A stretch of 62,849 nucleotides of DNA from the NCBI GenBank assembly GCA_046590325.1, contig JBKJUC010000123.1, positions 1 through 62,849 of the forward strand. Reading direction: 5' to 3'. The notes below the pieces were generated by a model. That model did not search any database. It was not told the DNA's origin and worked only from the letters and a program-made list of their open reading frames with translations. Made by a program: the position numbers and the translations under genes. Origin of the DNA: Burkholderiales bacterium. Lineage in GTDB: Bacteria > Pseudomonadota > Gammaproteobacteria > Burkholderiales > JACQAP01. The stretch's first letter is position 1. Every line of letters begins with the position of its first letter. Below, one piece after another: positions 1-62,849 of this stretch.

Positions 1-1117
1 TGTTGTTGAAATAGGCGCGGATCACGTTGTGATAGCGCGGATCTTCCATCAGGAAGGCGTCGTGCCCGTGCGGCGCGTTGATTTCCGCATAGCTCGCATC
101 GAGGCCATTGTCGAGCAGCGCCTTGACGATCTCGCGAGAGCGCGCCGGCGAAAAACGCCAGTCCGAAGTGAAGGAAACCACCAGGAAGCCAGCGCTGGCC
201 TGTTTCACTGCCGCGCTGAGGTCGCCCCCATGCGCGGCAGCAGGATCGAAGTAGTCCAAAGCCTTGGTGATGCGCAGGTAGGTATTGGCGTCGAAACGCT
301 CGGCGAACTTGTCGGCCTGATAGCGCAGGTAGGACTCGACCTGGAACTCGACGTCGAAATTGAACTTGAATACGCCTTCGCGCAACTCGCGGCCGAACTT
401 TTCGGCCATCGCGTCATCGGAAAGGTAAGTGATGTGCCCGATCATGCGCGCAATGCGCAGCCCGCGGCGCGGAACGACGGCGTGGGAATAGAAATTCCCG
501 CCGTGGAAATCCGGGTCGGTGGTGATGGCCTGGCGCGCCACTTCGTTGAAGGCGATGTTCTGGGTCGAGAGCTTTGGTGCGGCCGCGATCACGATCGCAT
601 GGCCGATGCGTTGCGGCTGGCTGATGGTCCATTGCAGCGCCTGCATCGCGCCCAGGCTGCCGCCCATGACCGCGGCGAAACGCCGGATGCCCAGACGGGT
701 CGCCAGACGCGATTGCGCTTCGACCCAGTCTTCCACCGTGACCATCGGGAAGTCGGCACCCCATTGGCTGCCGGTCGCGGGATTGATACTGGCAGGGCCG
801 GTGGAGCCATGGCAGCCGCCGATGTTGTTGACGCCGACGACGAAGAACCGGTTCGTATCGAGCGGCTTGCCAGGGCCAATGAGATTGTCCCACCAGCCAA
901 CGTTGTCCGGATCGTCCGCATAGACCCCGGCTACATGGTGGGAGGCATTCAGGGCATGGCAGACCAGCACCGCGTTGCTACGCGCCGAATTCAGTGTGCC
1001 GTAGGTTTCGTAGGCAAGCTGGTACGCGTCCAGGCGGGCGCCGCTCTGGAGCACAATGGGCTCATCGAAGCGCTCGAACTTTGGACTGACGGTGCCTACG
1101 GTGCCTTCAGGCGGCAT
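1..1117 (-). CDS. metX: Homoserine O-acyltransferase MetX (3' end runs off window)
   Basis: Not in ORF track because it is truncated. Manual translation from ATG 1117 gives [64 protein letters not shown], and later GGSMGA nucleophile motif; typical MetX alpha/beta hydrolase. Confidence 0.93.
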
Positions 1118-1175
1118 GGGCTGACAGGGGATTCAGATGCACCGATTATATCGTCCGCGAATCCCGGGAGCTTTC

Positions 1176-1754
1176 TCAGGACGGACGGTGCGCCACCGAA
1201 AGGCGGCGCAGCATCTGCTGCACGGCATCGGCTTTCATGTCGCGGTACAGCAGCACCTCTTCCGATTCCTTGGCCAGCACCTGGGTATCGTCATAGGTCA
1301 TGGCCCGCCGCAGGCTGATCTCGCCGGGCGGAGCAAGGTCGATGGATGCCTTGTCGGTAAGCCGGTACGCGATGCGGTACCGCAGTTCGAACTCTCGCAC
1401 CCTGCCCGCGCTGGAAAGAGAGAGGATGTGCTTCTCCTGCGCTTCTCCGAGAATGCTGAGCACTGCCTCGGCTTCGTCGCGGTTGGCAACGATGCGCGTC
1501 GCGCTCCCGGAACGAATCGCCCGTTCAAGGTCATTGACAAAGACGGAGTAGCCGGGCGCTTCGATGAAAATGGTCTGGAACGGAATCGCGACCTGACCGC
1601 GAAGCTGAAAGCCGCAGGACGAGAGCGTCATGGCGACGAAAATCATCGCCATAACGAGTGCTGCGTGCTGCGTGCTGCGTGCTGCGAAAAAGCAGCGCTC
1701 GTCAGCCGTTGCGCCGCTTTTTTGGGGTGACAGTTCTGTATGGCATTGACGCAT
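1176..1754 (-). CDS. lptE: LPS assembly lipoprotein LptE (start uncertain)
   Basis: Lipobox LSSC followed by GFQLRG; C-terminal LAKESEEVLLYRDMKADAVQQMLRRL; directly downstream of leuS as is conserved. Confidence 0.9.
   Translation of the reverse strand: MRQCHTELSPQKSGATADERCFFAARSTQHAALVMAMIFVAMTLSSCGFQLRGQVAIPFQTIFIEAPGYSVFVNDLERAIRSGSATRIVANRDEAEAVLSILGEAQEKHILSLSSAGRVREFELRYRIAYRLTDKASIDLAPPGEISLRRAMTYDDTQVLAKESEEVLLYRDMKADAVQQMLRRLSVAHRPS
1659..1686. repeat. Tandem heptamer (TGCTGCG)x4
   Basis: Four exact copies read directly from sequence. Confidence 0.95.
1687..1722 (-). terminator. Terminator-like hairpin downstream of leuS
   Basis: Minus strand aaaaagcggcgc-N12-gcgctgcttttt (stem with one G-U pair, ends in U5). 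Confidence 0.45.
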
Positions 1755-1793
1755 ATGTTTCTCTCTCAGTACTCAGCACCCAGCACCGTTCTC

Positions 1794-5350
<3,557 letters not shown>

Positions 5351-5468
5351 TCCGTAAGGCGTCGACCAGATCCATAGCGGGCGCCGCGCAAGTGACGCCC
5401 GTAGCCGGGACATTTCGGTGTAGGATCGCGGCGTGCGCTGCTCCCGCGCACGCCCATCCCGCTCTTCC

Positions 5469-6356
5469 ATGTCACGCAGACATCCGATCATCGCGGTCAC
5501 CGGTTCGTCCGGCGCCGGCACCACCGCTGTGCGCAAGACCTTCGAAAGTATTTTCCAGCACGAGGGAATCTGCGCGGCGCTCGTCGAGGGCGACAGCTTC
5601 CACAAGTACTCCCGCGAGGAGATGCGCCGCCTGATCGAGGCCTACGAGCAGATGGGCGGCCAGGCAGTCAGCCATTTCGGCCCGGAAGCCAACCTGTTCG
5701 AGGAACTCGAGGCCCTGTTCCGCGAATACGGCCGGCGCGGCGGCGGCAATTCCCGGCTCTACCTGCACAACGAAGAGCGCGCCGCGCGCTATGGGCAGAA
5801 GGCCGGCACCTTCACGCCCTGGCAGCGTTTGCCCGATCAGACGGACCTGTTGTTCTACGAAGGCCTCCATGGCGGCGTGGCGACGGACAAGGTCGACGTT
5901 GCGCGGCATGTGGACCTTCTGATTGGCGTCACGCCGATCGTCAACCTCGAGTGGATCCAGAAAATCCATCGCGACACCCAGGCGCGAGGCCACTCCGTTG
6001 ATGCAGTGACGAACACGATCCTGCGCCGCATGTACGACTACGTCCACTACATCACGCCCCAGTTTTCGCGCACCCATGTGAATTTCCAGCGCGTGCCGAC
6101 GGTAGATACCTCGAATCCCTTCGTGGTCCGCGAGATTCCCTCGGCGGAGGAAAGTTTTGTCGTGATCCGTTTCACCAGTCCGGAGCCGGTGAACTTTCCC
6201 TATCTGCTGGCGATGATCGAGGATTCCTTCCAGTCGCGTCCCGACACGCTGGTGGTTCCGGGCACCAGGATGGAGTACGCCATGCAATCCATCATGACGC
6301 CCCTGATCCGCGACCTCGTCGCCGAAGCCCGTAAAGCGCGGGAACTCAGGACCTGA
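5469..6356 (+). CDS. prkB: Phosphoribulokinase (proteobacterial type)
   Basis: HPIIAVTGSSGAGTT P-loop, HFGPEANLF, LLFYEGLHGG, NLEWIQKIHRD, NFQRVPTVDTSNPF motifs; start trimmed to MSRRHP. Confidence 0.95.
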   Translation: MSRRHPIIAVTGSSGAGTTAVRKTFESIFQHEGICAALVEGDSFHKYSREEMRRLIEAYEQMGGQAVSHFGPEANLFEELEALFREYGRRGGGNSRLYLHNEERAARYGQKAGTFTPWQRLPDQTDLLFYEGLHGGVATDKVDVARHVDLLIGVTPIVNLEWIQKIHRDTQARGHSVDAVTNTILRRMYDYVHYITPQFSRTHVNFQRVPTVDTSNPFVVREIPSAEESFVVIRFTSPEPVNFPYLLAMIEDSFQSRPDTLVVPGTRMEYAMQSIMTPLIRDLVAEARKARELRT

Positions 6357-6526
6357 ACCGCAAAGGCGCGAAGGCGCAAAGAAGGGCACGCAAAGGAAAG
6401 CAATTAAAAATTCGCGTGATTGAGTTCAAAACAGCGCTCATGGCTCCCTACTCCCCAGCAGCAACGAGTGCTGGCAATTTCCTGTCTTCATGGTTTACTT
6501 TGCGTTGCCTTTGCGCCTTTGCGGTT
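6356..6526. repeat. MITE/REP-like element with about 20 bp terminal inverted repeats built of CGCAAAGG units
   Basis: aaccgcaaaggcgcgaaggc (6356-6375) matches reverse complement of 6507-6526 at 19/20; AT-richer non-coding interior. Confidence 0.75.
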
Positions 6527-6552
6527 TAGGGTTTGCCACCGGCCGCATCACT

Positions 6553-6558
6553 TATAAT
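6553..6558 (+). promoter_or_regulatory. Putative -10 box (TATAAT) for uvrD
   Basis: Perfect TATAAT 32 nt before uvrD ATG. Confidence 0.45.
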
Positions 6559-6590
6559 CCGGGATCGAAAACGTAACGCCCCGTTCCCGA

Positions 6591-8774
6591 ATGTCGCTGC
6601 TCGAAGGCCTGAATCCGCAACAGCTCGAAGCCGTCACGCTCCCCCACCAGTCGGCGCTGATCCTTGCCGGCGCTGGTTCCGGCAAGACCCGGGTTCTCAC
6701 CACCCGTATCGCCTGGTTGATCCAGACCGGGCAGATTGGTCCAATGGGCCTGCTGGCCGTGACGTTCACCAACAAGGCGTCGCGCGAGATGCTGATACGG
6801 ATTTCCGGGATGCTGCCGATCAATACCCGCGGCATGTGGGTTGGCACATTTCACGGCTTGTGCAACCGCATCCTGCGCGCGCATTACCGCGACGCCGGAC
6901 TTCCGCAAACCTTCCAGATCCTTGATTCCGCCGACCAGCTCGCGCTGATCAAGCGCGTGATGAAGGGCATGAACCTCGATGATGAGAAGTACCCGCCGCG
7001 GCAGGCGCAGTATTTCATCAACGGCGCCAAGGAGCAGGGTCTGCGGGCGCCGCAAGTCGAGGCCTTCGACGATTTTTCGCGGCGCCTGGTCATGGTCTAT
7101 GAAATCTACGACGCCCAATGCAACCGCGAAGGCGTGGTGGATTTCGCCGAGTTGTTGCTGCGCTGTTATGAATTGCTGTCGAAGAACGAACTCCTGCGCG
7201 AGCACTACCGGGGACGCTTCCAGCACATCCTGGTGGACGAGTTCCAGGACACCAACCGGCTGCAGTACATGTGGCTCAAGCTGCTCGCAGGTTCGGGCAA
7301 CAGCATTTTCGGCGTGGGCGACGACGATCAGTCCATTTACGCCTTCCGCGGTGCCCGATCGGGCAACATGCTGGACTTCGAGCGCGACTTCCATGTCGAG
7401 AAAGTCATCAAGCTCGAGCAGAACTACCGCAGCCAGGGCAACATCCTCGACGCCGCCAATGCGCTTATCCGCAACAATCACAGCCGGCTGGGCAAGAATC
7501 TGTGGACGTCGGAAGGCTCCGGCGAATCGCTGCGGCTGTTCGAGGCCATGACCGACCTCGAGGAGGCGGACTACATCCTCGACGAAGTCCGCCTGCTCAG
7601 GAACGAAGGCGCGGCGCTTTCGGACATGGCGTTGCTGTACCGTTCCAATGCCCAGTCGCGGGTGCTGGAGCACGCGCTGGTAAAGGCGGGAATGGCCTAC
7701 CGGGTATACGGCGGTCTACGCTTCTTCGAGCGCCAGGAAATCAAGCACGCGCTGGCCTACCTCCGCCTGGTCGCGAATGCCGACGACGACGGCGCTTTCC
7801 TGCGCGTGGTGAATTTTCCGACGCGGGGCGTTGGCAACCGCAGTATCGAGCAGTTGCAGGAAGTTTCGCAGGGCCGCGGCGTATCGCTGTGGCAGGCGGC
7901 CTGCGCCAATACCCTGAGCGGCAGGGCCGGCACCAGCATCGCCGCGTTCATCCAGATGATCGAATCCATGCGCAAGGCGGCCGAAGGCCTGCCGCTGCCG
8001 GAGATCGTCGAACACGTGGTCGAACTCAGCGGGCTGATCGCGCACTACCAGACTGAGCGCGAAGCCGAGGACCGCATCGAGAATCTGAACGAACTGACGA
8101 CCGCGGCCACGACTTTCGTCGCCGCCGACGGCCCCATCACGCAGGTCACCGAAGAAGGGGAAATCCGGTCCGAAGGCCTGGACGCGCTGAGCTTGTTCCT
8201 GGCCCATGCCTCGCTGGAGTCTGGCGAACATCAGGCTGCCGCGGGCGCGGACGCCCTGCAACTGATGACGGTCCATTCCTCCAAGGGCCTCGAGTTCCAC
8301 GCGGTATTCATCAGCGGCCTCGAAGAAGGCTTGTTCCCGCACGAGAACAGCCTGACGGAGCAGGAAGGACTGGAAGAGGAGCGCCGACTGATGTACGTCG
8401 CGCTGACCCGGGCGCGGCGTCGACTGTACCTGACCCATGCGCAGACACGCATGCTGCACGGGCAGACGCGCTACAACATCGCCTCTCGCTTCATCGAGGA
8501 AATTCCAACGGAACTGATCAAGCGGGTAAATTCAACCAAGTATTCCGGGTTCGTCGTGGCCAGGGGTTTCGAATCCGGCTACGAGAACACGCCAAAGATG
8601 GAGGCCTCCGTCTCAGGTTGGCGCGTCGGCCAAAGCGTGGTCCATGCGAAATTCGGTTCCGGCGTAATCGTCAGCGCTGAAGGCCGCGGCGCCGATGCAA
8701 GGGTGCAGGTGAACTTCCGCGATGCCGGGCTCAAATGGCTGGCGCTGGAGTACGCGAAGCTGACCGCGGCATGA
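6591..8774 (+). CDS. uvrD: DNA helicase II UvrD
   Basis: LAGAGSGKT, VDEFQDTN, GDDDQSIY, EQNYRS, EEERRLMYV motifs and C-terminal tudor-like VVHAKFGSG. Confidence 0.98.
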   Translation: MSLLEGLNPQQLEAVTLPHQSALILAGAGSGKTRVLTTRIAWLIQTGQIGPMGLLAVTFTNKASREMLIRISGMLPINTRGMWVGTFHGLCNRILRAHYRDAGLPQTFQILDSADQLALIKRVMKGMNLDDEKYPPRQAQYFINGAKEQGLRAPQVEAFDDFSRRLVMVYEIYDAQCNREGVVDFAELLLRCYELLSKNELLREHYRGRFQHILVDEFQDTNRLQYMWLKLLAGSGNSIFGVGDDDQSIYAFRGARSGNMLDFERDFHVEKVIKLEQNYRSQGNILDAANALIRNNHSRLGKNLWTSEGSGESLRLFEAMTDLEEADYILDEVRLLRNEGAALSDMALLYRSNAQSRVLEHALVKAGMAYRVYGGLRFFERQEIKHALAYLRLVANADDDGAFLRVVNFPTRGVGNRSIEQLQEVSQGRGVSLWQAACANTLSGRAGTSIAAFIQMIESMRKAAEGLPLPEIVEHVVELSGLIAHYQTEREAEDRIENLNELTTAATTFVAADGPITQVTEEGEIRSEGLDALSLFLAHASLESGEHQAAAGADALQLMTVHSSKGLEFHAVFISGLEEGLFPHENSLTEQEGLEEERRLMYVALTRARRRLYLTHAQTRMLHGQTRYNIASRFIEEIPTELIKRVNSTKYSGFVVARGFESGYENTPKMEASVSGWRVGQSVVHAKFGSGVIVSAEGRGADARVQVNFRDAGLKWLALEYAKLTAA

Positions 8775-8780
8775 AGCGGA

Positions 8781-9527
8781 TCAGGCCTCGGGCTCCGTTG
8801 CCGGCGCGGCGGTCATCACGAACACATCGCGGTAACTGGTGTACATGGTCAGAACCATGACCGGCAGCCACAACACCAGGCCAATACCGAAGGGAAGTAC
8901 CGCGAGGACGAACAACACCGTGCTGGCCAGGCCGTAGACCAGGAACGGCAGGATATTGCGAAAGCCTGCGATGAGGCTGAAAACGATGGCACGAAAGCCC
9001 TGCTGGTTGTTCAGGATCACCAGCGAAGGCGAGAACCAAACCGCCATTGCCAGCGGCATGTAAAGCGAAAGTGAAACCAGGAGCGCCAGCAGGATGCGCT
9101 CGCGCGCTTCCGGCGAAATGGCGGCCGGATCCCCCACCTGCCCGCCCCGCGCGATTTCCTGGAATTCCGGCCCGCCGATGCTCAGCATCAGGCCCGAGAT
9201 CAGCACCTGGCCGACCAGGTGCACGCCGCCGACCGTCACCAGCTGCGCGGAGTTCTGGCGGAAGCCGCGAAACAGATGCCCGATCTCGATGCCGCCACCG
9301 GCTTCGAGGTCCCTGCACGCGGTCATGATGCCGGCGAGAAAAATGGGGGCGAGCAGGTAGAGCACGTAGGAGCCCGCGACCGGCACCTTTCCCAGCACCC
9401 AGCCGATCGCCACCAGAATCAGGTTCAGCACCAGCCAGATCAGCGGGTTCTTCCTGAACAGCGCAAAGGCCTGGACGATCCATTGCCACCCGCGTCCCGG
9501 CGGGACGCTGCGGATGCTCATCGGCAT
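8781..9527 (-). CDS. BPSS1780-like integral membrane protein
   Basis: Multi-TM protein starting ...GRGWQWIVQAFALFRKNP; conserved neighbour of thrB in Betaproteobacteria. Confidence 0.75.
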   Translation of the reverse strand: MPMSIRSVPPGRGWQWIVQAFALFRKNPLIWLVLNLILVAIGWVLGKVPVAGSYVLYLLAPIFLAGIMTACRDLEAGGGIEIGHLFRGFRQNSAQLVTVGGVHLVGQVLISGLMLSIGGPEFQEIARGGQVGDPAAISPEARERILLALLVSLSLYMPLAMAVWFSPSLVILNNQQGFRAIVFSLIAGFRNILPFLVYGLASTVLFVLAVLPFGIGLVLWLPVMVLTMYTSYRDVFVMTAAPATEPEA

Positions 9528-9534
9528 GGCAAGC

Positions 9535-10500
9535 TCATACTGCGAGGCCCGGCTGCCGCTCGGGCGAGGCGCGGTGATTCAAAAGGATGCGGCGGAATCG
9601 CTCCGGGTCGTGCTTGTGGGTCAGTTCGCCGGGACGGGGCAGGTGGAAGTCGTACAGGCGCGATACCCAGAATCGCAGCGCGCCGGCGCGCAGCATCCAG
9701 GGCCAGGCCTCGCGTTCTTCGGCGGTGAATGGCCGCACCGTGGTATAGGCTTTGAGCATGGCCTGCACGCGCGCCGTGTCTGTGGCCGCATTGGCGTTCA
9801 CGCACCAGTCGTTGACCGTGATGGCGACGTCGTAGATGAAGCAGTCGACGCAGGCAAAATAAAAATCGATGAATCCACCGACCTGGGCGCCATGTCCCTG
9901 GTCCTCGCGGAACAGCACGTTGTCGCGGAACAGGTCTGCATGCACCACGCCTCGGGGCAACGATTCCCGGTTCTGCCCGGCCTGGAAGCGGATCTCCGAC
10001 CGGAGCAGCTCCTCGTCCTCAGGCTTGAGGAAGGGATAGATTTCGGGTGCGCAGGCGGCCCACCATTGCGCTCCCCGGAGATTGTCGAGGCGGCCCTTGT
10101 AGGTTCGGCCGGCAAGGTGCATTTCGGCGAGTACTTCGCCTACTCGTGCGCAATGGTCCGGCGTCGGCTCCAGCACCGGCTGGCCTTCCAGGCAGGTGGC
10201 AATGGCGGCCGGCTTGCCATTGAGCTCGCCCAGAAGCTGGTTCTGCAGGTTGGCGATCGGCTTCGGGCACGGCAGGCCATGGCTGGAAAGATGAGCCATC
10301 AGGTTCAGATAGAACGGCAGTTCGGCGCCCGTCAGTTTCTCGAACAGCGTCAGCACGAACCTGCCGTGGCTGGTGGTGACAAAATAATTGGTGTTCTCGA
10401 TTCCCGAGAGAATGCCCTCGAGGTCGACCAGCACGCCGATGGAATAGTTTTTCAGCCAGGCGGAAAGCTGCTCGGGCGTGACTGTCGTGAATACGGACAT
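9535..10500 (-). CDS. thrB: Homoserine kinase type II
   Basis: MSVFT start, GIENTNY, HADLFRDN, FIDFYFAC, ALRFWVSRLYD. Confidence 0.96.
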   Translation of the reverse strand: MSVFTTVTPEQLSAWLKNYSIGVLVDLEGILSGIENTNYFVTTSHGRFVLTLFEKLTGAELPFYLNLMAHLSSHGLPCPKPIANLQNQLLGELNGKPAAIATCLEGQPVLEPTPDHCARVGEVLAEMHLAGRTYKGRLDNLRGAQWWAACAPEIYPFLKPEDEELLRSEIRFQAGQNRESLPRGVVHADLFRDNVLFREDQGHGAQVGGFIDFYFACVDCFIYDVAITVNDWCVNANAATDTARVQAMLKAYTTVRPFTAEEREAWPWMLRAGALRFWVSRLYDFHLPRPGELTHKHDPERFRRILLNHRASPERQPGLAV

Positions 10501-10512
10501 CGAGTGGCGGGA

Positions 10513-11241
10513 CTACAGGTTCAGTTGCGCTTCGCGTTCCGCGGCGGTGAGCGTGAAGCCGCGTTTCTCGTAATGGTTGAATATCGCTTCGACCACCCCC
10601 TCGGGCTCGTCGATGATCTGTATCAGGTTGATGTCGTTGGCGTCGATCATACCCTCGGACACCATGCGGTCGCGCATCCAGTCTAGCAGTCCCTTCCAGT
10701 ACGAGCTCTGCATCAGGATGACCGGAATGCTGCGGATCTTGCGGGTCTGTACCAGGGTCAACACTTCGCCCAGCTCGTCCAGCGTGCCAAACCCGCCCGG
10801 CAGCACGACATAGGCACAGGCGAATTTTACGAACATGACCTTGCGCGCGAAGAAATGGCGGAAGGTCTGGCTGACGTCCTGGTAGCGGTTGGATGCCTGC
10901 TCGTGCGGCAACTGGATGTTGAGGCCGACCGACAGCGAGCGTCCCGCATAGGCGCCCTTGTTCGCCGCTTCCATGATGCCCGGGCCGCCTCCGGAGATGA
11001 CACTGAAGCCGGCGTCGGACAGCTTGCGGCTGATGTTCTCCGCAAGGTGGTAGTAAGGATGGTCAGGCGGCGTGCGCGCGCTGCCGAAAATACTCACTGC
11101 CGGACGGATGTGCGCCAGGCGTTCGGTGGCCTCGACAAACTCTGCCATAATTCCAAAAACCCGCCAGGATTCGCGTGCCGACCAGGCCTTCTCGACGAAC
11201 TCGGGGGCAAGCGGAACCGGAACCTTCTGCTTTTCACTCAT
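10513..11241 (-). CDS. LOG family (TIGR00730-type) Rossmann fold protein
   Basis: SIFGSAR, SGGGPGIMEAAN, PGGFGTLDE motif. Confidence 0.93.
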   Translation of the reverse strand: MSEKQKVPVPLAPEFVEKAWSARESWRVFGIMAEFVEATERLAHIRPAVSIFGSARTPPDHPYYHLAENISRKLSDAGFSVISGGGPGIMEAANKGAYAGRSLSVGLNIQLPHEQASNRYQDVSQTFRHFFARKVMFVKFACAYVVLPGGFGTLDELGEVLTLVQTRKIRSIPVILMQSSYWKGLLDWMRDRMVSEGMIDANDINLIQIIDEPEGVVEAIFNHYEKRGFTLTAAEREAQLNL

Positions 11242-11266
11242 GCTGTGTTTTCCGCACTGACCGTCA

Positions 11267-13993
11267 ATGAAAACGCTGGTGCTGGTTGATGGCTCTTCCT
11301 ATCTTTACCGTGCTTTCCACGCGCTGCCAGACTTGCGCAACAAGCACGGAGAGCCTACCGGCGCGATCAGGGGTGTTCTTTCCATGCTGCGCCGGTTGCG
11401 CAAGGAAACAGCAGGCGATTATATCGCTTGCGTATTCGACGCAAAAGGAAAGACATTCCGCGACGACTGGTACCCGCAATACAAAGCCAACCGGCCGCCG
11501 ATGCCCGACGATCTTGTCGCGCAGATCGAACCGCTCCACCATAGCATCCGCGCGATGGGGTGGCCCCTGCTGATGGTGGACGGCGTCGAGGCGGACGACG
11601 TGATCGGCACTCTGGCAAAGCAGGCCGGGCAGCAGGGCATGCAAACCATCATTTCCACCGGCGACAAGGACATCACACAACTGGTGAATCCCCTGGTGCG
11701 CCTGGTCAATACCATGTCCAACGAGAATCTCGATGAAGCGGGCGTCGAGACCAAGTTCGGCGTCAAGCCGTCTCAGATCGTGGATTACCTCACGCTGATC
11801 GGCGACTCGGTGGACAACGTCCCCGGTGTCGACAAGGTTGGTCCGAAGACCGCTGTCAAATGGCTCGCCCAGTATGGGACGCTGGACAACATCGTCGCGC
11901 ATGCCGGAGAGATATCGGGAGCAGTGGGAGAAAACCTGCGCAAGGCTCTGCCCTGGCTGCCGACGGCCAGAAAACTGCTGAGCATCAAGTGCGACGTCGA
12001 ACTTCCGCTTAACCTCGACGATCTCACGCCGAGGCCGGACGATGTAAAGGAATTGTCCGTGCTGTTCGAACACCTCGAGTTCAAGGCCTGGCTGAACGAA
12101 CTTCAGGGACGCGGGTTGGGAGACGGGCGAGGAGGCGAAAAGCAAACCGGCTCAACCTCCCAGGCTCCGCAGCCGAAGCAGGCGGTGTCGCGGGAATACG
12201 AAACTGTGCTGACCGACGAACAGCTTCGGGCCTGGCTGGCGCGCGTCGAAAGCGCCAGGATCGTTTCGGTCGATACGGAAACCACGAGCCTGGATCCCCT
12301 GACCGCGCAACTGGTGGGCATCTCCCTCTCGGTCGAGGCGGACAAGGCCGCCTACATACCGGTGTCGCACACCTACGCCGGTGCGCCGGCGCAACTTTCC
12401 ACCGATCACGTGCTGTCGGTCCTGCGGGGCTGGCTGCAGAATCCGCAACGGCCGAAACTGGGTCAGAACCTCAAGTACGACAAGCACGTGTTTGCGAATC
12501 ACGGCGTGGCGCTCAACGGCATCGAGCACGACACACTGTTGCAGTCGTATGTTCTCGAGAGCGACCGGCCGCACGACATGGACGACATGGCGATGCGCCA
12601 CCTCGAAGTAAAGACCATCAGCTACGACGACGTCACCGGCAAGGGCGCCTCCCGCATCTCGTTCGAACAGGTGGACGTCGCGCGGGCGACGGAATATTCC
12701 GGCGAAGACGCCGACATCACTCTGCAGCTTCACCAGACCCTGTATCCGCGGATTTCGGCGGACGAAAAACTCGAACGCGTCTACCGCACTATCGAGATGC
12801 CGGTGATGGAAGTCCTGTTCATCATGGAGCGCAACGGCGTCCTGCTCGACATCAGGCTACTCGAGCAGCAGAGCCGCGAACTCGGCGCCAAGATGATGGA
12901 ACTGGAACAGGCGGTACATCAGCAGGCGGGCCAGCCCTTCAACCTGAACTCGCCGAAACAGCTCCAGGAAATCCTGTTCGAGAAACACAAGTTGCCGGTC
13001 AAGAAGAAAACGCCGGGCGGCCTGCCTTCGACCGACGAGGACGTGCTGCAGGAACTGGCTCTTGATCACCCGCTGCCGAAACTCATCCTGGAGTACCGCG
13101 GACTTACGAAACTGAAGTCGACCTATACCGACAAACTGCCGCGCATGGTGAACGCGAAAACCGGACGCGTTCACACCAACTATGGCCAGGCAGTTGCTGT
13201 AACCGGACGCCTGTCGAGCAACGAGCCGAATCTGCAGAACATTCCGGTACGTACTACTGAGGGTCGCCGCATCCGGGAGGCCTTCATCGCTCCCCCGGGT
13301 TCGATTATCGTCTCGGCCGATTACTCCCAGATCGAGTTGCGCATCATGGCGCACCTGTCGCAGGACAAGGGACTGCTGCACGCCTTTGCCACCGGCCAGG
13401 ACGTGCACCGGCATACGGCGGCTGAAGTCTTCGGGATCGACTCGGCTTCCGTCAGCAGCGAACAGCGGAGGTACGCCAAGGTGATCAACTTCGGTCTGAT
13501 CTACGGCATGTCGGCGTTCGGCCTCGCGGCCCAGCTTGGCATCGAGCGCGGCGCGGCCAATCAGTATATGGAGCGCTACTTCCTGCGCTATCCCGGCGTG
13601 AAGGAGTACATGGAGCGCACCCGCGAATCCGCGCGCAATTTCGGCTATGTGGAAACGGTGTTCGGACGCCGGCTGTATCTGAACGAGATCAAGTCTGGCA
13701 ATCCGGCACGGCGCCAAGGCTCCGAGCGGGCGGCCATCAATGCACCGATGCAAGGCACCGCGGCGGATCTGATCAAGCTCGCGATGATCGTCGTGCAGGA
13801 CTGGATTCGCGATTCAGGCCTCGTCAGCCGCCTGATCATGCAGGTACACGACGAACTGGTACTGGAAGTTCCGCAGGCGGAACTGGAACTGGTGAAGAAA
13901 CAATTACCCGCGTTGATGGAAGGCGTGACGCAACTCGACGTGCCGCTGGTTGTCGACGTTGGCGCCGGACCGAACTGGGAGAAGGCGCACTAG
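11267..13993 (+). CDS. polA: DNA polymerase I
   Basis: 5'-3' exonuclease (LVDGSSYLYRAFHA), 3'-5' exonuclease (DTETT), polymerase motifs DYSQIELR, KVINFGLIYG, QVHDEL. Confidence 0.99.
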   Translation: MKTLVLVDGSSYLYRAFHALPDLRNKHGEPTGAIRGVLSMLRRLRKETAGDYIACVFDAKGKTFRDDWYPQYKANRPPMPDDLVAQIEPLHHSIRAMGWPLLMVDGVEADDVIGTLAKQAGQQGMQTIISTGDKDITQLVNPLVRLVNTMSNENLDEAGVETKFGVKPSQIVDYLTLIGDSVDNVPGVDKVGPKTAVKWLAQYGTLDNIVAHAGEISGAVGENLRKALPWLPTARKLLSIKCDVELPLNLDDLTPRPDDVKELSVLFEHLEFKAWLNELQGRGLGDGRGGEKQTGSTSQAPQPKQAVSREYETVLTDEQLRAWLARVESARIVSVDTETTSLDPLTAQLVGISLSVEADKAAYIPVSHTYAGAPAQLSTDHVLSVLRGWLQNPQRPKLGQNLKYDKHVFANHGVALNGIEHDTLLQSYVLESDRPHDMDDMAMRHLEVKTISYDDVTGKGASRISFEQVDVARATEYSGEDADITLQLHQTLYPRISADEKLERVYRTIEMPVMEVLFIMERNGVLLDIRLLEQQSRELGAKMMELEQAVHQQAGQPFNLNSPKQLQEILFEKHKLPVKKKTPGGLPSTDEDVLQELALDHPLPKLILEYRGLTKLKSTYTDKLPRMVNAKTGRVHTNYGQAVAVTGRLSSNEPNLQNIPVRTTEGRRIREAFIAPPGSIIVSADYSQIELRIMAHLSQDKGLLHAFATGQDVHRHTAAEVFGIDSASVSSEQRRYAKVINFGLIYGMSAFGLAAQLGIERGAANQYMERYFLRYPGVKEYMERTRESARNFGYVETVFGRRLYLNEIKSGNPARRQGSERAAINAPMQGTAADLIKLAMIVVQDWIRDSGLVSRLIMQVHDELVLEVPQAELELVKKQLPALMEGVTQLDVPLVVDVGAGPNWEKAH

Positions 13994-14051
13994 CTGATAG
14001 GCTGGTGGCTGCTGGCTAGGGGCTAGAAAAGGCTAGAGAGTGTCCTTCTTC

Positions 14052-14086
14052 TTTTCCCTTTTCCCTTTTCCCTTTTCCCTTTTCCC
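14052..14086. repeat. Tandem heptamer (TTTTCCC)x5
   Basis: Five exact copies in the convergent polA-sodC gap. Confidence 0.95.
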
Positions 14087-14099
14087 TCGTCTCTCGCTT

Positions 14100-14666
14100 C
14101 TACCCTTCCTTCGTCTTCCTGTCCGGGTTGCGCGTGATGACCCCGCAGGCAATGCGTGCCCCGGAGTTCCCGGCAGGCTGGGATTTGAGATCATCTGCAT
14201 TGGCGTGGACAACCAGTGCGCGCCCGACAATGCTGTCCGTTCCGTTGCCGAATGCAAGGCCGCCGTCGACTACCACGGTGGCTGCGATGTTGCCCTTGTC
14301 GTCCGCAGTCAGATTTCCCAGATCACCGCCATGGCGTTTGGAGCCGGCCGTCCCGCCGTGATCGGACGATGAAGGATTGAAGTGGGGACCCGCGCTGGCG
14401 CCGTCGCGCGCCGTGCAATCGCCAATTTCATGGATGTGAATGCCGTGCGTGGAATTTGGGGAAAAACCGCTCAGATTGGCGGTGACCAGCACCACCCCAC
14501 CCTTGCGTACAAAATCCACCGCGCCGCGCACCGTGCTTCCCTGGGTGGGCTCGAGTACCGCCATTGCGGACGGATCCTCGTAGCGGGTTCCACCCTTGTC
14601 GTGGCCCGCGCAAGCCGGCAGCATCAGTCCACATGCGGCCGCTATAAGCCATCCGGTTGTTTTCAT
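14100..14666 (-). CDS. sodC: Cu/Zn superoxide dismutase, lipoprotein
   Basis: Start trimmed to MKTTGW; lipobox LPAC; HGIHIH, GPHFNP, HGGDLGN, VVHA, GARIACG give a full metal-ligand set. Confidence 0.95.
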   Translation of the reverse strand: MKTTGWLIAAACGLMLPACAGHDKGGTRYEDPSAMAVLEPTQGSTVRGAVDFVRKGGVVLVTANLSGFSPNSTHGIHIHEIGDCTARDGASAGPHFNPSSSDHGGTAGSKRHGGDLGNLTADDKGNIAATVVVDGGLAFGNGTDSIVGRALVVHANADDLKSQPAGNSGARIACGVITRNPDRKTKEG

Positions 14667-14822
14667 GGCAGTGCCCTCGTATTTACTCAGATTGGGAATG
14701 GACTTGCCCGGCCCGGCAAAGAATTGATTACCCTGCAGGCAGCAGCCAGACGGCGAACAATACCAAATGCGGCTTCGCGATGCCTGGGAGCGAAACGCCA
14801 AGTGGATTGCGCCCGGCCGCGG

Positions 14823-15008
14823 CTAATAAAAAATCACCGCCAGCGATCCGTTCCTGGCTTCAGCGACGGAACAGGCATAAGACAGCGCCGCCTGGGGCGC
14901 TTTGAACCTGGCGAGCGCGCGGCTGCGCCCTTCTTCCAATACTTCCCACAGTCCGCTAGCGCGACGCAGAACGCGAAAGGCGGTCGAGAATCCCGGGATG
15001 ACCTTCAT
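14823..15008 (-). CDS. Small (61 aa) hypothetical protein, DUF2188-like
   Basis: Strong SD AGGAGGAG 5 nt before ATG 15008; WEVLEEGRSRALARFKAPQAALSYA resembles the DUF2188 pattern (from memory). Confidence 0.65.
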   Translation of the reverse strand: MKVIPGFSTAFRVLRRASGLWEVLEEGRSRALARFKAPQAALSYACSVAEARNGSLAVIFY

Positions 15009-15096
15009 GGCACTCCTCCTGATCACATTGGTTGCAGTTCAAGTTTTGGCATGTCTTGCTTGTCGATTCGCGTGACTATCCGATTGTTCAACGCGC

Positions 15097-15124
15097 TGGC
15101 TCTGAATTTGCAATCGCCGTGCCT
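15097..15124. promoter_or_regulatory. Overlapping divergent sigma54-like -24/-12 promoters
   Basis: Minus strand AGGCACGGCGATTGCA (15124-15109); plus strand TGGCTCTGAATTTGCA (15097-15112); both GG-N10-GC, sharing the TTGCAA palindrome. Confidence 0.55.
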
Positions 15125-15298
15125 ATGTCATGCACTGACCCGCGCTTATCCGCTATCGCGTTATTGCGCAATTACTTAGCCACTCGCATAAGGGCGCACA
15201 GGACTGCGGCCGAGAGGCTTCTCCCTGTAGGGATTACCGGCGGGCTGCAAGTTTTACAGCCGGCTGACCGCCGGGCTGTTCACGGGTCGCTGGCGGCA

Positions 15299-15415
15299 AA
15301 AGACTGGAGAACAGACATCCACGCCGGTGTCGGTCACTACGGCGTGTTCAGCAGACGGCGCTGGAATAACAACATCCATCCGGTGATGCGTGACGTTATC
15401 CACGTCAGCGAGTGA
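15299..15415 (+). pseudogene. phaZ: C-terminal remnant of intracellular PHA depolymerase
   Basis: Translates HAGVGHYGVFSRRRWNNNIHPVMRDVI-stop, matching the PhaZ C-terminal GVGHYGVFSG.RW...I.P pattern; no credible N-terminal part. Confidence 0.65.
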
Positions 15416-15440
15416 ATGAGTTCTCACCGTGCAAAGCACG

Positions 15441-15728
15441 TCAAACGCGCGTCAGAGTGATCGCTTTCTCAGGACAGGCGGAGACACACAACCCGCAAGC
15501 GTGACAGGCATCGGCATTGGTGGCGAAGGCCTGCTGCCAGCGATGCGCGTATCCCTTGAGCTTACCGCGCAGGCTCAGGCCCTTGCGATGTTCAGGTGGG
15601 ACCGTCCCCATTGCGAAAACATCATAAGGACAGACTTTCACGCATTCTTCCTTGCCTTCGCAAAGGTTGCGGTCGATGACCGGCCTGAACAGTCCGGGTT
15701 CCTGCTTGCAGTCGGTTTCGATGCCCAT
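15441..15728 (-). CDS. Small dicluster ferredoxin
   Basis: CEGKEECVKVCP and CHACGLCVSACP motifs; TATAAT upstream at 15764-15769 (minus). Confidence 0.88.
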   Translation of the reverse strand: MGIETDCKQEPGLFRPVIDRNLCEGKEECVKVCPYDVFAMGTVPPEHRKGLSLRGKLKGYAHRWQQAFATNADACHACGLCVSACPEKAITLTRV

Positions 15729-15797
15729 GGATGCCTTGGCGCAAAAAGAATGAGAACAACACCATTATAGGTGCCGTCCCGCTTGCTCCGGCCACGC

Positions 15798-16229
15798 TCA
15801 GCCCTGCAGCTTCGCTTCCAGGGTGATTTTCGCGTTCAGCAGTTTCGACACCGGGCATCCGGCCTTGGCGTTGTTGGCCGCCGTATCGAACGCCTGCTGG
15901 CTGGCGCCGGGAATCCTTGCCACGAGGTAGAGGTGGACGGCCGTAATCGAAAACCCGCCTTCGACTTTTTCCAGCGTCACCGTCGCAGTCGTACTAATGC
16001 TCTCGGCCTTCAGTCCGGCCTCGCCGAGTTGCGCAGACAGCGCCATGGAGAAGCAGCCGGCATGCGCAGCGCCGATGAGCTCTTCCGGATTGGTGCCGGG
16101 ACCGTTCTCGAAACGGGTGTTGAAACCGTACTGGGCATTGGAAAGCACGCCGCTTTCCGTGGATATCGTTCCTTTACCATCCTTGAGGCCACCCTTCCAG
16201 ACGGCCGAGCCCTTCTTCTTGATCACCAT
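15798..16229 (-). CDS. osmC: OsmC family peroxiredoxin
   Basis: [36 protein letters not shown]; GGAGG SD before ATG 16229. Confidence 0.96.
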
Positions 16230-16361
16230 GTGCTGCCTCCAATTGAATATTTGCTGAACCCTGTCGGCCATTCCACCGCCGCACCAGATAGACAGGAGTC
16301 CAAGTGCTTTGTTCTGTGCCGTTCCGCAGCGGGGGCAGAACAAGTTCAACGCCAGCTCAGC

Positions 16362-16919
16362 TTACGGCCGCGCCAACTCGGCAGTTTTCAACGGTGCCAG
16401 TTCGAGCTGGATGCTGTCCTTGTCGTCGGCCACCCAGATCTGACCTTCCTGGATGGTGTATTGCAGCTTCATGTTTCGTTGTGCAAGGGCCGCCATAGCC
16501 TGGCTGGCTTCCCTGGGAACATTCCATACGCTCAGGTTGCTGTTGCGCTTGAGGTCCGGGCCGGTCTGGTTCCACCAGATGCCGGCGCCGTGTCCGCCAT
16601 AACAGTAGATGCCGACTTGTTCCGCGCGCCCGCATGCCCGACGGATACGCTTCTCTTCGGGCAAGCCGACGTCCAGCCAGAGGTCGATGGCACCGGTGAG
16701 ATCCCGCAACCACAAGTCAGGCTCATCCTCCGCGCCCAGGCCTTTGCCGAATGCCAGCGCGTCCTGTGCGTGCAATGCGAAGGCCAGCAGACGGACCATC
16801 ATGCGTTCGTCGGTCTCGGAGGGATGGCGGGCGACCGTCAGGATATGACTTCCGTAGTAGTGCCGGTCCATGTCCGCGACCTGCAGTTCAGCTTTGAAGA
16901 TTGTCGCCTTGAGAGCCAT
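16362..16919 (-). CDS. yaeQ: YaeQ family protein
   Basis: MALKATIFKAELQVADMDRHYY, HPSETDERMMVRLLAF, EPDLW. Confidence 0.95.
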   Translation of the reverse strand: MALKATIFKAELQVADMDRHYYGSHILTVARHPSETDERMMVRLLAFALHAQDALAFGKGLGAEDEPDLWLRDLTGAIDLWLDVGLPEEKRIRRACGRAEQVGIYCYGGHGAGIWWNQTGPDLKRNSNLSVWNVPREASQAMAALAQRNMKLQYTIQEGQIWVADDKDSIQLELAPLKTAELARP

Positions 16920-16956
16920 TTTTTTGGGGCGCACCGATGGTCTGGCGCGAGCAGAT

Positions 16957-18726
16957 TCAGGCGGCGGGCGCAGGCTCCACAGACGCCAGGCCAATGCCGA
17001 GCGAATACTGGATGCTGTAGAGCTTGGCGTAGATCCCGCCCTTCGCCAGCAGTTCGGCATGCGTGCCGACCTCGGCAATCCGCCCTTCATCGAGCACCAC
17101 AATGCGATCAGCCTTCTCGATGGTGGACAGCCGGTGGGCAATCACGATCGTCGTGCGATGTTGCATCAGTTCCTCGAGCGCGGCCTGTACGTGCTTTTCC
17201 GATTCTGAATCCAGCGCCGACGTCGCTTCGTCGAGGATCAGGATCGGCGCATCCTTGAGGACGGTGCGGGCAATAGCCAGGCGCTGCCGCTGGCCTCCGG
17301 AAAGCCGTACGCCGTTCTCGCCAATCAGGGTGTCGAAACCCTGCGGCATGGCCCGGATGAACTCCACCGCGTGTGCGGCTTCCGCGGCGCGCTCGATGGC
17401 TTCGCGGCTGGCGCCCGCCGCCTGTCCGTACGCGATATTGGCGGCAACCGTATCGTTGAACAGGGCAACTTCCTGGCTCACCAGTGCGATGTTCCTGCGC
17501 AGGCTGGCAAGAGACAACGATTCCAGATTGTGCCCGTCCAGGGTAATGCGGCCCGAACCCGGGTGATAGAAGCGTGGCACCAGATTGGCGAGGGTTGTCT
17601 TGCCGCTGCCGCTGGAGCCGACCAGCGCAACGGTTTCGCCGGCGCGGATCGTCAAGGTTACGTCCTTCAGCGCCGGCCGTTCCGCACGGGGATACTGGAA
17701 ACCGAGGTTCTCGAAACCGACCTCCCCGTGAAGGCGATCGATCGTGATCTTTCCTTCGTCCTTCTCCGGCACCTCGTCCACCAGCGCGAACACGCTCTCC
17801 GCCGCGGCCAGGCCGCGCTGCAGATGTTCGGCCACGCCCGTCAGGCGCTTGAGCGGCGGGGTCAGCAACAGCATCGCCGCCAGGAAGGAAACGAATCCGC
17901 CGACTGTGGTGGCATCGGACTGCGCCTTCACCGTCGCGTAATAGACCACTACCGCGGTCGCCAGCGCTGCCAGCAACTGGACGATGGGGACGTTGGCGGC
18001 CGCGGCAGCGGTCTGCTTCATGCTGAAACCGCGCAACCGGTTGCTGGTATCGGAAAAGCGCTTCGACTCGTATTCCTGACCACCGAAAATTTTTACTACT
18101 TTGTTGCACTCTACGGTTTCCTGCAGCACCTGCGTGATGTCACCCATCGCCTGCTGGGTCATGCGGCTCATGTTGCGCAAGCGAATGTTGAAATAACGCA
18201 CCACCACTGCGATTGGCGGCACCATGATCAGCGAGATCAGAGTGAGCCTCCAGTCGACGTACAGGAGATAAGCCAGCAGGCCAATGATGGTGACCGAATC
18301 CTTCACCAGCACGGTCACAACATTCGTTGCAGCGCTGGTCACCTGTGCGGCGTCGAACGTAAAGCGGGAAATCAGGTTGCCGGTGGTGGTGTCGTGAAAA
18401 TAGCCCAGGGGCAAAGCCAGCATGCGACGGAACATCTGGTCACGCAGATCGACGACGACTTTATTGCCGACCCAGGCGCTGGCGTAGGCACCGATGTAGG
18501 ACCCGAAGCCACGGATCACATAGATCATTATCAGGAACAGCGGCACCCATTTGATGAGGAAGGGGTCCTTCTCCACGAACGTGCCGTCGAGGAAGGGCTT
18601 GATCGCCGCGGGTAGGACCACCTCCGTGGCCGCGGTGATCAGCATGCCGATGATGGAAAAAGCGAACACGCCCCAGTACGGCTTCACGTAACGTAGCAGC
18701 CGCAGGTAGAGCTGAGTGCTGGTCAT
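16957..18726 (-). CDS. msbA: Lipid A export ABC transporter MsbA
   Basis: TM domain plus [26 protein letters not shown]; N-terminus YLRLLRYVKPYW. Confidence 0.93.
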   Translation of the reverse strand: MTSTQLYLRLLRYVKPYWGVFAFSIIGMLITAATEVVLPAAIKPFLDGTFVEKDPFLIKWVPLFLIMIYVIRGFGSYIGAYASAWVGNKVVVDLRDQMFRRMLALPLGYFHDTTTGNLISRFTFDAAQVTSAATNVVTVLVKDSVTIIGLLAYLLYVDWRLTLISLIMVPPIAVVVRYFNIRLRNMSRMTQQAMGDITQVLQETVECNKVVKIFGGQEYESKRFSDTSNRLRGFSMKQTAAAAANVPIVQLLAALATAVVVYYATVKAQSDATTVGGFVSFLAAMLLLTPPLKRLTGVAEHLQRGLAAAESVFALVDEVPEKDEGKITIDRLHGEVGFENLGFQYPRAERPALKDVTLTIRAGETVALVGSSGSGKTTLANLVPRFYHPGSGRITLDGHNLESLSLASLRRNIALVSQEVALFNDTVAANIAYGQAAGASREAIERAAEAAHAVEFIRAMPQGFDTLIGENGVRLSGGQRQRLAIARTVLKDAPILILDEATSALDSESEKHVQAALEELMQHRTTIVIAHRLSTIEKADRIVVLDEGRIAEVGTHAELLAKGGIYAKLYSIQYSLGIGLASVEPAPAA

Positions 18727-18776
18727 TTGTTGCATGGAGGGAAAGATAACATAACGGTCCAACACCCTATCCCTCA

Positions 18777-18873
18777 CCACCTCACCCCCCGCCCTCGCCG
18801 CTCCAGGGACAAGGGAACACTCACATGCACCCGTAGGGGTGTGAAGCGGAGCAGAAGGCGGGGGGCGAGGTGG
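18777..18873. repeat. Long intergenic inverted repeat (20 bp arms, 57 nt spacer)
   Basis: ccacctcaccccccgccctc vs reverse complement of 18854-18873 ccacctcgccccccgccttc, 18/20 identity. Confidence 0.85.
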
Positions 18874-18882
18874 CGGGGGTGA

Positions 18883-20310
18883 TTACCCGTGATTGACCAT
18901 GATATGCCGTACCACGGTGTAGTCTTCCAGACCGTACATTGACATGTCCTTGCCGTAACCGGACATTTTCACGCCGCCATGGGGCATTTCGTTGGCGAGC
19001 ATGAAGTGGGTGTTGATCCAGGTGCAGCCGTACTCCAGCCTTGCCGCGACTTTCATGGCGCGGCCCACGTCTTTGGTCCAGACCGATGAGGCGAGGCCAT
19101 ACTCCGAATCGTTGGCCCAGTCGACGGCGTCGTCGGTATCCTTGAACCGCGTTACCGACACCACCGGCCCGAACACTTCCTTGCGCACGATCTCGTCGTC
19201 CCGGAGTGAGCCGGCGATAAGCGTAGGCTGGTAGAAGAAGCCCTTACCCGGGGCTACCGCACCGCCGGCGACCGCTTCTATGTGCCGGGAGGCCAGTGCG
19301 CGCTCCACGAAGCCGGCGACGCGATTGCGTTGGGCGGCGCTGATGAGCGGGCCGATTTCCGAGTCCTCGTTCTCGGGCTGGCCAAACTTGATCGATTTCA
19401 CCGCGGCGCCAAGATCGGCAACCAGCTTGTCATGGATTTTTGCGCCCGCATAGATTCGGCACGCCGCGGTGCAGTCCTGGCCCGCGTTGTAGTAACCGAA
19501 GGTGCGCAAGCCGGCAACGACGGCTTCAAGGTCGGCATCGTCGAAGACGATGACCGGGGCCTTGCCGCCGAGTTCGAGGTGCGTGCGCTTGATGGTGGCC
19601 TGCGCCGCCTGCACGACTTTCTGGCCTGTGGAAATGCTGCCGGTGACCGAGATCATGCGGACGCCGGCGTGATTGATCAGCGGCGTGCCGACGCTGTCAC
19701 CGCGACCGTGGACGACGTTCACCACCCCTTTCGGGAAAATCTCGGCGAGGAGTTCGGCGAGCTTGAGCGTGGTCAATGGCGTCATTTCCGAGGGCTTGAT
19801 CACCACTGTATTGCCGGCAGCGAGCGCCGGTGCCAGCTTCCACGCCGCCATCATCAGGGGATAGTTCCAGGGCGTGATCTGGGCCACCACGCCGACCGGG
19901 TCGCGCCGGATCATGCTGGTGTGGTTCGGCAGGTATTCGTCGGCAGCGCTTGCGTGCAGGCAACGCGCCGCGCCGGCAAAGTAGCGGAAGCAGTCGACAA
20001 TCGCCGGCATCTCGTCCGCCAGTGCTCGCGCCTTTGGTTTGCCGCAATTGAGCGATTCGAGATCCGCAAACGATCTCGCCTCCTGCTCGATGCGGTCGGC
20101 TAGCTTCAGCAAGAGCAGCGAGCGCTCCTGCGGGGTGGTCGAGCCCCAGCTGCGGTAGGCCAGACGCGCGGCTTCGACTGCCTGGTCGACCTGGTCGGGC
20201 GAGGCCTCGCAGATCATCACGATGGTTTCGCCGGTCGCCGGATTGAGCACTTCGACTTCCGCGCCTGCGCCGGCGACGAGCTGGCCGTTGATCAGCAACT
20301 TGGTCTGCAT
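18883..20310 (-). CDS. patD: Gamma-aminobutyraldehyde dehydrogenase (YdcW/PatD)
   Basis: MQTKLLING start; [42 protein letters not shown]; follows ydcSTUV. Confidence 0.92.
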
Positions 20311-20333
20311 GATTGACTCCTGGAAGAGAATTT

Positions 20334-21158
20334 CTATTTTCCGCTGCCCGCGACTTCGTGGGTATCGCGGGTTAGATAAAACGCCATGAGGATCGGAATG
20401 AACGTCACCGCAATCACGAACACAGCAACAACGTTGGTGACCGGACGCTGGCGCGGCCGCACCAGTTCCGAGAGCATCCAGATTGGCAGCGTGGTCTGCT
20501 GTCCGGCGGTGAAGGTGGTGACGATGACTTCGTCGAATGAAAGCGCAAAGGCGAGCATGCCCCCGGCGAGCAGTGCGGTGGCGATGCCAGGCAGCACCAC
20601 ATAACGAAAAGTCTGGAATCCGTTCGCACCCAGGTCCATTGAGGCTTCGATGAGCGCAGGAGATGAACGCCGGAACCGGGCCAGCACGTTGTTGTAAACC
20701 ACCACGATGCAGAACGTGGCATGGCCGATGACGATTGTCCAGAAACTGAAAGGGATGCCGGCCAGGTTGAAGGCGGAGCGCAGGCTGATGCCGGTGATGA
20801 TGCCGGGCAGTGCAATCGGCAGGATCAGGAGCAGCGAGATCGCCTCGCGGCCGAAAAAGCGGGAGCGCCAGACGGCCGCTGCCGCCAGGGTGCCGAGGAC
20901 CATCGCCAGCATTGTGGAAATCGTCGCCACCTGCAGCGATAGCGATAATGCGGCACGGATATCCTCGCGCTCCCAGGCCACCGCAAACCATTTGATGGTA
21001 AGTCCGGGCAGCGGGAACACGAAACTTTTGTCGTCCGTGCTGAAGGCGTACAGGATGATGAAGAACAGGGGCACATGGAGGAACATGACGCCCGCGGCTG
21101 CGGCCAGCTTCAGCGGCAGGCCTGCTTTTCCCCCAGCGCCGCGGCTTTTAGAGCGCAT
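20334..21158 (-). CDS. ydcV: Polyamine ABC transporter permease (YdcV/PotC-like)
   Basis: [11 protein letters not shown] loop, LSFDEVIVT; start overlaps the ydcU stop. Confidence 0.9.
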
Positions 21159-22080
21159 CGAAAGCTCCATAGCGGCGGGCGACCAGCAGGTAGATCGCCA
21201 TGATCACGACCGGCACGACGGTGAACGCCGCCGCCAGGGGAATGTTCCCGGCAGTGCCCTGCAGTTGGTACACGGCCTGGCCGATGAACGGCCGGGAGTT
21301 ACCGATGATGCCGGGGATGATGTAGTCGCCGAGGGTCAGGGAGAACGTGAAAATCGAGCCGGCGACCACACCCGGAAATGCCAGCGGCAGGATCACTTTT
21401 CTGAACGTTTCTCTCGGGGTCGCACCAAGGTCGGCCGAGGCTTCCGTCAGCGAGGCCGGCACACGCTCAAGCGCCGCCACGATCGGTAGGATCATGAACG
21501 GTAGCCAGATGTAGAGGAAAACCAGGAAGCTGCCGATGTAGGAAGTCGACAGGGACGGCCCGCCGATCACCGGTATGGACAATGCGGCGTCGAGCAGCCA
21601 GGTCAGGTGCAACTGCTGCGCGAACCAGGGCACGATGCCTTCCTTGGCCAGGATCAGCTTCCACGCGTACACCCGCACCAGGTAGCTGGACCATAGGGGC
21701 AGCATCACCGCCAGGTAAAGCAGCGCCTTCATCCGCATTGAGGCGTAGCGCACCATGTAATAGGCGATCGGGAATGCGATCAGCGCGGCAGCGATCGTCA
21801 CGGCGGCGGCCATGGTCGCCGTGCGGATGAAAACATAGACATTCGCGATGGTTAGCAACTGCCCGTACGTCGCCATCGAGAATTCCCGGATGATGCTGCC
21901 GGAAAAATCGTCGATGTAGAAGAAACTTTGCAGCAGCAGGGCAAACAGGGAACCGAGGTAGATGATTCCCAGCCAGATCAGTGGCGGCGCCAGCAGGAGC
22001 AACAGGAACAGGCGCGGATGCAGATACAACGCGGAGGAAATCCGGTGCACCAGCGGCCCGCGCGCGGCGGCTGCGCTCAC
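21148..22080 (-). CDS. ydcU: Polyamine ABC transporter permease (YdcU/PotB-like)
   Basis: [31 protein letters not shown]. Confidence 0.9.
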
Positions 22081-23111
22081 GCGGGGCCGCCGAGCAATTG
22101 GTTGAGGTTCCGCGGCCAGGTCAGCCTGACGGTTTCGCCTACTCCGGCAGCCGGCCGGCCGCCGCTGTTGTTCTGGCGCATCACCGCAAGCTCGCCGCCG
22201 CCGTCGAGGGCTACGGCATAGCGCGTGGTCGCGCCGTGATAAGTTACCGCGCGGACTCTGCCGGCGACCGAGAACCAGCCGTCGGGAACCGGTTCGTTGG
22301 CGGCGGTCATGGTGATCTTCTCAGGGCGGATGGCGAAAGGTTGCGGCTTGCCCGACAAGCGTTGTGCCAGTCCGCCTTCGCAGATGTTCGAAACGCCGAC
22401 GAAACCGGCGACGAACGCGGTTGCGGGATGTTCGTAGATATCCGCCGGTGCGCCGATCTGTTCGATCCTGCCGTGGTTGAACACGGCAAGGCGGTCGCTC
22501 ATCGCCAGCGCTTCATTCTGGTCGTGGGTGACGTAGACGAAAGTGATGCCCACCTGGCGCTGCAGCGACTTCAGCTCTTCCTGCATCTGTTCGCGCAGCT
22601 TCAGGTCGAGCGCCCCCAGCGGTTCGTCTAGCAACAGCACGCCGGGCCGATTGATCAACGCGCGCGCCAACGCCACGCGCTGGCGTTGGCCGCCGGAGAG
22701 TTGGTTCGGTTTGCGGTCGCCCAAGGCTTCGAGCTTCACCAGGGCGAGCATTTCCCGGGACTGCCGGCGACGCTCCCCGGGCGCGACCTTGCGGATCATC
22801 AGGCCGTATTCCACGTTCTCGGAAACAGTCATGTGCGGGAACAGCGCGTAGTCCTGGAACACCGTGTTGACGTCGCGCTCGTAGGGCGGCACCCGGTCCA
22901 CGTTGACGCCGTGGACAGCGATATGGCCAGCATCGGGCTGTTCGAATCCGGCGATCAGACGCAGGCAGGTGGTCTTGCCGGAACCGGACGGCCCCAGCAT
23001 GGAAAAGAATTCGCCGTCGCCGATCTCGAAGCTGACGTTGTCGACCGCGTGCACTTCACCGAAATGGCGGGCGACGCCGTCGAAGCAGACTGCCGTTTTT
23101 TTCTGCTGCAT
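22077..23111 (-). CDS. ydcT: Polyamine ABC transporter ATPase (YdcT/PotA-like)
   Basis: [29 protein letters not shown]-like C-terminus. Confidence 0.92.
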
Positions 23112-23132
23112 GGGCGCAGGGACACCAGCAAA

Positions 23133-23160
23133 GGAACGGGCCGCACAGGCGGCCCGTTCC
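23133..23160 (-). terminator. 12 bp perfect hairpin after the substrate-binding gene (attenuator or mRNA stabiliser)
   Basis: ggaacgggccgc-acag-gcggcccgttcc; short U run on the minus strand. Confidence 0.6.
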
Positions 23161-23180
23161 GTTCGTTCGTCTATCGGATG

Positions 23181-24350
23181 CTATCTGCCACCCAGCACGG
23201 CAATGTAGTCGGTCACCCAGCGGTAGTAGGGCACGCAGGTACGGCCGCTGCCGCAGTTCGCCACGGGCGTGCGCCAGAACCAGATGCGATCGAATTCCTT
23301 GATGCCGTTCGTTTCGCATCCCTTCTCGCCCAACAACGCATTGCCCTTGCAGGCTTCAGGCACTACCGGCACGGAGCCAAACCATGCGGAAAGGTCGCCC
23401 TGCAGCTTCTTGTTCACCGAATGCTCCATCCACATATAAGCGCAGTTCGGGTGCGGCGCTTCGGCGTGCATCATGGTCGTATCGGCCCAGCCGGTTGCGC
23501 CTTCCCTCGGCACGATGCTGGCGATGGGCGCCTTCTTCGACTGCAGCAGATTTACCTGGAAGCCCCATGAGGATGAAGCCACCACGCCTTCGTTGGTGAA
23601 GTCGTCGATCTGGACGAAGGCGTCATGCCAGTAGCGCGACACCAGCTTGCGCTGTTCGCGCAACAGGGTCAGCGCCGCCTTGTACTGCTTCTCGTCAAGT
23701 TCGTACGGATTCTTGATGCCCAGGTCGGGCTGCGCATGCATCAGGTAAAGCGCCGCGTCGGCAATGTAAATGGGTCCGTCGAACGCCTGCACCCGGCCCT
23801 TGTTGGACTTGCCGTCGTCGAGCGTGGTTTCCTTGAACACCACTTCCCAACTCTGCGGCGGGCTCTTGAAGGCCTTGGTGTTGTACGCAAGGACGTTATA
23901 GCCCCACTGGTAGGGCACGCCGTAATGCTTGCTGCCGACGTAATGCCAAGGCGCCTTCTGCAGCCGGGGGTCGATGTTCTTGTAGCTGGGAACCAGGCTG
24001 ATATTGACTTCCTGGACGCGCTTGCCGGAAATCAGCCGCATGCTGGCGTCACCCGAAGCTGTCACGAGGTCGAAACCGCCCTCGTTCATGAGCGCCACCA
24101 TTTCGTCCGAGGTGCCGGCAGTCTTCACCCTGACCTTGCAGCCGGTCTTCTTCTCGAAATCGGTAACCCAGTCGAATCCCTTGTCGGTTTCGCCGCGCTC
24201 GATATAGCCCGGCCAGGCGACGATATCCACGGCACCTTCCCCTTTGCCGACTTTGTCTTGCCTGGCCATGGCCGGCGAGGCGCACAACGCTGCGGCGGCT
24301 ATCGCCGCCACCAAACAACTACCCGACACTCGAAGTCCGCGGTACGGCAT
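23181..24350 (-). CDS. ydcS: Polyamine ABC transporter substrate-binding protein (YdcS-like)
   Basis: GEGAVDIVAWPGYIERGETD, GVPYQWG, GWADT, WVTDYIAVLGGR. Confidence 0.92.
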   Translation of the reverse strand: MPYRGLRVSGSCLVAAIAAAALCASPAMARQDKVGKGEGAVDIVAWPGYIERGETDKGFDWVTDFEKKTGCKVRVKTAGTSDEMVALMNEGGFDLVTASGDASMRLISGKRVQEVNISLVPSYKNIDPRLQKAPWHYVGSKHYGVPYQWGYNVLAYNTKAFKSPPQSWEVVFKETTLDDGKSNKGRVQAFDGPIYIADAALYLMHAQPDLGIKNPYELDEKQYKAALTLLREQRKLVSRYWHDAFVQIDDFTNEGVVASSSWGFQVNLLQSKKAPIASIVPREGATGWADTTMMHAEAPHPNCAYMWMEHSVNKKLQGDLSAWFGSVPVVPEACKGNALLGEKGCETNGIKEFDRIWFWRTPVANCGSGRTCVPYYRWVTDYIAVLGGR

Positions 24351-24404
24351 GACGCTCTCCTTTATTGTGGGGTCCCGCTTTGGAAAGACAGCAAATCTTG
24401 GTTC

Positions 24405-24433
24405 AGCGTACGCCCGGACGCCAAGTCCGGCAA
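24405..24433 (-). promoter_or_regulatory. Putative sigma70 promoter of the ydc operon
   Basis: TTGCCG-N17-TACGCT on the minus strand. Confidence 0.45.
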
Positions 24434-24526
24434 GCGTCCGTCATATTTTGAAACAGCTGCCGGACCGGCGCAGGCGGGCGGGAATCCCGTCAAGCCGGGA
24501 CCGCCGCCTTGCCGGCCAGATCGGCC

Positions 24527-26599
24527 TCAGTCGCCGAACATCAGCTTTAGTGCGAGAAATGCGCTCCGCCCGGGCAACGGATAGGCGCTGAAGCGACCCG
24601 GAGTAAAGATGCTGGTCACTGCGTAGTTGTAGTACTCCTCGTCGAACAGGTTGTTCACAGTCAGGGAGAGGCTGGCCCTGCGCATTTCGTAGGCCAGGCG
24701 CAAGTCTGTTGTGCTGTAGGACGGGATCTTTGTGCCGAACTCGTTCTCCTCGTCATTTTCCATGAACTGGCTGTCGACGTAACTCCACAGACCGTCGAGA
24801 TGCAGTTGCTCTGTCAACCTGAAGGCTGCGCTCACGCTCGCCCGGTTGCGCGCGACAAGTGGAACTGTTTTGCCCGCGACGCTGGTGGTGCCGCCATCGA
24901 TGGTGCCTTCCTTGAACTCCGCTTCGGTATAGGTATAGGCCAGACGCAGGTCGATGCGCGCCGTCGGCCGGGTACCGAACTCGGCCTCGATCCCCTGCCT
25001 TCGTGAAGCGGGCAGGTTGGTGTTGCCCGTACCAAAGGAGAAGGGATCCAGATGAATCTCGTCCTTCAAGTCCATCTGGAATACGCCGATCCTGGCCCGG
25101 GAGGACTGGTGACGCCAATCCAGCCCCAGCTCATAAGTTTCCGAAGTTTGCGGACGCAGGAACTGGAATTCCTGCGCGAAGCTTGCCGAGCCCTCGTACA
25201 GTTCATCCACCGTGGCAAAGCGGAATGCCCGCGACCCCCGGACATAGGCCGACCAGTTGTCGTTCAGTCCCTGGCGTACGCCGAGTTCGAGTGCATGCTG
25301 CTGCTCGTTCTGCTCACCCTGCGGCGATCCACCATTGATGAAGGAGGGATTGGGTGCCGTCGAATCGAACGTATCCGTTGCATCGATGCTGAACCACTCG
25401 AGCCTGGCACCCGCCGTGACCGTCGTCCTGGGTGTGAGGGTAAGGGTCTCCAGGAAATAGACGGCGCGATTCTCCTGCTGCGCGTCCACCCTGTGGATGG
25501 GCTGCCCGATCGTGGCCACCGAACTGGACTGGTCCAGACGATAGTCCCAGACATACCAGTCGAATCCCACCACCAGGCTGCCAGGCAGGGCCGATTGCGA
25601 ATGATCGAAACGCAACCGCGGCGTCACCGCGAAGACATCGAGATCGACTTCGCGGTAATCCGGAAAACCACTGAAATCGAAATAGGAAGTCTGCTCCTTG
25701 CGGCGATACGAGAGTCCCACTATCGACGCGACGTTCCCGTCAGCGCGCGTCCAGTCGAACTGCAGGGAACCGTCGTCGCGCGTCGCGTAGTCCTTGGGCG
25801 TGGTGGCTCCACGGCGATCTGTTTCCAACAGATTCTCGCCGATGCTCGGCTGGACGGCCCGCCCACCCGGCAGCCGGAGATCCTGCCGCGCCCCGGCGAA
25901 CCGGAGCGAGAAGTCGTTCTTGTCACCGCCCCACCTGGCGTCGGCAAACGCCGCCGACTGGGTGTTCTCATTGTTGTCGCGATAACCGTGCGAATCGAAC
26001 CAGGATCCACCGACTCGCAAGCCGGCGCTTTCTCCCGCAAGGTCGCCATCCACCCGCGCGGTATAGGTATCGAAGCTTGCCGCCCCGAGGGTGACCGATG
26101 CCCGGTTTCCGTCGTTACCCGGCTTGCGGGTAATGATGTTGATGACCCCGGACACCGCCCCGTCGCCATACAGGACGGCACCGCTGCCGCGCAGGATCTC
26201 GATGCGCTCGATGAAATCAAGCGGAATCGCGGACCACTGCACGCCGGAAAAATCGATGTCGTTCTGCCGGCGGCCATCGACCAGGATCAGCGTATTCTGG
26301 GCCGCGGCAGCGCCAAAGCCCCGCATATCCACGGTGGCCTGGGCGCCATTGTTGCCAAACAGGTCCCTGCCCCCGAGGCCGGCTTGCGACGCCAGGAGTT
26401 CCGGCACCGTCCGGGCCGGAGAGCGCCGGATCTGCTCCGAGGAAATTACGCTCACGCTGACAGGCTTGTCGGCATAGCCGTCTTCGAACCGCGTGGCGGT
26501 CACCACGACTTCCTCGGTTACCAGATTGGTAGTGTCCTGCGCGAAAGACGTACTGACGACAGCGCAACCGGCGAGGATCGCCGGCAAGAGGGCCTTCAT
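24527..26599 (-). CDS. btuB: TonB-dependent receptor, probable cobalamin transporter BtuB
   Basis: Signal peptide, TonB box EEVVVTATR, plug (IERIEILRGSGAVLYG), NNLFDEEY; cobalamin riboswitch upstream. Confidence 0.85.
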   Translation of the reverse strand: MKALLPAILAGCAVVSTSFAQDTTNLVTEEVVVTATRFEDGYADKPVSVSVISSEQIRRSPARTVPELLASQAGLGGRDLFGNNGAQATVDMRGFGAAAAQNTLILVDGRRQNDIDFSGVQWSAIPLDFIERIEILRGSGAVLYGDGAVSGVINIITRKPGNDGNRASVTLGAASFDTYTARVDGDLAGESAGLRVGGSWFDSHGYRDNNENTQSAAFADARWGGDKNDFSLRFAGARQDLRLPGGRAVQPSIGENLLETDRRGATTPKDYATRDDGSLQFDWTRADGNVASIVGLSYRRKEQTSYFDFSGFPDYREVDLDVFAVTPRLRFDHSQSALPGSLVVGFDWYVWDYRLDQSSSVATIGQPIHRVDAQQENRAVYFLETLTLTPRTTVTAGARLEWFSIDATDTFDSTAPNPSFINGGSPQGEQNEQQHALELGVRQGLNDNWSAYVRGSRAFRFATVDELYEGSASFAQEFQFLRPQTSETYELGLDWRHQSSRARIGVFQMDLKDEIHLDPFSFGTGNTNLPASRRQGIEAEFGTRPTARIDLRLAYTYTEAEFKEGTIDGGTTSVAGKTVPLVARNRASVSAAFRLTEQLHLDGLWSYVDSQFMENDEENEFGTKIPSYSTTDLRLAYEMRRASLSLTVNNLFDEEYYNYAVTSIFTPGRFSAYPLPGRSAFLALKLMFGD

Positions 26600-26732
26600 T
26601 GGTTTTTCTCCCTGAAATGCACGCCCGCCGCGTGCGGTGATTGATGACAGGGAGTTTTCGTATGGGTCGTGTTCGGAATGCCGGTGCGATCCGGTTCCGG
26701 ATGCCCGCCCCGCGCGGAAACTCCGTTCGCGA

Positions 26733-26956
26733 TCGTCGGGCCGGTATCCGGGCTTGCGAACCGGGCGTGTCGCCTTCCCATGGGGCTTTCCGGAAAACCA
26801 TCCCGGATTACCTCACAGTGGCCTGATGACACGCCCCTGAAGTCGCTTACCGTTGCGGGGGCAGCACAGGAATTGCTGCGACGGACGTTAATCCGGCGCG
26901 CGCGCACCTGTTTCCCGTTTGACCCTTACGGACAATCCGGCCGGGCACCCGAGAAC
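26733..26956 (-). ncRNA. Cobalamin (AdoCbl) riboswitch
   Basis: Minus strand: GGTGCCC...AAACGGGAAACAGGTG...GCCCCCGCAACGGTAA...GCCACTG...GGGAAGG...AAGCCCGGATACCGGCC (B12 box); upstream of a TonB receptor. Confidence 0.93.
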
Positions 26957-27037
26957 GTGGCGGAATTCTATCTCAAGGACCGGCGGCACCAAACTGGTTT
27001 GCCGGGGCCAGTTGAGCAAAGCCCACCAGCGAGCACG

Positions 27038-27053
27038 ATGTATTAAAATACAT
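27038..27053. promoter_or_regulatory. Perfect 7-2-7 AT-rich palindrome, candidate operator
   Basis: ATGTATT-AA-AATACAT in the divergent btuB/zapB gap. Confidence 0.45.
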
Positions 27054-27073
27054 TCAAATAAACCCGTTAGCAG

Positions 27074-27103
27074 TTGACTTTGCTGGATTTTCATCTTTAT
27101 AGT
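27074..27103 (+). promoter_or_regulatory. Sigma70 promoter of zapB-like/zapA/ssrS
   Basis: TTGACT-N18-TATAGT. Confidence 0.7.
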
Positions 27104-27108
27104 ATCTT

Positions 27109-27309
27109 ATGGATGCTGAGCTCAATTCGCTTGACGAGAAGATCGCGCAACTGGCCAAGCTGTGCCAGAAACTGCGCGGGGACAACACCCAGCTGCGACA
27201 GCAGCTGGCATCGGTCCATACTGAGAACAAGCTGCTTGCGGAAAAAGTGAATGCCGCCCGGACCCGCCTCGAGTCGCTGCTCAATCAGATTCCCGACGGC
27301 GCCGAATGA
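27109..27309 (+). CDS. Coiled-coil ZapB-like (TIGR02449-type) protein
   Basis: 66 aa heptad coiled coil (LDEKIAQL...LRGDNTQLRQQL...ARTRLESLL) overlapping the zapA start. Confidence 0.85.
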   Translation: MDAELNSLDEKIAQLAKLCQKLRGDNTQLRQQLASVHTENKLLAEKVNAARTRLESLLNQIPDGAE

Positions 27310-27617
27310 GCAAGGAAACCAAAGGTCTCGACGTGAGCATCATGGGCCGCGAATTCCGCGTCTCGTGCACGGAAGAGGAGCAGAAGGATCTGCTCAAAGC
27401 TGTTGAATTCCTCAACAGCAGGATGAAGGAAATCCGCGACACCGGGAAAGTCATAGGCGTCGAGCGCATTGCGATCATGGCCGCGCTGAATATCACGCAC
27501 GAGCACCTTTCCACGCGCACGGCCGGCGGTTTTGACGTGGGGGAGTTTAAGCGTAGAATTATTCGCATGCAGGCAACGTTAGACCAGGCCATCGAAGGCC
27601 AGGACGAGTTGTTCTGA
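27306..27617 (+). CDS. zapA: Cell division protein ZapA
   Basis: VSIMGREFRVSC, ERIAIMAALNI. Confidence 0.96.
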   Translation: MSKETKGLDVSIMGREFRVSCTEEEQKDLLKAVEFLNSRMKEIRDTGKVIGVERIAIMAALNITHEHLSTRTAGGFDVGEFKRRIIRMQATLDQAIEGQDELF

Positions 27618-27628
27618 AGACTGTCAAT

Positions 27629-27802
27629 GTCCCCTGCGTTGTCGTCAGGCTTTAATTCTTTGAACCAATGTTACTTCTCTTGGTTGCGGCCTAATGCAGC
27701 GCTGTTGTGCGCGTCCCAATGCGGAAGCGCCTGATGTGCTCGGAAAGCGACCACCTTGGACCCTAGGTTCAAGATGACGGCCTGACGGCACGCGCGGGGG
27801 GC
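27629..27802 (+). ncRNA. ssrS: 6S RNA
   Basis: Ends pair (ccctgcgttgtcgtcaggc with gcctgacggcacgcgcgggg); internal tgaacc and ggttcaag motifs; canonical position after zapA. Confidence 0.88.
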
Positions 27803-27819
27803 TCCCTATGCGGAAGAAC

Positions 27820-27844
27820 AAAAGCGGCGATGCCGCTTTTTTTT
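27820..27844 (+). terminator. Intrinsic terminator after 6S RNA
   Basis: aaaagcggc-gat-gccgctttt followed by T4. Confidence 0.85.
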
Positions 27845-27924
27845 AGTTTGCACGCACCGCCGCGTTTTGCTCTCGCGCGACAATCCGCTAGAGTTCCGGC
27901 TTCACCGACTTCCTTCCTGCGGAC

Positions 27925-28380
27925 ATGAACCACTGGCTGCTGAAATCCGAGCCGGATGTTTTCGGAGTAGAGCATCTTGCCGCCGAGCTGTACAAGACTG
28001 CCGCATGGTGGGGCGTGCGCAACTACCAGGCGCGCAATTTCATGCGCGACCAGATGAAACTCGGCGACCGCGCATTTTTCTACCACTCGAGCTGCCCGGA
28101 GCCTGGCATTGCCGGAATCGTGCAGGTATCGCGCCTGGCTTATCCTGATGAAACCCAGTTCGACCGCAAGGGCAAGTACTTCGACCCCAAGGCAAGCCGC
28201 GACCTGCCGCGCTGGTTCAACGTCGACGTCAAGCTCGTGAAGAAAACCCGGCTGGTCGGCCTGCAGGAGTTGCGCTCGCACCCACAACTCGCCTCCATGG
28301 TGATACTGAAACGCGGCAACCGCCTGTCCATCACGCCGGTGGAACCTCGCGAGTGGGAGTTCATCGTGGGAATCCTGTAG
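27925..28380 (+). CDS. EVE domain protein
   Basis: WLLKSEP, WWGVRNYQARNFMR, FFYHS, NRLSITPV. Confidence 0.95.
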   Translation: MNHWLLKSEPDVFGVEHLAAELYKTAAWWGVRNYQARNFMRDQMKLGDRAFFYHSSCPEPGIAGIVQVSRLAYPDETQFDRKGKYFDPKASRDLPRWFNVDVKLVKKTRLVGLQELRSHPQLASMVILKRGNRLSITPVEPREWEFIVGIL

Positions 28381-28390
28381 CAGGCCGGCG

Positions 28391-29185
28391 ATGGAGTGGT
28401 GGATCGTTTATCTGCTGATGGGCCTGTTCGTCGGTTTTTTTGCCGGGCTGCTCGGCATCGGCGGCGGCCTCATCCTGGTCACGCTGATGGTCTACCTGTT
28501 CACGGTGCAGGGCTTCCCCGAAGACCGCATCCTGCACATTGCCCTCGGCACCTCGATCACCAGCATTGTCTTTACCTCGATTTCCAGCTTGCTCGCACAC
28601 CACAAGCATGGGGCGGTGCGCTGGGACATCGTGCGCGCGGCGGTCCTCGGGCTCATCGTCGGCACGCTGCTCGGGACCCTTGTCGCCGATCAGCTGAAAT
28701 CGAAATACCTGGCGATATTCTTTGTGATCTTTGTCTACTACTCGGCCTTGCAGATGTTCATCAACGCCAAGCCGAAGCCCTCGCGGCAGTTGCCAGGCCG
28801 GCTGGGTTTGAATCTAGCATCGGTAGTCATTGGAGTCCTGTCGGCACTGGTCGGCGTCGGTGGCGGAGTTATGACCATCCCGCTCATGTCGATGTGCAAT
28901 GTGCCCATGCGCAATGCGATCGGCACCTCGGCCGCGTTGGGTCTGCCCATCGCCATCGCAGGAACCATCGGCTACATCGTCACAGGCCTGGGCAAGGATC
29001 ACCTGCCGCCTTTCAGCGTGGGCTATGTCTATCTACCGGCACTGATCGGAATCGTGATCGGCACGCTGGTCACCGTGCCCTGGGGCGCGAAGATGGCGCA
29101 CACTCTGCCGGTTTCCCGCCTGAAGAAAATATTCGCGGTGATCCTGTTCATCCTGGCGACCAGGATGCTCTGGACCCTGTTCTAA
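28391..29185 (+). CDS. TauE/SafE (TSUP) family transporter
   Basis: Two repeats of GLLGIGGG / GVGGG with AIGTS; 8 TM segments. Confidence 0.92.
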   Translation: MEWWIVYLLMGLFVGFFAGLLGIGGGLILVTLMVYLFTVQGFPEDRILHIALGTSITSIVFTSISSLLAHHKHGAVRWDIVRAAVLGLIVGTLLGTLVADQLKSKYLAIFFVIFVYYSALQMFINAKPKPSRQLPGRLGLNLASVVIGVLSALVGVGGGVMTIPLMSMCNVPMRNAIGTSAALGLPIAIAGTIGYIVTGLGKDHLPPFSVGYVYLPALIGIVIGTLVTVPWGAKMAHTLPVSRLKKIFAVILFILATRMLWTLF

Positions 29186-29188
29186 GAA

Positions 29189-29812
29189 TCAGCCGCGCGT
29201 CTTGAACCAGCCGGTCAGGCTAAAGCGCTCACGCTTTGCCGGCAGGACTTCGTGCGGAAAACGATCACTGAGGAACAGAACCAGCGTCCCGCCGTCCGGC
29301 CTGATATCCACATGCCTGGACACCGGCTTTCGCTCGAGGTAAAGCCGCAGTTCGCCGCCGTCTTCACTTTGCCAGTTCGAATTGAGGTAAAGGATGCTCG
29401 AGAGGCGTCGCCTTGAGTCTCTGCTGAACTGGTCGAGGTGTTTGCGGTAGAACGCGCCAGGCGCGTATCGGGCGAAGTGACATTCGAACTCGAACAGGCC
29501 GAGCTGCAGTTCCCGGTTCAGTTTCAGGCGAATTTCTTCGAAGCGATCCAGGCATTCCTTTTGCGCTTCACTGCTGCCCGACTGTTCCAGCCAGAGGATC
29601 TGGTCGGCACGAACATCTCCGGCAATCTGGCGGTCAGCGCCGCTGCCGATCGCGGCGTCATGAAACGAACCCTGGGCGGCCAGCCGGGCGCATTCCTCGC
29701 CGAGGGCCGCGACCATTCCGGGGACAATGAATGATGGAATCGCAACCCAGCCATCGCGACCTATCCGGTCACTGATCCGCTCGAGCACGTCGAGGTCTTG
29801 CACGGTATTCAT
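29189..29812 (-). CDS. 2OG-Fe(II) oxygenase, prolyl-4-hydroxylase (PHD/PPHD)-like
   Basis: Y..G.FYRKHLD (HxD), ILYLN..W, GGEL, HEVLP, R.SLTGWF. Confidence 0.88.
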   Translation of the reverse strand: MNTVQDLDVLERISDRIGRDGWVAIPSFIVPGMVAALGEECARLAAQGSFHDAAIGSGADRQIAGDVRADQILWLEQSGSSEAQKECLDRFEEIRLKLNRELQLGLFEFECHFARYAPGAFYRKHLDQFSRDSRRRLSSILYLNSNWQSEDGGELRLYLERKPVSRHVDIRPDGGTLVLFLSDRFPHEVLPAKRERFSLTGWFKTRG

Positions 29813-29829
29813 CCTCTGCCAGCTCCGAG

Positions 29830-30669
29830 CTAGAGTTTTCCCACTTTGGGTGTATCGCAAGCAGACAGCTCGCCGGCCTCCAATCCGCGCCTGAACCAGC
29901 GAACCCGCTGCTCCGAACTGCCGTGCGTGAAGCTTTCCGGCGCTACATGGCCGCGCGCCTGCGTCTGCAGCCGGTCATCGCCGATCGCCGATGCGGCGTT
30001 CAATCCTTCTTCGATGTCGCCGGCTTCCAGCACCTGCCGCGAACGATTCGCGTGATTGGCCCAGATGCCCGCAAAACAATCCGCCTGTAATTCCTGGCGT
30101 ACTGACAACCGATTGGCCTGCTCCGGGCCGGACCGGGCTGCCTGGGCAACTTTGCCTGTAGTCCCCAGCAGGTTCTGCACATGATGGCCGACTTCATGGG
30201 CGATGACGTAGGCTTGCGCGAAATCGCCCGATGCGCCGAGGCGTTTGTCCAGGGTCTGGAAGAAGTCGAGATCGAGATAGACTTTCTGGTCGCCGGAGCA
30301 ATAGAACGGGCCAACGGCGGATTGCGCGAAGCCGCAGGCCGATTGCACGGCGCCGGAGAAAAGTACCAGCGTGGGCACCTGGTATTGCGCACTGCCGCGC
30401 CGGAAGATTTCGCCCCAGGTATCCTCGGTATCGGCGAGCACGACGGCCACGAATTCCTTGATGCCGTCCTGCGCCGGATCGACCGGAGCGGCGCTCTGCG
30501 GCGATGTCGGCCCCGCGTCCTGCAGGATCACACGGGGGTCCACGCCGAAAAACATGGCAATCAGCGCGATCACGACCACGCCGATTCCGCCGCCGGCAAT
30601 GCGGCCCGGCATGCGCATGCCGCGCCTGTCCTCTATATTTTCGCTACGCCTTCCGCTTTGCCAGCGCAT
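29830..30669 (-). CDS. ypfJ: Neutral zinc metallopeptidase YpfJ family
   Basis: MRWQSGRRSENIEDRRG, GPFYC, AHEVGHHVQ (HExxH), ELQADC, THGSSEQR; GAGGAG SD. Confidence 0.93.
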   Translation of the reverse strand: MRWQSGRRSENIEDRRGMRMPGRIAGGGIGVVVIALIAMFFGVDPRVILQDAGPTSPQSAAPVDPAQDGIKEFVAVVLADTEDTWGEIFRRGSAQYQVPTLVLFSGAVQSACGFAQSAVGPFYCSGDQKVYLDLDFFQTLDKRLGASGDFAQAYVIAHEVGHHVQNLLGTTGKVAQAARSGPEQANRLSVRQELQADCFAGIWANHANRSRQVLEAGDIEEGLNAASAIGDDRLQTQARGHVAPESFTHGSSEQRVRWFRRGLEAGELSACDTPKVGKL

Positions 30670-32182
30670 GCAGGTCTCCTCGGGTGTCGCGGTAGCGCCC
30701 GCGGAGCTCCGCTTTCTGCACCTTGCCCATGGCATTTCGCGGCAGGTCGTCGACAAGGTACACCTGCTTGGGCACCTTGAAGTTCGCCAGGTTCTTGCTC
30801 AGCTCCGCAATAATTGCCGCCGGTTCCAGTTGCGAGCCCATGCGCGCTACGACTACCGCAATCACCGCCTCGCCGAAATCGGGATGCGGCACCCCGATCA
30901 CCGCCGATTCGGCCACGCCAGGGAGCGCATCCAGCGCCAGTTCGATCTCCTTGGGATAAACGTTGTAGCCCCCACTGATGATCAGGTCCTTGGCGCGGCC
31001 AACGATTGAAAGATAGCCGTCGCCATCGATCAGGCCAATGTCGCCGGTGCGGAACCAGCCGTCCACGGTGAATTCGTCGCGGGTTTTCTCCGGCATGCGC
31101 CAGTAGCCGCTGAACACATTCTCGCCCTTGACCTGGATGCCCCCGATCTCCCCCGGTGGCAGAATCCGGTCCTGATCCTCGGCGATCCTCACCGATACGC
31201 CCGGCAGCGGAAATCCAACGCTGCCCGGGCGGCGTTCGCCGTTCAGGGGATTGGAGCTGATCATGCCGGTTTCGGACATGCCATAGCGCTCGAGAATGGG
31301 TTGTTCCGTGCGCGTCCGAAACTCGCCGAACGTATCTGCAAGCAATGGCGCGGAGCCGGAAACAAACAGCCTGATCCCCTTTGCCAGTTCGCGCGTGAAA
31401 CCCCTTTCGGCCAGCAGCCGCGTGTAGAACGTTGGCACACCCATCATCACCGTGGCACGCGGCAGATCGCGCAGCACCTGTTGCGCGTCGAACTTGCGAT
31501 GCCACAGCAGCTTTGCCCCCGACAGCAGCGCGCAGTGATTGGCGACGAACAGTCCGTGCACATGGAAAATCGGCAGGGCATGCAGCAGCGTATCCTTTTC
31601 GCTGAAATCCCAGTACGCCACCAGGGTTCGCGCATTCGATTCAAGATTGCGATGCGTGACCATGGCACCCTTGGAACGGCCGGTGGTTCCTGAGGTATAG
31701 ATGATGACCGCCAGATCGTCCGCCTGCATTTCGACCGTTGGGAATTCCGGCACCCGTCCAGCCGCGGACTGTACCAGGCTGCCCTCGCCATTTTCATCGA
31801 GGGACAGAACCTGGGCCCGGCCCGCCGAGAGTTCCTGCATGGTTTCGACTGACCCGGGTCGGCATATGATTGCCCGTGGTTCGGCGTCTCCGATGAAATG
31901 GGACAGCTCGCCGCGCTGATAGGCGGTGTTTAGCGGCACATAGACCAGCCCGGCGCGCAGGCAGGCCAGGTAGAGGAACAGGGATTGCGGCGACTTCTCG
32001 GCCTGCACCGCGACACGGTCGCCGCGCTTTGCGCCGAGGGACAGCAACAGGTTGGCAAGGCGTGCGCACTCGCCGGCGGCGTCGGCGCGGCTGAAGATTC
32101 TGCCGTCGTCGGTTTCGAGTAGTACGCTGCTGCCGCGGCTGTGTCCGGCAGCTTCGATGGCCGCATAGAAATTTGCATTCAT
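30644..32182 (-). CDS. matB: Malonyl-CoA (methylmalonyl-CoA) synthetase MatB
   Basis: YTSGTTGRSKG, HALPIFHVHGLFVA, LERYGMSET, GWFRTGD, SGGYNVYPKEIE, PRNAMGKVQK; HALPIFHVHGLFVA and PRNAMGKVQK are MatB-typical. Confidence 0.9.
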   Translation of the reverse strand: MNANFYAAIEAAGHSRGSSVLLETDDGRIFSRADAAGECARLANLLLSLGAKRGDRVAVQAEKSPQSLFLYLACLRAGLVYVPLNTAYQRGELSHFIGDAEPRAIICRPGSVETMQELSAGRAQVLSLDENGEGSLVQSAAGRVPEFPTVEMQADDLAVIIYTSGTTGRSKGAMVTHRNLESNARTLVAYWDFSEKDTLLHALPIFHVHGLFVANHCALLSGAKLLWHRKFDAQQVLRDLPRATVMMGVPTFYTRLLAERGFTRELAKGIRLFVSGSAPLLADTFGEFRTRTEQPILERYGMSETGMISSNPLNGERRPGSVGFPLPGVSVRIAEDQDRILPPGEIGGIQVKGENVFSGYWRMPEKTRDEFTVDGWFRTGDIGLIDGDGYLSIVGRAKDLIISGGYNVYPKEIELALDALPGVAESAVIGVPHPDFGEAVIAVVVARMGSQLEPAAIIAELSKNLANFKVPKQVYLVDDLPRNAMGKVQKAELRGRYRDTRGDLHALAKRKA

Positions 32183-32185
32183 GCG

Positions 32186-33448
32186 CTAGACCAGGGTGTC
32201 GATGACCCCGGACTGAAGGTAGTCGTCGATGCTGGTCTGCGAACTTTGCCTTCTCAGCACGCGCGCAATCGCCGCCGGGGGAAGGAGCTGTACGCTGGCG
32301 CCGGGTAACGCGACGACGCGAGCTGCCGGCGCCGCCAGCGCGACGTAGATCCCGCCGGCCGCATCGCCGAGGACCTGCAACGTAAGCCGGTGTCCGGCTT
32401 CGCGAATGCTGGACAGTACAAGCGCCAGGTGGGCAACGTACTCCGACAGCAGCATGCGCTCGTCGCGGAAAGTCGGCGCCTGTCCGGGGGAATCAAGCAG
32501 CAGCGTAAGCGCATCTCCAGGGTGGGCATCGGCGAACTGCATGCATTCTCCCGCAAGCGTCCAGGCTGCAAGCGCGCCGACAGGCGCGCCACCGACGAAG
32601 CCAAAGTAACTGTTGGGTGCGGTCGGCAGGATGCGTCCGCTCATTGCGCCGTCCGTTTCGCGCGCTTCGAAAGTCGCCGGCACCAGATCGAGAAAAGTCT
32701 CCGGGAGCCGGGGCGTTTTCGCTGCAGGCGACGGCGCCATGTCGTGAGTGAGCAGGCGCGCGCCCAGGCGGTTGTGCTGCTCCCGCAGATCCGGGGGGGC
32801 ACCAGGCCGCGCCAGCCAATCCAGGGCAGCCTGGCGAAATGCGTGAATCGTGTCTTCGTTCAGGCGGCCCGCGAACTCCATTGCCGCGCGCGCGGTACCG
32901 CCCATCAGGGCATTGACCGCCTGCGCGTCCGACGCATCGAGTTCATTGCGCCCGCCGAGCGCCTGGATTACCGCCGGCCCCGACATCGCCAAGCGCGATC
33001 CCAGCGCATAGACGCGCTGCCCGCATGTAGCGGCGAGCATGCTCGCGCCACCAAAACAATCACGGCCCAGCAATGCCAGCATCGGCACACCCGCAAGACG
33101 CAGATCGAGAACCTGGCGATAGAGTTGCCGGAAAGCGCCGAGCGCGGGCAGGCCTTCATCGAGGCGCGCGCCCGCCGAGTCCAGGCAAAGTATGAGAGGC
33201 AGGCTGGCGGCCTGATCCTGCCTGATGAGCTCAGTCAGCGCGTGGGATTCGGCAACACCGAATGAACCACCGGCGACGTCACGATCGGTTGCCGCAATCA
33301 CCACCGGTTTGCCGCCGAGCAGGCCATTACCCGCACAAAGCGAACCCTGCGGGGTCGAGGGCGTGCGAACGAACGAGCCCGGGTCGAGCAGTCTCTCGAT
33401 CCGCTGCAGGGCGCCGCTTCCGGAATAGGAATCCACAGGTGCAGGCAT
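32186..33448 (-). CDS. Fused biotin-independent malonate decarboxylase beta+gamma (MdcD-MdcE) carboxyltransferase-fold protein
   Basis: N-half: DSAGARLDEG, CFGGAS, RLAMSGPAVIQ, LDASD..MGG..R (MdcD-like). C-half: LLDSPGQA..RDE, REAGH..LQVLGDAAGGIYVA, AAIARVLR (MdcE-like). One open frame. Confidence 0.8.
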   Translation of the reverse strand: MPAPVDSYSGSGALQRIERLLDPGSFVRTPSTPQGSLCAGNGLLGGKPVVIAATDRDVAGGSFGVAESHALTELIRQDQAASLPLILCLDSAGARLDEGLPALGAFRQLYRQVLDLRLAGVPMLALLGRDCFGGASMLAATCGQRVYALGSRLAMSGPAVIQALGGRNELDASDAQAVNALMGGTARAAMEFAGRLNEDTIHAFRQAALDWLARPGAPPDLREQHNRLGARLLTHDMAPSPAAKTPRLPETFLDLVPATFEARETDGAMSGRILPTAPNSYFGFVGGAPVGALAAWTLAGECMQFADAHPGDALTLLLDSPGQAPTFRDERMLLSEYVAHLALVLSSIREAGHRLTLQVLGDAAGGIYVALAAPAARVVALPGASVQLLPPAAIARVLRRQSSQTSIDDYLQSGVIDTLV

Positions 33449-33462
33449 GCGATGGTTTCCGG

Positions 33463-34593
33463 TCAGAGCCCGCACCAGCGGCGGGTGATTTCCTCGTAGG
33501 CCGCAACGGCCTCGCCGATTCGCTCAACCACGCAGTATTCGTCGGTCTGGTGTGCCATCTGTGCCTCTCCAGGACCGAGGATGACCGTCGGTGGCATTCT
33601 GTACGCCACATTGAGCGCGGCGGCATCCGTGAAATAAGTCGCAACGCGCGGCTCCGGCCGGGCGCCGAGGTAGGGCTGCATCACATCGAACACTTCCTGC
33701 ATCCAGGCATGTTCGGGTTCCGTGTACACGCTCTCCAGGTCAAGGATGGTTTCCAGCTCGACTTCGCTGCCAAGCTGCTTCTGCAACTCCATCCTTAGCT
33801 TCGCATGGTTCACGGTTGGCACGGTACGAATGTCCACGGTCATGACGGCTTCATCGGGCACCGAATTGATGTTGAGGCCGCCATGGATGGTGCCGACGTT
33901 CAGCGTCGCCTGCCCCATCAGCGGGTGTGGCGGATTGTCGAAACGGAATTTTTCCAGGACGGCAAGCGCACGCGCCGCCTTGAATACGGCATTGACGCCT
34001 TTCTCCGGCATGGAACCGTGGGCTGTCACGCCTCGGGTGCGGGCGTACAACCAGAATGCGCCCTTGTGGCCGACAAACGGATAGTTTGAACTGGGTTCTG
34101 CCACCACCACCGCGCCGGCGCGGCCCAAGGCGCCGGACTTCTGGCTGAGGTGAAAAGCGCCCTGGCAGCCGGTTTCCTCACCGGCCGTGATGACCAGCTC
34201 GAGTCCCGCAGTGCGTTCGAGTTTGTCGGCGAGATTGATTGAGGACGCGACGAAGGCGGCAACGCCGGATTTCATGTCGCTGATGCCACGGCCATACATC
34301 CGGCCGGCGTCGGTATCGGCCGCAAACGGATCCATTTTCCATTTCGCCGCACCCAGCGGGACCGTGTCGATGTGCCCGGTGAAGCACAGCGGCGCCTTGG
34401 CGGAAGAACCGCCGATCGTCGCCACCAGGCTGGATCGGCCCGGAGAGAACTCGTGGTACTTCACCGCAAAGCCGGCCTTTTCCAGCAGGCCACCCACGTG
34501 CCGCGCACATAATTCCTCCGCCCCTGGCGGGTTGACGGTGTTCATGCGCACCAACTGCCTGCTCAGTTCGATTGCGTCGATGCCTGCTGCCAC
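33463..34593 (-). CDS. M20 family amidohydrolase (ArgE/DapE-like)
   Basis: TGHIDTVP, GRGISDMKSG, GEETG, VAEPS, AHQTDE give a complete di-metal site; GTG start with AAGGAG SD. Confidence 0.93.
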   Translation of the reverse strand: MAAGIDAIELSRQLVRMNTVNPPGAEELCARHVGGLLEKAGFAVKYHEFSPGRSSLVATIGGSSAKAPLCFTGHIDTVPLGAAKWKMDPFAADTDAGRMYGRGISDMKSGVAAFVASSINLADKLERTAGLELVITAGEETGCQGAFHLSQKSGALGRAGAVVVAEPSSNYPFVGHKGAFWLYARTRGVTAHGSMPEKGVNAVFKAARALAVLEKFRFDNPPHPLMGQATLNVGTIHGGLNINSVPDEAVMTVDIRTVPTVNHAKLRMELQKQLGSEVELETILDLESVYTEPEHAWMQEVFDVMQPYLGARPEPRVATYFTDAAALNVAYRMPPTVILGPGEAQMAHQTDEYCVVERIGEAVAAYEEITRRWCGL

Positions 34594-34605
34594 ACCTTTT
34601 CTCCT

Positions 34606-35331
34606 TCAGTTTTCCTGCTGGTGTCCGAAATAGGCTGCCCGCACTTGTGGATTTTCGCGCAGGTCGGCCGCCGGACCGGCCGCCACGACGCGTCCTTGTG
34701 ACAGGACGTAGCCGGCGTGTGCGATTGCCAGTGTCTGGCGGACGTTCTGTTCCACCAGGAGCACCGTCACTCCAGTTTCGTTGACGCGCCGGATCACGTT
34801 GAAATTCTCCTTCACGTACAACGGCGACAGGCCAAGGGAAGGCTCATCGACGATGAGCAGCGATGGCGCCGCCATCAGTCCGCGGCCGATGGACAGCATG
34901 GCCTGCTCACCTCCGGACATGGTACCCGCAAGCTGGCCGATGCGCTCCCGAAGCCGGGGGAAGATCTCGAAGACGCCGTCCATCCTCTGGTCGAGAGTCG
35001 ACGCGTCTGCTTCGCGATAGGCCCCCATTCGCAAATTGTCGCGCACGGTCATGCGCGGAAACACGCGCCGGCCTTCTGGAATGCAGGCAATGCCGCGGCG
35101 CACGATCTGATGCGTGGGCAGTCCGGTGATGTCAGAACCATCATGCAGGATGAGGCCGCTGCGCGGTGGTGTGAGGGACAGGATGGAACGGATCAGCGTG
35201 GTCTTGCCGGCGCCATTGGCGCCCAGGATGCAGGTGATCTTTCCGGGCTCGACCAGCAGGGAAACGCCATGGAGTACGTCGGCCTTGTCGTAAGCCGTGT
35301 ACACGCCCTCCAGCGCCAGCGTAGCGGTCAT
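34606..35331 (-). CDS. livF: Liv-type ABC transporter ATPase (LivF-like)
   Basis: GANGAGKT, MSGGEQAML, DEPSLGLSP. Confidence 0.9.
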   Translation of the reverse strand: MTATLALEGVYTAYDKADVLHGVSLLVEPGKITCILGANGAGKTTLIRSILSLTPPRSGLILHDGSDITGLPTHQIVRRGIACIPEGRRVFPRMTVRDNLRMGAYREADASTLDQRMDGVFEIFPRLRERIGQLAGTMSGGEQAMLSIGRGLMAAPSLLIVDEPSLGLSPLYVKENFNVIRRVNETGVTVLLVEQNVRQTLAIAHAGYVLSQGRVVAAGPAADLRENPQVRAAYFGHQQEN

Positions 35332-36108
35332 TCAGTCTTCCCCCAGATAGGCCTTGCGCACCCGTTCATCGGCCGCCACATCGCGAAAGGCGCCTTCGCA
35401 AATTTTCTCGCCGTAGTTGAGAACGGCACAACGCTGCGTCACGCGCTCGATCAGGTTCATCTCATGTTCGATGAGGATCACCGACAGCGTGGGAAGCTGC
35501 GCACGCGCGGCGAGCAGGTCGTCCATCAGCTCACCGGTTTCGTCATGCGTCATGCCCGCAGACGGCTCGTCGAGCAGCAGGATGCGCGGCCTGCCGATCA
35601 GCGCACGGCAGATTTCGACGCGCCGGCGATCGATCATCGGCAGGGCCTCGACGGGATCGGACAGGCGGCAGGACAGGGGTTTGCTGAAGGTCGCCAGTAG
35701 TTTGCGCGCCGTCACTACGTTCTCTTCGTAATGCTGCCGCAGCCGGGTCCGCCGGATCAGGTTGGTCCAGATGCCGAGATCGAGATTGCGATGGTTGCCA
35801 ACCATCAGGTTGTCGAATACCGACAACGGCAGGCACAGGCGCGACCGCTGAAAGGTTCGTGCCACGCCTGCATCGCACACCTGCTGCGGGGATGCGCCGG
35901 TTATGTCGCGCCCGTCGACCTTGACGCTGCCCGCTGCGGGCTTGTAAAGGCCGGTGAGGGCGTTGAAGAACGTGGTCTTGCCGGAGCCGTTCGGCCCGAT
36001 CAATCCCAGGATCTCGCCAGCATCGAGCTTCAGGTCGAGTGCGTTAAGGGCGGTAAGGCCGCCGAATCGAACGGTGAGACCTTCTGCGACTAGAACGTTG
36101 GCGCTCAT
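35332..36108 (-). CDS. livG: Liv-type ABC transporter ATPase (LivG-like)
   Basis: GPNGSGKTT, ARTFQ, LDEPSAGM, VRKAYLG. Confidence 0.9.
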   Translation of the reverse strand: MSANVLVAEGLTVRFGGLTALNALDLKLDAGEILGLIGPNGSGKTTFFNALTGLYKPAAGSVKVDGRDITGASPQQVCDAGVARTFQRSRLCLPLSVFDNLMVGNHRNLDLGIWTNLIRRTRLRQHYEENVVTARKLLATFSKPLSCRLSDPVEALPMIDRRRVEICRALIGRPRILLLDEPSAGMTHDETGELMDDLLAARAQLPTLSVILIEHEMNLIERVTQRCAVLNYGEKICEGAFRDVAADERVRKAYLGED

Positions 36109-37262
36109 CCGGGCCTGCGCTCGCCGAAATAGGTCCGCAACCGGCGGGGCAGTAGTCCCTGCGGGCGGAACAACAGGATCGCGATGACGAGCAGCGAATA
36201 AAGCAAAAACCGGTACTCCTGGATCATCTGCAGTTTTTCCGGAAGCACCAGCAGCAGGAGCGCGGCGGGAATCACCCCGAGTGCGTTGCCCAGTCCGCCG
36301 AGGATCACGATCGAAACCAGAATCAGCGAATCACCGAACGTGAAACTGGTCGGCGCAATGAAGCCCGTCATCATCGCGTACACGGCGCCGGCCATGCCGG
36401 CGAGCAGATTTCCCAGCGTGAACGCGAAGATTTTCCAGCGGGCGACGCCGATGCCGAATACCGAGGCTGCGGTCTCATCCAGCCTGACGGCGTCGAACGA
36501 AAGTCCTATCCAGGATTTTTCCAGCCGACGGACCATCACATAGGCGAACACCGCAAGCGCAACGGCCAGGAGTACGTAGTTCAGATAGAACGACGCTTCG
36601 ATGTTTTCGCCGATGCGGATCGGGTCGTTGAATGACCTGCCGAACAGCATCATCGGCGGCACCTTGAGTCCCTGCGGACCGCCGAGCGTATCGTTCACTT
36701 CCAGGAAAGTCTTGAACAGGATGCCGAATGCAATGGTGATCAGTGCAGCATAGTGGCCGCGCGTGCGCAAAATCGGAAGAATGAGAATCGAGCCGATCAG
36801 GGCTGCAGCAAGGCCGCTCAGCAGGATGACCAGCAGGTGCGGAATCCCGGTGTGTGTGGCCAGAACCGCCGTAGCATAACAACCGATTCCGAAGAAGGCC
36901 GCTCCGGCGAAGTTGACGATGCCGGCGTAGCCGAACTGGATGGTCAGGCCGAGGCAGACGGTCACGTAAAGCGCCACGGTGGCCAGCATCAGCAGCGCGA
37001 AGTGGGCGTCATAGAGCACTGCGGCGACTGTTGCAGCAGCCAGCAAGGCGAGGATGACCGCGCTGCGGGGATGAGCCACCGCAGCCTCTTCGATACGGTC
37101 CGTGGCGCCGAACCTGCGGAATACGATCAGCCCGATGATTGCGGCAACGGCAAGTGCCGCGATCTCCCATTGGCGCTCGATCTCCAGGAACAGGATGGTG
37201 AAGCCCGTCAGCATCGCCAGGCCCAGCGCGACGGAAATCAGGTTTCTGGTTCGTTCGCCCAT
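36105..37262 (-). CDS. livM: Liv-type ABC transporter permease (LivM-like)
   Basis: GYAGIVNFAGAAFFGIG, RGHYAALITIAFG, ILGGLG, RPQGL. Confidence 0.9.
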   Translation of the reverse strand: MGERTRNLISVALGLAMLTGFTILFLEIERQWEIAALAVAAIIGLIVFRRFGATDRIEEAAVAHPRSAVILALLAAATVAAVLYDAHFALLMLATVALYVTVCLGLTIQFGYAGIVNFAGAAFFGIGCYATAVLATHTGIPHLLVILLSGLAAALIGSILILPILRTRGHYAALITIAFGILFKTFLEVNDTLGGPQGLKVPPMMLFGRSFNDPIRIGENIEASFYLNYVLLAVALAVFAYVMVRRLEKSWIGLSFDAVRLDETAASVFGIGVARWKIFAFTLGNLLAGMAGAVYAMMTGFIAPTSFTFGDSLILVSIVILGGLGNALGVIPAALLLLVLPEKLQMIQEYRFLLYSLLVIAILLFRPQGLLPRRLRTYFGERRPG

Positions 37263-37265
37263 GCC

Positions 37266-38183
37266 CTACACGCGTTCTGCCGTTCTTTCGGCAATCAGGC
37301 CGGTGGGTTTCCAGGCCATCAGCAGAATCACCGCTGCGAAGGCAAAGACATCCTTGTAGGCGGGGACGGAGAACCACACCGCGCCGATGGTCTGCAGTCC
37401 GGCAAACAGGAATCCGCCAAGGATGGCGCCATAGATGTTGCCAAGCCCGCCGGCCACCGCCGCCGAAAACCCGATGACACCTAGCAGCAGGCCCATGCCG
37501 AAATTGATCTCGTTGTAATAAAGGCCGTTGGTCACGCCCGCAAGCGCGGCAAGCGCGGAGCCCAACGCGAACGTGATCATGACCACCTGCTCGAAATTGA
37601 CCCCCATGACGCGGGCGGTTTCCGGATCCTGCGCAACCGCCCGGATTGCCAGTCCCAGCCTGGTGCGGTTTATGAGCAGGTGTACCAGGACGATGGCACC
37701 AATGCCGGCGGCCAGCAGAATCATGCTGTCCGCCCGCAGGGTGAAATTGCCGATGGCGTAGGAATCGGTCGGCAGCAACGACGGAAACGGTTTGGGATTG
37801 GAACCGTTGGGATAGAACAAGCGCACCGCTTCGCGCAACGCCAGGCCGAGCATGAGCGTGATCAGCAGCGTATTGAGCGGCGGGCTTTCGCGCAGGGGCA
37901 GAACCAGGAAACGCGCAATGAGGGCGCCGAGCAGAGCCGTTGCCGCTAGGGCGGCGGCGCTAACCGCGAGCAACAGAGCGATGATCGAGGTTACTCCTAG
38001 ATGTTGCAGGCCGAGGAAGGTGGCCAATGCAACAAAGGCGCCGACCATCACCACGTCGCCGTGGGAAAACTTGATCACATCGAGCACGCCGAAGAAGAGC
38101 GTGAAGCCGACTGCGACCATCGCATAAATGACGCCAAGCATCAGGCCATTGACAATGTACTGGCCTGCGAGTCCGAAATCCAT
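37266..38183 (-). CDS. livH: Liv-type ABC transporter permease (LivH-like)
   Basis: NGLMLGVIYAMVAVGFTL, FSHGD, IRAVAQD, GGLGNIYGA, KPTGL. Confidence 0.9.
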   Translation of the reverse strand: MDFGLAGQYIVNGLMLGVIYAMVAVGFTLFFGVLDVIKFSHGDVVMVGAFVALATFLGLQHLGVTSIIALLLAVSAAALAATALLGALIARFLVLPLRESPPLNTLLITLMLGLALREAVRLFYPNGSNPKPFPSLLPTDSYAIGNFTLRADSMILLAAGIGAIVLVHLLINRTRLGLAIRAVAQDPETARVMGVNFEQVVMITFALGSALAALAGVTNGLYYNEINFGMGLLLGVIGFSAAVAGGLGNIYGAILGGFLFAGLQTIGAVWFSVPAYKDVFAFAAVILLMAWKPTGLIAERTAERV

Positions 38184-38201
38184 CGAAGCGGACGCGGTCG
38201 C

Positions 38202-39353
38202 TCAGGGCCTGGGCAGCTTGCGCTTGCCCTTCGCGTACTCGCTGTCTTCCCAGACTGCCCATTTGCCGTCCTGGACGACGAACTTGGTAATCAGCGGCAC
38301 GGTATTCTGGCCGTGGTCGTCGAACGTAACCATGCCGACGATGGACTGGTGATCGCGGGTTGTGTTGAGTTCGGCCCTCACCTTCTTGCGGTCCGGGCCC
38401 ACCTTTTCGATCGCATCGATGATGAGGCTGGTAGCGACGTAGGCAAACGCGCCGTAGGCTTCGGGGGGATCCGGGTACTTCTGTTTCTGGTATTGCTCCA
38501 GGAAAAGCTTTCCGCCGGGAAGTTTCTCCGCGGGCGCGCCTTCGCGAAAAGCCAACGCGCCCTCGGCAAGCGGGCCCAGGCCTTCGATGAATGCGTCGGA
38601 GACGATGCCCGAGGTACCCTGGAACACCGCCCTGATGCCGAGCTTTTCCATCTGCGAGCGGATACGCACCCCGATGGGCGTCAATCCGCCGAAGTAGATG
38701 ACTTCCGGCTTGAGCTCCTTGATCTTGGTCAGCTCGGCGTTGAAATCCTGCTGATCTGCTGTCACGCCGAAGGTGCCAAGGACGGTTCCGCCCAGTCGGG
38801 CTATGTCCTCGGAGAAGTACTTGTTGTGGCCTTTGCCGTAATCGGTGGTGTCGTGAATGATCACCCACTTTTTGTACTTGAGCCCGGCCATGAATGTCGC
38901 CGCGACCTCGTTCTGGTTGATCATGGTGCCGTTGACCCGGTGCACTTCGTCATAGTCGTGGGCGTAGGTCACGTCCGGCAGCACCGCGCCCCAGACGATC
39001 ACGGGCAAACCGAACTTGTGATAGACATCGACGGTGCCCATGGCGACCGCCGAGCAGTAGTGGGTGACGCCGGCGATGATCTTGCGATCCGCTGCGGCTT
39101 TGGTCGCAACCTGTACGCCGATGTTCGGTTTGCACTCATCGTCGAGCACGATAAGCTCGTATTCGTACTTTGTCGCAGAGTCAGCGTTGCGCACGCGGAC
39201 CGCGAGATCCGCCGAATTGCGGCCGCCGATGCCGTTAGCGGATACGCCACCGGTAAGCGGTCCGATGAATGCAATCCTGACGGAGTCTTTCGCCGCGGCA
39301 GGAAACGCCAGCAGCAGCAGCGAGACAAACAGAATTGCAGGGCGCAGCGGCAT
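38202..39353 (-). CDS. livK: Liv-type ABC transporter substrate-binding protein (LivK/LivJ-like)
   Basis: Signal peptide, IAFIGPLTG, DDECKP, HYCSAV, HDTTDYGKG, DFNAELTKIK. Confidence 0.88.
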   Translation of the reverse strand: MPLRPAILFVSLLLLAFPAAAKDSVRIAFIGPLTGGVSANGIGGRNSADLAVRVRNADSATKYEYELIVLDDECKPNIGVQVATKAAADRKIIAGVTHYCSAVAMGTVDVYHKFGLPVIVWGAVLPDVTYAHDYDEVHRVNGTMINQNEVAATFMAGLKYKKWVIIHDTTDYGKGHNKYFSEDIARLGGTVLGTFGVTADQQDFNAELTKIKELKPEVIYFGGLTPIGVRIRSQMEKLGIRAVFQGTSGIVSDAFIEGLGPLAEGALAFREGAPAEKLPGGKLFLEQYQKQKYPDPPEAYGAFAYVATSLIIDAIEKVGPDRKKVRAELNTTRDHQSIVGMVTFDDHGQNTVPLITKFVVQDGKWAVWEDSEYAKGKRKLPRP

Positions 39354-39415
39354 TGCGGGCCTCGATACGAAAGGTGATTCAGGAGCGGGAGAGAAACTCC
39401 CGCAGGGCAGTTGTG

Positions 39416-39444
39416 AGGTTATTGAGTGGATTGCGGGTTGTCAA
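39416..39444 (-). promoter_or_regulatory. Putative sigma70 promoter of the liv-M20-mdcDE-matB operon
   Basis: TTGACA-N17-TAACCT; the -35 is overlapped by inverted repeat GCGGGTT-N8-AACCCGC (39433-39454). Confidence 0.6.
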
Positions 39445-39460
39445 ACAAACCCGCGGCGTT

Positions 39461-39486
39461 AAAAAGCGGCTCGAGGCCGCTCTTTT
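39461..39486 (-). terminator. Intrinsic terminator of the atp operon
   Basis: Minus strand agcggc-ctcga-gccgct followed by T5; also T-rich on the plus strand. Confidence 0.8.
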
Positions 39487-39503
39487 CATCCGTCTGCAGC
39501 CGC

Positions 39504-39923
39504 TTATTTTCCGCGCAACTTGCGGATTGCCGCCAGCTGCGCCGCCATCATCGCAAACTCGGCCTGCAGCGTCGCTATTTCCTGCTTGTCCGTGGCGTTG
39601 CGCAGGGCTTCCTCGGCGCGCCTCTGCGCATCCAATGCCTTGGCTTCGTCGAGGTCCTTGCCGCGAATCGCGGTATCGGCCAGCACCGTCACCATGGCCG
39701 GCTGAACTTCGAGGATCCCACCCGCGACGAAAATCAAGTTCTCCTCGCCGCCGCCCGCAGGCTTGATGCGCACCGCGCCAGGCTTGATTCGCGTGATCAG
39801 CGGCGTGTGTCGCGGATAGATGCCGAGCTCGCCGGCTTCGCCCGGCAGCACGACAAATTCCGCCTCACCCGAGAAAATCTGCTCCTCGGCGCTGACGACG
39901 TCTACATGAATGGTATTGGCCAT
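39504..39923 (-). CDS. atpC: ATP synthase F1 epsilon
   Basis: [28 protein letters not shown]. Confidence 0.98.
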
Positions 39924-39935
39924 GATGCCCTTTGC

Positions 39936-41369
<1,434 letters not shown>

Positions 41370-41402
41370 CTAACGTCTAGATCAATTCGGTGAAATCTGG
41401 GT

Positions 41403-42266
41403 TCAAACGGCCGCCGCACCGCCGACAATTTCCGACAGCTCCTTGGTAATGGAAGCCTGGCGGCTCTTGTTGTACACCAGCGTGAGTTCGTCGATGAGTT
41501 TCGCGGCATTGTCGGAGGCGGACTTCATCGCCACCATCCGCGCCGATTGCTCGGAAGCCATGTTTTCCGATACGCCCTGGTACACCACTGCCTCGATGTA
41601 GCGGGTCAGCACCTGGTCCAGAACGACTTTCGCCTCGGGTTCGTAGATGTAATCCCAGGAACCTTCCGGGGTACCCAGTTTTTCGCCCGATAGCGGCAGC
41701 AGCTGTTCCATCACCGGTTCCTGCTTCATGGTGTTGATGAAACGGGTGTAGAAAATCAGCACGCGGTCGAAGCGATCCTCGGTGTAGCCGTCAAGCATGA
41801 TCTTCACCGCGCCGATCAGGTTTTCCAGCCGCGGCCGGTCGCCCAGCGTGATCGCATGGGAGACGATGTTCGCGCCCAGTCGCTGCATGAAGCCGAGGCC
41901 CTTGTTGCCGATGCAGCAGACGTCAATCTCCTCGCCCTCGGTCTGCCATTGCTTGTACTGGTTCAGCACCATGCGCAGGACATTGGTGTTAAGGCCGCCG
42001 CACAGGCCCTTGTCGGTGGTCACGATGATGATACCCACGCGCTTCACCGTATCGCGCTCGACCAGGAACGGATGCCGGTACTCCGGATTGGCGTGCGAGA
42101 TGTGGGCCGCGACGTTGCGGATCCTCTCGCTGTACGGGCGGGCGGCACGCATGCGCTCCTGCGCCTTGCGCATTTTCGATGCGGCGACCATTTCCATCGC
42201 CTTGGTGATCTTCCGAGTGTTCTGAACACTCTTGATCTTGGTGCGTATCTCTTTTGTGCCTGCCAT
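41403..42266 (-). CDS. atpG: ATP synthase F1 gamma
   Basis: [30 protein letters not shown]. Confidence 0.99.
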
Positions 42267-42334
42267 TGATCAGTATCCGCTGCGCGAGTCAGTTTCCGAT
42301 GTGCATGGGAATCGGTCCGTTCCTCACTGCTGCA

Positions 42335-43876
42335 TCAATAAGTGCCGCTCTTCTTCCAGTCCTTGATCGCTTCGACCAGCGCCTTCTCGTCGTCGCCGGA
42401 CAAGTCCTTTTCCATGCGTCCGGTCAGCGCTGCATACTTGGTCTTCATGAAGTCGCGCATCGATTTCTCGGCAGCGAGCGCCTTCTTGACTTCGATATCG
42501 TCGTAATGGCCGCTGTTGACCGCGAACAGGACCAGCGCCATTTCCCATACCTGCAGCGGCTGGTACTGGGGCTGTTTCATCAGTTCGGTCACCATGCGGC
42601 CGCGCTCAAGCTGCCTGCGGGTGGCTTCGTCAAGATCCGATGCGAACTGCGCAAAGGCCGCCAGCTCGCGATACTGCGCAAGAGCCAGACGTACACCGCC
42701 GCCCGTGTCCTTGCGCTTCATGATCTTGGTCTGCGCGGCACCGCCGACGCGCGACACCGATACGCCGGCGTTGATGGCGGGGCGGATGCCGGCGTTGAAC
42801 AAGTCGGTTTCCAGGAAAATCTGGCCATCGGTGATGGAGATCACGTTGGTCGGCACGAATGCCGACACGTCGCCGGCCTGGGTTTCGATGATAGGCAGCG
42901 CGGTAAGCGAACCGGTCTTGCCCTTGACCTTGCCCTTGGTGAAGCGCTCGACCCAGGCTTCGCTGACGCGTGCGGCGCGTTCCAGCAGGCGCGAGTGCAG
43001 GTAAAACACGTCGCCCGGATAGGCTTCGCGGCCCGGTGGGCGGCGCAACAGCAGGGAAACCTGGCGGTATGCCCAGGCCTGCTTGGTCAGATCGTCGTAA
43101 ATGATCAGGGCGTCCTGGCCGCGGTCGCGGAAGTATTCGCCCATCGTGCAGCCGGAGTAGGGCGCGATGTATTGCATCGCCGCCGACTCGGATGCCGTGG
43201 CGGCCACGATGATGGTGTAGGCCATTGCGCCGTGTTCTTCCAGCTTGCGCAACACGTTGGCGATGGTCGATGCCTTCTGGCCGATCGCGACATAGACGCA
43301 GAATACGTCCTTGCCCTTCTGGTTGATGATGGTGTCCACCGCGACTGCCGTCTTGCCAGTCTGGCGGTCGCCGATGATGAGTTCGCGCTGTCCGCGTCCC
43401 ACCGGCACCATGGCGTCGATTGCCTTGAGTCCGGTCTGCACCGGCTGGGAAACAGACTTGCGCCATATCACGCCGGGCGCGACCTTTTCGATCACATCCG
43501 ATTCCTTCGCGGTGACCGGGCCCTTGCCGTCGATCGGCTGTCCCAGTGCATTCACCACTCGACCGAGCAGCTCGGGGCCAACCGGCACTTCCAGGATGCG
43601 GCCGGTGCTCTTGACCGGATCCCCTTCGGAAATATGCGTGTAGTCGCCTAGAACTACCGCGCCGACCGAGTCGCGCTCCAGGTTCAGCGCCAGGCCGAAG
43701 GTGTTGCCGGGGAATTCGAGCATTTCGCCCTGCATCACGTCCGCGAGGCCGTGGATGCGGCAAATGCCGTCGGTCACCGAGACCACCGTGCCCTGGGTTC
43801 GGATCTCGGAGGAGGAAGCGAGATTCTGGATCTTGCTCTTGATGAGCTCGCTGATTTCGGAAGGGTTCAACTGCAT
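42335..43876 (-). CDS. atpA: ATP synthase F1 alpha
   Basis: [28 protein letters not shown]. Confidence 0.99.
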
Positions 43877-43888
43877 GGTTCAGAGCTC

Positions 43889-44425
43889 CTATTTCGTAAG
43901 GGTCGCGGCCATGGTCTGCAGCCTGCCGCGTACCGAGGCATCCCAAACCTTGTCGCCCACCTCGACCTTGATGCCGCCGATCAGTTCGGGGTCAACGGTC
44001 ACGGTGGCGTTAATCTTGCGCTTGAAACGCTTGGTCAGCAGGTTGACGACCTGATTACGCTGCGAATCGTCCATCGGAAAGGCGGAACTGATTTTTGCGT
44101 CCACCATGCCTTCGTCCTGCAGCTTCAGATTTTCGAACTGGTCACGGATACTCGGCAGCACGGACAGGCGACGGTTGTGCACTAGCAGCTGGATCGTGTT
44201 GCGGGCGGCACCGCTGATGCGGTCGCCGCAGATGGCCAGAAGCAGGCGTTCGATCTCGCTGGTGGAAACCTTCGGATTGGCCATCGCGGCCTGCATCTGC
44301 GGGTCCTGGTAAACGGAGACAATCAGCGCCAGCGCGTCCGACCAGGCAGGCAGCGTGTTGCCTTGCTTGGCCAGGCGGAAAATGGCTTCCGCGTAAGGCC
44401 TGGCTATGGTTGCGAGTTCAGCCAT
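43889..44425 (-). CDS. atpH: ATP synthase F1 delta
   Basis: MAELATIARPYAEA, LIGGIKVEVGD. Confidence 0.98.
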   Translation of the reverse strand: MAELATIARPYAEAIFRLAKQGNTLPAWSDALALIVSVYQDPQMQAAMANPKVSTSEIERLLLAICGDRISGAARNTIQLLVHNRRLSVLPSIRDQFENLKLQDEGMVDAKISSAFPMDDSQRNQVVNLLTKRFKRKINATVTVDPELIGGIKVEVGDKVWDASVRGRLQTMAATLTK

Positions 44426-44428
44426 GTG

Positions 44429-44902
44429 CTACTTGAGCTCCGCTTCGAGTCCGGACAGCAGTTGGGCATGGGCTTTGGTGTCGACCTCGCGCCTGAGGAT
44501 TTTCTCCGCCCCGGTAACTGCGAGCACGGCGACCTGCGCCCGCAGCGACTCCTTGGCGCGAAAAACCTCCTGCTCAATTTCCGCCTTTGCCGATGCGACC
44601 ACGCGCTCAGCTTCTGCCTTGGCCACCGTCTTGGCTTCTTCTACCACCGCCGCGCCGCGTTTCTCTGCCTGCGCAATGATTTCGTTGGCCTGCGCACGCG
44701 CACGTTGCAGTTCTTCGGCAGCCCGTTTGGCCGCGAGCTCCAGGTCCTGCTTGCCACGTTCGGCGGCGGCGAGTCCCTCGGCGATCTGCTTCTGGCGCGC
44801 CTCTATCGCGCGCAGCAGCGGCGGCCAGACGAACTTCATCGTGAACCAGATGAACAGGAAGAAGGTAACGCCCTGCGCGATCATCGTTAGATTGAGATTC
44901 AT
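44429..44902 (-). CDS. atpF: ATP synthase F0 subunit b
   Basis: [23 protein letters not shown]. Confidence 0.98.
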
Positions 44903-44938
44903 ATTCCTCTCCCCTGTTTCGGGAAAAGCGCAGGCACG

Positions 44939-45214
<276 letters not shown>

Positions 45215-45255
45215 TTACGTTCCTTTCCTTTTCTTTGGTAAAACGTTGAAGTTGA

Positions 45256-46059
45256 TTAATGACTTTCGTGCGCCATCGAAAGATAGACGATGGTTAGCAT
45301 CATGAAAATGTAGGCCTGTAGCACGACTATCAGGATGTGAAAGATCGCCCAGCCCAGCCCCAGCACGCTGCCGAATATGGTGCCGACCAGCCCGGTCGCA
45401 GCCCATAGCCACAACAGCAGGAAAATGATCTCGCCCGCATACATGTTTCCGTATAGACGCAGGGAATGCGAAAGCGGCTTGGAGATGTATTCGACCAGGT
45501 TGAACAGGAAGTTGGCCGGCCACAGCAGCGGATTCGAGCCGAACGGCGAGCAGAACAGTTCGTGGATCCAGCCCCCCATTCCCTTCACCTTGATGGAGTA
45601 GTAGATCATCATCAGCCAGACCGAAAGCGCCAGCGCGAACGTGGTGTTGACGTCGGCAGTCGGAACGATGCGGAATCCGTGTTCGGAAATATGGTGCGTG
45701 CCGAGGGCGATGATGTCGACGGGCAGGAAGTCCATAGCGTTCATCAGCAGGACCCAGAAGAACACCGTGAACGCGGCGGGCGCGATGAACTTGTGGCGGT
45801 CGCCGTGGAAAATGCCCTTGACCTGTTCGTCGATGAACTCGAAAGCCAGTTCCACGAAGGCCTGGCGCTTGCCCGGTACGCCGGCTGTCGCACCGCGTGC
45901 CACCCACCAGAACAGGCCGATGCCGATGATTCCGAGGATGACCGACACCACCAGCGAGTCCATGTGGATCGTCCAGAATCCGCCGTCGCCGATCGGTTTC
46001 TCGAAGAACGACAGGTGGTGATTGATATAAGAGGTGGGGGTGATCTGTTCGGCGGCCAT
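45256..46059 (-). CDS. atpB: ATP synthase F0 subunit a
   Basis: [34 protein letters not shown]. Confidence 0.98.
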
Positions 46060-46096
46060 GTGCTGCTGGACTTTAAAGTTTGTCTGGATTCTGGCG

Positions 46097-46489
46097 TCAG
46101 TCGGCTTTGTTGCTGACGAAGAAAGCCATGCTTGAAATCAAGATTGTTGCGATAAACGTTCCGATAAAGACGGCGGCCACTACGTTTTTGTACGCCATCA
46201 TTACCAACCCCAGTGCAATCACAATGAACAACAACTTCGCCCCTTCCGCCTTGAAGGCGGTCAGCAGCACATCGCCTGCGGATCTTCCCCTGCGCACGGT
46301 GGCAATGGAGGCAAACAGCAAACCTGCCGCCATGCTGATCGCGCCCCCGAACCCCGCCGAGAGCGCCCCGTTAAGACCCGAGAAGTAGGCGGCAATCAAT
46401 ACGACCGCCACGGTCAGAAGGGCCTGCCAAAACAGGACGGTCCGAACCGGCCTGCTTGCCCACGCAGATTGCAAGATGGAAACCATCAA
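46097..46489 (-). CDS. atpI: ATP synthase protein I
   Basis: Four-TM protein first in the atp operon (SAGFGG, AEGAKL). Confidence 0.85.
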
Positions 46490-46596
46490 TACTGGAACAC
46501 GCCGACCATCGCAAAACCGGCGGATTTTAACCGGGCCGGAGTTTCACGGTCAACGAAAACCAAGGCTATTCGAGGCTTGTCGCGATGTTTTTGCAT

Positions 46597-47442
46597 TCAG
46601 TCACGCAACCGGGCCAGGATTTCATCTAACTGATCGAGGCTGCTGTAGTTGATGACCAGCTTGCCCTTTCCGCCCCGGGACGTATTGATGGATATTGCCG
46701 CCCCCAGCCTTTGGGACAGCTCTTCCTCCAGCGCCTGCAGGTCCCGGTCCTTCTTCGGCTTGCGGGGCGCTTTGCGCACGCCGATTTCCGTCCGCCCGAC
46801 CAGTTGTTCGGCTTCCCGCACCGACAGGCTCCGGCTGATGATCTGATGCGCAAGCTCGGCCTGCCGCGCCGGGCTCACGGCCAGCAGCGCGCGTGCATGC
46901 CCCATTTCCAGCTTGCCCTGCATCAGCAAATCCTGCACCGCCTTGGAAAGGTGGAGCAGGCGCAACAGGTTGGACACCGCGCTGCGTGAACGTCCCACCG
47001 CCTGCGCCGCGGCATCGTGGGTCATTTCGAATTCGTCGATCAACCTCTGGATGCCGTTCGCCTCTTCCAGGGGATTGAGGTCTTCGCGCTGGATGTTTTC
47101 GATCAAGGCCATGGCCAGTGCAGCCTGGTCCGGCACATCGCGCATGACCACCGGCACCTGCGTCAGACCGGCAAGTTGTGCCGCCCGCCAACGTCTTTCG
47201 CCGGCGATGATTTCGTATTTTCCGCCTTCGACAGGGCGCACCAGGATGGGCTGTATCAGTCCCTGCGACCTGATCGAATCGGCGAGTTCCGCGATTGATT
47301 GTGGATCCATGCGGGTGCGCGGCTGGAAACGTCCCGGACGTAGCATGCCGACGGCCAGCTCGCTCAGTGTGTCTACGCCGCGGCTGTCGTTGCCCGCGAG
47401 CAGCGCATCCAGTCCTCGTCCGAGTCCCTTGAGTTTTGCCAT
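46597..47442 (-). CDS. parB: Chromosome partitioning protein ParB
   Basis: KGLGRGLDAL, AGERRWRAA, IENIQREDL, HTH with SRSAVSNLLRLL. Confidence 0.98.
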   Translation of the reverse strand: MAKLKGLGRGLDALLAGNDSRGVDTLSELAVGMLRPGRFQPRTRMDPQSIAELADSIRSQGLIQPILVRPVEGGKYEIIAGERRWRAAQLAGLTQVPVVMRDVPDQAALAMALIENIQREDLNPLEEANGIQRLIDEFEMTHDAAAQAVGRSRSAVSNLLRLLHLSKAVQDLLMQGKLEMGHARALLAVSPARQAELAHQIISRSLSVREAEQLVGRTEIGVRKAPRKPKKDRDLQALEEELSQRLGAAISINTSRGGKGKLVINYSSLDQLDEILARLRD

Positions 47443-47458
47443 ATGGTTAAGTTGCTTC

Positions 47459-48223
47459 CTAGATGTTCCTGCCGAGCATCTCGCCTGCCAACGCCAGGTA
47501 GGCGAGCGCACCCTTGGACTGGCGGTCGAAGCTCAGCGCCGGAACCCCGTGGCTGGGTGCTTCGGCCAGCCGGACGTTGCGCGGGATCACAGTGCGATAG
47601 ACCTTGTCGCCAAAATGTTGCTGCAGCTGATCTGAAACTTGCTGAGCCAGCATGTTTCGCGGGTCGTACATGGTGCGCAGCAATCCCTCGATTTCGAGCC
47701 CGGGGTTGAGATTGGCTCTTACCCTTTTGATGGTTTGCACCAGGTCGCTCAGGCCCTCGAGCGCGTAGTACTCGCACTGCATCGGGATCACTACGGCATT
47801 GGCCGCGCAGAGCCCGTTAACCGTCAGGAGGCTCAGGGCGGGCGGACAATCAATGAGGACAAAATCGTACTGGGCCTGGATCTCCTGCAACGCCGATTTG
47901 AGCCGGGTCTCCCGTTCCGGCAGATCCACCATTTCGACTTCCGCGCCGGCCAGGTCGCGGTTGGCGGGAATCAGGTCGTAGCCGCCGCTCTCGCTACGGA
48001 CTTTTGCCGCGGATATCGGTGCCGAGCCCAGCAGCACCTGATAAATAGTGGTGCGAAGATTCCGTTTGTCGACACCACTGCCCATGGTTGCGTTGCCCTG
48101 GGGATCAAGATCTATCAGTAGCACGCGGCGCCCGGCGAGAACCAGGCTGGCGGCGAGATTGATGGTGGTCGTGGTTTTGCCCACGCCGCCCTTCTGATTG
48201 GTGACGACCAGAATCCGGGTCAT
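47459..48223 (-). CDS. parA: Chromosome partitioning ATPase ParA/Soj
   Basis: NQKGGVGKTTT, DLDPQGNAT, DCPP, EYYALEG, RNVRLAEAPSHG. Confidence 0.98.
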   Translation of the reverse strand: MTRILVVTNQKGGVGKTTTTINLAASLVLAGRRVLLIDLDPQGNATMGSGVDKRNLRTTIYQVLLGSAPISAAKVRSESGGYDLIPANRDLAGAEVEMVDLPERETRLKSALQEIQAQYDFVLIDCPPALSLLTVNGLCAANAVVIPMQCEYYALEGLSDLVQTIKRVRANLNPGLEIEGLLRTMYDPRNMLAQQVSDQLQQHFGDKVYRTVIPRNVRLAEAPSHGVPALSFDRQSKGALAYLALAGEMLGRNI

Positions 48224-48873
48224 GGTTTGTTTTCCTCTGGTTCTTCCTGACGATTCAGGAACACCAGGTGACGCGTCGCCTCCAGCTGCGGAACGTGCAG
48301 CGCGACTACGCGGCTTACGCTCCACCCGGCGGGAAGGCGTGCGATTTCCTCATGCGGGTGTACGCCTTTCATGGCGATGAGGGTGCCTCGACTGGCTGCA
48401 CTTTGACCCGCCAGTTTGACGAAATCGGCGAGATCGGAAAAAGCGCGCGAGATCACGCCTTCATAGGCAAGCGGCGGACGATGATCTTCAATCCGTTCCA
48501 CGGCAACGGCCGCATTTCCCAGGTCAAGTTCCATCACCGCTTGTCTCAGAAACGTGCCTTTTTTATGATTGGAGTCCAGCAGGGTGACCCGCCTCTCCGG
48601 TTGCACAATCGCTACGGGAATCCCCGGAAGCCCCCCGCCGCTGCCGACGTCCAGCAATCCCCCGGCCGGCAGATACGGCAGCACTGCAAGACTGTCCAGC
48701 AAGTGATGCGTGACCAGCTTCGCTTCTTCCCGAATCGCCGTAAGGTTGTAAACCCGGTTCCACTTGTCCAGCAGTGCTACATACGCAACCAGCCGGGCAA
48801 GCGCTTTTTCATCGAGCGCAACACCCAACTCTGCAGCGCCCCGCTGCAACTGCGCCAGTGCCGTTGGGCTCAA
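48220..48873 (-). CDS. rsmG: 16S rRNA m7G527 methyltransferase
   Basis: [26 protein letters not shown]. Confidence 0.97.
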
Positions 48874-50789
48874 CCGCCGTGCCCTGCGTGCGCAATGAGT
48901 TGCTCGCCGCTTCCGGTGGGGGTTCCGAGGCCGCGTTTCAGATGCACAAGCAGCAGGGAAATTGCCGCGGGCGTCATCCCGGATATGCGCTCCGCCTGGC
49001 CGATGGTTTCCGGCCGGTACTTGTTGAGTTTCTGCTGCACTTCCACGGAAAGGCCGCGCACGCTGCGGTAGTCGAGATCATCCGGAAGCCGCCAACTCTC
49101 GAACTGTTCCTGGCGCGCCACTTCCAGTTGCTGGCGATCGATATAGCCCTGGTACTTGATCTGGATCTCAACCTGCTCGGCGGCCTGCGCTTCGCTTATT
49201 CCGGGACCCGCGCCGGGCAACGCCACCAGATCGCGGTAATGAACGCCAGGACGTTTGAGCAAATCGCGCGCTTGATAATCGCGTTCGAGGGGCTGGCCGA
49301 AGAGGCGCAGCATCTGCTCTTCCGATAGCAGCTTTGGATTGATGGAGACCGACTTGAGCCGTTCGACTTCCCGGGCCACGGCTTCGCGCTTGCGATCGAA
49401 TGCCTCCCAGCGGCTATCGTCCACGACACCCAGCTTGCGGCCGGTTTCGGTCAGCCGCATGTCCGCATTATCTTCACGCAGGCTCAGGCGGTATTCCGCG
49501 CGGCTGGTGAACATCCGGTAGGGCTCGGTCACGCCACGCGTGATCAGATCATCCACCAGCACGCCGAGATACGCCTGATCCCGGCGCGGGCACCAGGATT
49601 CCTCGCCCTTCACTTGCAAGGCCGCGTTGATGCCAGCGAGCAAACCCTGGGCGGCGGCTTCCTCATATCCCGTCGTTCCATTGATCTGACCGCCAAAGAA
49701 CAGACCCCGAAATGCCTTGGTTTCGAGCGAGGATTTCAGTCCCCTCGGATCGAAGTAGTCGTATTCGATCGCATAACCCGGCCGGGTGAGGACGGCGTCC
49801 TCCAAACCTTTGATCGAATTAACTAATTTAACCTGAACATCGAATGGCAAGCTGGTCGAAATCCCGTTCGGATAAACCTCATGGGTCGTCAGTCCCTCCG
49901 GCTCCAGGAAAATCTGGTGCGCATTCTTGTCGGCAAAGCGGGTGATCTTGTCTTCTATTGAAGGGCAGTAGCGCGGACCTATCCCCTCGATCACCCCGGT
50001 GAACATCGGCGAGCGGTCCAGGCCACCACGGATGATCTCGTGCGTTTCCAGGTTGGTGTGGGTGATCCAGCAAGGCCTTTGCTCAGGGTGTTGTTCCACC
50101 GAACCAAGGAAGGAGAACACCGGCGCCGGGCTATCGCCAAGCTGTTCCGACATAACCGAGTAGTCGATCGTGCGGCCATCAATCCGCGGCGGTGTACCGG
50201 TTTTGAGCCGGCCGACCGGCAGATTCAGTTCGCGCAGGCGGCTTGCAAGACTTATCGCCGGAGGATCCCCCGCTCGCCCTGCCTGGTAACTATTGAGGCC
50301 CACGTGAACCAACCCGGAAAGGAAAGTGCCCGCGGTCAGGACCACAGTGCGGGCGGAAAAGCGAATGCCGAGTTGGGTTACTACGCCGACGACCCGTTCG
50401 CCTTCCACCACCAGATCATCCACAGCCTGTTGAAAAATTGTGAGATTCTGTTGATTTTCCAGGCGTCGGCGAATCGCCTGCCGGTATAACACGCGGTCGG
50501 CTTGGGCGCGGGTAGCACGAACTGCCGGACCCTTGCTCGAGTTCAGGATCCTGAACTGTATCCCGGCCTCATCAGTTGCCGCCGCCATGGCGCCACCGAG
50601 CGCGTCCACTTCTTTTACGAGGTGACCCTTGCCGATCCCGCCTATCGAAGGGTTGCAGGACATTTGGCCGAGGGTTTCGATGTTATGCGTAAGCAGGAGC
50701 GTGCGGCAGCCGCAGCGAGCCGAAGCCAACGCGGCTTCGGTCCCCGCATGTCCTCCTCCGATCACAATTACATCAAACGCGTCGTTCAT
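48870..50789 (-). CDS. mnmG: tRNA uridine-5-carboxymethylaminomethyl modification enzyme MnmG/GidA
   Basis: [45 protein letters not shown]. Confidence 0.99.
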
Positions 50790-50855
50790 GGGACCTCAAA
50801 AAGAGGGCCGAATCATACCCGAATAGTCCTGCGGTATGCGGGGCCACGGCGACAG

Positions 50856-50871
50856 TGTTTCACGTGAAACA
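50856..50871. promoter_or_regulatory. parS centromere site 1
   Basis: Perfect TGTTTCACGTGAAACA. Confidence 0.97.
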
Positions 50872-50879
50872 CCGCAGAA

Positions 50880-50895
50880 TGTTTCACGTGAAACA
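50880..50895. promoter_or_regulatory. parS centromere site 2
   Basis: Perfect TGTTTCACGTGAAACA, 8 bp after site 1. Confidence 0.97.
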
Positions 50896-50902
50896 TGCAA
50901 AA

Positions 50903-51661
50903 TTAATGCAGCAGATCCCAGCCAAGCTTCGCAATCAGGCCAAAGACAACGAAGAGAAAGGCTGCTCGAATGAACGGTGCGCCCCTGGTAATGGCTAGCT
51001 GGGCACCGATCAGTGCCCCAACGATGCTGCAGGCCGCCATGGGAATGGCTACCAGGAACATGACGTTACCCGTCGCAACGAACAAAACCAGCGCCCCAAA
51101 ATTTGTTGCCAGATTCAATACCTTGGCAGCCGCTGCAGCCCCCAGGAAGTCATACCCGAACCAGCGCACCAGCCCGAAAATAATGAAGCTGCCGGCACCC
51201 GGGCCAAAGAATCCGTCGTAGAAGCCGATCGTTGCGGCAAGACCGGGCAGCGCAAGGCCCTCATAACGCACAAGGGTCGCATGGCCCGGGTTCACCCCGA
51301 AATTTCGGCGCAGAACAGTGTAAAGGGCGACAAGCACCAGCAGCGCAACGATGACCGGCCGCAATACCGTGGCATCCATCAGGGTTACCGTCTTCGCACC
51401 TGCGAAGGCGCCTAGGCCCGCCCAAAAGGAGGCCGGAAGTACTTTTCTCCAGGCAATAGGCACGGACCAGCCGTACCGCAGTGTCGCCACCAACGTCCCG
51501 GCAATCGAGGACATCTTGTTGGTCCCCAAAAGCAAGGCCGGCGCAGCGGAGGGGAAAACGGCGAACAACGCAGGCACCAGAATCAGCCCGCCGCCGCCGG
51601 CGATGGCATCCATAAGGCCCGCCAGGAAGGCAAAGCCGCAGAGAATCACCAGATCGCTCAC
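50903..51661 (-). CDS. TauE/SafE (TSUP) family transporter
   Basis: DAIAGGGGLI, GTNK, GFYDGFFGPGAGSF, AKVLNLATN. Confidence 0.93.
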   Translation of the reverse strand: MSDLVILCGFAFLAGLMDAIAGGGGLILVPALFAVFPSAAPALLLGTNKMSSIAGTLVATLRYGWSVPIAWRKVLPASFWAGLGAFAGAKTVTLMDATVLRPVIVALLVLVALYTVLRRNFGVNPGHATLVRYEGLALPGLAATIGFYDGFFGPGAGSFIIFGLVRWFGYDFLGAAAAAKVLNLATNFGALVLFVATGNVMFLVAIPMAACSIVGALIGAQLAITRGAPFIRAAFLFVVFGLIAKLGWDLLH

Positions 51662-51664
51662 GGC

Positions 51665-53005
51665 TTACTTACCGATGCAGAATCGGGAAAAGATTTCGCC
51701 GAGCAAGTCATCCGCGCTGAATTCGCCGGTAATCCGGGTGAGCGCCTGCTGGGCCAGTCGCAACTCCTCGGCAAACAGGTCAATCGCGTGGCCGCTGCCA
51801 GCCGCTTTTTCCAAGGCGCCCTGCGCTTCCGTCAAGGCCTGGAGATGCCGCTCCCTCGCGACGAACTGGACTTCCCCCGCCGGTTGCCAGCCAATGCTGC
51901 GCAGAAGGACCTGGCGCAGCAGGTCCAAACCTTCTCCGGTCTTGGCCGAGAGACGAATCTCTGTCTGGCCCGCCATCTCGGAAATCCCAGCGGCTATATC
52001 TGATAGATCTATCTTATTGAAAATAAATACTTTTATCATCTTAGACGGAAGCTTATCCAGAATCGCCCGATCGCCCTGCGACAATCCCTGCCCCACATCC
52101 ATGACCAGCAGCGCGATGTCGGCTGTGGCTATTTCGCGCCAGGTCCGTTCAATACCCAGCTTTTCGACCCTGTCGACTGAATCGCGAAGCCCGGCGGTAT
52201 CGATCACTTGAATGGGCACGCCGTCGATGGCCAACTGATGTCTGAGCGGATCGCGGGTGGTTCCGGGTACCTCGGTCACGATTGCCACATCATCTCCGGC
52301 AAGACGGTTCATGAGGCTCGACTTACCCACGTTCGGCTGGCCGATGAGTACAACCCGTGCGCCTTCGCGGAGAATGTTTCCCTGCTTTGCAGCCTTCAGT
52401 ATTTCATCGAGCGCGAGGCGCAGTTTCGCCAATTTTCCCGCGGCGTCGGCCTTTTCAAGAAAATCGATGTCTTCGTCCGGGAAATCCAGCGTGACTTCCA
52501 CCAGCACCCGCAAGTCCGTAAGGCCGCGATTCAGATTATTTATACGCGAAGAAAATTCGCCCGCAAGCGAACGCATGGCGCCCCGCGCGGCGAGTTCCGA
52601 ACTGGCATCGATCAGATCGGCAACGCTCTCAGCCTGCGCCAGATCGAGTTTGTCGTTAAGGAATGCGCGCCGCGTGAATTCGCCAGGTTCGGCCGATCGG
52701 GCACCAAGCTCGGCGCAGCGGCGCAGCAGGGACTGCAGCACGGCAGGCCCGCCGTGCCCTTGCAGTTCCAGCACATCCTCTCCGGTATAAGACCGGGGAG
52801 CGGGAAAATACAATGCAACGCCGCGATCGATCGGCTCGCCATCGGCTGCGCGGAAGTTGCAAAGAACGGCCAGACGCGGAGGAAGCTCGCGGCCAGTGAG
52901 GCCGCGCACTATTGCGGGAACAGCTGCGCCGGAAACACGGATGACGCCGATGCCCGCGCGTCCGGGTGCCGTTGCTACGGCTGCTATGGTGTCAGCGTTT
53001 CGCAT
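51665..53005 (-). CDS. mnmE: tRNA modification GTPase MnmE/TrmE
   Basis: [41 protein letters not shown]. Confidence 0.99.
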
Positions 53006-54653
53006 GAGCGGGCTGGTTCCGCTCAATTGTGCGCGTGATCTGCCACTGCTGTGCAATGGAAAGAACATTGTTCACCAGCCAGTACAGCACCAGGCCGGCT
53101 GGGAAAAAGAAGAAGAACACGCTGAACACCACCGGCATGATCTTCATCACCTTGGCCTGCACCGGATCCGGGGGAGTCGGATTCAGCCAGGTCTGGATGA
53201 TCATCGTTGCGCCCATCAGCACCGGCAGGATGTAGTACGGGTCCTGTGCCGAAAGATCCTTGATCCACCAGAAGAACGGCGCATTGCGCAGTTCGACGCT
53301 GGCAAGAAGAACCCAGTACAGCGAGATGAACACCGGGATCTGCACCAGGATCGGCAGGCAGCCGCCTAGCGGATTGATCTTCTCGGTCTTGTACATCTCT
53401 ATCATCGCCTGGTGCATGCGCTGGCGATCGTCGCCGAACTGTTCCTTGAGCTTTTGCAGCTTCGGCGCAATGACCCGCATCTTGGCCATGGATTTATAGC
53501 TGGCCGCGGACAGGGGAAAGAAAATCAGCTTGATGAGCACCGTCAGCAGGATGATGGCGACACCCCAGTTGCCTACCCATTTCTGAATCGCGGACAACAC
53601 CCAGAACAGTGGCGCTGCAATAACCGTGAGCCAGCCGTAGTCCACTGTCAGGTCCAGACCCGGTGCGAGTTGCGCCATCCTCTCCTGTTCCTGTGGCCCG
53701 GCGTAGAGCCGCATGTCGACTTCGGCGGAACTGCCGGGCGCGATTTTGCCCGCGGGGACGATAACGCCCGTCGCGTACATTCCATTACCCAATGCACGGG
53801 TATAGAACTCGCGTTGCACTTCGCCGGGGGGCAACCAGGCCGCAGCGAAATAATGCTGCACGAAAGCGACCCAACCGTCCTTCGTATGCTTTGGATAGTC
53901 CGCTTTGCTCTTGTCCATGTCGCCGAAGCTGACCTTGTGGAACTTGGACTCCTGGGTAAATACGGCCGCCCCCGTATAGGTCGGAACCATTTTGGAGTCC
54001 CCGGCGGCCGGGCTGCCATCTCGCAACAACTGAAAATAGGCAAGAGGCTCGATCTCCCCGCCCGTACGGTTGGTGATCTGCAGCTTCTCGTCGATGACAT
54101 AGCTGGCGCGATGGAAGGTCAGCGTCTTAATCAGAGTGACGCCAGCTGCCGTTTTCGCGGTCAGGTCCACGGATATCTCGTCGCTGCCTTCGCGTAGTTC
54201 GTAACTTCCGGCGGCAGCGTGATAGGGCGTTATGTGATTAGGCAGATCGGCGCCGATCAAGCCGCTCTGGGCGACATAGGTCTGGGTGGCCGACTGCTGG
54301 AACAACACGAAGTTCTTGCTACGATCGACCTTGTCCTTGTGCTGGAGAAGTTCGAGCGTCCGCAGCACACCGCCGACGGGGTCGATGTCGGCCACAAAAA
54401 CATCCGTGCGCACAACGATCGGCGCCAGGGAAGTAGCCGGCGTTACCACATTCGGGGCCGCCACTGGTTGTGCCGCAGTCGCGGGTGAGGCCTTCGCACC
54501 GCTAACCGGCGGCAATGACGGCGTCGGCGTGACTGCGGCGGGCTGCGCCGCGGTCGACGGCGGTGGCGGGTTGTTCTGTTTGACCCATGCGTCGAACAAC
54601 AGGAAAACGGAAACGGCGAAAATCATCGCCGCGAAAAGTCGGAGGCTATCCAT
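52992..54653 (-). CDS. yidC: Membrane protein insertase YidC
   Basis: [36 protein letters not shown]. Confidence 0.99.
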
Positions 54654-54661
54654 GTGATTGT

Positions 54662-54871
54662 CTAGGGTACCGGGTCAGCGCCGCCGGGATGCCAGGGATG
54701 GCAATGCGACAATCGCTTCATCGCCAGCCAGCTGCCACGGATGCTGCCATATCTTGTTATCGCAGTTTTTGCGTATTCCGAGCACGTTGGGTGAAAGCGG
54801 CAGTGATTCCCGACCCACGGGCTAAATAGAAACTGGTACAGCTTGATCAGGCTGAGCATCGCGTAGCGCAT
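54662..54871 (-). CDS. yidD: Membrane protein insertion efficiency factor YidD
   Basis: CRFHPTCSEY, CHPWHPGGADPVP. Confidence 0.97.
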   Translation of the reverse strand: MRYAMLSLIKLYQFLFSPWVGNHCRFHPTCSEYAKTAITRYGSIRGSWLAMKRLSHCHPWHPGGADPVP

Positions 54872-55215
54872 CAGCGACTTTGCATCAGCAGTTTTTCGAG
54901 TTCATGACGGGCTTCCGCAATATTCCGGCGCTCGGCCTGCCGGCGAACCCTGACCACCACGTCAACGCTGCCGATCTCGCCTCGCCTGTTACGGAACACT
55001 TCGCGGATAGTACGCTTCATGAGGGAGCGGTCGACGGAGTCTGGCACTGCGTGCCGGCCCGCCACGATACCCAGCCTGGCCTGGCCTTTCTCCGGCTTAT
55101 TCCTGAACAGAATGGTGAAATACACGCCCTGCCGCCGGGCGGTAAACGCACCTGTGAAATGAGCCACACCAGACAACCTCGCCAGCCGAGGCAGCTTGGC
55201 GCGCGCGACGTTCAC
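54871..55215 (-). CDS. rnpA: Ribonuclease P protein component
   Basis: Between rpmH and yidD; [28 protein letters not shown]; GTG start overlaps the rpmH TGA. Confidence 0.9.
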
Positions 55216-55346
55216 ACTGCCAGACGTGCGCGACCTTTGGCTCGACGGGCTTTGATGACCGCGCGCCCTCCGCGGGTTTTCATGCGTTCGAGGAAGCCGT
55301 GCGTGCGTGCGCGGCGGGTCTTGGACGGCTGATATGTACGTTTCAT
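55212..55346 (-). CDS. rpmH: 50S ribosomal protein L34
   Basis: Manual translation [44 protein letters not shown] (below the ORF-track size cutoff). Confidence 0.99.
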
Positions 55347-55435
55347 TCGGCGTGCTCCGGATATCTGGCTTTAAAAAGCCGGTCATTACACGGGTTTTCG
55401 GGCTGATTTGTCAACCACATATTGCCTTGGAAGCC

Positions 55436-55444
55436 TGTGGATAA
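55436..55444 (-). promoter_or_regulatory. Perfect DnaA box in dnaA promoter
   Basis: TGTGGATAA (reverse complement TTATCCACA), overlapping the -35 position for TAAAAT at 55461-55466. Confidence 0.9.
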
Positions 55445-55529
55445 CTTGTGCTGCAACTGCTAAAATTCCATCCTCTTAGGGGGACGGTCCCCGGTCGCTT
55501 TTTCAATTAAAACCACAATCCAAGCGCCG

Positions 55530-56855
55530 ATGGAAAGCTTTTGGGATCATTGCCTTCGCCATTTCGAGAAGGTTCTCCCTGCGCAGCAATACAAAACCTG
55601 GATCCAACCTCTGCAAGTACGCTTGGAAGAGGGTGTTTTGACCGTTTGCGCACCCAACCGGTTTGCCCTGGAGTGGATCAAGGATAAGTTTTTGAATGAT
55701 ATCAAACGTCTTTGTTCGCAATCTCTAAAGACGGATGTAGAGGTAGTACTTACTCTCTCTGAAAAGTCCGTAGAACAGGTCGTTCTTCCCATCCCAAATC
55801 CTGCAGCGCCTGCCCCAAAACCCAGAATCCGGGAACAGTCGCGGCTAAATCCAAGTTTTACGTTCGATTCTTTTGTAACGGGAAAAGCAAACCAGTTGGC
55901 CCGTGCCGCCGCCCTACAGGTGGGTGAACATCCGGGCGTCGCCTACAACCCACTATTCGTCTACGGGGGTGTCGGCCTCGGAAAGACTCACCTTATTCAA
56001 GCCATCGGCAACCTTTTGCACGATATAAATCCTGAGGCAAAGGTGCGCTATACCCACGCCGAGCAATACGTCTCCGATGTGGTGCGTGCTTACCAGCACA
56101 AGGCTTTCGATGGATTTAAAAAGTTTTATCACTCACTGGATTTGCTTTTGATCGACGACATCCAGTTTTTCAGCGGCAAGAACCGCACCCAGGAAGAATT
56201 TTTCTACGCGTTCAATGCGCTGATCGAAGCTCACAAGCAGGTCATCATCACCTGCGATACCTACCCCAAGGAAATAAGCGGTATGGAAGATCGCTTGATT
56301 TCCCGTTTCGGATGGGGCTTGACCGTAGCGATTGAGCCGCCCGAACTCGAGATGCGTGTTGCCATCCTTCTCAAGAAGGCCGAGGCCGAAAGGGTGAAAC
56401 TGCCGGAAGACATTGCCTTCTTCATCGCCAATCATATCCAGTCGAATGTGCGCGAACTGGAAGGTGCGCTGAAACGAGTGCTTGCGTATGCCCGGTTTGC
56501 CAATGCCACGGTTACCCTGGATCTGGCCCGTGAAGCCCTGAAGGACCTTCTGGCTGTACAGGTACGGCAGGTTTCTGTCGACAACATCCAGCGCATTGTT
56601 GCCGACTACTACAAAATCAAGGTCTCCGACATGTACTCCAAAAAACGCTCGCGGACGATCGCGCGGCCAAGGCAGGTTGCAATGGCTCTGGCCAAGGAAC
56701 TTACTCACATGAGCCTGCCGGATATTGGAGACGCATTCGGCGGCCGCGACCATACCACGGTGCTCCATGGCTGTAGGAAAATAGCCGAACTCAGATCTTC
56801 GAATCCCGAGATTGCGCGTGACTTTGACGCGCTCCTGCAGACCCTGCGCGGTTGA
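55530..56855 (+). CDS. dnaA: Chromosomal replication initiator DnaA
   Basis: [37 protein letters not shown]. Confidence 0.99.
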
Positions 56856-57030
56856 TAAACCATGTACCGATTGTTGAAAACTCCGGACCGCTGATCAAAG
56901 TAGAAATGATGCACATTTCCTCCACTGCTTCTTCACGAGTTATACAAATGGCAAGCTTGCTGATTAGACGAGTTTTTATGCCGCAATCCACCGATTCATC
57001 CGCAACTATTACTCTTATTAAGGTTTAAGA
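56856..57030. other. Probable oriC (dnaA-dnaN intergenic) with degenerate DnaA boxes and AT-rich unwinding tract
   Basis: TTATACAAA 56940-56948, TCATCCGCA 56996-57004 followed by ACTATTACTCTTATTAAG; position between dnaA and dnaN. Confidence 0.7.
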
Positions 57031-58140
57031 ATGAAAATCCTGGATATAGACAAAGACGTACTGCTAAAACCGTTGCAGGCAGTCTCCGGGATCGTGGAAC
57101 GCCGGCACACGCTGCCGATCCTTTCGAATGTACTGCTTGAAGCGGAAGGCTCAACATTGAATCTCCTGGCGACGGATCTGGAGATTCAGGTTTCGACCTC
57201 CACCACTCTGGAGAAAAAGGTAGGATCAAAGTACGCGATCACCGTTTCAGCGAGAAAGCTCCAGGACATCCTGCGAGCACTTCCGGAGAACACGAACGTG
57301 ACCCTGGATGCCCAGGAGTCGCGCGTGCAGGTCAAGGCCGGGAAAAGCAAATTCAACCTGCAAACACTGCCTTCGCAGGATTTTCCGCGTTTGGCGGAGA
57401 GCAGCAACGCAGGCGGCAAAGTCGAACTTGCGCAGAAGACGCTGCGGGACCTGTTGATGCTGGTCCAGTATGGAATGGCTCAGCAGGACATACGCTATTA
57501 CCTGAACGGCCTTCTTGTCGTTGTTGACGGCCAGCAGCTGACGGTGGTGGCGACTGACGGACACCGGCTGGCGTATGCAGCTACCGAGATTCCGCAGTCC
57601 GTCGAACGCGCCGAAGTCATCATCCCGCGCAAAGCCGTGATCGAGCTGGTGAAGCTCCTCGGCGATGTCGAAGAGCCGGTCGAGGTGCAGTTGTTGCCTA
57701 ATCAAGTACGCTTTTCGTTCTCGGGAATCGAAGTTATCTCCAAGGTGGTCGATGGCAAATTCCCCGATTACAACCGGGTCATTCCGAGCAACTACAAAAA
57801 ACATTTCAAGGTTGGGCGCCAGGTCTTGCAGCAGGCATTGCAAAGAGCATCAATACTTTCCAACGAGAAATTCCGCGGTGTACGCTGGGTGCTTACGCCG
57901 GATGTCCTCAAGATCGTCTGCACCAACGCAGAACAGGAAGAGGCGGAAGAAGAACTCGAGGTCAGCTACAACGGCGACCCGCTGGACATAGGATTCAACA
58001 TTACCTACCTGCTCGATGTCCTGAACAACCTGACTGACGAGGAAATCGATTGTGCCGTGGGAGACGCCAACAGCAGCATGCTGTTGTCCGTACCCGGCAA
58101 CCAGAGTTTCAAGTATGTCGTCATGCCGATGCGCATCTAA
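57031..58140 (+). CDS. dnaN: DNA polymerase III beta clamp
   Basis: LPILSNVLL, ATDLE, ATDGHRL, FPDYNRVIP, VVMPMRI. Confidence 0.99.
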   Translation: MKILDIDKDVLLKPLQAVSGIVERRHTLPILSNVLLEAEGSTLNLLATDLEIQVSTSTTLEKKVGSKYAITVSARKLQDILRALPENTNVTLDAQESRVQVKAGKSKFNLQTLPSQDFPRLAESSNAGGKVELAQKTLRDLLMLVQYGMAQQDIRYYLNGLLVVVDGQQLTVVATDGHRLAYAATEIPQSVERAEVIIPRKAVIELVKLLGDVEEPVEVQLLPNQVRFSFSGIEVISKVVDGKFPDYNRVIPSNYKKHFKVGRQVLQQALQRASILSNEKFRGVRWVLTPDVLKIVCTNAEQEEAEEELEVSYNGDPLDIGFNITYLLDVLNNLTDEEIDCAVGDANSSMLLSVPGNQSFKYVVMPMRI

Positions 58141-58174
58141 GCGATGCGTTCCTGGATCAAAGATAAAGGCCTAA

Positions 58175-60571
<2,397 letters not shown>

Positions 60572-60586
60572 ACTTCGGCCCGGCCG

Positions 60587-62849
60587 TCAGGCAGTTTTCT
60601 TGGCGGCGGGCTTTTTCGCTGGTTTCTTTGCTGCGGTTTTCTTCGCCACCGGTTTTTCCGCCGCTGGTTTGCGCGCTGCGGCCTGTTTCGGCTTTGCCTT
60701 CACAGCCGGTTTCGTCCTGGTGGTTTTTTTGGAAGCGGGTGCCGGTGCTTCCGCCTCCGGTGCCTTGGCCCGCGATGCGCCGCGCCCGCCCTTCTTCTTC
60801 GGGCCCTTGCCGCCCTTCGCTTCCTTGGCCGCCAGCAGTTCGAGCGCTTCCTCCAGCGTGATTTTCTCGGGATCGCTGGATGACGGAATCGTGGCGTTGA
60901 CCTTGCCGTGCTTCACGTACGGGCCATAACGTCCGCTGAAGACCGCAATCGTTTTGTTGTCGTCCGGATGTGTTCCCAGTGCCCGCCCGCCACCCCCCGC
61001 CGCTTTTTTCTCCGCAAGCAGCTGCACTGCGCGATCCAGCGAGATTTCGTGGACGTTCTCCGCCTTCGGTATGGATTTGAACATCCCGTCGTGTTTCACA
61101 TAGGGGCCAAAGCGACCTATGTTCGCTTCCACGGCCTTTCCGGTTTCGGGATGCGCGCCGAGTTGCCGGGGTAGAGAAAGAAGCTTGAGGGCAAGGGCAA
61201 GCGCCTCGGGCGAGGTTTCCGTCGGAACCGGAACGCCCTTCGTCCAGGCCGCGCGTTTTGGTTTCTCTTTTGCGTCCTTGATCGTTTGCCCGAGTTGCAC
61301 GTAATGGCCGTATGGGCCCTTGAGCAACAAGATTTCCATCGACGTAACCGGGTCCTGGCCGAGGATCACGGGACCCAGCGAGGCGCCGCCCCATGGACGG
61401 GTGTAGTCACATTTGGGGTAGCCGCTGCAGCCGAAAAACAGGCCGCGGCTGCTGTTTTGCAACAGCACCGTTTTCTCGCATTTCGGGCAACTCTCCGCAT
61501 GCCGCCCGTTCTTCTGCCATTCCGGATCGAGCAGCGCCTTGGAGAACGAATTCCAGTCGATCACGCGTTCCTTTGCCTGCGGCGTCGGGATGCCTCGCTC
61601 GATGCCTTCCTTCTGCGCGAGGTTGTCCGAAAACCCGGACCAGAATTCGCGCATGACCGCGACCCAGTCGAGTTCGCCGTTGGAAATCTCGTCGAGCTCT
61701 TCCTCCAGGTTCGCGGTGAACTTGTAGTCGACGTAATGACCGAAATGGGTGGTCAGGAAGCCATTGACCAGGCGGCCGATATCCGTCGGTGTGAAGCGCT
61801 TTTTCTCCAGCAAGGCATAGCCGCGGTCCTGCAGTGTCGAAACGATGTTCGCGTAAGTGGACGGCCGCCCGATGCCATACTCCTCGAGTGTTTTGACCAG
61901 GCTTGCTTCGGTGTAGCGCGGCGGCGGCTGGGTGAAATGCTGTTCGCCGAATATCCGGTCCACCGGAATGACTTCCTTTTCCTCCATCACCGGCAGCTTG
62001 GCTTCTTCTTCCTGCTCGACGTCGTCGGCATCTTCCAGGTACACCGCCATGAACCCCGGGAAAACCAGCACCTGGCCGGTGGCGCGGAACAGTGTGTCGG
62101 TATGCCCCACTGATATGTCGACGCTGGTGGTGTCGTACTTGGCCGGCGTCATCTGGCAGGCGACCGTGCGCTTCCAGATCATCTCGTAGAGTGCGGCCTG
62201 GTCTGCGGTCAGGAATTTGCGGACTGAATCGGGCGTGTGGACAACGGAAGTCGGTCGGATTGCCTCGTGCGCTTCCTGGGCGTTCTTCGATTTGCTGCGA
62301 TACTGGATCGGTGCGGGCGGCAGATAGTCCAAATCGAACTTGTTGTTGATGTAGCCGCGGATTTCCTGGAGCGCCTCGTTGGCAAGTGAGAACGAGTCGG
62401 TGCGCATGTAGGTGATGAGGCCGACGGTATCGCCGCCGATGTCGACACCTTCGTAGAGCTGCTGCGCCGTGCTCATGGTGCTTCTGGATGTCATCCCCAG
62501 CTTGCGTACCGCTTCCTGCTGCAGTGTCGAGGTGGTGAACGGAGGCGCGGGCTGGCGGCTCTTGGGTTTGCGTTCTACTTTTACGACCTTGCCGCTGCCT
62601 TTGGCCGCTTTCTCGATGTCCGCGACCAGATCCTTCTGCTGGTTCTCGGCTGCGATGGAGAATTGCTCGATCTTGTCGCCGCGGTACTGGATCAGGCGGG
62701 CGCCGAACTTCTGCTTGCCCTTGTGGCTGTCCAGGTGGACGCTCCAGTACTCCCGCGAATTGAAGTTCTCGATCTCCTGCTCGCGCTCGACGATCAATCG
62801 CAGCGCGGGGCTCTGGACCCGGCCGGCCGAAAGGCTCGGGCCGATTTTC
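60587..62849 (-). CDS. topA: DNA topoisomerase I (5' end outside window)
   Basis: Frame is open to the window edge (KIGPSLSAGRVQSPAL); GLITYMRTDS active-site Tyr, AQEAHEAIRPT, GIGRPSTY; zinc ribbon, Topo C-terminal repeats and Lys/Ala tail. Confidence 0.98.
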   Translation of the reverse strand, partial: KIGPSLSAGRVQSPALRLIVEREQEIENFNSREYWSVHLDSHKGKQKFGARLIQYRGDKIEQFSIAAENQQKDLVADIEKAAKGSGKVVKVERKPKSRQPAPPFTTSTLQQEAVRKLGMTSRSTMSTAQQLYEGVDIGGDTVGLITYMRTDSFSLANEALQEIRGYINNKFDLDYLPPAPIQYRSKSKNAQEAHEAIRPTSVVHTPDSVRKFLTADQAALYEMIWKRTVACQMTPAKYDTTSVDISVGHTDTLFRATGQVLVFPGFMAVYLEDADDVEQEEEAKLPVMEEKEVIPVDRIFGEQHFTQPPPRYTEASLVKTLEEYGIGRPSTYANIVSTLQDRGYALLEKKRFTPTDIGRLVNGFLTTHFGHYVDYKFTANLEEELDEISNGELDWVAVMREFWSGFSDNLAQKEGIERGIPTPQAKERVIDWNSFSKALLDPEWQKNGRHAESCPKCEKTVLLQNSSRGLFFGCSGYPKCDYTRPWGGASLGPVILGQDPVTSMEILLLKGPYGHYVQLGQTIKDAKEKPKRAAWTKGVPVPTETSPEALALALKLLSLPRQLGAHPETGKAVEANIGRFGPYVKHDGMFKSIPKAENVHEISLDRAVQLLAEKKAAGGGGRALGTHPDDNKTIAVFSGRYGPYVKHGKVNATIPSSSDPEKITLEEALELLAAKEAKGGKGPKKKGGRGASRAKAPEAEAPAPASKKTTRTKPAVKAKPKQAAARKPAAEKPVAKKTAAKKPAKKPAAKKTA

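Follow-up and report, generated by a model that had tools for sequence, protein, structure and literature searches.

A conserved Liv-type importer, M20 deacylase and malonyl-CoA gene cluster of uncultured Burkholderiales as a tentative operon for the catabolism of an amide conjugate

Open reading frame and family-profile analysis of the window, that is, the entire stretch of 62,849 nucleotides from a Burkholderiales bacterium that was analysed, places eight minus-strand genes in a tightly packed run from 39353 to 30644, and the profiles agree with the identities and common orientation given to these genes in the first-pass annotation. The run begins with a LivK-like periplasmic binding protein of 383 aa carrying a signal peptide (38202-39353; PF13458 Peripla_BP_6, 152 bits), followed by two permeases, one LivH-like (37266-38183; PF02653 BPD_transp_2, 150 bits) and one LivM-like (36105-37262; PF02653 BPD_transp_2, 125 bits, and PRK11301, 182 bits, below its cut-off), and by two ATPases, LivG-like (35332-36108) and LivF-like (34606-35331), both of which match ABC_tran and BCA_ABC_TP_C. 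The remaining three genes encode an M20 ArgE/DapE-family deacylase of 376 aa with M20 and dimerisation domains (33463-34593; TIGR01910), a single-chain MdcD/MdcE-like carboxyltransferase of 420 aa (32186-33448) matched by PF01039 in its N-half and by PF06833 in its C-half, and a MatB malonyl-CoA synthetase of 512 aa (30644-32182; NF005702). The cluster proteins are small and soluble.

Adjacent genes are separated by 18 nt (livK-livH), 3 nt (livH-livM), 0 nt (livG-livF), 12 nt (livF-M20, where AAGGAG precedes the GTG start of M20) and 3 nt (mdcDE-matB), and livM and livG overlap by 4 nt. The close packing described earlier is borne out in all but one detail: the mdcDE frame is open to 33475, its homologues align only from residue 7-15, and ATG 33448 is the likelier start, which would leave a gap of 14 nt after the M20 stop codon in place of a 13-nt overlap. 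The eight genes also stand as a unit, but the end that had been set at matB does not, since two co-oriented genes follow. A YpfJ-type neutral Zn metallopeptidase, a possible operon member (29830-30669, minus strand; NF050010, 372 against a cut-off of 250; PF04228), starts with ATG at 30669, 26 nt inside the end of matB, and is followed after 17 nt by a 2OG-Fe(II) oxygenase of 207 aa (29189-29812, minus strand; PF13640). Many related loci carry ypfJ downstream of matB and some are without it, and the oxygenase is a frequent neighbour of matB, lying downstream of it in families f1, f93 and f99; the operon probably extends into both genes. The cluster holds no regulator gene.

Upstream of livK, a GC-rich hairpin (AGCGGCCTCGAGCCGCT) with a T-run forms the intrinsic terminator of the atp operon 3' of atpC (39460-39481, minus strand) and separates the upstream atp genes from the malonate cluster; a comparable hairpin is found 3' of atpC in nearly all related loci. 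A probable sigma-70 promoter lies at 39416-39444 on the minus strand, with TTGACA as its -35 element (39444-39439), a 17-nt spacer and TAACCT as its -10 element (39421-39416). The sigma-70 consensus scan returned no site above threshold upstream of livK because this -10 element matches only 3 of 6 positions, but TTGACA-17 nt-TAnnCT is kept directly after the atpC hairpin in most f1 loci while its flanks diverge. The sigma70-like promoter proposed at the outset thus draws its support from conservation and not from the scan.

Wherever a locus reaches far enough, M20 is succeeded by the MdcDE fusion, by matB or by both. This M20-(mdcDE)-matB order has no exception among the informative loci of 41 species genomes, and all 34 of the order-sample genomes that were checked and whose M20 is at least 64% identical show it (GTDB families f1, f93, f120 and f130). 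The co-localisation of M20, matB and mdcDE that had been suggested as a check on the operon was hence found. This core order is kept although mdcDE has diverged to 35-45% identity, and streamlined 2-Mb genomes of f93 retain livKHMGF-M20-matB. MatB is present in at least 25 of 30 M20-positive genomes versus 57 of 201 overall in the MatB sample. The tie of the M20 clade to matB holds at identities of at least 64%, but not among relatives at 48-63%, whose neighbours are unrelated (the housekeeping genes cysE-erpA, a cluster of Dpp, amidase and M81 peptidase genes, or a Mo-oxidoreductase); in the M20 tree, the malonate-linked families are not resolved as an exclusive clade. Many holder genomes come from sediment and microbial mats, an origin that fits poorly with the plant N-malonyl conjugates first named as a source of substrate. 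Neither a literature precedent for this operon nor an RNA run containing its sequence was found; it is conserved in uncultured soil and sediment Burkholderiales and is undescribed.

The M20 protein belongs to the ArgE/DapE subfamily (TIGR01910, 239 bits, cut-off 217.6), and every ArgE and DapE equivalog scores below its cut-off (DapE TIGR01246, 121 against 362; ArgE TIGR01892, 197 against 298). A canonical proteobacterial DapE (at C233, 557 bits) and ArgJ (at C179, 483 bits) are encoded elsewhere in the genome, and the M20 protein is neither the DapE of this genome nor required as its ArgE. Its di-metal and catalytic residues (His, Asp, Glu-Glu, Glu and His) align with those of 7UOI, 7RSF and 3IC1. 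The His and Arg of the lid domain, whose counterparts in DapE and Acy1 bind the carboxylates of the substrate (PMC4012986), are retained, and the GHKG motif is of the ArgE type. Gene order is what points to malonate as the acyl group released by M20, and we regard this assignment as quite possible though short of probable.

The binding protein has LivK and LivJ as its best solved-structure matches and falls outside the LIV-I binding proteins by its PRK15404 score (135 bits, cut-off 477). When the pocket residues listed for LivK (PMC6983066) are compared with E. coli LivK, Ser79 and Tyr150 are found to be retained, and Thr102, Tyr202 and Glu226 are replaced by Val, Leu and Ser, respectively; the pocket positions Tyr18, Leu77 and Ala103 of LivK are likewise replaced. 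The altered set (Ser79, Tyr150, Val, Leu, Ser) is identical in 12 of 12 orthologues checked. Such replacements, taken with the low score, make a classical Leu/Ile/Val ligand unlikely, and no basic residue for a second carboxylate was identified at the mapped pocket positions.

Beside the M20 core of 41 loci, the importer is of the Liv type in 28 and of the Dpp/Opp type in 6, none is present in 2, and the contig is too short in 5. The Dpp/Opp-type cases are divergently transcribed DppABCDF systems and are scattered across the M20 tree. A LivK orthologue is absent from 3 of 3 Dpp-type genomes tested and a DppA orthologue from the Liv-type genome of the window, and in the genomes tested the two are mutually exclusive; wherever an importer exists next to the M20 core, it belongs either to Liv or to Dpp/Opp, both amino-acid or peptide classes. 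These observations bear on the notion that free malonate or another small dicarboxylate enters directly through the Liv-type system, M20 being accessory or unrelated. Tyr202 and Glu226, which we take to be the amino-group ligands of LivK, are missing and the Ser79 equivalent is retained, as would suit such a ligand, and other bacteria have Peripla_BP_6 proteins that bind non-amino carboxylates, for example aromatic and dicarboxylic acids. We nevertheless consider direct import very improbable: it offers no explanation for the invariant M20; the same site can instead carry a Dpp/Opp-type importer, a class that is not known to serve simple dicarboxylates; and where M20-less matB clusters of the order have a carrier beside them, it is a TRAP or TctC system.

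With regard to the carboxyltransferase, the MdcD and MdcE equivalogs score below their cut-offs (NF005530, 124 against 228; TIGR03133, 111 against 278; TIGR03134, 98 against 237). The AlphaFold model of the fusion (pTM 0.81) has a predicted two-domain carboxyltransferase fold, and in Foldseek both domains align to 12S, PccB and AccD chains at E about 1e-19; the Pfam halves and the predicted model are consistent with two crotonase-like carboxyltransferase domains that form one active site. In the genome, PF06857 gave no match for MdcC and PF16957 only a partial match for MdcA (23.9 bits, below cut-off), the E. coli controls being positive for both. A tblastn search of the genome with Burkholderiales MatA (confirmed by PF05292) gave no match at E 1e-5 or better, and the PF05292 profile search of the genome was silent, as was its positive control.

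MatB is placed in its family by NF005702 (772 bits, cut-off 558) and aligns over its full length with Rhodopseudomonas palustris MatB (4FUQ/4FUT; 562 bits, residues 1-499 on 1-500), and its malonate-activating step is strongly inferred from this membership. MdcD-MdcE decarboxylates malonyl-CoA in vitro (PMC5534430), and by analogy with the free pair the fusion could perform the same step. Taken together, MatB and MdcDE are likely to convert malonate to acetyl-CoA.

With the pathway otherwise unchanged, the acyl group could also be a malonate analogue such as methylmalonyl or ethylmalonyl, which MatB would activate and the fusion would decarboxylate to propionyl-CoA or butyryl-CoA. MatB enzymes take methylmalonate as a substrate; for the N-half of the fusion, the nearest solved folds and sequences are those of methylmalonyl-CoA and propionyl-CoA carboxyltransferases; and in f133 the fusion adjoins MatA, so that there it is not simply a MatA substitute and may have a specificity unlike that of MatA. 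An analogue is nonetheless improbable in our judgement, given that the fusion halves best match MdcD (124 bits) and MdcE (98 bits), well above the mmdA model (54 bits), and that MatB clears the malonyl-CoA synthase cut-off by a wide margin and has orthologues adjoining MatA in other Burkholderiales.

In Burkholderiales matB clusters lacking M20, MatA occurs with TctC or with ECH, TRAP DctPQM accompanies either MatA or the mdcDE fusion, and in some the fusion has no recognised carrier near it; mdcDE-matB without M20 occurs in f136, f127, f129 and f133. Each half of the cluster is in fact found alone, liv-M20 in L107, L096 and L097 and mdcDE-matB in L151-L157 and L166; L107 lacks malonate genes and its binding-protein pocket is identical. 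Genomes of f102 and f104 have M20 homologues at 48-63% identity and are without MatB. All coupled clusters share one chromosomal site, immediately after atpDC, and belong to related families, which probably indicates roughly one ancestral event kept by descent. The separate occurrence of the halves, the M20 homologues in MatB-less genomes and the single site would suit two independent neighbours, of which livKHMGF-M20 scavenges an ordinary N-acyl amino acid or small peptide, yielding an amino acid and acetate, formate or similar, and mdcDE-matB uses or detoxifies free malonate taken up in some other way; adjacency and the common promoter would then reflect history or loose co-regulation and no common substrate. 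The ArgE-type GHKG motif, ArgE being an enzyme that removes acetyl groups, and the several TctC and TRAP paralogues of the genome, which could carry malonate, favour it as well. We consider this separation less likely than not: the M20-(mdcDE)-matB junctions are never broken across four families whereas both flanks vary (importer type; presence of ypfJ and the oxygenase), M20 remains joined to mdcDE-matB in importer-less loci (L025, L029 and L077), the intergenic gaps of 0-18 nt are operon-like, and no dicarboxylate carrier gene stands beside any M20-containing cluster, whereas several M20-less matB clusters have one.

We tentatively read the locus as an operon for the catabolism of an amide conjugate that bears a carboxylate, with malonate as its most likely acyl part, and give this reading somewhat less than an even chance. 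The N-malonyl operon of the first-pass annotation is favoured by the conserved core, the importer class and the loss of pocket residues; the probable origin in a single inherited event and the separable modules weigh against it. In the catabolic operon, the Liv-derived ABC system, or in some relatives the Dpp/Opp-type system in its place, would bind and import a ligand that lacks a free alpha-amino group, for instance an N-acylated amino acid, and the cytoplasmic ArgE-like M20 would cleave its amide to an amine or amino acid and malonate. MatB would join malonate to CoA, and the MdcD/MdcE-like fusion, standing in for the missing MatA, would convert malonyl-CoA to acetyl-CoA and CO2, needing neither biotin nor the acyl-carrier protein of Mdc. 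Malonate as the link between the importer/M20 half and the MatB/MdcDE half is what we infer from gene order. It is rather doubtful that the cluster represents the first bacterial pathway dedicated to malonyl amides, e.g. N-malonyl amino acids, with a retuned Liv importer, an M20 "demalonylase" and an ACP- and biotin-independent single-chain decarboxylase; under such a pathway, the MatB that some 2-Mb genomes keep alone would supply malonyl-CoA directly.

If M20 frees malonate from imported conjugates, it would represent a new specificity in the ArgE/DapE family, and the importer a new substrate class for Liv-type systems. The fusion would be a third kind of malonyl-CoA decarboxylase, besides MatA and the acyl-carrier-protein-bound Mdc complex, and soils and sediments would contain a pool of malonyl amides on which abundant uncultured Burkholderiales feed. 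Should the coupling fail, the single-chain MdcDE-MatB would still be an undescribed malonate module of at least nine Burkholderiales families, counted by family code.

MatB-based malonate use is represented by matR-matABC of Rhizobium leguminosarum bv. trifolii and by the TRAP-linked matPQMAB of Sinorhizobium meliloti, and Burkholderiales versions of it occur in L159-L170. As in these systems, MatB would make malonyl-CoA, a decarboxylase would yield acetyl-CoA, and the genes cluster with an uptake system. Unlike them, the present cluster has no MatA (PF05292) and carries the single-chain MdcD/MdcE-like carboxyltransferase instead, its importer is a Liv- or Dpp-type ABC system in place of MatC, TRAP or TctC, an M20 deacylase stands between importer and decarboxylase, and there is no GntR-type regulator gene. 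With the biotin-independent malonate decarboxylase mdcABCDEGH of Klebsiella, Pseudomonas and Acinetobacter (PMC5534430) the likeness lies in the fusion halves, which are most similar to MdcD and MdcE; however, one fused chain of about 420 aa replaces two subunits, the equivalog scores are far below the cut-offs, the genome has neither MdcA nor the MdcC acyl-carrier protein, and the proposed substrate is a CoA thioester made by MatB. The importer shares its five components, gene order and binding-protein fold family with E. coli LIV-I (LivJ/K-HMGF). M20 has the catalytic domain and the lid of E. coli ArgE (7RSF), Haemophilus influenzae DapE (3IC1/5VO3) and the Enterococcus DapE-like enzyme (7UOI), together with their di-metal ligands, general-base Glu and lid-domain His and Arg, but differs from DapE in having His/Lys for Arg178/Arg179 and Met for Tyr197, and from ArgE and DapE proper in its catabolic context behind an importer.

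The ORF check and the family profile matches bore out the eight co-oriented minus-strand genes claimed in the first-pass annotation, which are separated by gaps of 0–18 nt or overlap briefly. All on the minus strand, they encode a livK-like binding protein (38202–39353), livH-like (37266–38183) and livM-like (36105–37262) permeases, livG-like (35332–36108) and livF-like (34606–35331) ATPases, an ArgE/DapE-type M20 deacylase (33463–34593; TIGR01910, 239 bits, over cut-off), a single-chain mdcDE fusion (32186–33475) whose N-half carboxyltransferase domain is nearest MdcD and whose C-half is nearest MdcE, and MatB (30644–32182; NF005702, 772 bits vs a cut-off of 558), to which R. palustris MatB (4FUQ) aligns end to end with 562 bits. 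The ORF coordinates proposed earlier hold, and revision is called for at the start of mdcDE, most likely ATG 33448, 14 nt past the M20 stop, and at the end of the run, which extends beyond matB. A ypfJ-type Zn peptidase gene (29830–30669, minus strand; NF050010, 372 bits) overlaps matB at its 3′ end by 26 nt, start codon included, and is followed after 17 nt by the gene of a 2OG-Fe(II) oxygenase. The ypfJ/matB overlap suggests translational coupling of the membrane-anchored Zn peptidase to the malonate genes, and ypfJ follows matB in relatives often, though not in all.

Upstream of the cluster lie atpD, atpC and a clean terminator hairpin. The consensus promoter scan returned no site, and the sigma70-like promoter proposed before emerged only on aligning the atpC-livK spacers of relatives, in which TTGACA and TAnnCT elements, 17 nt apart, are kept directly past the terminator (39444–39416 in the window). 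The operon leader had no match in an Rfam search. In one relative (L011, 3838–3900) the atpC-livK spacer measures just 62 nt, with the terminator reduced to its first half and the TTGACA promoter missing, and that cluster would be expressed by read-through from the atp operon. Elsewhere in the window, a cobalamin riboswitch (26721–26967, minus strand, 86 bits) stands directly upstream of a TonB-dependent receptor gene (24527–26599, minus strand) and then ABC importer genes, which is an ordinary B12-uptake arrangement, and a 6S RNA gene (27628–27804, plus strand; RF00013, 57.6 bits) is located just upstream of EVE-domain and TauE-family genes.

The predicted structure of the fusion is a two-domain carboxyltransferase (pTM 0.81), and malonyl-CoA is known to be decarboxylated in vitro by the free MdcD-MdcE pair at a kcat of 2.3 per second (PMC5534430). 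A search of the same assembly for MatA, MdcA and MdcC found none, hence no enzyme other than the fusion is visible there to take malonyl-CoA to acetyl-CoA, and participation in a classical Mdc holoenzyme was rejected for lack of MdcA and MdcC. MatB and MdcDE are likely to form a unit that converts malonate to acetyl-CoA by means of a new type of decarboxylase. In GTDB family f133 (loci L155 and L157) the fusion, MatB and canonical MatA occur in one cluster; there the fusion is thus more than a mere MatA substitute and may have a distinct role or specificity. Outside Burkholderiales, all that a 400-genome phylum sample yielded was MdcD and MdcE as separate proteins, or carboxyltransferases of a generic kind.

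Recurrent co-localisation of the M20 gene with mdcDE and matB, a check called for in the first-pass annotation, was confirmed in two samples. A pattern scan for the fusion protein with one genome per GTDB species gave 41 loci, all from uncultured Burkholderiales or Betaproteobacteria MAGs; the order M20-mdcDE-matB was present in every locus extending far enough, most of them with atpDC-livKHMGF upstream too. In a 400-genome sample of the order Burkholderiales, M20 orthologues occurred in about a dozen families, and mdcDE and/or matB lay directly 3′ of M20 in all the loci checked at identity of at least 64% (34/34; f1, f93, f120, f130). Across this kept-together core, identity falls to 35–45% for mdcDE and is 64–72% for M20 and 68–77% for the binding protein. 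One f93 genus with genomes of about 2 Mb has retained atpDC-livKHMGF-M20-matB-2OG and lost mdcDE.

The importer is the exchangeable part: among the 41 loci it is of Liv type in 28, a divergently transcribed DppABCDF (SBP_bac_5, OppC_N, oligo_HPY), likewise situated between atpC and M20, in six, and absent in two, where atpC is followed directly by M20, the contig being too short in the other five. Genome-wide searches found no LivK orthologue in three of three genomes with Dpp-type loci (G474, G561, G641) or in G758, whose site lacks an importer, and no orthologue of the Dpp-type loci's DppA in the Liv-type assembly studied here. It looks like one importer was displaced by another before an unchanged M20-mdcDE-matB core, and the dispersal of the Dpp loci among the Liv loci in the M20 tree implies either repeated swaps or a recombining segment. 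The sole close solved relative of the Dpp binding protein, 8VDX, is unannotated and offers no ligand clue.

MatB was found in 57 of 201 sampled Burkholderiales genomes, and clusters without M20 serve as a contrast set. In these, matB adjoins MatA (PF05292) together with either a TctC receptor or TRAP DctPQM genes, an enoyl-CoA-hydratase-family protein with MatA, or the MdcDE-type fusion itself. The fusion is accompanied by TRAP genes in f136 and by MatA in f133, and in further clusters it has no recognisable carrier close by. Carriers, where present, are of dicarboxylate type, and among the matB clusters compared amino-acid/peptide-type ABC importers were confined to those containing M20. In L163, L165, L168 and L169, the enoyl-CoA-hydratase-family gene is immediately 5′ of matB, with or without MatA, and its product may act as a crotonase-type (methyl)malonyl-CoA decarboxylase.

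The best solved matches of the Liv-type binding protein are E. coli LivK and LivJ (about 30% identity), and the pocket residues of LivJ have been listed (PMC6983066). Compared with LivJ/LivK, Ser79, Cys78, Ala101 and Tyr150 are kept while Thr102 is changed to Val, Tyr202 to Leu and Glu226 to Ser, and these residues are identical in 12/12 orthologues checked. Tyr202 and Glu226 presumably hold the alpha-ammonium group in the LivJ/LivK structures, and the altered pocket fits a ligand whose amino group would be blocked or absent. An ordinary branched-chain amino-acid importer was rejected on profile score and pocket residues. The importer and M20 probably handle an imported amide with a substituted amino group.

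The first-pass annotation had proposed that an N-malonyl amide is imported and that M20 frees malonate for MatB and MdcDE. The contrast in importer class matches its prediction, and malonate as the link between the two halves, drawn solely from gene order, may tentatively be kept as the best single reading. The main rival, which we regard as somewhat less likely, is that history placed two modules together. All coupled clusters lie directly 3′ of atpC in related families, so their association is best treated as a single ancestral event that the descendants have retained; the M20 tree, which tracks the families over a polytomous backbone, resolves no exclusive malonate-linked clade; and M20 relatives at 48–63% identity occur in other contexts, such as beside cysE and erpA in f108 and at loci L107 and L103, and in f102 and f104 genomes without MatB. 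In L107 (2.1-Mb genome, f4) a livKHMGF-M20 module, with a 73% identical binding protein of the same pocket, precedes a 2Fe-2S protein and a molybdopterin oxidoreductase; its M20 sits on a long branch inside the f120 clade, a position suggesting that the importer and deacylase genes were transferred horizontally by themselves. L103 (3678–14286) holds a DppABCDF-M20-amidase-second M20-M81 (MlrC-like) peptidase cluster, and its Dpp permeases and ATPases are 67–78% identical to those at the malonate core in Dpp-type loci such as L010. If malonate is the link, a plant N-malonyl conjugate, one substrate put forward, is not obviously universal, many holders coming from sediment or microbial-mat metagenomes. 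Runs containing the sequence are DNA metagenomes only (soil, sediment, microbial mat, estuary), with no RNA runs among them, and the literature search returned no paper connecting N-malonyl compounds and an amidohydrolase with the use of malonate by bacteria.

A housekeeping DapE or ArgE identity for M20 was rejected, as canonical DapE and ArgJ are encoded elsewhere in the genome and all equivalog scores are below cut-offs; M20 is thus free for a catabolic role. The sole other M20 paralogue in the assembly (28% identity; contig C214, about 3174–7533, minus strand) adjoins two AMP-binding CoA-ligase-like genes, a second deacylase-plus-ligase pairing. The metal and catalytic residues of the cluster M20 are all kept, as are the lid-domain His and Arg equivalent to His194 and Arg258 of HiDapE, the proposed substrate-carboxylate binders (PMC4012986). 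Its GHKG motif is as in ArgE, whereas DapE has GRRG at that position.
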